Shown here one piece after another: positions 1 through 49,754 of a stretch of 49,754 nt of DNA. The stretch comes from an uncultured Clostridia bacterium (GTDB lineage: Bacteria > Bacillota > Clostridia > Christensenellales > UBA3700), in NCBI GenBank assembly GCA_947175555.1, contig CAMWNK010000004.1, forward strand, positions 1-49,754, read 5' to 3'. The notes beneath the pieces were generated by a model. It ran no database searches and had not been told where the DNA came from. It was given only the letters and a program-made list of their open reading frames with translations. How positions within the stretch are numbered: the first letter of the stretch is position 1; every line of letters starts with the position of its first letter. A program made the translations under genes and the position numbers.

Positions 1-3000
1 TATATCGGCGTAGAGCTATTCGGCGATAAGCAAGGCAATAGCAATTACGAGATACCGGCAAAAACTGTAACGCAGACATTTAAGGTACTTGGTAACGATA
101 TCACCTTTACGGACGCGGATATCAAGTGGCAGTATAATAATACTCCTGTTACCAATCCCGCCGCTACATTGACGCTGACGTATACGGGCAGTATATTCCG
201 CTTTAGCATAGACGCAAGCGACCTGGCAATCAAGGGCGTCAAGATAGATACTACTAAGGGCACTAACGGCTACAGCGGAGATATCACGGCGACTAATGCC
301 AAGACAAGCGGCGCGTACAGCGTAACGGTATATATTACTGAGTACGACAACACGTACGCCGAGTTTGATGCAGTATACACGCTTACATACAGTATAGATA
401 AGGCTAAGTACGACCTATCGGGACTAACCTGGGATTACAACGATAGCAATCCCTTGCAGTTTATAGCAGGCAAGGCGCAGGGCATAACGCTTACGGGCAC
501 ACTGCCTACAGGACTTACGATAAGCTATGCAGGCAACGGCAATATACCCGTAGGCAGTTACACAACTACCGCGAGCTTTAACGTGTCTGACGCGCTCAAC
601 TATTACAAGCCTATATCGAGCGACAGTAATACGTACCTTGGTAGCTTTGAGTGGAGCAAGGCTTGGCGCATAGATAAGGCAACGATAACATGCTCATGGA
701 AGATAGATACCCGCGAGAATGTCGCAACCTACAACTTGCCCATATTGCAGAGCATAGGCAGTATGGACGTAGACAGCATGGTAACGTACAGATATTACGA
801 TTATCAGAGCGGCAGCAAGGGCGACGAGGTAACTATCGCGCAGATTAACTCCAACGTAAACCAGCAACACAGATATCTTGCTGTAGCGGAGCTCAAGAGC
901 GAGTACACGGGCAATTACACACTTGATAACGAGAGCACGGACTTTACGGTAGGAGTGAACAGATATCCCGTCAAGCTCAAGATGGACATAGACGGACAGC
1001 AGTTGCCCTACAGACCCGAGGGCTATACCCCTAACGTAACTGTAGATAGCGTAGGCGGACTGACTATAGCTGATATCACGTTTACCTATTTCAAGGACGG
1101 CGCGACGCAGGGCAGCACGAGCATACCCGTAGCGGTAGGCAAGTATAAGGTGCAGGCAACGCTCAAGTATGGCACGGACGATAACTACCTTGATCCCGAG
1201 AGTGCGGAGTTCAGCTTTGAGATAGTCAAGGCGGACATAGACGTAAGTGGACTTAAGTGGCAGTACACACATGGAAGTGTTACGGCGACATACGATAGCG
1301 CGCAAGGCAAGTGGTTGCTTGCGGACGGCACAGAGGCTAATGCCTTCGTATATGACGGCACGGCACACGTAATTGCGCTTATCGGAGCAGACGCGCTTAA
1401 TAACGCAACGGTAACTACATCGGGTAACTTGAGCGAAATTAATGCAAGTACGGCGTACAGTGCAAGCGCAACGTTTACATACGATACAGCTTGCTACAAT
1501 GCGCCCGACTTTGCAACTTCTCTTAACTGGGTAGTAAATAAGGCGGTAGTAGACACGAGCGCGATAGTATGGGGCTACGTGGATAAGGACGGCAACGAGC
1601 TTACCTATACCGAGCCTTTCATGTACACAAGGATAAGCGGCGCGGCAGTAGAGTACAGCGTAACGCTTATCAATGTGCCCGACCAGCTCAAAGGCTGTAT
1701 ATCTATAGGCGGCGACTACGCCAAGAGCGAAGCAGGCACGCACCGCGCCCGCTACAGCGTTGATAACAGTAAATTCGATAGCGTCAACTACGAGCAGTAC
1801 GTAATGCCCAGCGGACTTGAGACCAACTTCGATTGGGTAATATCCGCGCGTACGATAGACAATCCCGTATACAACGGCAGTTGGAGCGCGTTCGACGACG
1901 AAGTCCACGACTTTGCTGCAATGTTCGGTTTGCCTTCAGATTGGCAGGAATACGTCAACATTACTATTACATTGAACGGCGAAGCATACGCAGGCTTGAC
2001 GGGCGACGACTTCGCGGATATAGACGGCAAGGCATATAAGGGTTACAGTGCAGGCGAGTACAAGGTTAACTTTGCGCTTATCAACGGCGGCAACAACTTG
2101 CTCTTTAGCAGCAGACCTCAGCAGGATATACCAGTAAGCGTAGCTAAGTACAGATACACTGTAGAGGGCTGGACAGATAATGACGAGTATTCGCAAGTTA
2201 TAGGCACTCTGCCTTCTTACTACGACTACCGCTACGTGGACGAAGAGGGCAATATATTCACGCTTGACGATATGGAGATAGGCAGTTACTACTACCGCGA
2301 AGTATACGTTAAGGCAAAATATGACGGCAATGCAGAGGTAGACGGCGAGACACAGCACAGATTTATGATGCCCCTGCCTATAGGCACGGAAAAGACGCCT
2401 GTAGCAATACCTACTATAGATAGCAGTAAGACGGTATACTACAACGGCACTCAGCGCGAATTTACAGCAGACGCTATTGTAGAGCTGTTTGGACTTACAG
2501 GCTTTAACTCCGACTATATGGAGATAGTAAGCGATGTTTCGGGCGCGACCAATGCAGGCGAGTATAAGATAAAGATACGCCTTACGAGCGGCTTATACGC
2601 TTGGGACAACGGCGACGGCACTACGTCAACTGACGATATAGAGCTTACGCTCACGATTGCCAAGGCTCAACTGCCTTCCGCGTGGAGCAATAGCGGCAGT
2701 CTGCCCACCATAGATATCCCCGAGGAGCTCGCAGGTTGTCTTAATAACAATGCCTTCAACTACACATACACGGACGAGGACGGCAATACCGTATCTGCGT
2801 CCGAAATGGTAGCGGGCAAGAAATACAACGTAAAGGCAACGCTCAAGGCAGAGTATGCAGGCAACTTCGAGTTCGTAGACAGCGAGGGCAACGTCCTGCC
2901 CGACGCCACGGCGAGCACGTCTCACGAATTCGATTACAGCGGCAACGGCGGCAGTGGCTCGTCTACAGATATCGAAGAGCTGCTCAACAAGGAATTTACT

Positions 3001-3177
3001 TGGTATAGAACGTTGCTCACAGCATTGGTTGGCGTTATGTCCGTTATGACATTGATTATTATAGTCATAGTTATACTCTTCGGCTCGTACATCAAGAGAG
3101 AAAAGGCGAAGGATAAAGGCGTCACGTATACCGAGGATAAAGGCGGAAACGACCGCGATATCGACAGCAACGATTAA
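1..3177 (+). CDS. Large cell-surface repeat protein whose 5' end lies outside the window. Tandem ~90-100 aa Ig/MBG-like modules, C-terminal TM anchor
   Basis: Frame 1 is open from nt 1, with no stop before the ORF-track Met at 169. Recurring module: KA..D.S.(L/I).W.Y ... YDGTAH ... G.Y. A G/S-rich linker is followed by the hydrophobic helix LLTALVGVMSVMTLIIIVIVILFGSYI and the charged tail KREKAKDK. No LPXTG motif. Confidence 0.8.
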   Translation, partial: YIGVELFGDKQGNSNYEIPAKTVTQTFKVLGNDITFTDADIKWQYNNTPVTNPAATLTLTYTGSIFRFSIDASDLAIKGVKIDTTKGTNGYSGDITATNAKTSGAYSVTVYITEYDNTYAEFDAVYTLTYSIDKAKYDLSGLTWDYNDSNPLQFIAGKAQGITLTGTLPTGLTISYAGNGNIPVGSYTTTASFNVSDALNYYKPISSDSNTYLGSFEWSKAWRIDKATITCSWKIDTRENVATYNLPILQSIGSMDVDSMVTYRYYDYQSGSKGDEVTIAQINSNVNQQHRYLAVAELKSEYTGNYTLDNESTDFTVGVNRYPVKLKMDIDGQQLPYRPEGYTPNVTVDSVGGLTIADITFTYFKDGATQGSTSIPVAVGKYKVQATLKYGTDDNYLDPESAEFSFEIVKADIDVSGLKWQYTHGSVTATYDSAQGKWLLADGTEANAFVYDGTAHVIALIGADALNNATVTTSGNLSEINASTAYSASATFTYDTACYNAPDFATSLNWVVNKAVVDTSAIVWGYVDKDGNELTYTEPFMYTRISGAAVEYSVTLINVPDQLKGCISIGGDYAKSEAGTHRARYSVDNSKFDSVNYEQYVMPSGLETNFDWVISARTIDNPVYNGSWSAFDDEVHDFAAMFGLPSDWQEYVNITITLNGEAYAGLTGDDFADIDGKAYKGYSAGEYKVNFALINGGNNLLFSSRPQQDIPVSVAKYRYTVEGWTDNDEYSQVIGTLPSYYDYRYVDEEGNIFTLDDMEIGSYYYREVYVKAKYDGNAEVDGETQHRFMMPLPIGTEKTPVAIPTIDSSKTVYYNGTQREFTADAIVELFGLTGFNSDYMEIVSDVSGATNAGEYKIKIRLTSGLYAWDNGDGTTSTDDIELTLTIAKAQLPSAWSNSGSLPTIDIPEELAGCLNNNAFNYTYTDEDGNTVSASEMVAGKKYNVKATLKAEYAGNFEFVDSEGNVLPDATASTSHEFDYSGNGGSGSSTDIEELLNKEFTWYRTLLTALVGVMSVMTLIIIVIVILFGSYIKREKAKDKGVTYTEDKGGNDRDIDSND

Positions 3178-3189
3178 TCGTTAATTTAT

Positions 3190-3220
3190 GCGCCCCGTTA
3201 TCGGGGCGCTGATTTATTTA
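3190..3220 (+). terminator. Rho-independent terminator after the surface protein gene
   Basis: gcgccccg-ttat-cggggcgc perfect 8-bp GC stem followed by a T-rich tract (tgatttattta). Confidence 0.7.
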
Positions 3221-3401
3221 TGTTGCATTTTAATTTCAAGTAAGACGGTTGCCTTAGTCAGCCGTTACCAAGAGATAAAAGTACGCCCGATTGGACGTAT
3301 TTTAATTAATAATAATAAGCTCGATATATGCAATGTTCCAAAGCGAATTTGTGTGATAATTTGCTTTATCGTTCTAAGCGTCATTGCACTTGCGGCGACA
3401 G

Positions 3402-4724
3402 TTAAATGATTTTCGCTTTTATGTTTTCTATCTTTTCTATATCTTCAAGCAAAATCTTTTTGAGCTCTGCCTTTGCCTTTTTATACGCTTTATTTTTTAT
3501 TAGATTATTATGCTGAGCGGGATCTAATAAGTTGTCGTACAGCAAGTCTTCTTTATAGACTTTACTCGTGGCGCTCTTTAAGCCTAAAGATAACGGCTTT
3601 TTGACGCTGTAAGTGAATCTGTCGGTGATAATGGCGCGTCCTAATTGCGACTCGCTAATCTGCAAGAATATGTGGTTTCTGCCGATTTCCATATCCAGCA
3701 TCTGCAATATGCTTTGACTGTGATATTCCTTAGGGATTTTTGCGCCTGAGATGTCTAATATGGTAGCAGTAACATCAAGCAGACTGATAAAGCCGTTAAA
3801 GCGTTTGCCGATGTATTTCTCTGTAGTCTTTATCTTGGCAAGTCCGCCGCCTGTCATGACAAAGGGCAGGTGAGCGCTTGCGTCGTGCGCGCTGCGCTTG
3901 TATTCCATATTCCTTGTCTTGAAGTGGCAGCCGTGGTCTGAAGTATATATTATGACGGTGTCGTCCCAGATTCCTTTGTCTTTTACCTTTTGGACAACGT
4001 CGGCAAAGTTTTTATCAAGACGTTTACAACATGCAAGATAGCGAGCGTATTCGCTCTTATAATTGCCTTTCAGTCCTACGAGATCGTCGGGGTAGGGCAT
4101 ATCCTTAAATTGCTCGTCGTCGCCTTCCGCGCATTGGAATTTATTGGCGGTGTTTTGATGATGAGGCTCAAGCTGCGATATCATGAGGAAGAACGGTTTA
4201 GCTTGATTGTACTTGTCAATATAGTCTATTGCATAGTCGTTTATGCAGTCGCTGCGTATGCCTTTGAACTCAACTTTATTATTGTCTTTATCAAACATAT
4301 ATCCGCCGTGTACGTCCGATGTGAACTCAAGGCAGTCCGCAGCCAGCCAATAGTCGTTGTATCCTCCGCGTAGCTCTTGCGGAATTGCAGCTTTTTGTAC
4401 GTTATTTCTTGGCTTAAATCCCGACGTGTCCGACGCAAGATGCCACTTGCCTATATAAGATGTGTTGTATCCTTGACGGTTAAGGATTTTAGCAAGGGTA
4501 TTATCGTCGTCCTTGTCCATCGATATGCCGTTGATGTAGCACATATTTTGCGTGGCGTATACGCCGGTCTGAATGCAAGCTCTCGCAGGGCCGCATACAG
4601 GTTGGCAGGTGAATGCGTTGTCAAAGAATATGCTGTCGTCTGCCATTGCGTCAATATTGGGAGTAACAATCTTGTTGATAGTGTCGTAGCGTTGCTGGTC
4701 GCTGAAATATAAAATAATGTTCAT
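3402..4724 (-). CDS. Cys-type sulfatase (arylsulfatase family), no signal peptide
   Basis: N-terminus MNIILYFSDQQRYD and the formylglycine motif C-G-P-A-R-A-C-I-Q-T-G (CxPxR...TG), plus SDHG. The ATG at 4724 is preceded by GGGAGA. The ORF-track start at 4736 is a TTG. Confidence 0.85.
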   Translation of the reverse strand: MNIILYFSDQQRYDTINKIVTPNIDAMADDSIFFDNAFTCQPVCGPARACIQTGVYATQNMCYINGISMDKDDDNTLAKILNRQGYNTSYIGKWHLASDTSGFKPRNNVQKAAIPQELRGGYNDYWLAADCLEFTSDVHGGYMFDKDNNKVEFKGIRSDCINDYAIDYIDKYNQAKPFFLMISQLEPHHQNTANKFQCAEGDDEQFKDMPYPDDLVGLKGNYKSEYARYLACCKRLDKNFADVVQKVKDKGIWDDTVIIYTSDHGCHFKTRNMEYKRSAHDASAHLPFVMTGGGLAKIKTTEKYIGKRFNGFISLLDVTATILDISGAKIPKEYHSQSILQMLDMEIGRNHIFLQISESQLGRAIITDRFTYSVKKPLSLGLKSATSKVYKEDLLYDNLLDPAQHNNLIKNKAYKKAKAELKKILLEDIEKIENIKAKII

Positions 4725-4789
4725 AATGTCTCCCAAGTCGTTTTATTCTTTTATTATTGTATCATATTTATTATATCGATTCAATGGCT

Positions 4790-5584
4790 TTAAGTTTTTA
4801 GAGCGATAGCATTTGTGGTAATGTTGACTATACATATTATCATTACGGCAAGTTGCATGAGATTGAACGCAACGGCAGTAACTTTGCCCGATATCTTTTT
4901 GCCGACAAAGCTGCCGATAAGTCCGCCAAGCACTCCGGCAATCACCATGTAGGGCAGCATTGACAGATTATAGCCGCCGAAGCCTCCTCCGATAAGTATC
5001 ATCACGACTTTTGCTATCTGCGCAAACATTATCGTAACTATTGATGCAAAGGTAGCTTCTTTTATCTCCATTCCGAATAGCAGCATAAGGATTGCTACGT
5101 TCAGCGGACCTCCGCCTATCCCCAAGAATGACGATAATATGCCCAGCAGGATGCCTACTAATATGTAAAACACGATGTTTTGCAGATGCAACGGCTTGAT
5201 TTTCTCTCTGAAAAGCATGTAAAAGAATATGCACACTATCAAAAATAGCAATATGGAGTTCTGAATTACCTTTATCGCTTGTGCGCTCGCTGCTCCCGAC
5301 GTCATTAGCTCGAATATGTATTGCCCGAGCGCTCCGCCGCCCGCGGAAGAAATGCCAAGCGCAAGCAGTTTCGTAATAGACGTCTGTCTCTTTTTACGCA
5401 CTTGCCTGATGAATGTCGTCAATGACATAGCCAGCACCGTAATAGACGACAGCGCGCCTATAGATGCGCTGTCAAAGTGCCCCATTAGGTCGAGTACAGG
5501 CTTGATGACGACTCCGCCGCCCATGCCCGTTATCGCTCCTGCAAAAGTGCATATTAAGGCTATTAAGAAGTATAACGCAAACAT
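4790..5584 (-). CDS. TauE/SafE family sulfite/anion exporter-type membrane protein
   Basis: 264 aa, about 8 hydrophobic helices, G-rich motifs (GAITGMGGGVVIKP, GIGGGPLNV) typical of the TauE/SafE family. GGAGA RBS. Confidence 0.75.
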   Translation of the reverse strand: MFALYFLIALICTFAGAITGMGGGVVIKPVLDLMGHFDSASIGALSSITVLAMSLTTFIRQVRKKRQTSITKLLALGISSAGGGALGQYIFELMTSGAASAQAIKVIQNSILLFLIVCIFFYMLFREKIKPLHLQNIVFYILVGILLGILSSFLGIGGGPLNVAILMLLFGMEIKEATFASIVTIMFAQIAKVVMILIGGGFGGYNLSMLPYMVIAGVLGGLIGSFVGKKISGKVTAVAFNLMQLAVMIICIVNITTNAIALKT

Positions 5585-5950
5585 TTTTTCTCCGCTATTT
5601 TATATAATAATATAAAAATTATCTACCGTTTGTCAATTTATATGGAAAGAGCCATATAACGATTGCTAACCACTATGCGCTGTAAAACAATTTATGACAG
5701 CAAGAGGACTGCTGTGATATATATTGCGAGTTGGTTTAATTATTCAGTAACATTGAGAAATTAAATATTTTTGTTGGATGCAAGAAATTAGCTTATGTGC
5801 GATATTTCAATTATAGCGTTTTGTGTATTTTATCTAATCTGCGTAATAGCTTTTTAATATTAATATGGCATTAACTGTTTTAGCGATACGCTTAATATAT
5901 TTTCTTGCATATATAATAAAAATTAATGTTTTCAATATAAAATATATTTT

Positions 5951-5988
5951 AACATAAAAAATATCCACCCCGTTTTGCAAGTGGATAT
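5951..5988 (-). terminator. Terminator downstream of tRNA-Thr
   Basis: atatccac/gtggatat 8-bp stem, followed on the minus strand by TTTTT. Confidence 0.55.
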
Positions 5989-5994
5989 TTATTC

Positions 5995-6070
<76 letters not shown>

Positions 6071-6100
6071 ATATAATAAGGATTGCTGTTACGCTTAATT

Positions 6101-6129
6101 ATTATAATAGATAAGCGTAAGGCTGTCAA
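6101..6129 (-). promoter_or_regulatory. Sigma-70-type promoter for tRNA-Thr
   Basis: Minus strand reads TTGACA-17 nt-TATAAT about 25-30 nt upstream of the mature tRNA 5' end. Confidence 0.6.
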
Positions 6130-6317
6130 TCGTTTGAAATTCAAATATAGCTAAATAAAGAGATAAAGCTAATAGGCGGTTATGAGTTAGTAGCTGCGAT
6201 TGAATGGTAAATTAATTATTAATGTTGTAAATATCACAAGCTAAATTATAATATATGTATATAATGTAGTTAACAAATTAATAATTTATTTGTGAATAAG
6301 CGATATCGGAGGATATT

Positions 6318-6629
6318 ATGGCTGTAGTTGAAGTAAATAAGAATAATTTCGAGCAAGAGGTTCTTGCCAGCGATAAGCCCGTATTGATTGATTTATGGGC
6401 GGCGTGGTGCATGCCGTGCAGGATGCTTTCTCCTACTGTCGATGCGCTTGCGGAAGAGCTCGACGATGTCAAAGTGTGCAAAATCAATGTAGACGAAGAG
6501 GGCGAGCTTGCGCAGAAATTCAATGTTATGAGCATTCCTATGCTTGTGGTAGTTAAGGATAGGACGGTAGTTGCGTCTACGGTAGGAGTGCAGAGCAGAG
6601 AGAATATCTTAAAGCTGTTGGGTAAATAA
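6318..6629 (+). CDS. trxA: Thioredoxin with atypical WCMPC active site
   Basis: 103 aa, VLIDLWAAWCMPCRM ... MSIPML. GGAGG RBS. Confidence 0.9.
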   Translation: MAVVEVNKNNFEQEVLASDKPVLIDLWAAWCMPCRMLSPTVDALAEELDDVKVCKINVDEEGELAQKFNVMSIPMLVVVKDRTVVASTVGVQSRENILKLLGK

Positions 6630-6922
6630 CGGCAGAGGGATTGAATAAGTCTATTGTCGGAAAAATAAGTCGAGTAGACTAACCGTTAATTAGAGCATAT
6701 ATTACTGAAAAATAGTAGAGTAATATATTTTTCAAGCAATTACTGTTAGTTAAATGAATAAATAACTGAAAAGTCGTATTGCAGTGTAACGACAATCAGT
6801 TGAAATATCACCGTCTGTAAAGAGGCGGTGATAATACTTTATATAGAGAATTTTGCAAAATTTCAAGCTGATAATTACTATAAGTCAACCGATTAACAAA
6901 ATGCACTTTTTGGCAGCGGAGT

Positions 6923-6951
6923 TTGACAAAGGTAGTATAGTAAAATATAAT
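6923..6951 (+). promoter_or_regulatory. Sigma-70-type promoter upstream of the ankyrin gene pair
   Basis: TTGACA-17 nt-TATAAT, about 30 nt upstream of the ATG at 6983. Confidence 0.55.
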
Positions 6952-6982
6952 ATATATTAAGTACGCGCCTAAGGCGCTTGAG

Positions 6983-7966
6983 ATGGAGAGAGAAATGGAG
7001 CAACTTTTGTTAAAAGCATGTCAGAACGGACAAAAAGGGGTAGTGCTTGCATTCTTAAAAAAAGAAGGTTTAAACGTAAATGCGGTTGATAAAGAGGGAT
7101 ATTCTTCATTGCATTACGCTTGCCTTAAGGGTTACAAGGACATTGTCAAGCTACTTCTTGAAAAGGGCGCGGATGTGGGCGCGATTTCCAATCGAAACGT
7201 AACGCCTTTTCAGTTGGCGTGCGTCAGTGGAAATAAAGAAATTATAAAATTATTGTTTGATGCTGGCGCAGACATTAATGCGACGGATAAAGTAGGTAAA
7301 ACTGCGCTTATATATGCGTTAGAGGCAAGAAAATCCGATGCCGCAAAATATCTATTGGAACTAGGCATCGATGCGGAAATTGCAGATAACAACGGCCGTA
7401 AGGCATTCGACTATGCGAATGCATTTGGACTTGTTCAGCTTATAGAAGTCATGTCGCAGCAGACGGAAAACAAGGATTCGAGCGGCAACACTTCGTTACA
7501 TCAGGCTGTATATAACGGGCAGGCAGAAGTCGTAAAGGCGCTTCTTGCAAGTAACAAGTCCGATATTAACGCGCGTAACGATTTCAAACGCACGCCGCTT
7601 TGTATTGCGTCCGATGAAGATAATCTGCTTATTGCAGAGCTTCTTATCAATGCGGGCGCAGACGTCAATATCAGCGGCACGGGCGGTAATACGCCTTTAC
7701 ATAGCGCATCGTTTAACGGGAATGAAAAACTTATCAGGCGCTTAATTGCAGGCGGGGCAAAAATCAACGAGCGTAATGAAAACGGCGAAACCGCGCTTAT
7801 TATATCTTCGGAACACGGCTTCAACTTCATAGTCGCCTATCTTCTTGAAAATGGCGCGGACGTTACTTACGCGGACATTCTCGGTCATACCGCTTTGTAC
7901 TATGCTACCGAAAAGGGCTATAATGACATAGTCGAAAAGCTCATTATCGCCGGCGCAGAGAATTAA
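6983..7966 (+). CDS. Ankyrin-repeat protein, at least 8 ANK repeats, no signal peptide
   Basis: Repeats of G-x-(T/S)-(P/A)-L-H-x-A ... (I/V)-V-x-x-L-L-x-x-G-A-D-(V/I). The protein is repeats only. The start could be 6983 or 6995. Confidence 0.85.
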   Translation: MEREMEQLLLKACQNGQKGVVLAFLKKEGLNVNAVDKEGYSSLHYACLKGYKDIVKLLLEKGADVGAISNRNVTPFQLACVSGNKEIIKLLFDAGADINATDKVGKTALIYALEARKSDAAKYLLELGIDAEIADNNGRKAFDYANAFGLVQLIEVMSQQTENKDSSGNTSLHQAVYNGQAEVVKALLASNKSDINARNDFKRTPLCIASDEDNLLIAELLINAGADVNISGTGGNTPLHSASFNGNEKLIRRLIAGGAKINERNENGETALIISSEHGFNFIVAYLLENGADVTYADILGHTALYYATEKGYNDIVEKLIIAGAEN

Positions 7967-7981
7967 GGCTAAAGTAGGCTT

Positions 7982-10036
7982 ATGAATATAAATGAATTGA
8001 CGGATTTGCTTGTTAAATCGGGCGAAATCGGAAGGGAAGACAAATACATTGCTTGGTGGGACGAAAATCCCGAAGGAATGTATAGATATCATCTATTCAA
8101 GCAAGAACAGATAGCGGATATCAAGGCATGCGTTGCGTCGGCTCAGGCGTCCGAACTTACGGCGCCTTGCGGAACGAACAAGTTTACGCTGTTTCATCTG
8201 CTTGTGTGGCACAACTTTTACGATGCAGTCAAAGACATTCTCGAAAGGAAAGTTGTCAATGTCGAAATAACCGACGGCGACGGCAAGGGCATCACTGCGC
8301 TTATGCTCGCGTGCAACGCGGCAAATTTACAGATGGTGAAACTCCTTCTTGATTACGGCGCGAGTGAAAAATCAACGGATGCGGACAAAAGGAACTGTCT
8401 ACACTATTTAACAGGTATACGTATCGGGCTTTATCAGTCTTTTCACAGCAAAGAATGTACATGCGCTCAGCGCACGGCTATAGCAAAACTTCTAAGCTAT
8501 GGCATAAACGATCCCGATAAAGAAAATAAAACGCCGCTTGTGAGCCTGCTTATGGCAACGGATAGAGGTATCTCGTATTCGCTCATAGACGCCTTTATTG
8601 AAAAGGGTGCGGACTGTAGTTTTGTAGACGAGGACGGCGATACGCTTTTACATATAGCAATTAAGAACAGGCATTTCACTTCCGCGCTGCGCTTAGCTGA
8701 TCGCAATAACATAAGCGTTGCCAATAAAGAGGGTAAAACTCCGCTGAAAATTGCCGAAACCAATTATTGCGAAGGATTCTTAATAGCGTTGAAGGATAAA
8801 TGCGCAATCCGCGATGACGCAAATGGGCGGATTAACTTGAGGGAGCTTAAGAATACTGCGTCCAATGCCTTTGCGTACGGTAATGAGATTGATGGACTCG
8901 GTGTCGCGCTTTATCTTGCAAAAATGGTTATTAAATCCGTCGATACGGACGACGATGACGAAGTTGAGTATATTGCGGACATGTTTTTCAATGCGCTTAA
9001 CTCAGACGAAAGCTGTTCTATACTTGATATGTGCGTAGCTTCGAAAATCAGTTTTACGGAAAAATTTACACACCATGGGACGGCGTGGTGTTTAAGGGAT
9101 AAGTGCTTTTCTGTCCGCGCGGGCTTGAAAGCGGTAGAAAAGCTCGCTTCGCTTGGAGTTGATTTGAACAAGCCGATTATTGCAGGCAGAACGCCTGCCA
9201 ATATAATCGCAGGATTGAACAATCCCAACCTTTTCGGCAACGAAAAATTCACTTATTTTGAAGACACGGTCAAATTTTTCACATTGGAAAGTATGACCGC
9301 GCTTGACAACAGTGGAACATCTGCAATGCACATGGCGGCGTTAAAGGGGCATGACCAAATGCTTAAGGCAATGATAGATGCCGGCGCGGATGTGAACGTA
9401 ACGCAAGACGCCCCGTCGGACGCGGGCAATACTCCTTTACATATAGCGTGCTTCAAGTGCGACTTAAATAGCGTCAAGATTCTTATGGAAAACGGGGCGG
9501 ACGATAGTATCTGCAACGTTAACGGCGAAACTCCGGCTCATATGGCATTTAACAAGAATATCAATATTTGCGGGAGCATATACAGTAAAGGCGAATATGA
9601 CGATCTCTCACAAATGCTGTTATGTCTCAAAAATCTCGATGTAGCAAGAAACGACGGCAGAACTGCGTTGATGCAATTGCAATTCCTCAATATTAATCTT
9701 ATTGCCGATGCGCAGAGCGTCTTTCTCAATGCGGGCGTAGATGTGAATAAAAAGGATAATTGGGGCAATACCGCGCTGATTATCGCGACTCAGCAGCATT
9801 GCTATAAAGAAGTTATCAAGCCGCTTGTCCTTGCCGGCGCAGATATAAACGCTGCAAATAATTACGGTCAAACAGCGTTGCACTGTGCATTGAAATACGG
9901 CTCGCAGGATGTTGCTCGCTACTTGATTAAAAAGGGCGCGGATTACAACCGCGCGGATAACGACGGCATGACGCCTATTCAGTTGGCGATAGAAAAAGGT
10001 TATGACGCGGTTTTGGAACTTATGACCGATTTATAA
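7982..10036 (+). CDS. Large ankyrin-repeat protein (684 aa), no signal peptide
   Basis: ANK consensus blocks run throughout (GITALMLACNAANLQMVKLLLDYGA, GDTLLHIAIKN, GNTPLHIACFKCDLNSVKILMENGAD, GQTALHCALKYGSQDVARYLIKKGAD). 15-nt gap after the first ANK gene. Confidence 0.85.
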   Translation: MNINELTDLLVKSGEIGREDKYIAWWDENPEGMYRYHLFKQEQIADIKACVASAQASELTAPCGTNKFTLFHLLVWHNFYDAVKDILERKVVNVEITDGDGKGITALMLACNAANLQMVKLLLDYGASEKSTDADKRNCLHYLTGIRIGLYQSFHSKECTCAQRTAIAKLLSYGINDPDKENKTPLVSLLMATDRGISYSLIDAFIEKGADCSFVDEDGDTLLHIAIKNRHFTSALRLADRNNISVANKEGKTPLKIAETNYCEGFLIALKDKCAIRDDANGRINLRELKNTASNAFAYGNEIDGLGVALYLAKMVIKSVDTDDDDEVEYIADMFFNALNSDESCSILDMCVASKISFTEKFTHHGTAWCLRDKCFSVRAGLKAVEKLASLGVDLNKPIIAGRTPANIIAGLNNPNLFGNEKFTYFEDTVKFFTLESMTALDNSGTSAMHMAALKGHDQMLKAMIDAGADVNVTQDAPSDAGNTPLHIACFKCDLNSVKILMENGADDSICNVNGETPAHMAFNKNINICGSIYSKGEYDDLSQMLLCLKNLDVARNDGRTALMQLQFLNINLIADAQSVFLNAGVDVNKKDNWGNTALIIATQQHCYKEVIKPLVLAGADINAANNYGQTALHCALKYGSQDVARYLIKKGADYNRADNDGMTPIQLAIEKGYDAVLELMTDL

Positions 10037-10112
10037 AGCGGCAATAAGGCTTTCTATCTTTGCTCTTAGGCGGAGCGGGCGTAAGATTTCTATCAAAAAT
10101 ATGTTGATGTAA

Positions 10113-10232
10113 CCTAAGTATGCCCGTTGCGGTTCGCTTGGTTAGCGGTAGATAATTGCATTCGCATAGTAAAGCGATAGCAATTACAATCTGCTATACG
10201 GGCGTAAATACTTAGATTATTATTTTATTTTT
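10113..10232. terminator. About 100-nt imperfect rod-like hairpin with a T-rich tail between convergent genes, probably a bidirectional terminator
   Basis: Stacked helices: ctaagtat/atacttag, gcccgt/acgggc, tagc/gcta, agat/atct, aattgc/gcaatt. Followed by attattattttattttt. Confidence 0.45.
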
Positions 10233-10252
10233 CGTTTACCTTATGTTTTGGG

Positions 10253-11152
10253 CTATTGCTTTGGATAGATAGTATTATCGCCGCTCTTTATGACGGCGTT
10301 GCAAGGGTAGCGGCTGTCTCCGATAATAAGGCTATTGATATTGTCTGCGTAAATTGTGCCTGACTTAGGATTTTTTACGCTGACGATGTTGCCTTTTATC
10401 GTTGCGTTGACGTCGCTGTACTCAAATGAAAGGTCGGTATCTTCCATCGTGCAGTCTATTAGCGTGAGATTGGTGCAGTAGCACAGCGGTTGCGTGCCTT
10501 TTATATGGCAGCGTATAAGGGTAAGGTTGTCCGAGTACCATGCAAGATATTCGCCCTCGAGCACGCTGTCTGTTACGGTAACATTATGCGTGTGCCAAAA
10601 AGCGTCTTTTGTCTTAAGAGTGGAGCGGCTGATTTCCATATCATGAATGTACTGGAATGAATATTTCCCGCTGAAGTCGAGGTCCGCTATTTTCAAATTT
10701 TTACTTTCAAAGAATGCGTATTCGCCGCTTAAGCTGCAATGACTGATTTTTATATCAGAGCAACGCCACCCGAATTCGGGAGAAATTATATTACAACCGT
10801 TAAGGCTAATATCGCGGCACTCGCGAAAAGCCTTGATGCCGTGAAACTTGCAGTTATCGGCTGCAATGTCGTTGCTGTACCACAACGCGGCGCGACAGTT
10901 GGCGGTGAGTTCGCAGTTGCTTAGGTGCAGCCTATCCGTATGCCACATGGGATAGCGTAAATCCATGTAGCAATTATTAAGGTCTATGTCATAGCATTCC
11001 TTAAGCGCGGATTCTCCGTCTTCCTCTCCTGCAAATTTGCAATTACGCACCGTTGTATCGGAAATGCCGTACAGTGCTCGCTCTTGAGGGAACGTTTTGT
11101 TCTCGATAACTATGCTTTTATTGCCAGCTACTTTAAGATTATAAGTATCCAT
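10253..11152 (-). CDS. DUF3737-like right-handed beta-helix protein
   Basis: Repetitive pattern (L/I)-x-(L/I)-x-N/D-C-x-(F/L/M) every ~20-25 aa, plus ESALKE and RYPMWH motifs as in the DUF3737 family. I prefer Met22 (11152) because a TTAACA-17-TATAAT promoter lies inside the longer ORF. The alternative start is 11215. Confidence 0.65.
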   Translation of the reverse strand: MDTYNLKVAGNKSIVIENKTFPQERALYGISDTTVRNCKFAGEEDGESALKECYDIDLNNCYMDLRYPMWHTDRLHLSNCELTANCRAALWYSNDIAADNCKFHGIKAFRECRDISLNGCNIISPEFGWRCSDIKISHCSLSGEYAFFESKNLKIADLDFSGKYSFQYIHDMEISRSTLKTKDAFWHTHNVTVTDSVLEGEYLAWYSDNLTLIRCHIKGTQPLCYCTNLTLIDCTMEDTDLSFEYSDVNATIKGNIVSVKNPKSGTIYADNINSLIIGDSRYPCNAVIKSGDNTIYPKQ

Positions 11153-11158
11153 ACCGAT

Positions 11159-11187
11159 ATTATAACATAATTCTACATTTTTGTTAA
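11159..11187 (-). promoter_or_regulatory. Promoter abutting the DUF3737 start codon (possible leaderless mRNA)
   Basis: Minus strand reads TTAACA-17 nt-TATAAT, with only 6 nt between the -10 element and the ATG at 11152. Confidence 0.45.
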
Positions 11188-11359
11188 CAAAGATAGTATA
11201 ACGAGTCAGCGTCATTTAGTCTCTAAAAAATATATTAATTGAGTTGATTTCATTTGCGATTATAGCGTGAAATATACGGATATTCGGCATGAAAAAAGGA
11301 GCAAGCGATAGTACTTGTTAAAGCGGGCAAATTATGTTAAAATTATTTGAGGTGATAAT

Positions 11360-13006
11360 ATGATTATAGACGTTAAACAATTTTCGATAACGCCCGACAC
11401 GGGTAAAGACATGACGCCCAACTTTATAAAGCTATTTACCTATCTCAAGGGCGTCGAGGGTAAAAAAGAAGTTAAGCTCGAGAAGGGAATATACGACCTT
11501 TATTGCGATGATGCCGTAAAGAAAGTAACTTATATATCCAATACCATTGCCGAAAAAGAAAAGGCTGTACCCGATAGAGTGGTGCCGCTGTATCTTGAAG
11601 GTATAACCGATATGGACTTTGACGGCGCAGACTCCAAGATAATTATTCACGGCAAGTCATCCAATATCTTTATGGAGAGTTGCGAAAGGGTAACCATGCG
11701 CAATTTTATTATAGATAGGGCTCAGCCTGCCGTGTCTCAGATAGAGATTGTAGAGCGCACCAAATCAAGCGCAACGATAAACATACACAAGGATAGCAAG
11801 TACACTGTAAAGAACGGTAAACTTCTGTTTTTAACAGATAATTCTTCATATAATCCTCACCGCGATAAGCTCGTGTGGTGGTACGGAGTGAGCGAGTCGG
11901 CTACTACTCCTATAATCAATCGTACGAGGGTAAATCCTTTTTTAAGGGCTAAAGCGCAGGAGGTTGCCCCCGGGGTGGTAAAGCTGAAATATCTATTCGG
12001 TAATGGCTGTAGAGTCGGACAGTTCTATCATATTCATCCGCGTTACAGAGAAGAGGTAGGCATCTACGGCAACAGATGTAAAGATATCGAGTTTATCAAC
12101 GTGCACGAGCGCTCCAACTATTCGCATGCTTTTATTTTCCAAACTTGCGAAAACATTACCCTTAAGTCCGTATCTTCCGCGCCCGATCCCGAGAGCGGCA
12201 GGATTGCGGCATCGCATACCGATTGCGTGCATTGCTCTATGTGCAAGGGACATATCAGCGTAACGGACAGTCGATTTGAGGGCGCATTCGACGACGTGCT
12301 TAACGTGCACGGATTCCATTTTAAGATAGTAGCAAAAAAGGATGGAATTATAACGGTAAAATTCATGCATCCTCAAGCATACGGATTTATGCCCTTTGAT
12401 ATAGGCGATAAGCTGATTGTCGTCGACTCGAAGAAATTGGTCAGCGAGGGAGAGCTGAGTATCAAGTCTATCAAGGCTATAGACAATTATCGTATACAGC
12501 TTGAAGTAGATGGCGATATCGACAGAGCAAGCGTAGGCAAATACATCGAAGATATCAGCAAATGCGCCGACGTAACATTCAAGGGCAATTACAGTGTAAA
12601 AATTCCTACCAGAGGATTATTGCTTACTACCCGCGGCAAAGTGGTTGTAGAGGATAACGTATTCGACAATATGCAGATGAGCGGTATACTTATTTCTGAC
12701 GATGCTAAGTCTTGGTACGAAAGCGGCGCTGTAAGAGATGTGAGTATCAAGGGCAATAAGTTTATAAAGTGCGGCGGTCAAGCTATATACATTATGCCTG
12801 AGAACTTGTTGTTTGCAGACTACGTACATAAGGGTATCAGCATAGAAAATAACGAATTTATATACGATACTAGCAGAGCTATATATGCTAAAGACAGCTG
12901 CGATATCGTTATAAAGAATAATATTTTCAGACCGAGCGCGCAGTCCAAGCCCACGGCAATGAATAATTGCGCTAACGTAACGATAGAGGATAATACCGTA
13001 ATATAG
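11360..13006 (+). CDS. Cytoplasmic right-handed parallel beta-helix (PbH1) protein, possible glycoside hydrolase (GH110-like, tentative)
   Basis: 548 aa, no signal peptide. The N-terminal segment VKQFSITPDTGKDMTPNFIKLF resembles the pectate-lyase-3 type opener. YISNT and repeated N-x-(F/I)-I/V-x-x beta-helix turns. GAGGTG RBS. Confidence 0.6.
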   Translation: MIIDVKQFSITPDTGKDMTPNFIKLFTYLKGVEGKKEVKLEKGIYDLYCDDAVKKVTYISNTIAEKEKAVPDRVVPLYLEGITDMDFDGADSKIIIHGKSSNIFMESCERVTMRNFIIDRAQPAVSQIEIVERTKSSATINIHKDSKYTVKNGKLLFLTDNSSYNPHRDKLVWWYGVSESATTPIINRTRVNPFLRAKAQEVAPGVVKLKYLFGNGCRVGQFYHIHPRYREEVGIYGNRCKDIEFINVHERSNYSHAFIFQTCENITLKSVSSAPDPESGRIAASHTDCVHCSMCKGHISVTDSRFEGAFDDVLNVHGFHFKIVAKKDGIITVKFMHPQAYGFMPFDIGDKLIVVDSKKLVSEGELSIKSIKAIDNYRIQLEVDGDIDRASVGKYIEDISKCADVTFKGNYSVKIPTRGLLLTTRGKVVVEDNVFDNMQMSGILISDDAKSWYESGAVRDVSIKGNKFIKCGGQAIYIMPENLLFADYVHKGISIENNEFIYDTSRAIYAKDSCDIVIKNNIFRPSAQSKPTAMNNCANVTIEDNTVI

Positions 13007-13012
13007 CCGCTG

Positions 13013-13900
13013 ATGAAAGGTCTGATAATAGTCAACGCATATACTTATATGCCCAATAACGAATATCAGGCGCAAAGAATCAAGCGCGAACTTGAAACAA
13101 GGGGCGTAGAAACGGAAATCATACGCAACGATAGCTTTATCGCGCGTATAGACGGCAGCGGGAATATATCCGCGGTTAGCGGCTACGACTTTGCAGTATA
13201 TCTCGATAAAGATAAGTATATTTCCTCAATGCTCGAGTTATCGGGCTTGAGGTTATTTAATTCTCACGCTTCTATAAGAATATGCGACGACAAAGCCGCT
13301 ACCTATATCGCGCTATCGGGCAGCGGCATAGCCGTCCCGCGCACATTGACGGGACTGCTGTGCTACGATAAGAGCGCGTGCGTAAATCAAACATCATTGG
13401 ACATAGTGGAGAATAGCCTTGGCTATCCGCTTATTATTAAGGAGTGTTACGGCTCTTTAGGCAAGGGCGTTTATAAAGCCGATAGCAGAGAGCAACTTGA
13501 GCAATATGCGGCTAAGCTGATTACCACTCCTCATTTATTCCAGCAGTATATAGAGAGTAGCGCGGGAACAGACATGCGCGTTATAGTCGTAGGCGGCAAG
13601 TGCATTGCCGCTATGCGCCGCGTTTCTAAGTCGGACTTCCGCTCCAATATCGAATTGGGAGGCAGGGGAGAGCCTTATAATCTCAGTGAAAAGACGATAG
13701 AGATATGCGAGCGCGCCGCTTCTATATTGGGACTGGACTACTGCGGTATAGATATGCTTATAGGCAGCAGCGGAGAGCCGGAGATATTGTGCGAGGTCAA
13801 CTCCAACGCATTTTTTACCGCAATAGAGAAGATAACGGGCGTCAATATAGCCGCTGCGTACGCCGAGCATATTGTAAAAGAGATGAACGCGCGCGGATAA
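13013..13900 (+). CDS. RimK-family ATP-grasp ligase
   Basis: 295 aa. Motifs: DDKAATYIAL, YPLIIKECYGSLGKGVY, QQYIESSAGTDMRVIVVGG, RSNIELGG, GIDML ... EVNSNA. Confidence 0.8.
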   Translation: MKGLIIVNAYTYMPNNEYQAQRIKRELETRGVETEIIRNDSFIARIDGSGNISAVSGYDFAVYLDKDKYISSMLELSGLRLFNSHASIRICDDKAATYIALSGSGIAVPRTLTGLLCYDKSACVNQTSLDIVENSLGYPLIIKECYGSLGKGVYKADSREQLEQYAAKLITTPHLFQQYIESSAGTDMRVIVVGGKCIAAMRRVSKSDFRSNIELGGRGEPYNLSEKTIEICERAASILGLDYCGIDMLIGSSGEPEILCEVNSNAFFTAIEKITGVNIAAAYAEHIVKEMNARG

Positions 13901-13998
13901 TTGCGCGGCTTAGTCTAAATTATATGTTTGCAATCGATATAATTTCAAGTGCGCTCATTTATATGAGTATTGATTAATCCCGCTTATTGATATTTTGA

Positions 13999-14931
13999 TT
14001 ATTGAATGTATCTGATATCGTCGCCGTTGATGGTGAATACTTTTGAATACGACTTATTCGTTACTCTCGAGTACGTTCTCTCTCCGTAGCGGTCAAGCAA
14101 AAGGTCTGCGGATAGATTGGAAGTGATAAAAGTAGTCTTGCCCCTCACTATACGAGTGTCTAATACGGAAAAGAGCATCTCTACAGTTACTTTATTGATT
14201 ATGCTTTCACTGCCTAAATCATCTATAAACAAAGCGTCGGATTCTAAGACGTCGCTGATTATGTCGGCTTTGTTTTCTACGGGTGCGGTATGGTACTTGA
14301 GCATAAGATTATTGAACTCAAACGCTGTCATATAGGTAACGAAGTAGCCTCTCTCTATCAATCTGTTGGCGACGGCTGCCGCAACGCATGACTTGCCTGT
14401 GCCGGTAGGTCCGAGTAGCGAGACGACTTTAGTTTGAGAGCGGGGGAAGTTGTCGCAATACTTGCGCATTGCGGCATAAAGTTTGTTTAGATTATCCGAT
14501 TGCGCGCATTGCAGCGACAGCGACTTGTCGTCGTCGAAAGTAAAGTTGGGTACTCCCGTCAGATTGCATGCTCTGCGCACTAGTTCATTGTATAGCTTTA
14601 TTGCGCACGCACAAGTTTTATCGCCCGCCATGCCTGTATCTTTACATGTCTCACAGCTGTATCGGGGAGTGAAGTCCATTCCAATAGATTCAAGCGTATC
14701 GTCATAAACTTTTTTTATGCTATCGTACTCCGATTGCAGAGCGCTACAATCTCGGTTAAAGGCTTTTGCCTTGGCTATTTCGTATGTAAGTTGCCTTAAT
14801 CTATCGTCCGCTGCCGCAAAATCTTTATTTTGCCGTGCAATGGCGTAGGCGGCGGCGGCGTTTGCCTCTGCGTCTTTACGTCTTGCGCTCAGTATGTTAT
14901 TCAGTTGGAGATAAATTCCGCGTCTGTTCAT
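13999..14931 (-). CDS. dnaI: Helicase loader DnaI (AAA+, DnaC/DnaI family)
   Basis: 310 aa. Cys cluster CETCKDTG..KTCAC, Walker A GPTGTGKS, Walker B LFIDDLG. 4-nt overlap with the upstream DnaD-domain gene, as in the B. subtilis dnaB-dnaI arrangement. Confidence 0.8.
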   Translation of the reverse strand: MNRRGIYLQLNNILSARRKDAEANAAAAYAIARQNKDFAAADDRLRQLTYEIAKAKAFNRDCSALQSEYDSIKKVYDDTLESIGMDFTPRYSCETCKDTGMAGDKTCACAIKLYNELVRRACNLTGVPNFTFDDDKSLSLQCAQSDNLNKLYAAMRKYCDNFPRSQTKVVSLLGPTGTGKSCVAAAVANRLIERGYFVTYMTAFEFNNLMLKYHTAPVENKADIISDVLESDALFIDDLGSESIINKVTVEMLFSVLDTRIVRGKTTFITSNLSADLLLDRYGERTYSRVTNKSYSKVFTINGDDIRYIQ

Positions 14932-16376
14932 AGCTCTATATTATCAAAGTCCTCCGTATCTCCGAGGAATGCGTCTAATTCTTGCTTAGTATAATGTCTT
15001 TCGTAACTGCGATCGGGTTGTTTGCTTGGAGTAGCAGATACATATCCGATGCTTTTAGCTTGCTCTAAGGTATTCACGCCTGCGCTCTTCCATTTTGCAA
15101 GCATATTGCCCACATAGCTCATAGCTTGAGCTTTGCCTGCGGACAGCGACGCGGCGTAATTGATTATTTCGTCGCTGAATCCCCAATCTATTGACCAAAC
15201 GGCATATAAATCTCTGTCGTTATTGGTGATATTGCGGCTGCTTCCCGTCGCTTTGATTATAGATGATACAGCCTTGTCTCTGTCGGAGAGGGCGGCGAGA
15301 TGTTCTCTTATCGCGTCTGCGCTCAGGCATCCTTCTTTGAGGTATCTGTTGACAAGGGTATTCATACCTTCGGGGGACTTTGTACCTTTGATAAAGCATT
15401 GCTCGGCTATAAGTATGAGAGCGTCTTTATCAAAGCCCTTTCCCAGCCACGGCGTAACGTACTTTTCTATAAAGTAGTCGTAATTATCGTATCTGCCGCC
15501 CAGTATGCGTACGATTTCTTTTGCCGTATTGATTAGCTTTCTTCTGCTCTCGATATAGGCGTCTATCTCTTCGATGGTGAACAGGCTCATTCTGAAGTAG
15601 CCGTCAAGCGTATCGTCCAGTCTGTTCATGCCACCCTTATTTTTGCACAAAGATGCCGCATGCAAGATTACTTCGTCGCTGAATCCCCAACTGCCTGTCC
15701 ACTTGAGATATAGCTGTCTGTCCTCGAAGTCGGGCAGATTCTTTCTGCCGAGCGCTCGCGATATCTCGCGCAGTATCTCGGTGCACGACTCCGCCTGCTT
15801 TATCTTCTCCTCCGCCTGTTCGGGAGTTCTTATGCCGAGATTGAGCCAATCTCGCGCAACTGCAAGTATATAGTTGCTGCGTATGCCGTCCCCTTTATTG
15901 GCTACGCAATATCCTGCGATGGTGATGAGCGTCTCGTCCTTAATCTTGCTGCTTTCCAAAAATTCGTAATAGCGCTCGTATTCGTTGGGCGTAATCATGC
16001 GGTGAGGAAAAAATGCCTGCATCTGCGCGTTGAAGTCGGTAAAGCGTCCTTGCTTGAACTTATGTATCTTACCGCCTATAGAGGGCAGGTAATTATAGCT
16101 TACTTTAAGAGGGGACGTGGACGTTATCGTTACCAATCCCACGCTGCGCCAATACTCGAATGCGGATACTACCTGACTGTCTTTGATTCCCAGATATTCC
16201 GCCATTGAGGCAGTGTCTGTTATATTCGTGTCGGGCTGCGAAGATACGTACATGCCCATGAGATATACCTTAATCTGTATTTCGTCGGCGTCGGACATAT
16301 AGTCGGTAATAAAAGCGTTGTCTACGGCGCAAAAGCCATTTTTATAGAACTGCGACGACAGCGAACAAAATGCCAT
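14928..16376 (-). CDS. Replication initiation/membrane attachment protein (Bacillus DnaB-type, DnaD-domain protein)
   Basis: 482 aa. Two internal DnaB_2/DnaD-like repeats (YLKWTGSWGFSDEVILHAASLC.. and LYAVWSIDWGFSDEIINYAASLS..). Its position directly upstream of dnaI matches this call. Confidence 0.75.
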   Translation of the reverse strand: MAFCSLSSQFYKNGFCAVDNAFITDYMSDADEIQIKVYLMGMYVSSQPDTNITDTASMAEYLGIKDSQVVSAFEYWRSVGLVTITSTSPLKVSYNYLPSIGGKIHKFKQGRFTDFNAQMQAFFPHRMITPNEYERYYEFLESSKIKDETLITIAGYCVANKGDGIRSNYILAVARDWLNLGIRTPEQAEEKIKQAESCTEILREISRALGRKNLPDFEDRQLYLKWTGSWGFSDEVILHAASLCKNKGGMNRLDDTLDGYFRMSLFTIEEIDAYIESRRKLINTAKEIVRILGGRYDNYDYFIEKYVTPWLGKGFDKDALILIAEQCFIKGTKSPEGMNTLVNRYLKEGCLSADAIREHLAALSDRDKAVSSIIKATGSSRNITNNDRDLYAVWSIDWGFSDEIINYAASLSAGKAQAMSYVGNMLAKWKSAGVNTLEQAKSIGYVSATPSKQPDRSYERHYTKQELDAFLGDTEDFDNIEL

Positions 16377-16593
16377 ATATCCCGCCTCCTTAAATTAAGT
16401 GTAAGTATGAATATGATATCACATACGATTGAATTTTCAAAGTAAAATCGTTTCTTTAATCTCATTAGCCGAAAAGGGAGAGGAAAGAGAAAGCATTGCA
16501 CGTAAATTGCCTACTTGTTTATCGAGCCGAGCGGCGGGTAATCGAGCCTTGTCAATGGAAATGCTTGTATCGGGTATAAATTCGATAACTCAA

Positions 16594-16887
16594 TCAGTCT
16601 TTGCAGTCTTCGAGTATAAACCTGTCGTAGCTGAAACTTTCTACAAAATCGCCTTCGTAAAATCTGCAATTATGAAACCTGACGAAATTAAGAAAGTGAT
16701 TGGGCAACAGTACGGGCGTGGGGATATCCAGCTTATCGCAAATTTCATACAGCCACTGCTGAAAATTATCTTCATTAAGCGGCATGTCGGTGGAGTAAAT
16801 CATATCCCTTTTTACTTTATCTTTTTTCGTTACTTTAGCCCATATCCTCATAGCACTAATTATATTGCGTAAATCGTCATAAGTCAA
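16594..16887 (-). CDS. Hypothetical protein (97 aa)
   Basis: Charged, protein-like composition, and preferred over the overlapping + strand ORF 16429..16872. No family recognised. Confidence 0.4.
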   Translation of the reverse strand: MTYDDLRNIISAMRIWAKVTKKDKVKRDMIYSTDMPLNEDNFQQWLYEICDKLDIPTPVLLPNHFLNFVRFHNCRFYEGDFVESFSYDRFILEDCKD

Positions 16888-16978
16888 TCCAATGTTTACT
16901 TTTAACGCGCGGCATGCTACCTATTGAACAAGTCTTTTTTCGCGGTCAAATGATAACAAAATCCGCTAAAGAATATGA

Positions 16979-17007
16979 TTGACAAAAATAGGCTTTTGAT
17001 ATAAAAT
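16979..17007 (+). promoter_or_regulatory. Candidate rex promoter
   Basis: TTGACA-17 nt-TAAAAT, about 30 nt upstream of the rex ATG. Confidence 0.5.
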
Positions 17008-17038
17008 ATATAAACGACTATTATGCTGTGAGGGAAGT

Positions 17039-17659
17039 ATGGCAGACAGGATATCGCCCGCAATCATTAAACGACTGCCCAGATACTATCGGGTTATATC
17101 TCATCTCGACAGCGAGGGCACGGCTAAAGTGTCATCGAGCGCGATTGCTCAGATGATGGATATCACCGCGTCGCAAGTGAGACAGGACTTCTGCAATTTC
17201 GGCGGTTTCGGACAGCAAGGTTACGGTTACGACGTTTCTAAATTAAAATCGGAATTAGAGAGCATACTCGGGCTCGACAGGCGTCATAATATGATTATTA
17301 TCGGCGCGGGCAATATCGGCAGGGCAATATCGGGATATAAGGGCTTCGGCGACGGCTTTTGCGTGAGCGCAGTGTTTGACGTCAAGACGGACGGTCTTGT
17401 TTTACCTGACGGCATAGGGGTATACTCTATGGACAAGCTCGACCAATATTGTAAGGGCAATAAGGTAGATATAGCCGTTATCGCCACTCCCGGACAGGCG
17501 GCGCAGAGCGTTGCCGATGCCGTTGTAGCGGCGGGAGTTAAAAATATTTGGAATTTTGCGCCTACGGAGCTATCTGTTGCGGACGGCGTCGTGGTGGAGA
17601 ACATATCTATGAGTGAAAGCCTTTACGTTCTTTGCTACTATATGAATAATAAGGCTTAG
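17039..17659 (+). CDS. rex: Redox-sensing transcriptional repressor Rex
   Basis: N-terminal winged helix (IKRLPRYYRVISHL, SSSAIAQMMDITASQVRQDF) and Rossmann GAGNIGRA. Confidence 0.92.
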   Translation: MADRISPAIIKRLPRYYRVISHLDSEGTAKVSSSAIAQMMDITASQVRQDFCNFGGFGQQGYGYDVSKLKSELESILGLDRRHNMIIIGAGNIGRAISGYKGFGDGFCVSAVFDVKTDGLVLPDGIGVYSMDKLDQYCKGNKVDIAVIATPGQAAQSVADAVVAAGVKNIWNFAPTELSVADGVVVENISMSESLYVLCYYMNNKA

Positions 17660-17669
17660 GAGGATTATT

Positions 17670-18140
17670 GTGGAAAAATTCTTTATGACACAAGAGGGGT
17701 TCGACGAACTGCAAAAGAAACTTAATTATCTCAAGACTGTACGCAGACTGGAGGCTTCCGAGAGGATAAAGCAGGCTCGCGAGTACGGCGACTTGTCCGA
17801 GAACGCCGAGTATGACGCGGCAAAAGACGAGCAGGCTATGATAGAAGCAGATATCCGCAAGATAGAGGCTCAGCTTGAGAATGCGGAGATTATTGCAGGC
17901 AGCGGCGGCTCAAAGAACGTAGTCGTATTGGGCAGTAAAGTTACTTTGCTCGACGTAGATATGGACGAAGAGGAAGAGTGGCTTATAGTCGGCACCACAG
18001 AGGCGTCCTTCAAAGACGGCAAACTCAGTAACGAGTCCCCTTTGGCTCAGGCGATACTCGGCAAGCGCAAGGGCGATGTGGTTACCGTGCGTACGCCGCA
18101 GGCAACGTACGACGTAAAGATTGTCAAGATAGAAAAATAA
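17670..18140 (+). CDS. greA: Transcription elongation factor GreA
   Basis: LTQEGFDELQKKL...EYGDLSENAEYDAAKDEQ, with a C-terminal FKBP-like domain. The start is GTG 17670 (AGGAGG 5 nt upstream) or ATG 17685. Confidence 0.9.
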   Translation: MEKFFMTQEGFDELQKKLNYLKTVRRLEASERIKQAREYGDLSENAEYDAAKDEQAMIEADIRKIEAQLENAEIIAGSGGSKNVVVLGSKVTLLDVDMDEEEEWLIVGTTEASFKDGKLSNESPLAQAILGKRKGDVVTVRTPQATYDVKIVKIEK

Positions 18141-18164
18141 AAATTGGTTACACGGTATTAGACA

Positions 18165-19646
18165 ATGGATAATTTAGAGCAGCAAGAGCTTAATGAAGCC
18201 ATACGCATACGTTCGGACAAGCTGAGAGCTTTGGTCGAAGAAGGGGCGGATCCTTTCGAGCAGGTACGCTACGATAAGGATTGCGACGCCGCGACGATTA
18301 AGTCGGGATATCCCGCCAACGACGGCGCGCAGGTCGTTATTGCAGGCAGACTGACCGCCAAGCGCGTTATGGGCAAGGCGAGCTTTGCAAGACTGACGGA
18401 CGGCAGCGGCAATATTCAACTATATGTGAGCAGAGACGACCTCGACGAGGCACAATACGCCGCTTTCAAGAAATGCGATATCGGCGATATCTACGGCGTC
18501 AAGGGCAAGATTTTCGCCACCAAGACGGGCGAGATAAGCGTACACGTGAGCGATATGACTTTGCTTGCCAAGTCGTTGATTCCTCTCCCCGAGAAGTTTC
18601 ACGGCTTGAAAGATACCGATACGAGGTATCGTCAGAGATATGTGGATTTGATAGCCAATCCCGAGGTCAAGGACGTATTTATCAAGCGTTCGTTGATAAT
18701 CAGGGCGATACGCAACTTCCTCGATTCAGAGGGATTCCTCGAGGTAGAGACGCCTATACTCAACACTATCCCCGGCGGCGCGTCGGCAAGGCCATTTATT
18801 ACTCATCACAATACCTTGGATATCGATATGTATATGCGTATCGCGCCCGAGCTCTTCTTGAAGAGATTGATAGTAGGCGGCTTTGAGAAAGTATATGAAG
18901 TAGGCAGACTTTTCCGCAACGAGGGCATGGACACTAAGCACAATCCCGAGTTTACTACAGTCGAGCTCTATCAGGCGTATGCCGACTATACGGATATGAT
19001 GGACATTACCGAGCGTATGTTCAAGCATATTGCCGATAATGTGCTCGGCAGCAGGAATTTATCGTACCAAGGCGTGGAAATCAATCTCGATACCGCATGG
19101 AAGCGCATCACTATGGCTGACGCGGTAAAGGAATATACAGGTATTGATTTTTCCGATTCGGATATAGACGCGCTGTGCGCCAAGGCTAAAGCGCAGGGAG
19201 TGGAGTTGCCCAAAGAGATTACTTGGGGCAGATTGCTATACAGCGTGTTCGACCAAAAAGTCGAGGAGAAGCTCATCGCTCCCACCTTTGTCCTCGATTA
19301 TCCTATAGAGGTATCTCCGCTAGCGAAGAAGAAGGCTTGCGATAAGAGGCTTACGGAAAGATTCGAGTTCTTTATCTTAGGCAGAGAGATGGGCAACGCA
19401 TTTTCCGAGCTTAACGATCCTATCGACCAGCGCGAAAGGTTTATGGCGCAGGTAAGGGACAGGCTTAACGGCGACGACGAGGCGCAGATGATGGACGAAG
19501 ATTACGTCAACGCGCTCATGTACGGATTGCCTCCTACCGGTGGACTGGGTATAGGTATAGACAGATTGGTAATGTTCTTTACCGATCAGTCAAACATAAG
19601 GGACGTATTGCTTTTCCCTACGATGAAACCGCTTAAGAAAGAATGA
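18165..19646 (+). CDS. lysS: Lysine--tRNA ligase (class II)
   Basis: 493 aa. Motifs: [33 protein letters not shown]. Confidence 0.95.
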
Positions 19647-20914
19647 CGCGCCGCATTAACGCGCCGCTTTATAATGCGGTGATTGCGGTCAGTCAAAAGG
19701 ACGCTGTACGCTTCCATATGCCGGGACACGGCGGTGTGGGAGAGGACGCGTCTTTTTTTGCAAGCGCGGCGTATGACCTTACAGAACTGGAAGGACTGGA
19801 CAACCTATTATCGCCGAACAGCGTAATTGCCGAGGCGGAAGCTCTTGCGGCTGCGGCATACGGCTCGGCAGACGCGCTTATGCTCACTCAAGGCGCGACT
19901 TGCGGTATACATATAGCCGTGCTTTGCGTCGGGAAACTGGGCAAAGCGGTATGTATAGGCGACATGCACAAGTCTTTTTGGCATGCGGCTATGCTGTATG
20001 ATCTTGAAACGGTAAGGTGTGATACCGACGGTTTGCGCGCTCGCCTTGAGGTTGGGGATATAGGCAGCGTGTTTATTACTTCTCCCGATTATTTCGGCAA
20101 TGTTGCGGATTTAAGATATATAAAAAAATTGTGCAAAGATTGCGGCGTAGCTCTTGTCGTAGACGCAGCGCACGGGGCGCATTTTGCCTTCTCCGAGATA
20201 TTGCCCGACAATCCCGCCGCATATGCCGACATTGCGGTATTTTCTCAGCATAAGACTATGTGCACATACGGCGGAGGCGCGCTCATGTGCGTAAGCGATG
20301 CGTTTTCCGCTATGGCGAGAGTAAACCGTCAATTAGTCCACAGCACTTCGCCGTCATATCTTATCGCCGCATCGATAGATTTCTCCCGCGCGCTGTGGAG
20401 CGAGAGAGGAGAAGAATTCTACTTAGACATAGCTAAAGACGTAAAGATATTTTCTGCGTCATTGCCCGCTCCCTACCGTCATGTGCCGTCCGACGACATA
20501 TCGCGCGTTATTATCGATTGCGGAGGGGACGCATATAGTGTCATGCGTGCCTTAGAGCATAAAGGGATATATTGCGAGGCTGCTATAGGAGAAAAACTTA
20601 TCTGTATAGTTACCCCCTACAATCGCAGCGTGCTTAAAGAGCTTGCTTTAGCTCTCGGCGACATACCGCCGCAACCTTTATGCAAAAGGGAGAGGTTGGA
20701 CCTTGTCAACGAGGGCGTAAGCGGACGGGTAAGGATAGTAAGTGTAGACGAGTGCGTTGGTAAAAGGGCTTGTATGCCGATAGGACTTTATCCCCCCGGC
20801 ACGCCCGAGATATTTGCGGGAGACGTGCTCGATGAGCGAGCCGTTAAATTCATCAAGGATAATATAGATAGAGTATTCGGGCTTGCAAGCGGCGGCGTCG
20901 TTGTGGTAGAATGA
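19643..20914 (+). CDS. PLP-dependent Orn/Lys/Arg decarboxylase-family protein (B. subtilis YaaO-like)
   Basis: FHMPGHGG, the PLP-lysine context SQHKT, and a position directly upstream of tmk as in Bacillus. ATGA overlap with lysS. Confidence 0.75.
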
Positions 20915-20918
20915 GGAT

Positions 20919-21545
20919 ATGAAAAAAGGCGCGTTTATAACTATAGAGGGCTGCGAAGGCGTAGGTAAAAGCACTCAGACGGCAATGCTGAAGAATTACT
21001 TTGAAAGTATCAACCGAGACGCCTTGTTTTTGCGCGAGCCGGGCGGGACCGATATTTCGGAAAAAATCAGGTCTGTTATTCTCGATACTTCCAATGTCGG
21101 CATGAGCGGTATATGCGAGGCGTTGCTATATTCTGCGGCGCGAGCTCAACTGATAGAGGAAGTAATAGCTCCCGCGCTTGCCGCCGGCAGAATAATAGTG
21201 TGCGACAGATTCACCGATTCCACGTTTGCATATCAAGGGTGCGCACGCAATCTCGGCGAGGACGTGATAACTCGGCTCAACGATATAGCCTGTTGCGGCA
21301 TTTCTCCCGATATCACGATATTTCTCGATTTAGAGCCGGAGGCGGCTTTTAAGCGCAAGGGCGGAGCGGATACTGGCGACAGACTGGAGTGCGCGGGCAT
21401 AGAATTTCATCGCAGAGTATACGAGGGGTATCTCAAGTGCGCCAAGGCTTATCCAAGCAGATTCAGGCGCGTAGACGCATCGTCCGACGCCGAGGTTATT
21501 CACCGCGAAATAATCGAGTTGCTTAAGGCGGCAGGGGTAGTGTGA
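20919..21545 (+). CDS. tmk: dTMP (thymidylate) kinase
   Basis: FITIEGCEGVGKSTQ P-loop, LREPGGT, DRF..S..AYQG. Confidence 0.93.
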   Translation: MKKGAFITIEGCEGVGKSTQTAMLKNYFESINRDALFLREPGGTDISEKIRSVILDTSNVGMSGICEALLYSAARAQLIEEVIAPALAAGRIIVCDRFTDSTFAYQGCARNLGEDVITRLNDIACCGISPDITIFLDLEPEAAFKRKGGADTGDRLECAGIEFHRRVYEGYLKCAKAYPSRFRRVDASSDAEVIHREIIELLKAAGVV

Positions 21546-22495
21546 TGGATTATCGCGCGCTTTTGCACGGCAGTAACGTACTTGATATCGTAAGGCGAGA
21601 TAAAGCGGCGGGGACTCTTTCACACGCGTACGCCGTCTTTGCAGACGACGCCGATTGTTGCCGCGAACTTACTTATCTGATTGCCGAGACGATAGTATGT
21701 CCTGACGGCGGATGCGGCGTATGCAACGTCTGTACTATGCTCAAGGACGGTCGCAACGGCGACGTAAAGATATATGACGAGGCTTTAGGCGCTGCAGCTG
21801 CTGAGAAGATAGTGGAAGACGCCCTTATGTATTCCGTATCGGGCGGCAATAAAATATATGTGATTAATAACGCCGAGACTATGAATGCCAGCGCGCAGAA
21901 TAAACTGCTCAAGACAATCGAAGAGCCCGAAGATAACGTAATATTCGTGCTTGGAATCACTAAGCCCGCGGCAGTAGCTCAGACGCTCAAGTCAAGGTGT
22001 AAGAAGCTGTATTTTCAAGGCGCGGACCTTAACTTACTGCTGTCGCAGCTGATTGAGGAATACGGCGATACGGACAGCGTGCACAGAGCGGTTGCTTTTT
22101 CCGACGGCAACGTAGGCAGGGCGCGCGCTATGGCGGGCGATGCCGCGTTTGCTTCGGATACGGACATGCTTATAGCTTTGCTCAGGGACATGCTCAAGAG
22201 CAGTCAGGTATGTCAGCAGGAGAAGAGCCTTAAGAAAGATAAGGATTCCATGCTCGGCTATATAGATATCTTGGAGATTATCCTCAGGCTTATATCGCAG
22301 TACAAGCGCGGCGATAGGATATGCGGGCAGGGCGGTATAGCCGAGCTTGCAGATAAGTTCACCGACGCTGCTCTCGCGGCTACGCAGTATCTGCTCAACG
22401 ATTGCCGCAGACGGCTGGAGAGTAATTGCTCGCCCGTATCTGTTGCTGACACATTATTATTCGGTATTTTGGAGGTAAAATATAAATGTCGCTGA
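21545..22495 (+). CDS. holB: DNA polymerase III delta-prime subunit
   Basis: LSHAYAV, C-x-x-C-x-x-C Zn module (CGVCNVC), TIEEP, SRC. Located after tmk. The ATG at 21545 shares one nt with the tmk stop codon. Confidence 0.85.
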   Translation: MDYRALLHGSNVLDIVRRDKAAGTLSHAYAVFADDADCCRELTYLIAETIVCPDGGCGVCNVCTMLKDGRNGDVKIYDEALGAAAAEKIVEDALMYSVSGGNKIYVINNAETMNASAQNKLLKTIEEPEDNVIFVLGITKPAAVAQTLKSRCKKLYFQGADLNLLLSQLIEEYGDTDSVHRAVAFSDGNVGRARAMAGDAAFASDTDMLIALLRDMLKSSQVCQQEKSLKKDKDSMLGYIDILEIILRLISQYKRGDRICGQGGIAELADKFTDAALAATQYLLNDCRRRLESNCSPVSVADTLLFGILEVKYKCR

Positions 22496-23367
22496 TAGCG
22501 GGTATAAAATTCAATAACGGCGGAAAGAGCTATTACTTTGATCCCAAAGAGCTCAGTCTGAGGGTTGGAGATAAAGTCATTGTGGAGACGGCTTCGGGCT
22601 TGGAGCTTGCAAGCGTAACCATAGCCAATACCGAAGTGGACGATAAAGAGATCAATGCTCCTCTCAAGCCTGTTGTGCGCATAGCTACAGAGGAAGACCT
22701 TGCGCGCGCTCAAGAGAATGCCAAGATGAGCGAAGATGCCTATAAGCTGACTGTGCAGAAAGTTGAAAAGCATAAGTTGGATATGAAACTCGTACGCGCC
22801 GAGTATTCCTTTGACAGAAGCAAGCTCACTATCTTTTTTACGGCGGACGGCAGAGTTGATTTCCGCGACTTGGTGCGCGATATAGCAAGCAGCCTGCATA
22901 CGAGGATTGAGCTGAGACAGATATATGAGAGAGACGATATTAAATTGCGCGGTTGTATGGCGCAGTGCGGCAGAGAGTGTTGCTGTATAACTCATCTCAA
23001 CGATTACGATAAGGTTACCGTGCGTATGGCTAAAAACCAAAATCTTTCGCTTAATCCCACTAAGGTCAGCGGCATGTGCGGCAAACTTATGTGCTGCCTT
23101 AGATATGAGAACGACTATTATGCCGAAACGTGCAAACTTATGCCGAAGGTTGGCAGTAAGGTAAAAACCAAGGACGGGTATGTTAAAGTAGACAGTGTCG
23201 ATTTGCTCAAGCGGCAGATTAGGGGCAGTCTGGAAAATCAGGACGGCGGCATCGAGATAAAGTATTACGAATTAGGCGAATTCGAGATGGCGCATAAGGA
23301 CGGCAATGCGCGTAAGTCCAAAGAGGACGACTCAGAGGAATTGCCTTCCGAGTTTAAGGATGATTAA
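22486..23367 (+). CDS. ricT: PSP1-domain protein (YaaT/RicT type)
   Basis: YYFDP..L.L.VGD.VIVET, the PSP1 core, and a C-terminal Cys cluster (CGRECCC..H, CGKLMCCLRYE). Located after holB, as in Bacillus. Confidence 0.88.
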   Translation: MSLIAGIKFNNGGKSYYFDPKELSLRVGDKVIVETASGLELASVTIANTEVDDKEINAPLKPVVRIATEEDLARAQENAKMSEDAYKLTVQKVEKHKLDMKLVRAEYSFDRSKLTIFFTADGRVDFRDLVRDIASSLHTRIELRQIYERDDIKLRGCMAQCGRECCCITHLNDYDKVTVRMAKNQNLSLNPTKVSGMCGKLMCCLRYENDYYAETCKLMPKVGSKVKTKDGYVKVDSVDLLKRQIRGSLENQDGGIEIKYYELGEFEMAHKDGNARKSKEDDSEELPSEFKDD

Positions 23368-23410
23368 GTCTTACAGCCCCTGTTCCGCTTGCGAGGATAT
23401 GGGAGGCTGT

Positions 23411-25648
23411 ATGAAAATAAAATCTCTTATTTGTATTTTAGCGGTTGCAATATGCCTGAGCGCGTGCGCGCTCGGCTTCGTATCGGGCGGTATTGACTTG
23501 GAGTCAAGCCGCCTTGATGTTTTAGCAGAGAGCGGCTTATCGACGCGCGCGAGCATATACATACGCAATTCATCTGATTGGAACCTACTGGCAAGCGATG
23601 TCGCCTCCGGCAACGATATGTCAGGCGTAAGCGTTGTTCTCGATGCCGATATAAGTATTAGCGCCGTCGTAGGTGATAGAGACAACCCCTTTAGAGGCAG
23701 TCTGGACGGCAGAGGTCATACCCTTATTGTAGATATTTCGGGCTCGGATTATTGCGCTCCTATAGGTTGTCTTAGCGAAGGCAGCGTTACTGCGGTAGGC
23801 GTAGAGGGCAAGATTGTCGGGAAGCAGGCGGTAGGAGGAGTAGTAGGGTACAACTACAAGGGCAATATCTATTCGTGCTCCTATCGTGGAGATATCGTCG
23901 CAGACAATTATGCAGGCGGCATTGTGGGAGTGAGCAACGGCGGAGTGGTCGACTCGTGCTATGCCTTTGCAGACATTACGGTTGCGGGGACCGATACTTT
24001 TGCGGGCGGCATAGCGGGCGTCAACGAGTATGACGGCATAGTCGCGCGCAGCTATTATGTCGGCAAGGTGTCATGCGTAGGCGGCGGAGGCGTTGCGGGA
24101 TATGCAGGCAGGGGCAATCTTACTTCCTGCTACTACAATAAGGATATGACCGACAGGGCGAGAGGCGCTGCGAGCGAGGCTGTAATATCCGACGTTTTCG
24201 GGCTTAGCGGCATGGCTATGTCGGGCGATAATATGCGCCTCGGCGACGCCTTTACATATCGCAGTACAGGCGGTAATTGGGGATGTTATCCCGCTCTTAA
24301 GAGCTTTGATATTACATCAAGCTCGGATTATAATCAATACGCAAACTGGTCGTCTCATCTTATCAACTGTAAACTACTTATAAAAATAGAAGGAGACGCG
24401 ATTACGATTTCCGCACTGGACGCGTCGGCGCCTCTTGGTATGGGGAGCAGACGCGGATATAACTTCCTCGGATGGTACACACAAAGCGAGGGAGGCGACA
24501 AGGTAGAATCCGTAAGCGGAGACGCCGACGCCGTGATATACGGAAGATACGAGATTGTTACCTATACCATTACTTACGAGCTTGCGGGCGGTATGTGGAG
24601 CAGCGGTTATAAAGCCGTAAGTACGTATACGGTGCTCGACGAGCTGGCGCTTCCTACAGCGGACGACGTATACATGTCGGATAGTAAATTCTCTGGATGG
24701 AGGACGGAGGGCGGAGAAGTCATAACGTCTATTGCAAAGGGCAGCGTAGGCGATATAGTGCTCACGGCTGATTTTTCGCTCAAGCCCATTGCGGCGATGT
24801 CGCGCTTTGTAACCGATTATATTTGGATTATTCTCGATATTGCGGGAGCTTTACTCATTGTAGCGGAGATAGCGGTACTGCTTAGAGTGAGGAAGAAGAA
24901 GTCGGAAAGCGGCAGCTACAGCATGAGCGCGGCTCTGCCTCTTTTTACTTCTGCGTTATTCTATCCTGCGGGACTTGTCATATTCATTGTCGAGATTGCG
25001 ATTATGATTATTCTGCCTATAGCAATGCTTGCGCGTCGCGGCAGACGAAGGAGCGAAGCGGAAGCTCTTGCCGCCTGCGATGAGTTATTTATAGAACTCA
25101 TGCCCCCTCGTCCGCTTTTGCTCGGCGACGGCGGCATAGCCGAAGCAGAAGATAAGGATTTGGGCGCGGAAATATCCGTTACTTACCGCAATTCCTTCAC
25201 TGCAAGGCTTATTATGAGCAGCGAGCAGACCAAGAAATACTATTGCGCCATCAAGGCAAGACTGCTTGCCTACAGACGCGTTCACGCTCGTGTGAGCTGG
25301 AGCTGCGAGACTTTCGGCTACGGAAGGAGCGCGATTGCAAAGATAGCCGTATCCGGCAACGTAATCAAGCTCTATCTCGCGCTTGACTTTGCAGGCGTGG
25401 AGAGCAAGTATTTTGCCACAGACAAGAGCGGCGTCAAGAAATACGAAAGCGTACCCACGTGCGTTAAAGTAAAGAGCGACCGCGCTCTCAAACGCGCGCT
25501 TACGCTTATCGGCAGGGCGGCGGACAATCACAATCTGGTGATGCGTGATGACGGCGAGGCAAAAGTCGTATTCGACAACGTCGCTATTAGCAGAGACGAG
25601 ATGATTGATTTAGGCTTTGTCAAGAGCAAAGTTAATTTTAGGAGATGA
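23411..25648 (+). CDS. Surface lipoprotein with GLUG repeats, two Listeria-Bacteroides (InlB B-type) repeats, a TM block and an uncharacterised cytoplasmic C-terminal domain
   Basis: The ATG at 23411 follows GGGAGG. Signal peptide MKIKSLICILAVAICLSAC (lipobox L-S-A-C). GGVVGYN/AGGIVGV/AGGIAGV/GGGVAGY repeats. GYNFLGWYT and FSGWRTEGGE repeats. Hydrophobic segments at about aa 500-590 of the ORF-track protein, followed by about 190 aa of unrecognised sequence. Confidence 0.8.
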   Translation: MKIKSLICILAVAICLSACALGFVSGGIDLESSRLDVLAESGLSTRASIYIRNSSDWNLLASDVASGNDMSGVSVVLDADISISAVVGDRDNPFRGSLDGRGHTLIVDISGSDYCAPIGCLSEGSVTAVGVEGKIVGKQAVGGVVGYNYKGNIYSCSYRGDIVADNYAGGIVGVSNGGVVDSCYAFADITVAGTDTFAGGIAGVNEYDGIVARSYYVGKVSCVGGGGVAGYAGRGNLTSCYYNKDMTDRARGAASEAVISDVFGLSGMAMSGDNMRLGDAFTYRSTGGNWGCYPALKSFDITSSSDYNQYANWSSHLINCKLLIKIEGDAITISALDASAPLGMGSRRGYNFLGWYTQSEGGDKVESVSGDADAVIYGRYEIVTYTITYELAGGMWSSGYKAVSTYTVLDELALPTADDVYMSDSKFSGWRTEGGEVITSIAKGSVGDIVLTADFSLKPIAAMSRFVTDYIWIILDIAGALLIVAEIAVLLRVRKKKSESGSYSMSAALPLFTSALFYPAGLVIFIVEIAIMIILPIAMLARRGRRRSEAEALAACDELFIELMPPRPLLLGDGGIAEAEDKDLGAEISVTYRNSFTARLIMSSEQTKKYYCAIKARLLAYRRVHARVSWSCETFGYGRSAIAKIAVSGNVIKLYLALDFAGVESKYFATDKSGVKKYESVPTCVKVKSDRALKRALTLIGRAADNHNLVMRDDGEAKVVFDNVAISRDEMIDLGFVKSKVNFRR

Positions 25649-25664
25649 AAATCTCTCTAATCCG

Positions 25665-25693
25665 TTTACAAGCCGCCTTGCCCGTGATATAAT
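25665..25693 (+). promoter_or_regulatory. Promoter of the ferredoxin gene
   Basis: TTTACA-17 nt-TATAAT with an extended -10 TG. Confidence 0.55.
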
Positions 25694-25725
25694 AGTGTAA
25701 ACTCAATGTTATGGAGGTAAGGACA

Positions 25726-25896
25726 ATGGCATATTGTATCGGTGAAGATTGCATCTCTTGCGGCGCGTGCGAAAGCACTTGCCCTGTAGGCGCAATCAGC
25801 ATGGGAGACGACAAGTACGTTATCGACGCTGATAAGTGCATCGATTGCGGCAGCTGCGCGGCGGGTTGCCCCGTCAGCACGATTGCTCAGGAGTAA
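25726..25896 (+). CDS. fdx: 2x[4Fe-4S] clostridial-type ferredoxin (56 aa)
   Basis: CISCGACESTCP and CIDCGSCAAGCP. GGAGG lies upstream of the ATG at 25726. Confidence 0.92.
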   Translation: MAYCIGEDCISCGACESTCPVGAISMGDDKYVIDADKCIDCGSCAAGCPVSTIAQE

Positions 25897-25917
25897 TCGT
25901 CAGTTATGGCTGAGTCG

Positions 25918-25945
25918 GAGCGGCATATATTGCCGCTCTTTTTTT
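25918..25945 (+). terminator. Rho-independent terminator after the ferredoxin gene
   Basis: gagcggca-tatat-tgccgctc followed by TTTTTTT. Confidence 0.8.
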
Positions 25946-26011
25946 GCGCCTGTTATAGTTGATATAACGCGCGCGTTATGTTAAAATATAAAAAACGTAT
26001 TTACGGGTATT

Positions 26012-26923
26012 ATGAAAGATTTATTGGCTATTCGGGGGCTCACGTCCGAAATAATCGAGAGCATACTGGACAGGGCGGCTTATTATAAGACTTCTTTGGA
26101 CAGCGGCAACAAGTGTTTCGATAAACTTAAAGGTAAACTGGTTATCACGCTTTTTTATGAGAATTCCACGCGCACCCGCACATCTTTCGAGAGCGCGGCT
26201 AAGTATCTCGGCGCAGAGGTAGTCAATATCTCAGTGGCGTCGTCGAGCGTGCAAAAGGGCGAGACGTTAAAGGATACGGCAATAACGCTCGACGCTATGA
26301 AAGCCGACGCCATAATCGTTAGGCACTCGTTGGCGGGTACGGCGGACGCTATTGCCGGCTGGGTTGACGCGCACGTAATCAACGGCGGAGACGGTCTGCA
26401 CGCTCATCCCACGCAAGCGCTCTTGGACGCCTTCACTATCAAGGAAAAGTTCGGATATACCAAGGGGCTTAAGGCAGCTATCATCGGCGACATCAAGCAT
26501 AGCCGCGTGGCTCGCAGCAATATCTACCTTATGCGTACTTTGGGTATAGACGTCAATATTTACGGACCTGCTACGCTTATGCCTCAAGGCATAGATAAAC
26601 TTCCTTGCAGAGTGTGTGGCAGTATGGAAGAAGCAGTTAAAGATTGCAACGTGGTAATGACGCTGCGCATACAGGCAGAGCGCATGAAGGGCGGTCTTCT
26701 GCCTGCTCTCGGTGAGTATTCCAAGGTATTCGGCATCGATAGCAAGCTGTTGCAAGGCGCGGCAGACGACGTCATGGTCATGCACCCCGGTCCCGTCAAC
26801 AGAGGAGTAGAGCTGTCTTATGACGTGCTTGATACCGATATATGCTATAAAGATAAGCAGGTTACAAGCGGACTTGCGGTAAGAATGGCTCTGCTTGATA
26901 TGCTTATAGGCGGGGAGCTGTGA
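26012..26923 (+). CDS. pyrB: Aspartate carbamoyltransferase catalytic subunit
   Basis: Motifs: ENSTRTRTSFE, HPTQALLD, HPGPVNRG. Confidence 0.95.
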   Translation: MKDLLAIRGLTSEIIESILDRAAYYKTSLDSGNKCFDKLKGKLVITLFYENSTRTRTSFESAAKYLGAEVVNISVASSSVQKGETLKDTAITLDAMKADAIIVRHSLAGTADAIAGWVDAHVINGGDGLHAHPTQALLDAFTIKEKFGYTKGLKAAIIGDIKHSRVARSNIYLMRTLGIDVNIYGPATLMPQGIDKLPCRVCGSMEEAVKDCNVVMTLRIQAERMKGGLLPALGEYSKVFGIDSKLLQGAADDVMVMHPGPVNRGVELSYDVLDTDICYKDKQVTSGLAVRMALLDMLIGGEL

Positions 26924-26931
26924 GGTGAAGT

Positions 26932-28197
26932 ATGGCATTGATTATCAATAACGTTACGTATAAAGGTAAAGTAGTCAACCTGATAGCAGAGGACGGCATA
27001 ATAGTTTCCGTTGGCAAACGCACGCGCAAGGCGGGAGTGAAAGATACCGTAATAGACGGCACTTCGCTCACTCTGATGCCCGCGTTCATAGACATGCACG
27101 TACATTTGCGCGAGCCGGGATTTGAGTATAAAGAAGATATCCAAAGCGGTTGCATGGCGGCGGTTAAAGGCGGCTTTTCCGCAGTGTGCTGCATGCCTAA
27201 TACGCGTCCGGTAACGGATAATAAATATATCGTACAGTATATCTTGGATAAGGCTGCTAAGCTCGACATTGCTAAGGTATATCCTATCGCTGCGATAACG
27301 GTAGGCCTGGAAGGTAAAGAACTTACTAAGATGAACGCGTTACACGAGGCGGGAGCCGTTGCTTTCAGCGATGACGGCGCGCCCGTATCGGACAGTCGCA
27401 TGATGCGCAACGCTCTTGAGTATGCAGGCACTTTCGGCTATACGGTTATTGAGCATTGCGAGGACAAGTCGCTGGTTGCGGGAGGCGTGGTCAATGAGGG
27501 AGCGGTAGCTACACGTCTCGGCTTGCCCGGGATTACGCGCGCTGCCGAGGAAGTTGAGATTGCGCGCAATATAGTGCTTGCCGAGACGCTCGGAGTCAAG
27601 GTCCATATAGCTCACGTCAGTACGGAGGGCGGAGTTCAACTCATACGCGAGGCAAAAAAGAGAGGCGTAAAAGTTACTTGCGAGACGTGCCCTCACTACT
27701 TTGCTCTCACCGATGAAATACTCGAGGGCTACGATACGGCTGCAAAGGTCAATCCCCCTATCAGAGAGGAGCGCGACAGACAGGCTATTATCCGCGGCAT
27801 AGTAGACGGTACAATAGACTGCATTGTTACCGATCACGCGCCGCATAGCGCGGCGGACAAGGCGCAAGGCTACCTTGACGCGCCCAGCGGAATAAGCGGA
27901 CTGGAGACGTCGTTTGCAGTGTCTTATACCGCGCTTGTAGATTGCGGATACATTACGCTGGATAGGCTTAGCGAGCTGATGACGTATGCGCCCGCGCGCA
28001 TTCTGTCGCTGCCTTGCGGTAGGATAGAAAGGGGCGGAGTAGCCGACCTTGCGCTCGTCAATCTCAACGCTTCATACGCTGTGGATTCGTCCAAGTTTTT
28101 AAGTAAAGGCAAGAACACTCCCTTCAACGGTTACGCCGTAAAAGGAGAGGTGAAATATACGATAGTAGGCGGAAAAGTCAAATATTCTCGTCGTTAG
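26932..28197 (+). CDS. pyrC: Dihydroorotase
   Basis: Motifs: DMHVHLREPG, HIAHVST, TDHAPH. Confidence 0.95.
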   Translation: MALIINNVTYKGKVVNLIAEDGIIVSVGKRTRKAGVKDTVIDGTSLTLMPAFIDMHVHLREPGFEYKEDIQSGCMAAVKGGFSAVCCMPNTRPVTDNKYIVQYILDKAAKLDIAKVYPIAAITVGLEGKELTKMNALHEAGAVAFSDDGAPVSDSRMMRNALEYAGTFGYTVIEHCEDKSLVAGGVVNEGAVATRLGLPGITRAAEEVEIARNIVLAETLGVKVHIAHVSTEGGVQLIREAKKRGVKVTCETCPHYFALTDEILEGYDTAAKVNPPIREERDRQAIIRGIVDGTIDCIVTDHAPHSAADKAQGYLDAPSGISGLETSFAVSYTALVDCGYITLDRLSELMTYAPARILSLPCGRIERGGVADLALVNLNASYAVDSSKFLSKGKNTPFNGYAVKGEVKYTIVGGKVKYSRR

Positions 28198-28207
28198 GAG
28201 GACAGAT

Positions 28208-29563
28208 ATGGTAATAGACAGATTGATAGATGCAATCAAGGCTAAGGATAATAATCCTTCCGTAATCGGATTGGATACGTGCGTTGAGTATTTGCCCGAC
28301 GACGTGCAAGAAAAGTGCGTCAATCTCAGCGAGAGCGGCAAGCGCATAGCCGACTTCAACTTTAAGCTCATAGATGCGCTTAAGGATGTTATACCCGCGG
28401 TTAAGGTGCAGGTAGCTTATTACGAGCAGTACGGCGTAGAGGGTATGGCGGCGTTCCGCGATACGCTTGCGTATGCTAAGCAGGCAGGACTTATGACCAT
28501 CGCCGACGTAAAGCGTAACGATATCGGCTCGACGGCGTCTGCGTATGCTAAGGGATACTTGATACCGGGCGCGCCGTTTGAAAGCGACTTTATTACGGTC
28601 AACGGCTATCTCGGCAGCGACGGAGTCAAGCCTTTCGTAGACCAATGCAAGGCTAACGATAAGGGAATATTCGTGCTTGTCAAGACGTCCAATCCCACGT
28701 CTGGAGAGCTTCAGGATAAGCAGTTTGCAGGCGGCGGCACGCTGTACGACGCTATGGCGGGACTTACCGATACTTGGGGCGAGGAGCTCGTGGGCAAGTA
28801 CGGTTACAGCGGAGTAGGCGCGGTAGTGGGCGCGACACACAGACGTCAGGCTGAACTTATACGCGCGGCGCATCCTCATCTATTCTTCCTCATCCCCGGC
28901 TACGGCGCTCAAGGCGGTATGGCGGCGTTCCGCGATACGCTTGCGTATGCTAAGCAGGCAGGACTTATGACCATCGCCGACGTAAAGCGTAACGATATCG
29001 GCTCGACGGCGTCTGCGTATGCTAAGGGATACTTGATACCGGGCGCGCCGTTTGAAAGCGACTTTATTACGGTCAACGGCTATCTCGGCAGCGACGGAGT
29101 CAAGCCTTTCGTAGACCAATGCAAGGCTAACGATAAGGGAATATTCGTGCTTGTCAAGACGTCCAATCCCACGTCTGGAGAGCTTCAGGATAAGCAGTTT
29201 GCAGGCGGCGGCACGCTGTACGACGCTATGGCGGGACTTACCGATACTTGGGGCGAGGAGCTCGTGGGCAAGTACGGTTACAGCGGAGTAGGCGCGGTAG
29301 TGGGCGCGACACACAGACGTCAGGCTGAACTTATACGCGCGGCGCATCCTCATCTATTCTTCCTCATCCCCGGCTACGGCGCTCAAGGCGGTAAGGCGGA
29401 GGACCTTGCGGTCTGCTTTAAGGATGGCATAGGCGGTATAGTCAACAGCTCGCGCGGTATACTTTGCGCTTATCGCAAAGATAAATACTTATCGCTCGAT
29501 TTTGCTCAGGCGGCGCTCAAGGCGGCTATTGATATGAAAGAGGACATCAAGGCTTATCTATGA
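28208..29563 (+). CDS. pyrF: Orotidine-5'-phosphate decarboxylase (type 2) carrying an internal 158-codon tandem duplication
   Basis: Type-2 PyrF N-terminus (NPSVIGLD) and the catalytic motif ADVKRNDIG, present twice. The protein is 451 aa, versus about 293 aa if one repeat unit is removed. Confidence 0.85.
   Translation: MVIDRLIDAIKAKDNNPSVIGLDTCVEYLPDDVQEKCVNLSESGKRIADFNFKLIDALKDVIPAVKVQVAYYEQYGVEGMAAFRDTLAYAKQAGLMTIADVKRNDIGSTASAYAKGYLIPGAPFESDFITVNGYLGSDGVKPFVDQCKANDKGIFVLVKTSNPTSGELQDKQFAGGGTLYDAMAGLTDTWGEELVGKYGYSGVGAVVGATHRRQAELIRAAHPHLFFLIPGYGAQGGMAAFRDTLAYAKQAGLMTIADVKRNDIGSTASAYAKGYLIPGAPFESDFITVNGYLGSDGVKPFVDQCKANDKGIFVLVKTSNPTSGELQDKQFAGGGTLYDAMAGLTDTWGEELVGKYGYSGVGAVVGATHRRQAELIRAAHPHLFFLIPGYGAQGGKAEDLAVCFKDGIGGIVNSSRGILCAYRKDKYLSLDFAQAALKAAIDMKEDIKAYL
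28442..29389 (+). repeat. Perfect direct tandem repeat, 2 x 474 bp, inside pyrF
   Basis: 28442-28915 and 28916-29389 read identically. The repeated translation is identical in both the sense frame and an antisense frame. Confidence 0.95.
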
Positions 29564-30318
29564 AAGATTATTTATTGACCGTTAAGGATAACCGCAAGGT
29601 GGCGGACGGCGTATATGAGATGAATCTTTACGCGCCCGACATGCCCGAGCTTAAGGGCGGACAGTTTATACATATTGCTCTTAAAGATAACTCGCGCATA
29701 TTGCGCAGACCTATATGTATCTGCGACTATTGTCAAGGCGTATTGACGATATGCTATGCGCTGGTCGGCGAGGGCACGAGGCAGATGTCCGAGCTCAAGG
29801 GTGGCGACACGGTTAAGGCTATGTATCCGCTGGGTAACGGTTGGAGTGCAGAGGGATATAAGAAAGTGGCATTGCTCGGCGGCGGACTGGGCTGCGCTGT
29901 ATTGCCGCTTGTCGCCCGTCTCAATCCCGAGTGCGAGTTTAACGCATACATGGGCTTTGCCGACGTGTCGAAAGTTGTGTTGGAAGAGCGCATGAAATCG
30001 CTGTGTCCCACTACGGTAACTACCGATAACGGCACTTACGGGCGCAAAGGCTTTGTAACGGACGCTTTGGCGGCAGACCTTGCCGCAGTTAAGCCCGATG
30101 CGATTTTCTGTTGCGGACCTGAGGTTATGTTCAAGTCTATCGCGCGCAATCCCGCTTTTGCCAATATTCCCATATACGTTTCGCTCGAGGCGCGCATGGG
30201 TTGCGGACTGGGCGCATGTCTTGTATGCACGTGCGGCATACGCACGGCTGACGGCGACAAAAATCTGCGCGTATGCGCCGACGGTCCCGTATTCAAGCTC
30301 GACGAGGTGATATTATGA
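29560..30318 (+). CDS. pyrK: Dihydroorotate dehydrogenase electron-transfer subunit (FAD/[2Fe-2S])
   Basis: RRPICI, and the C-terminal CGLGACLVCTC....C cluster. Overlaps pyrF and pyrD. Confidence 0.9.
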   Translation: MKDYLLTVKDNRKVADGVYEMNLYAPDMPELKGGQFIHIALKDNSRILRRPICICDYCQGVLTICYALVGEGTRQMSELKGGDTVKAMYPLGNGWSAEGYKKVALLGGGLGCAVLPLVARLNPECEFNAYMGFADVSKVVLEERMKSLCPTTVTTDNGTYGRKGFVTDALAADLAAVKPDAIFCCGPEVMFKSIARNPAFANIPIYVSLEARMGCGLGACLVCTCGIRTADGDKNLRVCADGPVFKLDEVIL

Positions 30319-31220
30319 ATACAGGCGTAGAGATAGCCGGCGTTAAGTTTAAGAACCCTATTATTACCGCGAGCGGAACTTTCGGCTTCGGCAAGGAGTA
30401 CAACGAGCTGTATCCGATATCCGCGCTCGGCGGTATATGTACTAAAGGTCTTACGCTTAAAGAGCGCGAGGGCAATGCGTCTCCGAGAATTGCCGAGACG
30501 CCTTCGGGTATTCTCAACAGCGTCGGACTGCAAAATCCCGGGATAGAATATTATCTTGCAGAGTATGACAAGTGGCTTAGCGATTGCGGCACGACGGTAA
30601 TTGCGAATATTGCAGGCTCGAAGCTGGAGGATTACGTGGCGATAGCCGCAAGAATCAACGACAGCAGTGCGGATATGGTAGAGCTTAACATCTCCTGTCC
30701 CAACGTGCGTAGCGGCGGTATAGCCTTTGGCGTTCAGCCCGAAAGCGTGCGCAGAGTTACCGAGGCTGTCAAGAAGGTGTGCAATAAGCCCGTTATTACC
30801 AAGCTCACCCCCAACGTATCCTGCATAGCTGACAATGCCAAGGCAGCCGAGGACGGCGGCGCGGATGCAATATCGCTAATCAATACCATTACGGGTATGG
30901 CGGTGGACTATAAAAGGCGCAGACCTATACTTGCCAATAATACGGGCGGCTTGAGCGGACCTTGTGTCAAGCCGATAGCCCTGCGCATGGTGTGGGAGTG
31001 CTATAACGCGGTAAAAGTACCTATAATCGGACTGGGCGGAATTACGTCATATACCGACGTGCTCGAGTTTATGATATGCGGCGCGCGGGCAGTACAGGTC
31101 GGCACAGCCAATATATCCGATCCGTATGCGGCGCACACCATAGCTCGCGACCTTGAGGAGTATTGCCGTAGTAACGATATTGACGTCAATACGCTCGTGG
31201 GTACGCTCGAGCTTAACTAA
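30315..31220 (+). CDS. pyrD: Dihydroorotate dehydrogenase class 1B catalytic subunit
   Basis: The ATG at 30315 overlaps the pyrK stop (ATGA). Motifs: NPIITASGTFGFG, NISCPN, GGLSG. Confidence 0.92.
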   Translation: MNTGVEIAGVKFKNPIITASGTFGFGKEYNELYPISALGGICTKGLTLKEREGNASPRIAETPSGILNSVGLQNPGIEYYLAEYDKWLSDCGTTVIANIAGSKLEDYVAIAARINDSSADMVELNISCPNVRSGGIAFGVQPESVRRVTEAVKKVCNKPVITKLTPNVSCIADNAKAAEDGGADAISLINTITGMAVDYKRRRPILANNTGGLSGPCVKPIALRMVWECYNAVKVPIIGLGGITSYTDVLEFMICGARAVQVGTANISDPYAAHTIARDLEEYCRSNDIDVNTLVGTLELN

Positions 31221-31259
31221 GTAATCAATACGGTCTTAAGACCTAATAAGGAGAAATAT

Positions 31260-31850
31260 ATGTTGACACAGGAGCAGGCGCTGGACATCTACAGAAAAAC
31301 AGGCGCAATACTTAAAGGACACTTCAGACTCACGTCAGGCAGACATAGCGACACTTACATGCAGAGTGCAAAGCTGTTTGTCGATCCCAAGTCGGCAGAG
31401 CTCGTATGCTCGGCTCTGGCGGAGAAGTTGAATAATGCAGGCATTAAAGCCGACTATGTTGTATCTCCCGCAATAGGCGGAATACTTATGGGTTATGAAG
31501 TAGCCCGTCAGATGGGCTTGCCCAATATATTTGCGGAGAGGGAAGACGGCGTAATGACTTTCCGTCGCGGTTTTTCACTGCCCGAGGGCGCAAAAGTAGT
31601 CGTAGTCGAGGACGTCGTAACCACGGGCGGCTCGGTAAGAGAAGTTATTGCGCTGTGCAAAGAGAGCGGGGCTGAGGTGCAGGCAGTCGCGTCCTTAGTG
31701 GATAGGAGCAGCGGCAAGGTCGACTTCGGCGTCAAGTTTGTCAATCTCATCAGCATGGAAGTTACCTCTTACGAGCCTGAGGAGTGCCCTATCTGCAAAG
31801 AGGGCAAGATAGAGCTTGTCAAGCCGGGCTCAAGGACTTTTAAGAAATAA
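31260..31850 (+). CDS. pyrE: Orotate phosphoribosyltransferase
   Basis: GHFRLTSGRHSD and the PRPP loop VVVVEDVVTTGGS. Confidence 0.92.
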   Translation: MLTQEQALDIYRKTGAILKGHFRLTSGRHSDTYMQSAKLFVDPKSAELVCSALAEKLNNAGIKADYVVSPAIGGILMGYEVARQMGLPNIFAEREDGVMTFRRGFSLPEGAKVVVVEDVVTTGGSVREVIALCKESGAEVQAVASLVDRSSGKVDFGVKFVNLISMEVTSYEPEECPICKEGKIELVKPGSRTFKK

Positions 31851-32336
31851 GTGGATATCTCCAAGCGCGCCCGCCGACTGAGGCTGATAGGTCTTATCGC
31901 GCTTACCGTAATAGTAGCGGTATCGGTGGGGCTGATAATATACTTTGTCGATAAAAAGGACAAGGGCGATCCGCCTCCTACTTATGTTACCGTAGGGATA
32001 GGGGAGCGCGTAGAGTATAACGGTTGCGCCTTTAAGGCGGACAGCGTAGCGTTCTATTCGTCGTTGTCTACGCAATCGGCGGGAGACGGCAGCGTGTATT
32101 GCGCGGTGTTTCTTACAGTAGAGGGCACGCTTGCTAAGCAAGCTGTTACAGTGGATGGACAGGGCGCGTCAGACGGCGACTTTACGCAGTTGCGCGGCTA
32201 TCCTCACGGCGGAGCGTCCATATCCGACGGCTCTGCATATATAGTGTTCAAAGTAGGACGCGAAGGTGAAAAATATCTTACTTGCGGCGGCTATCGCATT
32301 GCGCTCGGCGCGCCGCATAACGTATCGGAGGGATAA
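31851..32336 (+). CDS. Membrane-anchored hypothetical protein (DUF4352-like, tentative)
   Basis: A GTG start directly follows the pyrE TAA. N-terminal basic stretch plus TM helix LIGLIALTVIVAVSVGLIIYFV, then a beta-rich ectodomain. There is no internal Met codon. Confidence 0.55.
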   Translation: MDISKRARRLRLIGLIALTVIVAVSVGLIIYFVDKKDKGDPPPTYVTVGIGERVEYNGCAFKADSVAFYSSLSTQSAGDGSVYCAVFLTVEGTLAKQAVTVDGQGASDGDFTQLRGYPHGGASISDGSAYIVFKVGREGEKYLTCGGYRIALGAPHNVSEG

Positions 32337-33910
32337 TGATACAGGTCAATGATTTATGTCTGCAATTCGGCGGACGCAAGCTGTTCGACGAGGTAAATCT
32401 CAAGTTTACCGACGGCAACTGCTATGGCATAATAGGAGCTAACGGCGCGGGCAAGTCCACATTTCTCAAGGTGCTTTCGGGCGATATCGAGCCTACGCGC
32501 GGCACGGTCGGCTACGGTAAAAATCAGCGTATCAGCGTCCTCAAGCAGAATCAGAACGACTACGACGATTATACGGTGATGCGCACTGTGCTAATGGGGC
32601 ACAAGAGACTGGTCGAGATAATGGACGAGAAGGATGCCTTGTATTGCAAGGAAGACTTTACCGAGGCGGACGGAGAGCGCGCGGCCGAGCTTGAGAATGA
32701 ATTTGCCGAGATGGGCGGCTGGGAAGCGGAGAGCGAGGCGGCATCGTTGCTCAACGCCCTTAAGATAGAAGAGGAGTATCACGAGCGTCTCATGTCCGAG
32801 CTCGATCCCAAGCTCAAGGTGAAGATACTGCTTGCGCAGGCGTTGTTCGGCAATCCCGACATACTTATACTCGACGAGCCTACCAATAACCTTGACGCTA
32901 AGTCGGTCATTTGGCTTGAGAACTTCTTGATGGAATTTAAGAATACTCTCATTATCGTATCGCACAACCGCCACTTCCTCAACAAGGTATGCACGCATAT
33001 TTGCGACGTGGATTACGGCAAGATTAATATGTTCGTGGGCAATTACGACTTCTGGTACGAGACCAATCAGCTGCTTGCCCGTCAGGCAAAAGAGGCTAAT
33101 AAGAAGGCGGAGCAGAGGGCTAAGGAGTTGCAGGACTTTATTGCCAGATTTGCCGCCAATGCCAGCAAGTCGCGTCAGGCTACTTCGCGCAAGAAGGAGC
33201 TGGAGAAGCTCACGCTCAACGATATTAAGCCTTCTCTTCGTCGTTACCCGTACATCAACTTTGACTTTGCTCAAGAGGTGGGCAAGGATGTGCTTACCGT
33301 AGAGGGGCTTACCAAGCGCGGCTACTTTACCGACATATCTTTCACCGTTCAGCGCGGCGAGAAGATAGCTTTTATCAGTGAAAAGACTACGTCTTTAGGT
33401 ATGTTCTTCGACGTGCTGATGGGTAAGGCGGAGGCTGATAGCGGCACTTTCAAGTGGGGCAAGACCATATCTCCTACATACTTGCCTCAGAATTACGACG
33501 ATTATTTCGACGGTTGCAAGCTCTCGCTGGTCGAGTGGCTGGACCGCTTTTCGGACGACCATACCGAGACGTATCTGCGCAGTTGGTTGGGCAGGATGTT
33601 ATTCTCGGGCGACGAGGCTAAGAAGCAGGCAGGAGTGCTGAGCGGAGGAGAAAAGGTGCGTTGCATGCTTGCCAAGCTGATGCTCGAGAGCGGCAATTTC
33701 ATTATCCTTGACGAGCCTACCAATCACCTTGACTTGGAGTCAATCACCGCGCTCAATAAGGGTATGATTAACTTTAAGGGCTCGCTCATGTTCGCAACTC
33801 ACGATCAGGAGCTTATGCAGACCGTAGCGGACAGGATAATCGAGATAGAAGATACTAAAGTGTTCGATAAGCTCACCACTTACGAGGAGTATCTTGACAC
33901 ATTGCAATAA
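32336..33910 (+). CDS. ABC-F family ATPase (two ABC domains, no TM domain)
   Basis: Two Walker A motifs (GANGAGKST and the second-domain equivalent), signature LSGGEK, ILDEPTN twice, and a charged inter-domain linker. Confidence 0.9.
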   Translation: MIQVNDLCLQFGGRKLFDEVNLKFTDGNCYGIIGANGAGKSTFLKVLSGDIEPTRGTVGYGKNQRISVLKQNQNDYDDYTVMRTVLMGHKRLVEIMDEKDALYCKEDFTEADGERAAELENEFAEMGGWEAESEAASLLNALKIEEEYHERLMSELDPKLKVKILLAQALFGNPDILILDEPTNNLDAKSVIWLENFLMEFKNTLIIVSHNRHFLNKVCTHICDVDYGKINMFVGNYDFWYETNQLLARQAKEANKKAEQRAKELQDFIARFAANASKSRQATSRKKELEKLTLNDIKPSLRRYPYINFDFAQEVGKDVLTVEGLTKRGYFTDISFTVQRGEKIAFISEKTTSLGMFFDVLMGKAEADSGTFKWGKTISPTYLPQNYDDYFDGCKLSLVEWLDRFSDDHTETYLRSWLGRMLFSGDEAKKQAGVLSGGEKVRCMLAKLMLESGNFIILDEPTNHLDLESITALNKGMINFKGSLMFATHDQELMQTVADRIIEIEDTKVFDKLTTYEEYLDTLQ

Positions 33911-33935
33911 TATACTGATTCATATTGTTAGTTAT

Positions 33936-33963
33936 TCGGCGTACGCGATGTGCGCCGATTTTT
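33936..33963 (+). terminator. Terminator after the ABC-F gene
   Basis: tcggcgtac-gcgat-gtgcgccga followed by TTTTT. Confidence 0.7.
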
Positions 33964-34145
33964 GTTGATGCGTAGCAATATCGAAGAAGACGAAATTGTA
34001 ATAAAATACTTGATTTCGTTTCCTGATTCCGTGTAGTCGATTAAGGGTAAGCCGCTGATTGGATATGAATGCAATGCAGTTGTATCACAAACAATCTTAT
34101 CATTTCAACTTTACTTATAATTTACAAAAAAAATGTGAAATTTTG

Positions 34146-34174
34146 TTGATTTCCTTAAGCTGCGGTGATATATT
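34146..34174 (+). promoter_or_regulatory. Orphan sigma-70 promoter
   Basis: TTGATT-17 nt-TATATT with an extended -10 TG. No protein-coding ORF lies downstream on this strand. Confidence 0.5.
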
Positions 34175-34180
34175 ATTAAT

Positions 34181-34294
34181 GTCGATTTGAGAGGCGCCCT
34201 CGGGTGATAGGCAGTCGGCATGAATAGCTCATAATTTTCCCCCTTATCATATAGGAAGGCGGTTACTTAATAATAAGTAGCCGCCTTTCTATTT
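34181..34294 (+). ncRNA. Candidate small RNA of about 115 nt, family not recognised
   Basis: Bounded by the promoter above and a 12-bp stem terminator (ggcggttactta-ataa-taagtagccgcc, then TTTCTATTT, 34258-34294). The only ORFs inside encode 3-4 aa. Confidence 0.35.
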
Positions 34295-34384
34295 GCAGTA
34301 GATTTTTGCGCTTATCGCTATAGCGTTGCATTAGCAGTCCGATATGCGGCGTAAGTAATCGTCAATTTACTTAGGTTGCTTGTA

Positions 34385-34413
34385 GGTAAAAAATACGCGC
34401 CTTTATCGGCGCG
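34385..34413 (-). terminator. Terminator of the LOG/LMW-PTP operon
   Basis: cgcgcc-tttatc-ggcgcg, followed on the minus strand by TATTTTTT. Confidence 0.65.
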
Positions 34414-34438
34414 CGATAGGAAGTTGAATTTAACGATT

Positions 34439-34930
34439 TCAGTTGCGGACGGGCAGAGTAAAGTCGCCCGACTTTATTCTTGCAACGCCTTCTTCAATGT
34501 ACTTATCGATTATGCGCATTACTTTTTCGTATCCCTCTTGCGTCTTTTCGAGGAAGGGATCGGGCACCGCCTTATATTCGTGCCCCGCAAACTCCGATAG
34601 ATTGATATACTTATATCTCAGCTTGCGCGGTATAAAAGCCTTGTGCCACTTGGTCATGCCTACTATTACGTCCGCTTCTTCAAATCTGGACGGGAACTTC
34701 CTCACATAAGCGGGACGGTGCATGTCGAGCTCTTCATCGCTAAAGCCTTGCGCTTTGAGCGCGGCTCTTGCCTTGGGGTGGAGACGCTTGCACTGATGAA
34801 AGACCGCGCCGCTTTGCACCCAAGTGATCTTTGCGGCAAGTTCTTCGTCCGAGCTGCGCATACGGTTGAGCATATACTCGCAGTAAGGCGAGCGGCAGAT
34901 GTTGGAAGAGCATACAATCAATATTTTCAT
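34439..34930 (-). CDS. Low-molecular-weight protein-tyrosine phosphatase / ArsC-fold phosphatase
   Basis: P-loop MKILIVCSSNICRSP (C-x5-R-S) and a downstream DP general-acid motif (VPDPF). Confidence 0.82.
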   Translation of the reverse strand: MKILIVCSSNICRSPYCEYMLNRMRSSDEELAAKITWVQSGAVFHQCKRLHPKARAALKAQGFSDEELDMHRPAYVRKFPSRFEEADVIVGMTKWHKAFIPRKLRYKYINLSEFAGHEYKAVPDPFLEKTQEGYEKVMRIIDKYIEEGVARIKSGDFTLPVRN

Positions 34931-34969
34931 ACCGTAATTATACGATATTTTTACCCCGCTTGCAAGCTG

Positions 34970-35533
34970 TTATATTCCGAATTGTATCCCCGTATGATAT
35001 ATGTCGTACTTGTCTATCTTGGATTTGATTATATCAATCATCTCTTCGGGCGTTGCGGCAGGGAATATCATATCGTCCGCATAGTCGTAGCGGTGCTTGC
35101 CATCTAGCTTGCAGCCGGCGAGCCTTGCGCTCCAGCCGTCTACTCCCGTATAGCCTATCACCAGTCTCTTGAGCGACCACGCAAATGCCATTTCGGACAG
35201 CGTGCCCGCGCCGCCGCCCACGGCTACTACCGCAGAGGCATTGGCTACTATCGCGTTGCGGAATACGTCCAATCCCGTGGGTATGACTATGTCCGCGTAT
35301 GCGTTGACGGCGTGCACGTCAAACGACGGCAACAGCGCAACGGTATCTCCCTCGCGATATTTATCGGAAGCATGCGCGCCCTCAAAGGCGGCTTCCATCA
35401 CGCCCTTATGTCCGCCAGATTGCACGCGGTATCCGTTGTCGACGAGCAGCTTGCCCGTAGCGTATGCTAAGTCGTACTTGTGCGAACCGTAATCTATCTT
35501 GGCGTCGCCTACTACGGCAACTATCTTTCTCAT
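34970..35533 (-). CDS. LOG-family / TIGR00725-like Rossmann protein
   Basis: KIVAVVGD.., SGGHKGVMEA, and GGGAGTLSE (LOG motif GGxGTxxE). Confidence 0.75.
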   Translation of the reverse strand: MRKIVAVVGDAKIDYGSHKYDLAYATGKLLVDNGYRVQSGGHKGVMEAAFEGAHASDKYREGDTVALLPSFDVHAVNAYADIVIPTGLDVFRNAIVANASAVVAVGGGAGTLSEMAFAWSLKRLVIGYTGVDGWSARLAGCKLDGKHRYDYADDMIFPAATPEEMIDIIKSKIDKYDIYHTGIQFGI

Positions 35534-35804
35534 ATCCTTCTCCTTACAGCTTGTTGCTGACTAATTATTTTTTACGCGGATTATAAGCCGCATTATATAA
35601 TATATGATACCACAAACTTGCGGGTAATCAACATCAATGTTTGATTTTTATTAAGTTGGTCTCGGATTATACATACTTTCGCGCCTATAATATTACGCGT
35701 TTATATAAAGATTGACAATGAATAAAATAAGTGGGGGATTGATATTGCGCGATGCGCGCCTTTTCTGCTATAATTTAACTATCATTAATTTTTATGGGGC
35801 GATT

Positions 35805-37370
35805 ATGAGCAGACTCACTCTTATTCCTTATCCCAAGCGCGTCGATTTTAAGGACGGCAGGCTCGATTGCACACGTGTCGATATCGTAGGCTCTGCCTGC
35901 TTTGCCGCTCGGGATTTTGCAGATTATATTACTCAGCTGGGCTATTCTGTCGGCGACGGCGTTAAGATTAACTATTCCGTTAACTCTGCGCTTGCGCTCG
36001 ATAAAGAGGGCTATATTATCGATATAGGCGAGGGCAGTATCGATATATCGGCGTCGGATGACGCGGGTATCAGATACGCCTTTTGTTCTTTAAGGCAGCT
36101 TATGCACAATTATCAGGGCGTGCTGCCGCGCTGCGTTATCACCGACGAGCCTTATCTCAAGTTCAGAGGTATGTTGCTCGACGCAGGTAGATATTTTTAT
36201 CCCAAGCGCGACGTGCTGAAATTGATAGATTTATGCTACTATCATAAGCTCAACGTGTTGCATTGGCACCTTACCGAGGACCAGGGTTGGAGGATACGTA
36301 TCGATAAGTATCCCCTGCTTACGGACAAGGGCAGCCGCCGCTCGCACACCAACTTCGGTATCAGACCTCACGGCGGTTATTATACCAAGGAGGACGCAAG
36401 GGAGATAATAGAATACGCCAACATGAGAGGTATAGAGGTAATCCCCGAGATAGACCTCCCCGGGCATACGCAGGCGGCGCTTGCGTGCTATCCTTATCTG
36501 GGATGCTTTGACCGCAAGCTCAAGGTCGCCACGCATTGGGGCGTAAAGCACGACGTGATTTGCGCAGGAAAGGAGAGCAGCTATCAGTTCGTATTCGATG
36601 TGCTGAGCGAGATAATAGAGCTGTTCGGCGGCAACACGCGCTATATACATATAGGCGGCGACGAGGTGTTCAGACATCGCTGGAGCCTGTGCCCTCACTG
36701 CCGTGAAACCATGGAGAGAGAGGGGCTGAAGGACGAGCAGGAATTGCAGGCGTACTTTATGTCGAGAGTGTGCGATTGGGTAGTGGATAAAGGCTATACG
36801 CCTATCGTATGGAACGGTCTTGACTGCGATAAGCGCGTGCACGAAAAGGCGGTATGGCACTATTGGAGCGACGAGCACGGCGGCTCTGACGACCTTGTCC
36901 GCAAGTTCGCAGGCGAGAGCGGCGGATATCTCAACAGTAATTCCGCTCATGTCTATATCGATTTCCCTTACGGCAGAACGTCGCTAAAGAAGAGCTATGC
37001 CTTCAATCCCTTGCCCGAGGGATTGCCCGAGGATAAGCTGGTGGGCGCGGTGCTCACGCTGTGGACGGAATATATACCTAACTTCAAGACGGCGTGCGTA
37101 AGACTGCTGCCGCGCGCGTGCGCATTGTCCGAGACAATGTGGCTCAAGGGAGATAAGGATTATAAGGAGTTTGAGAGTAGGCTTATGCCTATGGTCCGTT
37201 ATCTCAAGCGCGAGGGATTCAAGAGCGTACCTCTTCGCGTAGCCAATCCTTGCGCATTGCGCGGAGCTTTGCAAAAGGCATGGTTTAACAGACGCGTAAT
37301 GCATTGGCAAGGACTGCACAATCTCATTGACGACGCCAACGTAGAGCGTAAGTATAAGAAAAAGCGTTAG
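35805..37370 (+). CDS. Beta-N-acetylhexosaminidase (GH20)
   Basis: Motifs: RGMLLDAGRYF, NVLHWHLTEDQGWR, HIGGDEV. The likely start is the ATG at 35805 (MSRLTLIPYP). No signal peptide. Confidence 0.88.
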   Translation: MSRLTLIPYPKRVDFKDGRLDCTRVDIVGSACFAARDFADYITQLGYSVGDGVKINYSVNSALALDKEGYIIDIGEGSIDISASDDAGIRYAFCSLRQLMHNYQGVLPRCVITDEPYLKFRGMLLDAGRYFYPKRDVLKLIDLCYYHKLNVLHWHLTEDQGWRIRIDKYPLLTDKGSRRSHTNFGIRPHGGYYTKEDAREIIEYANMRGIEVIPEIDLPGHTQAALACYPYLGCFDRKLKVATHWGVKHDVICAGKESSYQFVFDVLSEIIELFGGNTRYIHIGGDEVFRHRWSLCPHCRETMEREGLKDEQELQAYFMSRVCDWVVDKGYTPIVWNGLDCDKRVHEKAVWHYWSDEHGGSDDLVRKFAGESGGYLNSNSAHVYIDFPYGRTSLKKSYAFNPLPEGLPEDKLVGAVLTLWTEYIPNFKTACVRLLPRACALSETMWLKGDKDYKEFESRLMPMVRYLKREGFKSVPLRVANPCALRGALQKAWFNRRVMHWQGLHNLIDDANVERKYKKKR

Positions 37371-37488
37371 AAGGCGTTATGCGGCGTTTTTCGAGCTAAT
37401 AGGCGTATCATTGCCCCTATTAGCGTTGCTTTATGCGCTTATTAATGTTAGTATATAGTTATAAATCATTTATTCTAAGGAGTTGCAT

Positions 37489-37977
37489 ATGCAGGATAAG
37501 ATTTACGTTATCGACACCGATATGGGTGTGATTAAGGCGGAGTTGTATGCCGATCAGGCGCCTATCACCGTCGCCAATTTCGATAAGCTCGTGTCCGAAG
37601 GCTTTTATGACGGACTGACATTTCACAGAGTTATTTCCGGATTTATGATACAGGGCGGCTGTCCTTTGGGCAACGGCACAGGCGGTCCCGGGTATGGCAT
37701 TAAAGGCGAGTTCGCCGTCAACGGCGTGCAGAACAATATCAGGCATAAGCGCGGAGTGCTCTCTATGGCGCGCGCTATGGATCCCGACAGCGCGGGCAGT
37801 CAATTCTTTATCATGCATAAGGATTCGCCTCATCTCGACGGTAAGTACGCAGGTTTCGGCATGGTGATCGAGGGCATGGACGTTGTGGATAAGATTGCGT
37901 CTGTCCCTACGGGGTATATGGATAGACCTAATAAGCCTATTCACATTAAGAGCATCTATACCGAGGAGAGGAAGTAA
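37489..37977 (+). CDS. ppiB: Cyclophilin-type peptidyl-prolyl isomerase
   Basis: Motifs: FHRVI.GFMIQGG, GPGY, MAR......SQFFI. AAGGAG lies upstream of the ATG at 37489. Confidence 0.92.
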
Positions 37978-38062
37978 TCGGCGTATAGATTATAGGCATT
38001 GCAGTATCCGATATTTTATATCGTGATAGTAACTGCCTTTTTAAGAAAATTATCTAAAAATT

Positions 38063-38087
38063 AAGGACGCTTAAGTAGCGTCCTTTT
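38063..38087. terminator. Bidirectional terminator between ppiB and the SPFH-like gene
   Basis: aaggacgct-taagt-agcgtcctt, flanked by A-rich sequence on the left and T-rich sequence on the right. Confidence 0.7.
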
Positions 38088-38114
38088 CATATCTTAAATA
38101 TTAATTTCGGCTGT

Positions 38115-39521
38115 TTATTCCGCGGCAGGCTCTTCCTCGACGTGTTCGACAGGCGCGGGAGCGGGCGCTGCGGTAGCCACTTCCTGCATAGCTACTGCCT
38201 TAACTACTTTATTATAGTCGTCGGGAGGCAGGGCCTCGGGGTGCTTCTTAAGATACTCGGCAAGCGCGATTTCGTACTTGCGCATATCTTTTTCGTATTG
38301 CAGATGTGCTTCGTCGTATATCTTGCATACGCGCTTATATTTTTCCATCTCCGCGTTATATTTATTGGCGAATTTATGCCTGAGCACTATCATGAGCGCA
38401 ACGCCCACTATCAGCAATACTGCGCCTGCGCCTATCATTACGTATGAGCCTACAGGCGGTATTATTTTCAGTATCGCAAGCACTATTCCCGCTATCAGCG
38501 CGACTGCCGCTATAATTATCATGATTATAGACATGGAGTACGACGTTGCGTGCGCAGGGGGATCGGGTCTTACCATGCTCGGCTTTACGGGTTTTACGGG
38601 CATCATGTCTGCGTAAGAGTCCTCTCTGTCCATGAGCGAAGTCTCTTCTATGCCGCTTCTGCGCTCGTTGTTGAGACGCTTGAGATATCTCTCGAGGGCT
38701 TTATCCTTTTCCAGCTCCGTGAGGCTCTCTTCTATGCCGTATTTTGATTTTATTTCCGCCTTTTTGCGATATTGCTCGAGATACATGTCGGCATACTCGT
38801 TGTCTATTCTGAACCTCTCTGTCTCCGTGCGGCGGTCGTAAGAGTTCTGCCTGAGCATCTCGCGCACCGCGGGAGGGATAGACATCTTTTCTATCTTAAT
38901 GCCTGTAGCAACTGTGCCGTAGGGCAGCAGCTTTGCGTTCAGCACGCTCTCCAGCTTAGCGGATATCTTGCTGTAATTGGCGGCAAAGTGATAATATCCT
39001 ACGCCGCTTTCATCCACAAGTCCCGCTACGACTTCGCACCATGACTCAAGAGCTAAGGAGCGGAATGTCTCGTATACCGTGCCCATATTCAATGCCGCCG
39101 CCGCAATGTCCAGCTTGCGCAGCAGGCTCTGCGAGTCCTCTATACGGAATGTCAGCGAGAATGCGCTTTCCAGATAGGTAACTATCTCCAACTCTTTATC
39201 GTAATATTCGATTTCCTCATTCCTTGCGGTAACGTAGTCGAGCTTCACGCAAGGGAATTTCTTGAGCGACAGCGAAAAGCGCGTTACCGACGACAGGTTG
39301 TCCGTAAGCTCCAGTCTCTTGGATACGAATATACGGCAGATAGCGGGGAAGTACTGCTTGTCGGGATAGGGCAGTCTTACGAAGTTTTCGTAATTATTGC
39401 GCACCCATTGCAGCATATCCTCTCTGTCCGACGGCGAGCCTGCGTCCAAATCGGACAGTCGGGCAAGCATCGCTACGTGCAACTTATCGTTAGATGAAAT
39501 TTCGGGATTGCCTTGAGCCAT
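38115..39521 (-). CDS. Membrane protein: N-terminal SPFH/band-7-like (YdjI-type, tentative) domain, coiled coil, TM hairpin, C-terminal coiled coil
   Basis: 468 aa. The beta-rich segment ...LTFRIEDSQSLL..., ...GIKIEKMSIPPAVREMLRQ resembles SPFH domains. Two adjacent hydrophobic helices (SIIMIIIAAVALIAGIVLAIL, VMIGAGAVLLIVGVALMIVL). K/E-rich heptad regions and an A/P/E-rich tail. Confidence 0.55.
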   Translation of the reverse strand: MAQGNPEISSNDKLHVAMLARLSDLDAGSPSDREDMLQWVRNNYENFVRLPYPDKQYFPAICRIFVSKRLELTDNLSSVTRFSLSLKKFPCVKLDYVTARNEEIEYYDKELEIVTYLESAFSLTFRIEDSQSLLRKLDIAAAALNMGTVYETFRSLALESWCEVVAGLVDESGVGYYHFAANYSKISAKLESVLNAKLLPYGTVATGIKIEKMSIPPAVREMLRQNSYDRRTETERFRIDNEYADMYLEQYRKKAEIKSKYGIEESLTELEKDKALERYLKRLNNERRSGIEETSLMDREDSYADMMPVKPVKPSMVRPDPPAHATSYSMSIIMIIIAAVALIAGIVLAILKIIPPVGSYVMIGAGAVLLIVGVALMIVLRHKFANKYNAEMEKYKRVCKIYDEAHLQYEKDMRKYEIALAEYLKKHPEALPPDDYNKVVKAVAMQEVATAAPAPAPVEHVEEEPAAE

Positions 39522-39533
39522 TAAGTCCTCCGT

Positions 39534-39698
39534 TTACATCATATAATTGGAGCAGTATTTACATATGGCGACAGGACGCATATTGGGCTGTCCGCACACG
39601 GGGCATACCACGTAATCGTTGCGGTCATAGCCGATCTTTTTATCGCTTTCTTGGCTATCCGTATTGATTTGGCTTGCTTTGACCTGATTATCGCTCAT
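39534..39698 (-). CDS. Small zinc-ribbon protein (54 aa), absent from the ORF track
   Basis: Minus-strand translation: MSDNQVKASQINTDSQESDKKIGYDRNDYVVCPVCGQPNMRPVAICKYCSNYMM. CPVC-x11-CKYC. GGAG RBS 6 nt upstream. The stop lies 12 nt before the next gene's ATG. Confidence 0.6.
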   Translation of the reverse strand: MSDNQVKASQINTDSQESDKKIGYDRNDYVVCPVCGQPNMRPVAICKYCSNYMM

Positions 39699-39865
39699 AC
39701 ATAACTCCGTAATTTAATCTAACTAATATATTAACATAACCGATTTATAAATGCAAGAATATCGATAATATGAGCGATTTTGCCCTCTAATACGCGCTAT
39801 TGCGTATAATTAAATCGCTATAGGGCGATAATGTGAAAATAATGTTATTTTTTTAACGAATTTAC

Positions 39866-39895
39866 TTGACAACATATAGGCTATACTCATATAAT
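39866..39895 (+). promoter_or_regulatory. adhE promoter
   Basis: TTGACA-18 nt-TATAAT. Confidence 0.6.
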
Positions 39896-39909
39896 GGAAT
39901 AGCATAAGA

Positions 39910-39927
39910 TTGTTAAATTTCTAACAA
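39910..39927 (+). promoter_or_regulatory. Rex operator (Rex box)
   Basis: TTGTTAA-ATTT-CTAACAA matches 13/14 positions of the clostridial Rex consensus TTGTTAAnnnnTTAACAA. It lies just downstream of the -10 element. The flanking bases extend the palindrome to gattgtta/taacaatc. Confidence 0.7.
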
Positions 39928-39988
39928 TCTACGGCAAAGCCGAAAACGGCAATAATAAAGTAATCAATTTTATATATAAGGAGTTACT

Positions 39989-42595
39989 ATGGCAAAGGTA
40001 CAAATCGTTAATGACGAGCAGAGCTTATTGCAGCGTCTTGCCGAGGTAAGAGCGGCGCAGGCTCAATACGCCACTTACACACAGGAGCAGGTTGATAAGA
40101 TTTTCTTTGAAGCGGCTATGGCTGCCAACAAGATGAGAATTCCGCTTGCTAAGATGGCAGTCGAGGAGACTGGCATGGGCGTAGTGGAGGATAAGGTAAT
40201 CAAGAATCATTATGCCTCCGAGTATATCTATAATGCGTATAAGGATACCAAGACTTGCGGCGTGCTCGAGTACGATGCCGGTTTCGGTCTCAAGAAGATT
40301 GCCGAGCCTATCGGCGTTATCGCGGCGGTAATACCTACCACCAACCCTACTTCTACTGCTATATTCAAGTCGCTGCTCGCGCTCAAGACGCGCAACGCGC
40401 TTATCTTCTCCCCTCATCCCCGTGCAAAGAAGGCTACTATTGCCGCTGCTAAGGTTGTATTGGACGCTGCTGTCAAGGCAGGCGCTCCCGAGGGAATCAT
40501 CAGCTGGATTGACGAGCCCAGCGTTCCGCTTTCGGGCATGATAATGAAAGAGGCTGATATCATCCTCGCAACCGGCGGTCCCGGCATGGTTAAGGCAGCT
40601 TACTCTTCGGGCAAGCCCGCCGTAGGCGTAGGCGCAGGTAATACTCCCGCGCTCATCGACGACCTTGCGGATATCAAGACTGCCGCAGCTTCCGTAATTC
40701 ACTCCAAGACGTTCGATAACGGTATGATTTGCGCTTCCGAGCAATCCGTAGTCGTTCTTAAGGACGTATATGCCGAGTTCAAGAAAGAGATGCAGGCGCG
40801 CGGCGCTTACTTCCTCAGCGCGGAAGAGACCGACAAGATGAGAGCAACCATTCTCATCAACGGCGCGCTTAACGCTAAGATAGTCGGACAGCCCGCTACC
40901 AAGATTGCCGAGATGGCAGGCTTTACTGCTCCTGCAGGCGCTAAAGTTTTGGTAGGCGAGGTCGACAGCGTAGATATCAGCGAGCCTTTCGCTCACGAGA
41001 AGCTCAGCCCTGTGCTTGCTATGTATAAGGCTAAAGATTTCGACGATGCGGTCAATAAGGCAGAGCAGCTCATCAACGACGGCGGTTTGGGACATACATC
41101 GGTAATTTATACCAATCCCGAGACCGGTAAGGAGAAGATAGATAAATTCGTATCGAGGATGCGCACTTGCCGTATTCTTGTCAATACCCCTTCTTCGCAG
41201 GGCGGTATCGGCGATTTGTACAATTTCAAACTTGCGCCTTCGCTCACGCTCGGATGCGGTAGCTGGGGCGGTAACAGCGTCAGCGAAAACGTAGGTATTA
41301 AGCACCTTATCAACATTAAGACGGTTGCGGAAAGGAGAGAGAATATGTTGTGGTTTAGAGCGCCCGAAAAGGTTTATTTCAAGAAGGGCTGCTTGGGCGT
41401 TGCTTTGCAAGAGCTCAAGCACGTTATGAATAAGAAGAAGGCGTTCATAGTTACCGACTCCTTCTTGTTCAAGAGCGGATTTACTAAGCTCATCACCGAC
41501 AGACTTGACGAAATGGGCATTTCTCACACCACTTTCTTCGAGGTTGCGCCCGATCCTACGCTTGCATGCGCTAAAGAAGGCGCTAAGGCTATGGCTGCAT
41601 TCCAGCCCGATGTGATACTCGCTATCGGCGGCGGTTCGGCTATGGACGCAGGTAAGATTATGTGGGTACTTTACGAGCATCCGGAAATCAACTTCCAAGA
41701 CCTCGCTATGAGATTTATGGATATCCGTAAGAGGGTATACACCTTCCCTCATATGGGCGATAAGGCTTACTTTATCGCTATACCTACCACGGCAGGTACG
41801 GGTTCCGAGGTTACGCCTTTTGCGGTCATCACCGACGAGACCGACGGCACTAAGTATCCTCTTGCCGACTATGAGCTCATGCCCGATATGGCTATCATAG
41901 ACGCCGATCTTATGATGAATATCCCTAAGGGACTTACGGCAGCTTCCGGTATCGACGCGCTCACTCATGCGCTCGAGGCTATTGCGTCCATGCTTGCTAC
42001 CGATTATACCAACGGTATCGCTATGGAAGCTATTAAGCTGATATTCGAGTATCTGCCCCGCGCATATTCGCTCGGCGGTCATGACGCAGAGGCAAGAGAG
42101 AGGATGGCCAACGCTTCCTGCATGGCAGGTATGGCTTTTGCCAATGCGTTTCTCGGTGTTTGCCACTCTATGGCGCACAAGCTGGGCAGCTATCATCATT
42201 TGCCTCACGGTATTGCCAACGCGCTCATGATTAACGAAGTTATCAAGTTCAACTCCGCAGAGTGTCCCGCTAAGATGGGTACTTTCCCTCAGTATAAGTA
42301 TCCCGAGGCTATGAAGAGATACGCAGGCGTTGCCGACGCGCTCGGACTTGCGGGCAAGAACGATGCCGAGAAGGTCAAGGCTCTCATGAATAAAATCGAA
42401 GAGCTCAAGAAGGCAGTCGAGATTAAGGCTACCATCAAGGATTACGGTATCGACGAAGCCGACTTCCTTGCAAGATTGGACAGCATGACCGAGGACGCTT
42501 TCGACGATCAGTGCACGGGCGCTAATCCCAGATATCCTCTTATGAGCGAGATCAAGCAGATGTACCTCAACGCTTATTACGGCGTAAAGAAGTAA
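39989..42595 (+). CDS. adhE: Bifunctional acetaldehyde-CoA/alcohol dehydrogenase
   Basis: 868 aa. N-terminal ALDH domain (catalytic Cys context FDNGMICASEQS) and a C-terminal Fe-ADH domain (GGGSAMDAGK, His cluster HSMAHKLG..HHLPHG). Confidence 0.96.
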   Translation: MAKVQIVNDEQSLLQRLAEVRAAQAQYATYTQEQVDKIFFEAAMAANKMRIPLAKMAVEETGMGVVEDKVIKNHYASEYIYNAYKDTKTCGVLEYDAGFGLKKIAEPIGVIAAVIPTTNPTSTAIFKSLLALKTRNALIFSPHPRAKKATIAAAKVVLDAAVKAGAPEGIISWIDEPSVPLSGMIMKEADIILATGGPGMVKAAYSSGKPAVGVGAGNTPALIDDLADIKTAAASVIHSKTFDNGMICASEQSVVVLKDVYAEFKKEMQARGAYFLSAEETDKMRATILINGALNAKIVGQPATKIAEMAGFTAPAGAKVLVGEVDSVDISEPFAHEKLSPVLAMYKAKDFDDAVNKAEQLINDGGLGHTSVIYTNPETGKEKIDKFVSRMRTCRILVNTPSSQGGIGDLYNFKLAPSLTLGCGSWGGNSVSENVGIKHLINIKTVAERRENMLWFRAPEKVYFKKGCLGVALQELKHVMNKKKAFIVTDSFLFKSGFTKLITDRLDEMGISHTTFFEVAPDPTLACAKEGAKAMAAFQPDVILAIGGGSAMDAGKIMWVLYEHPEINFQDLAMRFMDIRKRVYTFPHMGDKAYFIAIPTTAGTGSEVTPFAVITDETDGTKYPLADYELMPDMAIIDADLMMNIPKGLTAASGIDALTHALEAIASMLATDYTNGIAMEAIKLIFEYLPRAYSLGGHDAEARERMANASCMAGMAFANAFLGVCHSMAHKLGSYHHLPHGIANALMINEVIKFNSAECPAKMGTFPQYKYPEAMKRYAGVADALGLAGKNDAEKVKALMNKIEELKKAVEIKATIKDYGIDEADFLARLDSMTEDAFDDQCTGANPRYPLMSEIKQMYLNAYYGVKK

Positions 42596-42610
42596 TAGCG
42601 TATATTGTTA

Positions 42611-42645
42611 GCCCTCCGTCCTTTGCGACGGAGGGCATTTTTTTA
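42611..42645 (+). terminator. adhE terminator
   Basis: gccctccgtc-ctttgc-gacggagggc perfect 10-bp stem followed by ATTTTTTT. Confidence 0.85.
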
Positions 42646-42672
42646 TTCGTTGAGATTGCAATAATACTTTTA

Positions 42673-44016
42673 ATGATGTATTATATAGATATGTTTGATG
42701 AAGTAATCGAGGCTAATAACAAGCAAGAGCGCAAGAAGCGCATACGTCGCGGCTTATTTATTGCAACAGCCGCGGTCTCGGCTGTTATTATAGTGCTCAG
42801 TATTGTATTGATAATTTTGTGGAGAGTAACTTATGTCAAGCTCGACGATGTTATCGAGATACCCATTGTCTATCTCGATCCGTCGGCAAGAGTTACTGTA
42901 GATAGGACGGCGGACTATCTCGGACATCCCGATCTTGTCCTTAACGATAGGGGGGAGCTTATTACCATGTATCCCGAGGGGCACGGTAAGGGTGCTATCG
43001 TCATGAGACGTTCTTCCGATATGGGTAAGAATTGGAGTGCCAAGGAGACAACTCCCGAGTCTTGGAGCAACTCGCGCGAGACGCCCACCGTATACAGCAT
43101 TAAGTTGCATAGCGGCGAGGAGAAACTTGTCATGATATCAGGTTGTCCCGCTTGGAAAGAGGGCGAAGAGGACGGCTTTAATTTCTCCTATTCCGATGAC
43201 GGCGGTTACAACTGGAGCGAGTTTACCAACTGGTACGGCAAGGAATGGGCTGAAGAGAACGGCAAAGAGCCTTACGACTGCATAGTAGCAATGTCGTCGC
43301 TTACGCAGGTTAAGCGTCGCGGCTTTTACGTCAACGAGTGGCTGGGCACATTCCACGACCATGAGTTTAATATGTATAAGTCGTATCTGTCGTTCGATAT
43401 TTACGGCAATATGGAGTGGTCGGAACCCGAGCTCTTACTCGGAGAGTACAACGATATCAGCCGTGAGTATAATTTGTGCGAGCCCGAGATAATCAGGACG
43501 CAAGAGAAACTTGTCGACGGCGTTAAAAAGAGCGAACTCATTTTAATCATGCGCAATAATAAGCACGAGGGCGGCTCTATGGCGTGCGTTTCGTATGACG
43601 AGGGCATTACGTGGACAGAGCCCGTATTTCTTCCCAATGCGTTGACAGGCGACAGACATAAGGCGGAGTATGACGCAAGCACAGGTAAGTGGCTCATCAC
43701 TTTTAGGCAAGTGCTCGGCATTAAACCTAACGTTTTATCAACGTCTAAGCTGTATGGAGTCGGTTGGGTAGCTTGGGTAGGTGATGAAGATGTATTGTTT
43801 GCGCTTGCACAAGGTGATTGGTCCAAAGGCTGCGGAGACGCATATATTGTACTTGCGGAGAATCACGGCGGCACTCTCGATTGCGGCTACGCAGGTACCG
43901 CGGTCGACGATGAAAGTAACTTTGTACTCGTATCCTACGGCAGATTTTCTAAGTCTACGGTCAATCCCTATATATTGAGCGTTTCCTTCAATCTAAGGGA
44001 TATGTTGGGCATCTGA
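42673..44016 (+). CDS. Membrane-anchored BNR/Asp-box beta-propeller protein (sialidase-like glycosidase fold)
   Basis: N-terminal TM helix GLFIATAAVSAVIIVLSIVLIILW. Asp-boxes SSDMGKNWS, SDDGGYNWS and SYDEGITWT. I did not recognise the catalytic sialidase RIP motif. Confidence 0.65.
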   Translation: MMYYIDMFDEVIEANNKQERKKRIRRGLFIATAAVSAVIIVLSIVLIILWRVTYVKLDDVIEIPIVYLDPSARVTVDRTADYLGHPDLVLNDRGELITMYPEGHGKGAIVMRRSSDMGKNWSAKETTPESWSNSRETPTVYSIKLHSGEEKLVMISGCPAWKEGEEDGFNFSYSDDGGYNWSEFTNWYGKEWAEENGKEPYDCIVAMSSLTQVKRRGFYVNEWLGTFHDHEFNMYKSYLSFDIYGNMEWSEPELLLGEYNDISREYNLCEPEIIRTQEKLVDGVKKSELILIMRNNKHEGGSMACVSYDEGITWTEPVFLPNALTGDRHKAEYDASTGKWLITFRQVLGIKPNVLSTSKLYGVGWVAWVGDEDVLFALAQGDWSKGCGDAYIVLAENHGGTLDCGYAGTAVDDESNFVLVSYGRFSKSTVNPYILSVSFNLRDMLGI

Positions 44017-44125
44017 GTTAGTATTTGTCGGCAAAATAAAAAAGTATATTATATTTTTTGACAAATATTTTACATCGAGTTATAATATAGATATTAATAT
44101 TATAACCTACAGGAGGGTTTATTTT

Positions 44126-44521
44126 ATGAAAAAGAAAGTAGCAGTTGTAGCAGTTGCGCTTTGCCTTGTCATCGCGCTCGTAGCCTTGTGCGCATGCACG
44201 CCCAGCGTTGATAAACTTAAGGATAAGTTTACCAAAGACGGCTATCATGTAGAGGCAATATCTACTGATGGATTTGAGGATGCTAAAGTCGAGTATGCTT
44301 TTACGGCTTTCAAGGGTGGAGACAGCATCTTTGATCTCGTCAGCGGCGCCGAGATGATTACTGTAGTTTGCTTCAGCAACAGCGATGATGCTAAGACCTA
44401 TTATGAGAAGGCTAAAGAGACTGCAGAACAGTCTGAAGAGTTGATGGGTATTAAAATGTCGGTTAAGAAGAAGGGTAACGCTATCGCTTCCGGTACCGAA
44501 GGCGCTCTTAAGCTTTTCTAA
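44126..44521 (+). CDS. Small lipoprotein, function unknown
   Basis: MKKKVAVVAVALCLVIALVALCAC signal peptide with lipobox. AGGAGG RBS. Confidence 0.7.
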   Translation: MKKKVAVVAVALCLVIALVALCACTPSVDKLKDKFTKDGYHVEAISTDGFEDAKVEYAFTAFKGGDSIFDLVSGAEMITVVCFSNSDDAKTYYEKAKETAEQSEELMGIKMSVKKKGNAIASGTEGALKLF

Positions 44522-44550
44522 TTTAAGACAGCTTTAAGCAAAAGAATTTT

Positions 44551-44590
44551 TACCCCGACTTATTTTATAGGTCGGGGTATTTATATTTGT
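44551..44590 (+). terminator. Terminator after the lipoprotein gene
   Basis: taccccgac-11 nt-gtcggggta followed by a T-rich tract. Confidence 0.65.
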
Positions 44591-45087
44591 CGTTATGTTA
44601 TTTGTGTACTATAAATATTTGAGATATAATTTGCTATGCATTAATTATAATTAAGCCGACATTTCAAACTTATTTTTATAAAATACAATCTTTCCTATTT
44701 GTATAGTAGCCTCTAATCTTTTATGCAGTTCAGGCTTTTGCTTTGCGGCTCTTTGAATGTTCTTAAATAGCGATTCAATTTCGCAATCAGAAAAAAGTTG
44801 CACCTTGAAAATTTGAGATTTGCTCACAACACCTTAAAAGAATGACTAAAATTTAATGTACATGGGATACAGCAAGAGGTAAGGTATTAACCTTTGACAG
44901 CAACACTTGAAAAGTTCACCTCTCTTTATCTCTATAATGAACCAATTGTCTGTCAGTATTAGTAAATAGTTTTTGGTACAAATTTGGTACACATTAAAAG
45001 TTGCTTATTTTTCTTCTATGGATTTCAGTTATATTTAATGGCTTTGCAGGATATTTTGGGTTGTTATACCCTGCAAGGACCAAAATT

Positions 45088-45178
45088 TGGCGGAGAGAGA
45101 GGGATTCGAACCCTCGGTACGGTATTAGCGTACACACGATTTCCAATCGTGCTCTTTCGGCCTCTCAGACATCTCTCC
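45088..45178 (-). tRNA. tRNA-Ser (anticodon GGA), long variable arm, CCA encoded
   Basis: Reverse complement GGAGAGAUGUCUGAGAGGCCGAAAGAGCACGAUUGGAAAUCGUGUGUACGCUAAUACCGUACCGAGGGUUCGAAUCCCUCUCUCUCCGCCA. Anticodon loop UUGGAAA. Confidence 0.92.
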
Positions 45179-45391
45179 AAAAAAGCATTAAAATGATATC
45201 ATAAATAAAACAAATATTCAAGTAAAATGCGGCTCATTTAGAATATAAGATTAAAGTTGTTATATTTATCAAGTTATTAATTATCGATTAGCGCGCTTGC
45301 GAGGGTAATTATAGAAGTCTGCAGTTAAATAAATATATATAAAAATTTTATTGATTTAGAGTGCGGTGATAAATTGAAATTAATTTTAAGA

Positions 45392-45414
45392 AATTGCAGT
45401 TGTAAGAAAATTGT
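45392..45414 (+). repeat. Left arm of a 21/23 inverted repeat flanking the 4-gene module
   Basis: aattgcagttgtaag (15/15) plus aaaattgt. The partner arm is at 49553-49575. Confidence 0.6.
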
Positions 45415-45455
45415 CATAATTTTGTAAATCAGTTGAAATAGATAGGTTTTATAAT
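45401..45455 (+). promoter_or_regulatory. Four 11-bp-phased hexamers (TGTAAG/TGTCAT/TGTAAA/TGAAAT) plus a TATAAT -10 element lacking a -35. Candidate OmpR/PhoB-type activator-dependent promoter.
   Basis: Hexamers start at 45401, 45412, 45423 and 45434. The -10 TATAAT is at 45450-45455. The gene's ATG is at 45481. Confidence 0.4.
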
Positions 45456-45480
45456 TCAAGTATACAGGAGGCGTAAGGCA

Positions 45481-47055
45481 ATGGGAATACGATTGGCGAT
45501 AACCGGTGCCAGCGGGCACATGGGCAAGGCGGTAATGCAAGAGCTGAAAGGGCTTGAGAGTATCGAGTCGGTTAAGATATTGTTGCTCAACAATGCAGAG
45601 CAGCGTCGTTACGGGCGCAAGTTCAAGCGCATGTTTGGCAAAAAAATGCAAGTAATATACGGCGACATAGTTGACTACGATAACTGTAAAGAGCTCGTAG
45701 ACGGCAGTGATTACGTAATACATATGGCGGCTGTCATACCGCCCGATGCGGATAAATACGCGGACAAGTGTTATGACTGCAATTACGTCGGGACGGTGAA
45801 TATCGTAGACGCGGTGCTTGCGCAGGCAAAGCAGCCCAAGCTGATACATTGCTCGACTGTGGCTGTGTACGGACACCGCAATTATTTGCATCCTTGGGGC
45901 AGAGTGGGCGACCCGTTGCTTGTATCGCCGTTCGATAACTATGCGGCGGCGAAGTTAAAGGCGGAGCGTTACTTATTGGATAGTAATGTCAAGTGCTGGG
46001 CGGTGCTCAGGCAGACGGGCATATTGTATAAAGATTTGCTTATGAGCAACATCGGAGACGGACTTATGTTCCACACCTGTCTAAACGTGCCGCTCGAGTG
46101 GGTGAGCGACAAAGACAGCGGCGTACTGATTCGCAATATTCTTTTGAAAGATATAGCAGGCTCGGCGGACGACTTCTGGATGAAGGTATACAATATCGGC
46201 GGTGGAGACGGCAACAGGAATACCGGATACGAGACTTTTGACTCGTGTTTTAAGGAGTTTGGCATTCCGACTAAAAAGGTTATGAAACCGATATGGCATT
46301 CTATCCGCAATTTTCACGGAGTGTGGTTTGAAGATGCGGATGCCCTTGAGGACATGTTCCGCTTCCGCAGCGATACGGTTGTAGGTTTTTGGCGTCGCGC
46401 GCTCAATCCTATATATAAACTTGCGCGCATAGTGCCGCCGTCCTTGATATCAAAGCTGGTTATACAGCGTCTGCTTGACGATTATAATTCTCCGCTCAAG
46501 TGGATTAAAGACGGCGAGAAAGGTAAAGTCAAGGCATATTTCGGCAGCGGCAGTAACGTGGAGTGTATGCCGATGACGTGGCAAGACTTTCCTCTGCTTG
46601 CAGAAGGGCGCATAGTAGCAGGAGATATAGATTACGAAGCTATGCGCGACGTATCCAACGTGCGCAGGCTCGGCTATAGGCTCGATCACGGCTATGACGA
46701 GAGCAAGCCCGATTGCGAGCTCGATATTGACGACATGCGTAAAGCGGCTGTATTCCGCGGCGGCAAATGTCTGTCGGAGAGCATGGTAAAAGGCGACTTG
46801 TATACTAAGCTCAAGTGGCAGTGCCATGACGGGCACATATTCGAGGCTACGCCTTACGCGGTAATTAAGGCAGGTCATTGGTGCCCCGTGTGCTGCCAGC
46901 CCGGGGAGTGGGACTTCGACCGTCAGGCAACTTTTTCTCCTTTCTTTGCGCAAGTATGGTACGACACTCATGCAAAAGGCGAGAGATATGTTTATTATTA
47001 CGATGCCGACGGGGTAGCTACATTCAGAAGATATACGGAGGATAAGGCGGCATGA
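45481..47055 (+). CDS. Extended-SDR NAD-dependent epimerase/dehydratase-like protein fused to a C-terminal Zn-ribbon-containing domain
   Basis: Rossmann ITGASGHMGKAV and catalytic YAAAK (YxxxK). The C-terminal ~190 aa include KWQCHDGHIFEATPYAVIKAGHWCPVCC. AGGAGG RBS. Confidence 0.75.
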   Translation: MGIRLAITGASGHMGKAVMQELKGLESIESVKILLLNNAEQRRYGRKFKRMFGKKMQVIYGDIVDYDNCKELVDGSDYVIHMAAVIPPDADKYADKCYDCNYVGTVNIVDAVLAQAKQPKLIHCSTVAVYGHRNYLHPWGRVGDPLLVSPFDNYAAAKLKAERYLLDSNVKCWAVLRQTGILYKDLLMSNIGDGLMFHTCLNVPLEWVSDKDSGVLIRNILLKDIAGSADDFWMKVYNIGGGDGNRNTGYETFDSCFKEFGIPTKKVMKPIWHSIRNFHGVWFEDADALEDMFRFRSDTVVGFWRRALNPIYKLARIVPPSLISKLVIQRLLDDYNSPLKWIKDGEKGKVKAYFGSGSNVECMPMTWQDFPLLAEGRIVAGDIDYEAMRDVSNVRRLGYRLDHGYDESKPDCELDIDDMRKAAVFRGGKCLSESMVKGDLYTKLKWQCHDGHIFEATPYAVIKAGHWCPVCCQPGEWDFDRQATFSPFFAQVWYDTHAKGERYVYYYDADGVATFRRYTEDKAA

Positions 47056-47915
47056 AGATAGGTATATACGTATTTTCCGCTACAGGAAATACTGCAAGAG
47101 TTTGTAAACTTTTTCAAGAGCGTCTGCTTCAAGGCGGAGCGGAGGTTGCGTGGCACAATATAGAGGATTCTTACAGCGAGGACGTCGCTCCTGATAAGTA
47201 CGATACTTTGATATTGGCTTATCCCGTCCACGGCTTCAACGCGCCCACCATTGTAACCGAATTTGCAAAGAAATTGCCCAAGTTGAAGGGTAAGGGATAT
47301 TATATAGTAAAGAGCTCTGGAGAACCTGCTAAAGCCAACAGGGCGTCGTCTGCTCAGCTCAACGGCATACTTAAATCCAAAGGCTACGATATGCTCGACG
47401 AGTTTCATTACGTAATGCCTTACAATATGATATTCAGGCACGACCAGTATATGGTCAATAAGATGTGGAGCCGTGCCTTAGAGGCGGCGGACATAGATGC
47501 GGCGCGCATATTAGAGGGCAAGCGCGGAGAAATAAAGCAACACATAAGACATCGCTTTATATCTAAGGTATTCAGAATAGAACATGGCGGAATGCGAATT
47601 ATCGGCAGACACTATAAGGTCGATACCGATAAATGCGTGAAGTGCATGAAGTGCGTTAAAGCGTGCCCGATGGGCAATATTAAATATGAGAACGGCAAGT
47701 TTGTGTTCGGCAAGAAATGCTTGGGCTGCGCCCGCTGCTCGTTTAACTGTCCCGTAGATGCTTTCAATATATCATTGCTTAACGGTTGGAAAGTAAACGG
47801 AGCCTATGACTTTTCGCTTAAGGAGCAGCCGGATGGCAAATTGTGCAAGTGGTGCAATAAGTCATACAAGCGATATTTTTCGCAAAAAGGCAGCAATAGT
47901 ATTGAAAATCAATGA
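47052..47915 (+). CDS. Flavodoxin-like plus 2x[4Fe-4S] ferredoxin-domain protein (EFR1-family-like)
   Basis: MKIGIYVFSATGNTARV (flavodoxin-type N-terminus), then CVKCMKCVKACP and CLGCARCSFNCP. ATGA overlap with the upstream gene. Confidence 0.75.
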   Translation: MKIGIYVFSATGNTARVCKLFQERLLQGGAEVAWHNIEDSYSEDVAPDKYDTLILAYPVHGFNAPTIVTEFAKKLPKLKGKGYYIVKSSGEPAKANRASSAQLNGILKSKGYDMLDEFHYVMPYNMIFRHDQYMVNKMWSRALEAADIDAARILEGKRGEIKQHIRHRFISKVFRIEHGGMRIIGRHYKVDTDKCVKCMKCVKACPMGNIKYENGKFVFGKKCLGCARCSFNCPVDAFNISLLNGWKVNGAYDFSLKEQPDGKLCKWCNKSYKRYFSQKGSNSIENQ

Positions 47916-47945
47916 TTTGTGTAGTAGAATTTAGTGGGTGATGAT

Positions 47946-48626
47946 ATGAATAAACGCAAGATCTTAATAGCTGAAGACAATACTGAAATTTCCGACATGA
48001 TACGCAATTATCTGCTTAAAGCAGAGTATTCCGTGTATCAGGCATACGACGGATTGCAGGCGATAGAGATGGCGAGCAGCGTGCGTCCCGACTTGCTGCT
48101 GCTGGACATAATGATGCCTGTGTGCGACGGCTTTGAGGTATGCGAGAGCGTGCGTAAAAACATGAATATACCTATTATAGTAATCTCTGCGGTAGTAGAT
48201 GAGGAGAGTAAACTTAAGCTGTTCGAGCTCGGCGCAGACGATTATTTGACCAAGCCTTTTTCTTTCAAGGAGATGGTAGTAAGAGTTGCGGCTCAGCTAC
48301 GTAGATTTTACGAGTTTACTCCTGTCGTCTCCAAGTTCCGTACATACGGCAGACTGACGATATCGTCGGATAGGTTTGAGGCTAAGGTGGACGGAGAGGA
48401 GATAGGGCTTACTTCTACAGAGTTCAGATTGCTCGACTTTCTCACATCCAATCCCAATAGGATATTTTCCAAGCAAAAGCTCATTGACGAGGTATGGGGC
48501 ATAGACGAGTATATCGACGAAAATACCGTTGCGGTTACCGTATCGCGCCTTAGGGACAAGCTTGAGAAGTTGGGCGTCAACGGCATAGCTACCGTATGGG
48601 GCTTTGGGTATAAATGGCAAGATTAA
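47946..48626 (+). CDS. OmpR/PhoB-family response regulator
   Basis: Receiver domain (KILIAEDN, LLLLDIMMP, KPF) and a winged-helix output domain (LTSTEFRLLDFL, VAVTVSRLRDKL, GFGYKW). The ATG at 47946 is preferred over the GTG at 47934. Confidence 0.9.
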   Translation: MNKRKILIAEDNTEISDMIRNYLLKAEYSVYQAYDGLQAIEMASSVRPDLLLLDIMMPVCDGFEVCESVRKNMNIPIIVISAVVDEESKLKLFELGADDYLTKPFSFKEMVVRVAAQLRRFYEFTPVVSKFRTYGRLTISSDRFEAKVDGEEIGLTSTEFRLLDFLTSNPNRIFSKQKLIDEVWGIDEYIDENTVAVTVSRLRDKLEKLGVNGIATVWGFGYKWQD

Positions 48627-49516
48627 GGAAGAGCAGCGAATATATTCTCAGTGTAGTAGAGCGCTTTGCCCGTGATAAAATAGACGAGCCTGTGCGTATA
48701 TTCGGCTCGCGCGATAAGCGGCGCATAATGTCGTCGCTGGAGCGACTCAGACTTCATCTGCTTGCTATGCGTTATATTACGGAAAAGCAGGCGGAAAGCG
48801 ATAAGACCGCTCTTGCGGGCGTATTGCACGACCTTAAGACGCCCATGGCGCTCATTTCCGGCTACGCCGAATCATTGCAGGACGGCATAGGAGATAAGGA
48901 TTATCTCTCCCTCATTATCGATAAAATCAGCAGTCTGCAAAGTATAATCGGTTCTGTCTCCGTAGCTTCGGGTAAGGAAACCGCGGATATGTTCGGCGTC
49001 AAAGAATTTGCCAATGCAAGACTGTATTTTTACGTATTGTTTAAGGGCTATGCCGATATAGCGGAGAGCAGACATATCAACTTTCAGCTCGGCAAGTTTC
49101 CTCGCCTTGCAGGCTTCTACAGCAGACACAGCGATACCGTAGGCGTATATATAAATAAAAGTCAGATGGAGCGCGTGGCGCAAAATATTCTTAACAACGC
49201 CGTTCGCTATACTCCCAAGGGCGGGAGAATAAAGGTTACTTTTCATAAGGGAAAGCAATATTACTGCATTAGCATATCCGATAACGGCAGCGGAATTTCT
49301 CCTTATAAACTGCCGTTTATTTTCGATAGATATTATCGCGCGCATAACGACAGTGGCGGAACAGGTCTGGGGCTGTATATATGTAAAGAAATCGTTGAAA
49401 AGCACGGCGGTACAATCACTGCGCGTTCAAAGCAAGGCAAGGGCACTAAGTTTATTATTAGATTGCCTATAGTTCCCGCTCCGCCAATAGGCAGAGACTC
49501 TAAGAAGTCTCGTTGA
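48614..49516 (+). CDS. Histidine kinase lacking TM segments and a recognisable sensor domain
   Basis: H-box VLHDLKTPMALISGYAE, N-box NILNNAVRYTP, G-boxes DNGSGI and GGTGLGLYICK. Only about 70 aa precede the H-box, and none of it is a hydrophobic helix. 13-nt overlap with the regulator gene. Confidence 0.85.
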   Translation: MARLRKSSEYILSVVERFARDKIDEPVRIFGSRDKRRIMSSLERLRLHLLAMRYITEKQAESDKTALAGVLHDLKTPMALISGYAESLQDGIGDKDYLSLIIDKISSLQSIIGSVSVASGKETADMFGVKEFANARLYFYVLFKGYADIAESRHINFQLGKFPRLAGFYSRHSDTVGVYINKSQMERVAQNILNNAVRYTPKGGRIKVTFHKGKQYYCISISDNGSGISPYKLPFIFDRYYRAHNDSGGTGLGLYICKEIVEKHGGTITARSKQGKGTKFIIRLPIVPAPPIGRDSKKSR

Positions 49517-49552
49517 TTATATCGCTTGATTATTATATTGTTTTAATTCTGT

Positions 49553-49575
49553 ATAATTTACTTACAACTGCAATT
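49553..49575 (-). repeat. Right arm of the 21/23 inverted repeat flanking the 4-gene module
   Basis: cttacaactgcaatt is the exact reverse complement of 45392-45406. The match extends to 21/23. Confidence 0.6.
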
Positions 49576-49654
49576 CATTATCAATCATTTGATGACTATA
49601 ACTATGTCAAGTCTTATACATGAGTTGCATTGCTATTTATCTGCAAATCCAATC

Positions 49655-49687
49655 ATAAAAAAAGTAGACCTATTATAGTAATAGGTC
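49655..49687 (-). terminator. Terminator of an unseen leftward-reading gene beyond the right edge
   Basis: gacctatta-tag-taataggtc 9-bp stem, followed on the minus strand by TACTTTTTTT. Confidence 0.5.
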
Positions 49688-49754
49688 CTTAATATTTACT
49701 ACATTATAATACTTTTAATTGATATAAGCAACATATAATGCTCTTTTTTAACTT

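What the first reader, a model, noticed from the sequence alone, without database searches (positions are those of the whole stretch)
28442..29393. Perfect in-frame 474-bp tandem duplication inside pyrF (OMP decarboxylase)
By direct reading, nt 28442-28915 and 28916-29389 are identical. The 158-aa sense segment GMAAFRDTLAYAKQAG...LIPGYGAQG occurs twice. The antisense ORFs 28178..28879 and 28880..29353 share an identical ~147-aa N-terminus, so the DNA is constrained in two frames. Because 474 = 158 x 3, pyrF stays open: 451 aa, versus about 293 aa after removing one unit, which is the normal size for type-2 PyrF. The duplicated block carries the catalytic D-x-K-x-x-D motif (ADVKRNDIG) and most of the TIM barrel. 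The unit boundaries sit in a 10-nt near-repeat (GGTATGGCGG at 28442 and 28916, GGTAAGGCGG at 29390), which is the footprint expected for slipped-strand or unequal-crossover duplication. Zero divergence points to a very recent event, a subpopulation variant or an assembly artefact. If real, an essential de novo pyrimidine enzyme is either inactivated or converted into a fused pseudo-dimeric barrel, inside an otherwise intact pyrBCFKDE operon.
Basis: seen in the sequence. Interest (0 to 1): 0.7.

Follow-up and report, generated by a model that had tools for sequence, protein, structure and literature searches.

The report
Recent internal tandem duplication in pyrF
One assembly of an uncultured gut-type Clostridia bacterium carries a perfect, in-frame 474-base repeat inside its pyrimidine-synthesis gene pyrF that an otherwise identical sister assembly lacks; this is most likely a very young, reversible copying slip (or an assembly error), not a new kind of enzyme.

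Summary
Window 28442-28915 and 28916-29389 are identical (474 nt, 0 mismatches). This lengthens type-2 pyrF from 293 to 451 aa, in frame, inside an intact pyrB-C-F-K-D-E operon.

A public sister contig (GCA_029058825.1, JAIDXL010000065.1) has single-copy pyrF. It matches the window base for base over the remaining 48.1 kb, apart from 42 clustered, mostly synonymous substitutions near the 5' end. The window is therefore an independent assembly of the same strain, not an edited copy. The 451-aa product is on record on one public contig of the window's length. All other relatives listed are 251-324 aa.

The unit is bounded by a 4-nt exact microhomology (GGTA) inside a 9/10 near-repeat. That is rare for arbitrary breakpoints (2.4% and 0.13%) and typical of microhomology-mediated tandem duplication.

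Only beta-strands 3-7 are duplicated, so two barrels cannot form. The model shows one OMP-decarboxylase barrel plus a low-confidence insert of about 160 aa. The antisense ORFs are ordinary shadow ORFs.

Best reading (about 0.6): a real, very recent, strain-polymorphic, revertible duplication that probably impairs PyrF. Main rival (about 0.3): an assembly or library artefact. Only reads or PCR can decide. Interest is low.

The parts
28208..29563 (+). pyrF (type-2 OMP decarboxylase) carrying the internal duplication; 451 aa instead of 293
   Evidence: ORF. PF00215 E=9.6e-46 in 2 stretches. TIGR02127 pyrF_sub2 407.6 bits. PDB 3r89 E=8.8e-58 for the collapsed form.
28442..28915 (+). Duplication unit, copy 1 (aa 79-236: most of alpha2, beta3 to beta7, and the GYGAQG phosphate loop)
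   Evidence: Identical to copy 2. Secondary structure.
28916..29389 (+). Duplication unit, copy 2 (aa 237-394)
   Evidence: Absent from sister contig JAIDXL010000065.1.
28442..28451 (+). Left microhomology arm GGTATGGCGG (exact part GGTA, codon phase 0)
28916..28925 (+). Novel junction (…CTCAAGGC|GGTATGGCGG…). This is the only sequence that does not exist in the single-copy allele.
   Evidence: The junction 50-mer was used.
29390..29399 (+). Right microhomology arm GGTAAGGCGG (9/10 identical to the left arm; lies 474 nt from it in the single-copy allele)
28505..28522 (+). Catalytic DxKxxD motif (DVKRND, aa 100-105), copy 1
   Evidence: D100, K102 and D105 are invariant in alignment A1.
28979..28996 (+). 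Catalytic DxKxxD motif (aa 258-263), copy 2
29560..29563 (+). ATGA overlap of the pyrF stop and the pyrK start. It is untouched by the duplication, so no frameshift and no polar effect are expected.
26012..26923 (+). pyrB (aspartate carbamoyltransferase)
   Evidence: PF02729 and PF00185.
26932..28197 (+). pyrC (dihydroorotase)
   Evidence: PF01979 and PF12890. Identical product in the sister contig.
29560..30318 (+). pyrK (DHOD B electron-transfer subunit)
   Evidence: PF10418. Identical product in the sister contig.
30315..31220 (+). pyrD (dihydroorotate dehydrogenase). The start is as called in the sister record (301 aa); the longest ORF starts at 30273.
   Evidence: PF01180 E=3.3e-84. Gene call in L001.
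31260..31850 (+). pyrE (orotate phosphoribosyltransferase)
   Evidence: PF00156.

Best explanation
This is a genuine, very recent microhomology-mediated tandem duplication (an internal tandem duplication allele) of pyrF. It is present in the bacterial population sampled by this assembly and absent from a sister population of the same strain.

Formation (inferred). During replication the nascent strand, or a sister-strand exchange, misaligned between two in-phase near-repeats, GGTA(T/A)GGCGG, that lie 474 nt apart in the wild-type gene. The join fell within the exact GGTA, and the intervening 474 nt were copied twice. Homology this short implies a RecA-independent slippage or template-switch event, not homologous recombination.

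Consequence (inferred, lower confidence). The reading frame and the coupled downstream pyrK start are preserved, so the operon is still expressed. The protein now has 13 beta-alpha units: beta1 and beta2 once, beta3-beta7 twice, beta8 once. It can at best thread one barrel and must extrude about 158 residues next to the catalytic DxKxxD loop and the dimer interface. I therefore expect a null or strongly hypomorphic PyrF, meaning pyrimidine auxotrophy or dependence on salvage.

Fate (inferred). The two 474-nt perfect copies are a good substrate for unequal exchange or slippage. The allele should revert precisely to wild type, or expand to three or more copies, at a far higher rate than it arose. 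It is a transient polymorphism, not a stable architecture.
For: Shown:
- Perfect 2x 474-nt tandem repeat.
- The single-copy ancestral state exists in public contig JAIDXL010000065.1. That contig equals the window with one copy removed at every base of window 1176-49754.
- The window is an independent assembly, not an edit of that record. It differs by 42 clustered substitutions (35 synonymous and 5 nonsynonymous codons) at window 333-1175, and its ends differ by 279 and 22 nt.
- The 451-aa product is itself on record in the 15-billion-protein collection, from NCBI and ENA, on one contig of 49,754 nt, which is the window's length.
- The boundaries carry 4 nt of exact microhomology inside a 9/10 10-mer. 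Only 2.4% of arbitrary breakpoints at period 474 have at least 4 nt, and only 0.13% lie in such a 10-mer.
- There is no longer flanking repeat.

Literature (bioRxiv 10.64898/2026.02.28.708716): microhomology-mediated tandem duplications have arms of at least 4 bp, segments of about 10-500 bp, occur de novo in bacteria, are the dominant class of tandem duplication (about 50-70% with arms of 3 bp or more, against 1.6% expected), and revert readily.

No fixed lineage has this architecture. The top 120 homologues for both the 293-aa and the 451-aa query are 251-324 aa, and all other listed members of the 90% cluster are 293 aa.

Structure: AF2 gives high confidence for residues 1-103 and 281-451 and pLDDT below 50 for most of 104-280. 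The model matches one OMPDC barrel (3r89; TM 0.86 normalised to the target, 0.56 normalised to the query).
Against: - No reads are available, so nothing shows directly that molecules with the junction exist or at what frequency.
- Zero divergence between the copies, and absence from the only other assembly of this strain, are also what an artefact would give.
- The allele disrupts a normally important biosynthetic gene, yet it would have to be at high frequency in the sampled population to enter a consensus contig.
- Copy number (2 or more than 2) cannot be judged from an assembly.
- The AF2 confidence pattern follows where MAFFT placed the homologues, so it is weak evidence about folding. Loss of function is inferred, not shown.
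Confidence: 0.6

Rival explanations
1. Assembly or library artefact. The organism has single-copy pyrF. The second copy was created by chimeric reads (polymerase template switching at the microhomology during amplification), by an overlap-based gap-closing or contig-merging step, or by mis-traversal of a spurious loop in the assembly graph.
For: - The sister assembly of the same strain has one copy.
- The two copies are 100% identical.
- The 451-aa product occurs on a single contig only, and no relative has it.
- MAG contigs are known to contain misassemblies enriched at repeats (PMC9661791).
- From memory, not checked: some de Bruijn assemblers close graph gaps on overlaps of about 10 nt with a tolerated mismatch. 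That would leave a similar footprint. In-vitro polymerase chimeras also form at microhomologies.
Against: - A de Bruijn assembler with k of 21 or more cannot create the junction from a 10-nt near-repeat unless junction k-mers are present in the reads (inference from how such assemblers work).
- Simple concatenation of overlapping contig ends would give arbitrary breakpoints, but the observed ones have microhomology seen at only 0.13-2.4% of arbitrary positions.
- There are no Ns or other duplications in the contig.
- Random chimeric reads are individually rare and are normally pruned as low-coverage edges.
Confidence: 0.3
2. The duplication is real and the 451-aa protein keeps useful OMP decarboxylase activity: one copy completes the barrel and the other is tolerated as an insertion. 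On this reading the allele is neutral or even selected, for example as a first step toward a new domain arrangement or circular permutation.
For: - The duplication is in frame and the downstream coupling is intact.
- All catalytic residues are present at least once.
- AF2 can thread one complete barrel (TM 0.86 to 3r89).
- The allele reached consensus level in one assembly.
Against: - The in-frame outcome is expected from the in-phase near-repeats.
- The 158-aa insert lies beside the DxKxxD loop and the dimer interface (established OMPDC structural knowledge).
- No related lineage has fixed such an architecture.
- The extruded segment is a hydrophobic five-strand partial barrel with low model confidence.
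Confidence: 0.08
3. The window is a public contig into which a duplication was inserted in silico, as a planted control or an editing error.
For: With one copy removed, the window is identical to record JAIDXL010000065.1 over 48.1 kb.
Against: - The exact 451-aa product is already in the protein collection, with sources NCBI and ENA, on a contig of 49,754 nt.
- The window also differs from the record by 42 mostly synonymous substitutions and has different contig ends.
- The breakpoints have non-random microhomology.
Confidence: 0.02

Closest known systems
Microhomology-mediated tandem duplication (MTD), first defined in S. pombe and since reported de novo in bacteria, archaea, fungi and viruses (bioRxiv 10.64898/2026.02.28.708716)
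   Same: An exact 1x-to-2x tandem copy of a segment that is single-copy in a reference. The segment is flanked by arms of at least 4 bp (here GGTA, within a 9/10 10-mer), and its length (474 nt) lies within the reported range of about 10-500 bp. The event is polymorphic within a species and is expected to revert.
   Different: The unit is at the long end of the reported range. The arm is at the minimum length, although it is extended by imperfect homology. Reversion and read-level frequency were not observed here.
RecA-independent slipped-strand or sister-strand-exchange rearrangements at short direct repeats in bacteria (work of Lovett, Reams and Roth; recalled from established literature, with related papers listed)
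   Same: The homology is far below what RecA-dependent recombination needs, the product is a direct tandem duplication, and the resulting long perfect repeat is itself unstable.
   Different: Those systems were characterised in E. coli and Salmonella reporter constructs. Here there is no genetic evidence about which pathway acted.
Loss-of-function tandem duplications and indels recovered in pyrE/pyrF by 5-fluoroorotate selection (for example the Sulfolobus acidocaldarius mutation spectra, PMC7785828)
   Same: Tandem duplications are a recognised class of spontaneous inactivating mutation in the last two genes of UMP synthesis.
   Different: Those are laboratory-selected mutants. This allele comes from an unselected environmental or gut assembly, and its phenotype is unknown.
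False duplications and repeat-associated misassemblies in genome and metagenome assemblies (PMC9661791 and related work)
   Same: A perfect duplicate seen in one assembly and not in another.
   Different: Typical false duplications sit at contig or scaffold joins or at haplotype bubbles, and their breakpoints are not tied to microhomology.

Membership tests
Type-2 orotidine-5'-phosphate decarboxylase (PyrF, TIGR02127 / PF00215) | Scores above the curated family cutoff | tested here: met
   TIGR02127 407.6 bits against a cutoff of 110.6. PF00215 156.9 bits against 27. PDB 3r89 E=8.8e-58 over residues 2-291 of the collapsed form.
Type-2 orotidine-5'-phosphate decarboxylase (PyrF, TIGR02127 / PF00215) | Catalytic residues present: beta1 Asp, beta2 Lys, the DxKxxD motif, the phosphate-loop Gln and Gly, and the beta8 Arg | tested here: met
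   D23, K66, D100, K102, D105 and R416 are invariant, and Q393 is nearly invariant, in a 46-sequence alignment. DVKRND is present twice.
Type-2 orotidine-5'-phosphate decarboxylase (PyrF, TIGR02127 / PF00215) | A single uninterrupted (beta/alpha)8 barrel of about 290-300 aa | tested here: not met
   The protein is 451 aa and the family models match in 2 stretches. All listed relatives are 251-324 aa. The model shows one barrel plus a low-confidence insert.
Type-2 orotidine-5'-phosphate decarboxylase (PyrF, TIGR02127 / PF00215) | OMP decarboxylase activity | not testable with these tools
   Needs complementation or an enzyme assay.
Microhomology-mediated tandem duplication | An exact tandem 2x copy of a segment that is single-copy in a reference genome of the same strain or species | tested here: met
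   The sister contig holds exactly one unit, and the flanks are identical.
Microhomology-mediated tandem duplication | Microhomology arms of at least 4 bp at the two ends of the segment in the single-copy allele | tested here: met
   GGTA is exact, within GGTATGGCGG / GGTAAGGCGG (9/10). The chance expectation is 2.4% for at least 4 nt.
Microhomology-mediated tandem duplication | Junction-bearing molecules present in the DNA sample, and reversion to one copy | not testable with these tools
   No reads or cultures are available. Searches for the junction 50-mer in two contig collections were uninformative, because the wild-type boundary control was also absent.
Homologous-recombination (R-D-R-D-R) tandem duplication | Flanking direct repeats of tens of bp or more at high identity (for example at least 35 bp at 92% or more, as in the 'Tandem' classifier) | tested here: not met
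   Identity ends 4 nt past the unit, with a mismatch immediately to the left. There is no other long repeat in the window.
Overlapping (dual-coding) antisense gene | An antisense ORF that is unusually long for its context, or that has homologues or domains | tested here: not met
   No Pfam hit at E of 0.1 or less. Comparable or longer antisense open frames occur in pyrB, pyrC, pyrK, pyrD, abcF and adhE.

The most novel reading that the evidence does not exclude
The duplication is real, is at high frequency in its host population, and acts as a naturally occurring reversible on/off (or low/high) switch of de novo pyrimidine synthesis in a gut anaerobe. Alternatively, the 451-aa protein is active and captures the first step of TIM-barrel remodelling by segmental duplication in the wild.
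Probability: 0.06. Interest if true: 0.5.

Novelty: new member of a known kind. Interest (0 to 1): 0.2.

Why it matters
If the duplication is real, it is a clean natural example of a microhomology-mediated internal tandem duplication. Both the ancestral allele and the derived allele are captured in otherwise identical genomes. That makes it useful as an illustration of how structural mutations outpace point mutations within a strain, and as a caution that this MAG may be a pyrimidine auxotroph. If it is an artefact, it is a useful flag for that public record: its pyrF annotation (451 aa) should not be propagated. In neither case does it reveal a new enzyme, system or mechanism.

Tried and rejected
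1. Planted or edited sequence. I suspected this when the window minus one copy proved identical to JAIDXL010000065.1. I rejected it because the 451-aa product is on record from NCBI and ENA on a contig of 49,754 nt, and because the window carries 42 further, mostly synonymous differences and has different ends.

2. Junction search in public collections. The junction 50-mer was absent from genome contigs and metagenome contigs, but so was the wild-type boundary 49-mer. Those collections simply do not hold this genome, so the result is uninformative.

3. Exact look-up of the 451-aa product with the look-up of encoding contigs returned nothing, presumably because the window's own record is withheld. 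The listing of cluster members did find it.

4. A literature search for the accession found nothing, and so did a search for pyrF together with in-frame tandem duplication.

5. Dual-coding antisense ORFs: rejected.

6. Pseudo-dimeric double barrel: rejected on topology. Only beta3-beta7 are duplicated, and the model holds one barrel.

7. Homologous-recombination origin: rejected, because there is no flanking repeat longer than the 10-nt near-repeat.

8. Regulatory RNA in the operon: there were no Rfam hits other than two tRNAs elsewhere in the window.

9. Internally duplicated PyrF in other lineages: none among the top 120 hits with the 451-aa query. Sensitivity is limited to cluster representatives.

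Full report
**1. The observation**

- Reading the window directly and comparing the two stretches by script shows that 28442-28915 and 28916-29389 are identical: 474 nt with no mismatch.
- Identity continues for four more bases (GGTA) to 29393. It is broken immediately to the left of 28442 (G against C).
- Tandem Repeats Finder reports one array at 28442-29399, with period 474, 2.0 copies and score 1909.
- A repeat scan of the whole window finds no other long repeat, and the window contains no N.
- The repeat lies inside the ORF 28208-29563 (451 aa). In that protein, residues 79-236 recur as 237-394, and the DVKRND motif occurs at residues 100 and 258.
- Deleting one unit gives a 293-aa protein.

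**2. What the gene and its surroundings are**

- The ORF is a type-2 OMP decarboxylase. TIGR02127 scores 407.6 bits against a cutoff of 110.6, and PF00215 matches in two stretches.
- The collapsed 293-aa form aligns end to end with the crystal-structure sequence 3r89 (E=8.8e-58).
- The neighbours are pyrB, pyrC, pyrK, pyrD and pyrE. The pyrF stop overlaps the pyrK start (ATGA at 29560-29563), and the duplication leaves this overlap intact.

**3. Where the sequence comes from, and the single-copy allele**

Exact-product look-ups for pyrC and pyrK led to one public record: GCA_029058825.1, contig JAIDXL010000065.1 (49,581 nt), a 'MAG: Clostridia bacterium'. Its pyrF is 293 aa.

I rebuilt that contig from five overlapping loci and compared it with the window:

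- With one 474-nt copy removed, the window corresponds to record positions 280-49559.
- It is identical at every base from window 1176 to the end.
- The only other differences are 42 substitutions at window 333-1175, in a 5'-truncated gene for a large repetitive surface protein. They comprise 35 synonymous and 5 nonsynonymous codon changes, and 36 of the 42 fall at third codon positions.

I briefly suspected that the window was the record with a duplication inserted. That is excluded for three reasons:

- The exact 451-aa product is already in the 15-billion-protein collection, with sources NCBI and ENA, on one contig of 49,754 nt, which is the window's length.
- The SNP patch looks like real allelic divergence.
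- The contig ends differ by 279 and 22 nt.

So there are two independent assemblies of essentially the same strain, one with the duplication and one without.

**4. How unusual the duplication is among relatives**

- With the 293-aa query, the best 120 clusters are 251-324 aa long.
- With the 451-aa query, under which an internally duplicated relative would outscore single-copy ones, the best 120 are again all 324 aa or shorter.
- In the 90%-identity cluster (32 members, 15 listed), every listed member other than the window's protein is 293 aa. Some of these members are seen on about 100 contigs.
- A relative with 84% nucleotide identity has the same operon and a 293-aa pyrF. Its equivalent boundary 10-mers match at only 7 of 10 positions.

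**5. Anatomy of the breakpoints**

- In the single-copy allele the unit is flanked by GGTATGGCGG and GGTAAGGCGG, 474 nt apart. Both start in codon phase 0 and encode G-M-A and G-K-A.
- On the single-copy contig, 2.4% of arbitrary breakpoints at period 474 have at least 4 nt of microhomology, and 0.13% fall in a 10-mer matching at 9 of 10 positions or better. For random periods of 100-2000 nt the figures are 2.0% and 0.04%.
- The breakpoints are therefore not arbitrary, as they would be if two overlapping contig ends had been concatenated.
- There is no flanking repeat long enough for homologous recombination. By comparison, the 'Tandem' classifier asks for at least 35 bp at 92% identity.
- The pattern fits microhomology-mediated tandem duplication as described in bioRxiv 10.64898/2026.02.28.708716: arms of at least 4 bp, segments of about 10-500 bp, de novo occurrence in bacteria, and ready reversion. 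In that work 50-70% of real tandem duplications have arms of 3 bp or more, against 1.6% expected by chance.

**6.

*Antisense ORFs.* The two ORFs (28178-28879 and 28880-29353) share 146 N-terminal residues simply because the DNA is duplicated. They have no Pfam match at E of 0.1 or less. The codon-aligned antisense frame is open for 201-856 aa in pyrB, pyrC, pyrK, pyrD, abcF and adhE as well. They are shadow ORFs, not evidence of dual coding.

*In-frame outcome.* This is weak evidence of selection. Of the 43 10-mer pairs matching at 9 of 10 positions or better inside single-copy pyrF, 31 are spaced by a multiple of three.

**7. What the protein would look like**

- By the DSSP of the model and the alignment, the unit runs from the start of helix alpha2 through beta3-beta7 to the GYGAQG phosphate loop.
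- Beta1 (D23), beta2 (K66) and beta8 (R416) occur only once, so the chain has 13 beta-alpha units and cannot form two barrels.
- AlphaFold2, run with a 46-sequence alignment, gives high confidence for residues 1-103 and 281-451 and pLDDT below 50 for most of 104-280.
- Foldseek matches the model to OMP decarboxylase 3r89 with a TM-score of 0.86 normalised to the target but only 0.56 normalised to the query. This means one barrel plus an extruded insert.
- Caveat: the confident regions are exactly where MAFFT placed the homologues, so this result is illustrative only.
- From established OMPDC structural knowledge, the DxKxxD loop sits at the C-terminal end of beta3 and its second Asp reaches into the partner subunit's active site. 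A 158-residue insert in this region is therefore likely to be damaging. This is inference.

**8. Real or artefact?**

For a real duplication:
- The breakpoints are non-random and have the signature of a slippage event.
- A k-mer graph assembler cannot invent the junction from a 10-nt near-repeat unless junction k-mers are in the reads.
- The contig shows no other sign of misjoining.

For an artefact:
- The copies show zero divergence.
- The duplication occurs in a single contig.
- It is absent from the sister assembly.
- It disrupts a normally useful gene.
- In-vitro chimeras and overlap-based gap closing can also use microhomology. This last point is from memory and was not tested.

The continuous single-copy sister contig implies that the junction was absent or rare in that sample. 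The difference therefore lies between samples or between assemblies.

My split is about 0.6 for a real polymorphic allele, 0.3 for an artefact, and the remainder for a tolerated functional variant or other readings. Copy number above two cannot be excluded from an assembly.

**9. Verdict**

The core interpretation is supported and now has an ancestral allele to anchor it. Two side claims, dual coding and a pseudo-dimeric barrel, are rejected. This is a new instance of a known mutation class, or possibly an artefact, in a well-known gene. Interest is low. The decisive test is read mapping or PCR across the junction.

Noticed in passing
window 333-1175 (within the 5'-truncated ORF 1-3177, + strand): Apart from the duplication, the only differences from sister contig JAIDXL010000065.1 are 42 substitutions clustered in 843 nt of a large repetitive surface-protein gene (1151 aa in the sister record). 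They comprise 35 synonymous and 5 nonsynonymous codon changes. There are no differences in the other 48.1 kb. This looks like a recombination or gene-conversion patch, or a strain-mixed assembly path.
   Followed up: partly
window ends (1 and 49754) compared with record positions 280 and 49559: Both assemblies break at almost the same places: the window ends 279 nt (5') and 22 nt (3') inside the sister contig. This suggests the same genomic repeats or strain variation stopped both assemblers. The 22-nt offset could reflect different k-mer sizes, but that is speculation.
   Followed up: no
window 7982-10036 (+): A 684-aa protein made largely of ankyrin repeats (PF12796, PF13637, PF13857 in the sister record's precomputed hits). 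It follows a 327-aa ORF with no Pfam hit. Ankyrin-repeat proteins are uncommon in free-living Clostridia.
   Followed up: no
window 13999-16376 (-): An adjacent pair of genes with a DnaB_2 domain (482 aa, PF07261) and an IstB_IS21/DnaC-like ATPase domain (310 aa, PF01695). This is probably the Firmicutes-type DnaB/DnaI helicase-loading pair and not an IS21 element.
   Followed up: no
window 44521-45481, including tRNA-Ser(GGA) at 45088-45178 (-): A low-GC stretch of about 1 kb (0.38 for 44-46 kb, against about 0.5 elsewhere) with no called gene except a tRNA-Ser. It lies upstream of a 524-aa NAD-dependent epimerase/dehydratase gene.
   Followed up: no
window 25917-25987 (+): A terminator-like hairpin with a T-run (25917-25939) lies just after the 56-aa ferredoxin gene. 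It is followed by promoter-like hexamers (25959-25987) upstream of pyrB. This could be the ferredoxin terminator or a pyr attenuator. No Rfam PyrR element was detected.
   Followed up: partly
window 39989-42595, antisense strand: The adhE-like gene (868 aa) has a codon-aligned antisense frame that stays open for 856 aa (listed as a 727-aa ORF at 40025-42208). This is a striking shadow ORF that a naive scan could mistake for a gene.
   Followed up: partly
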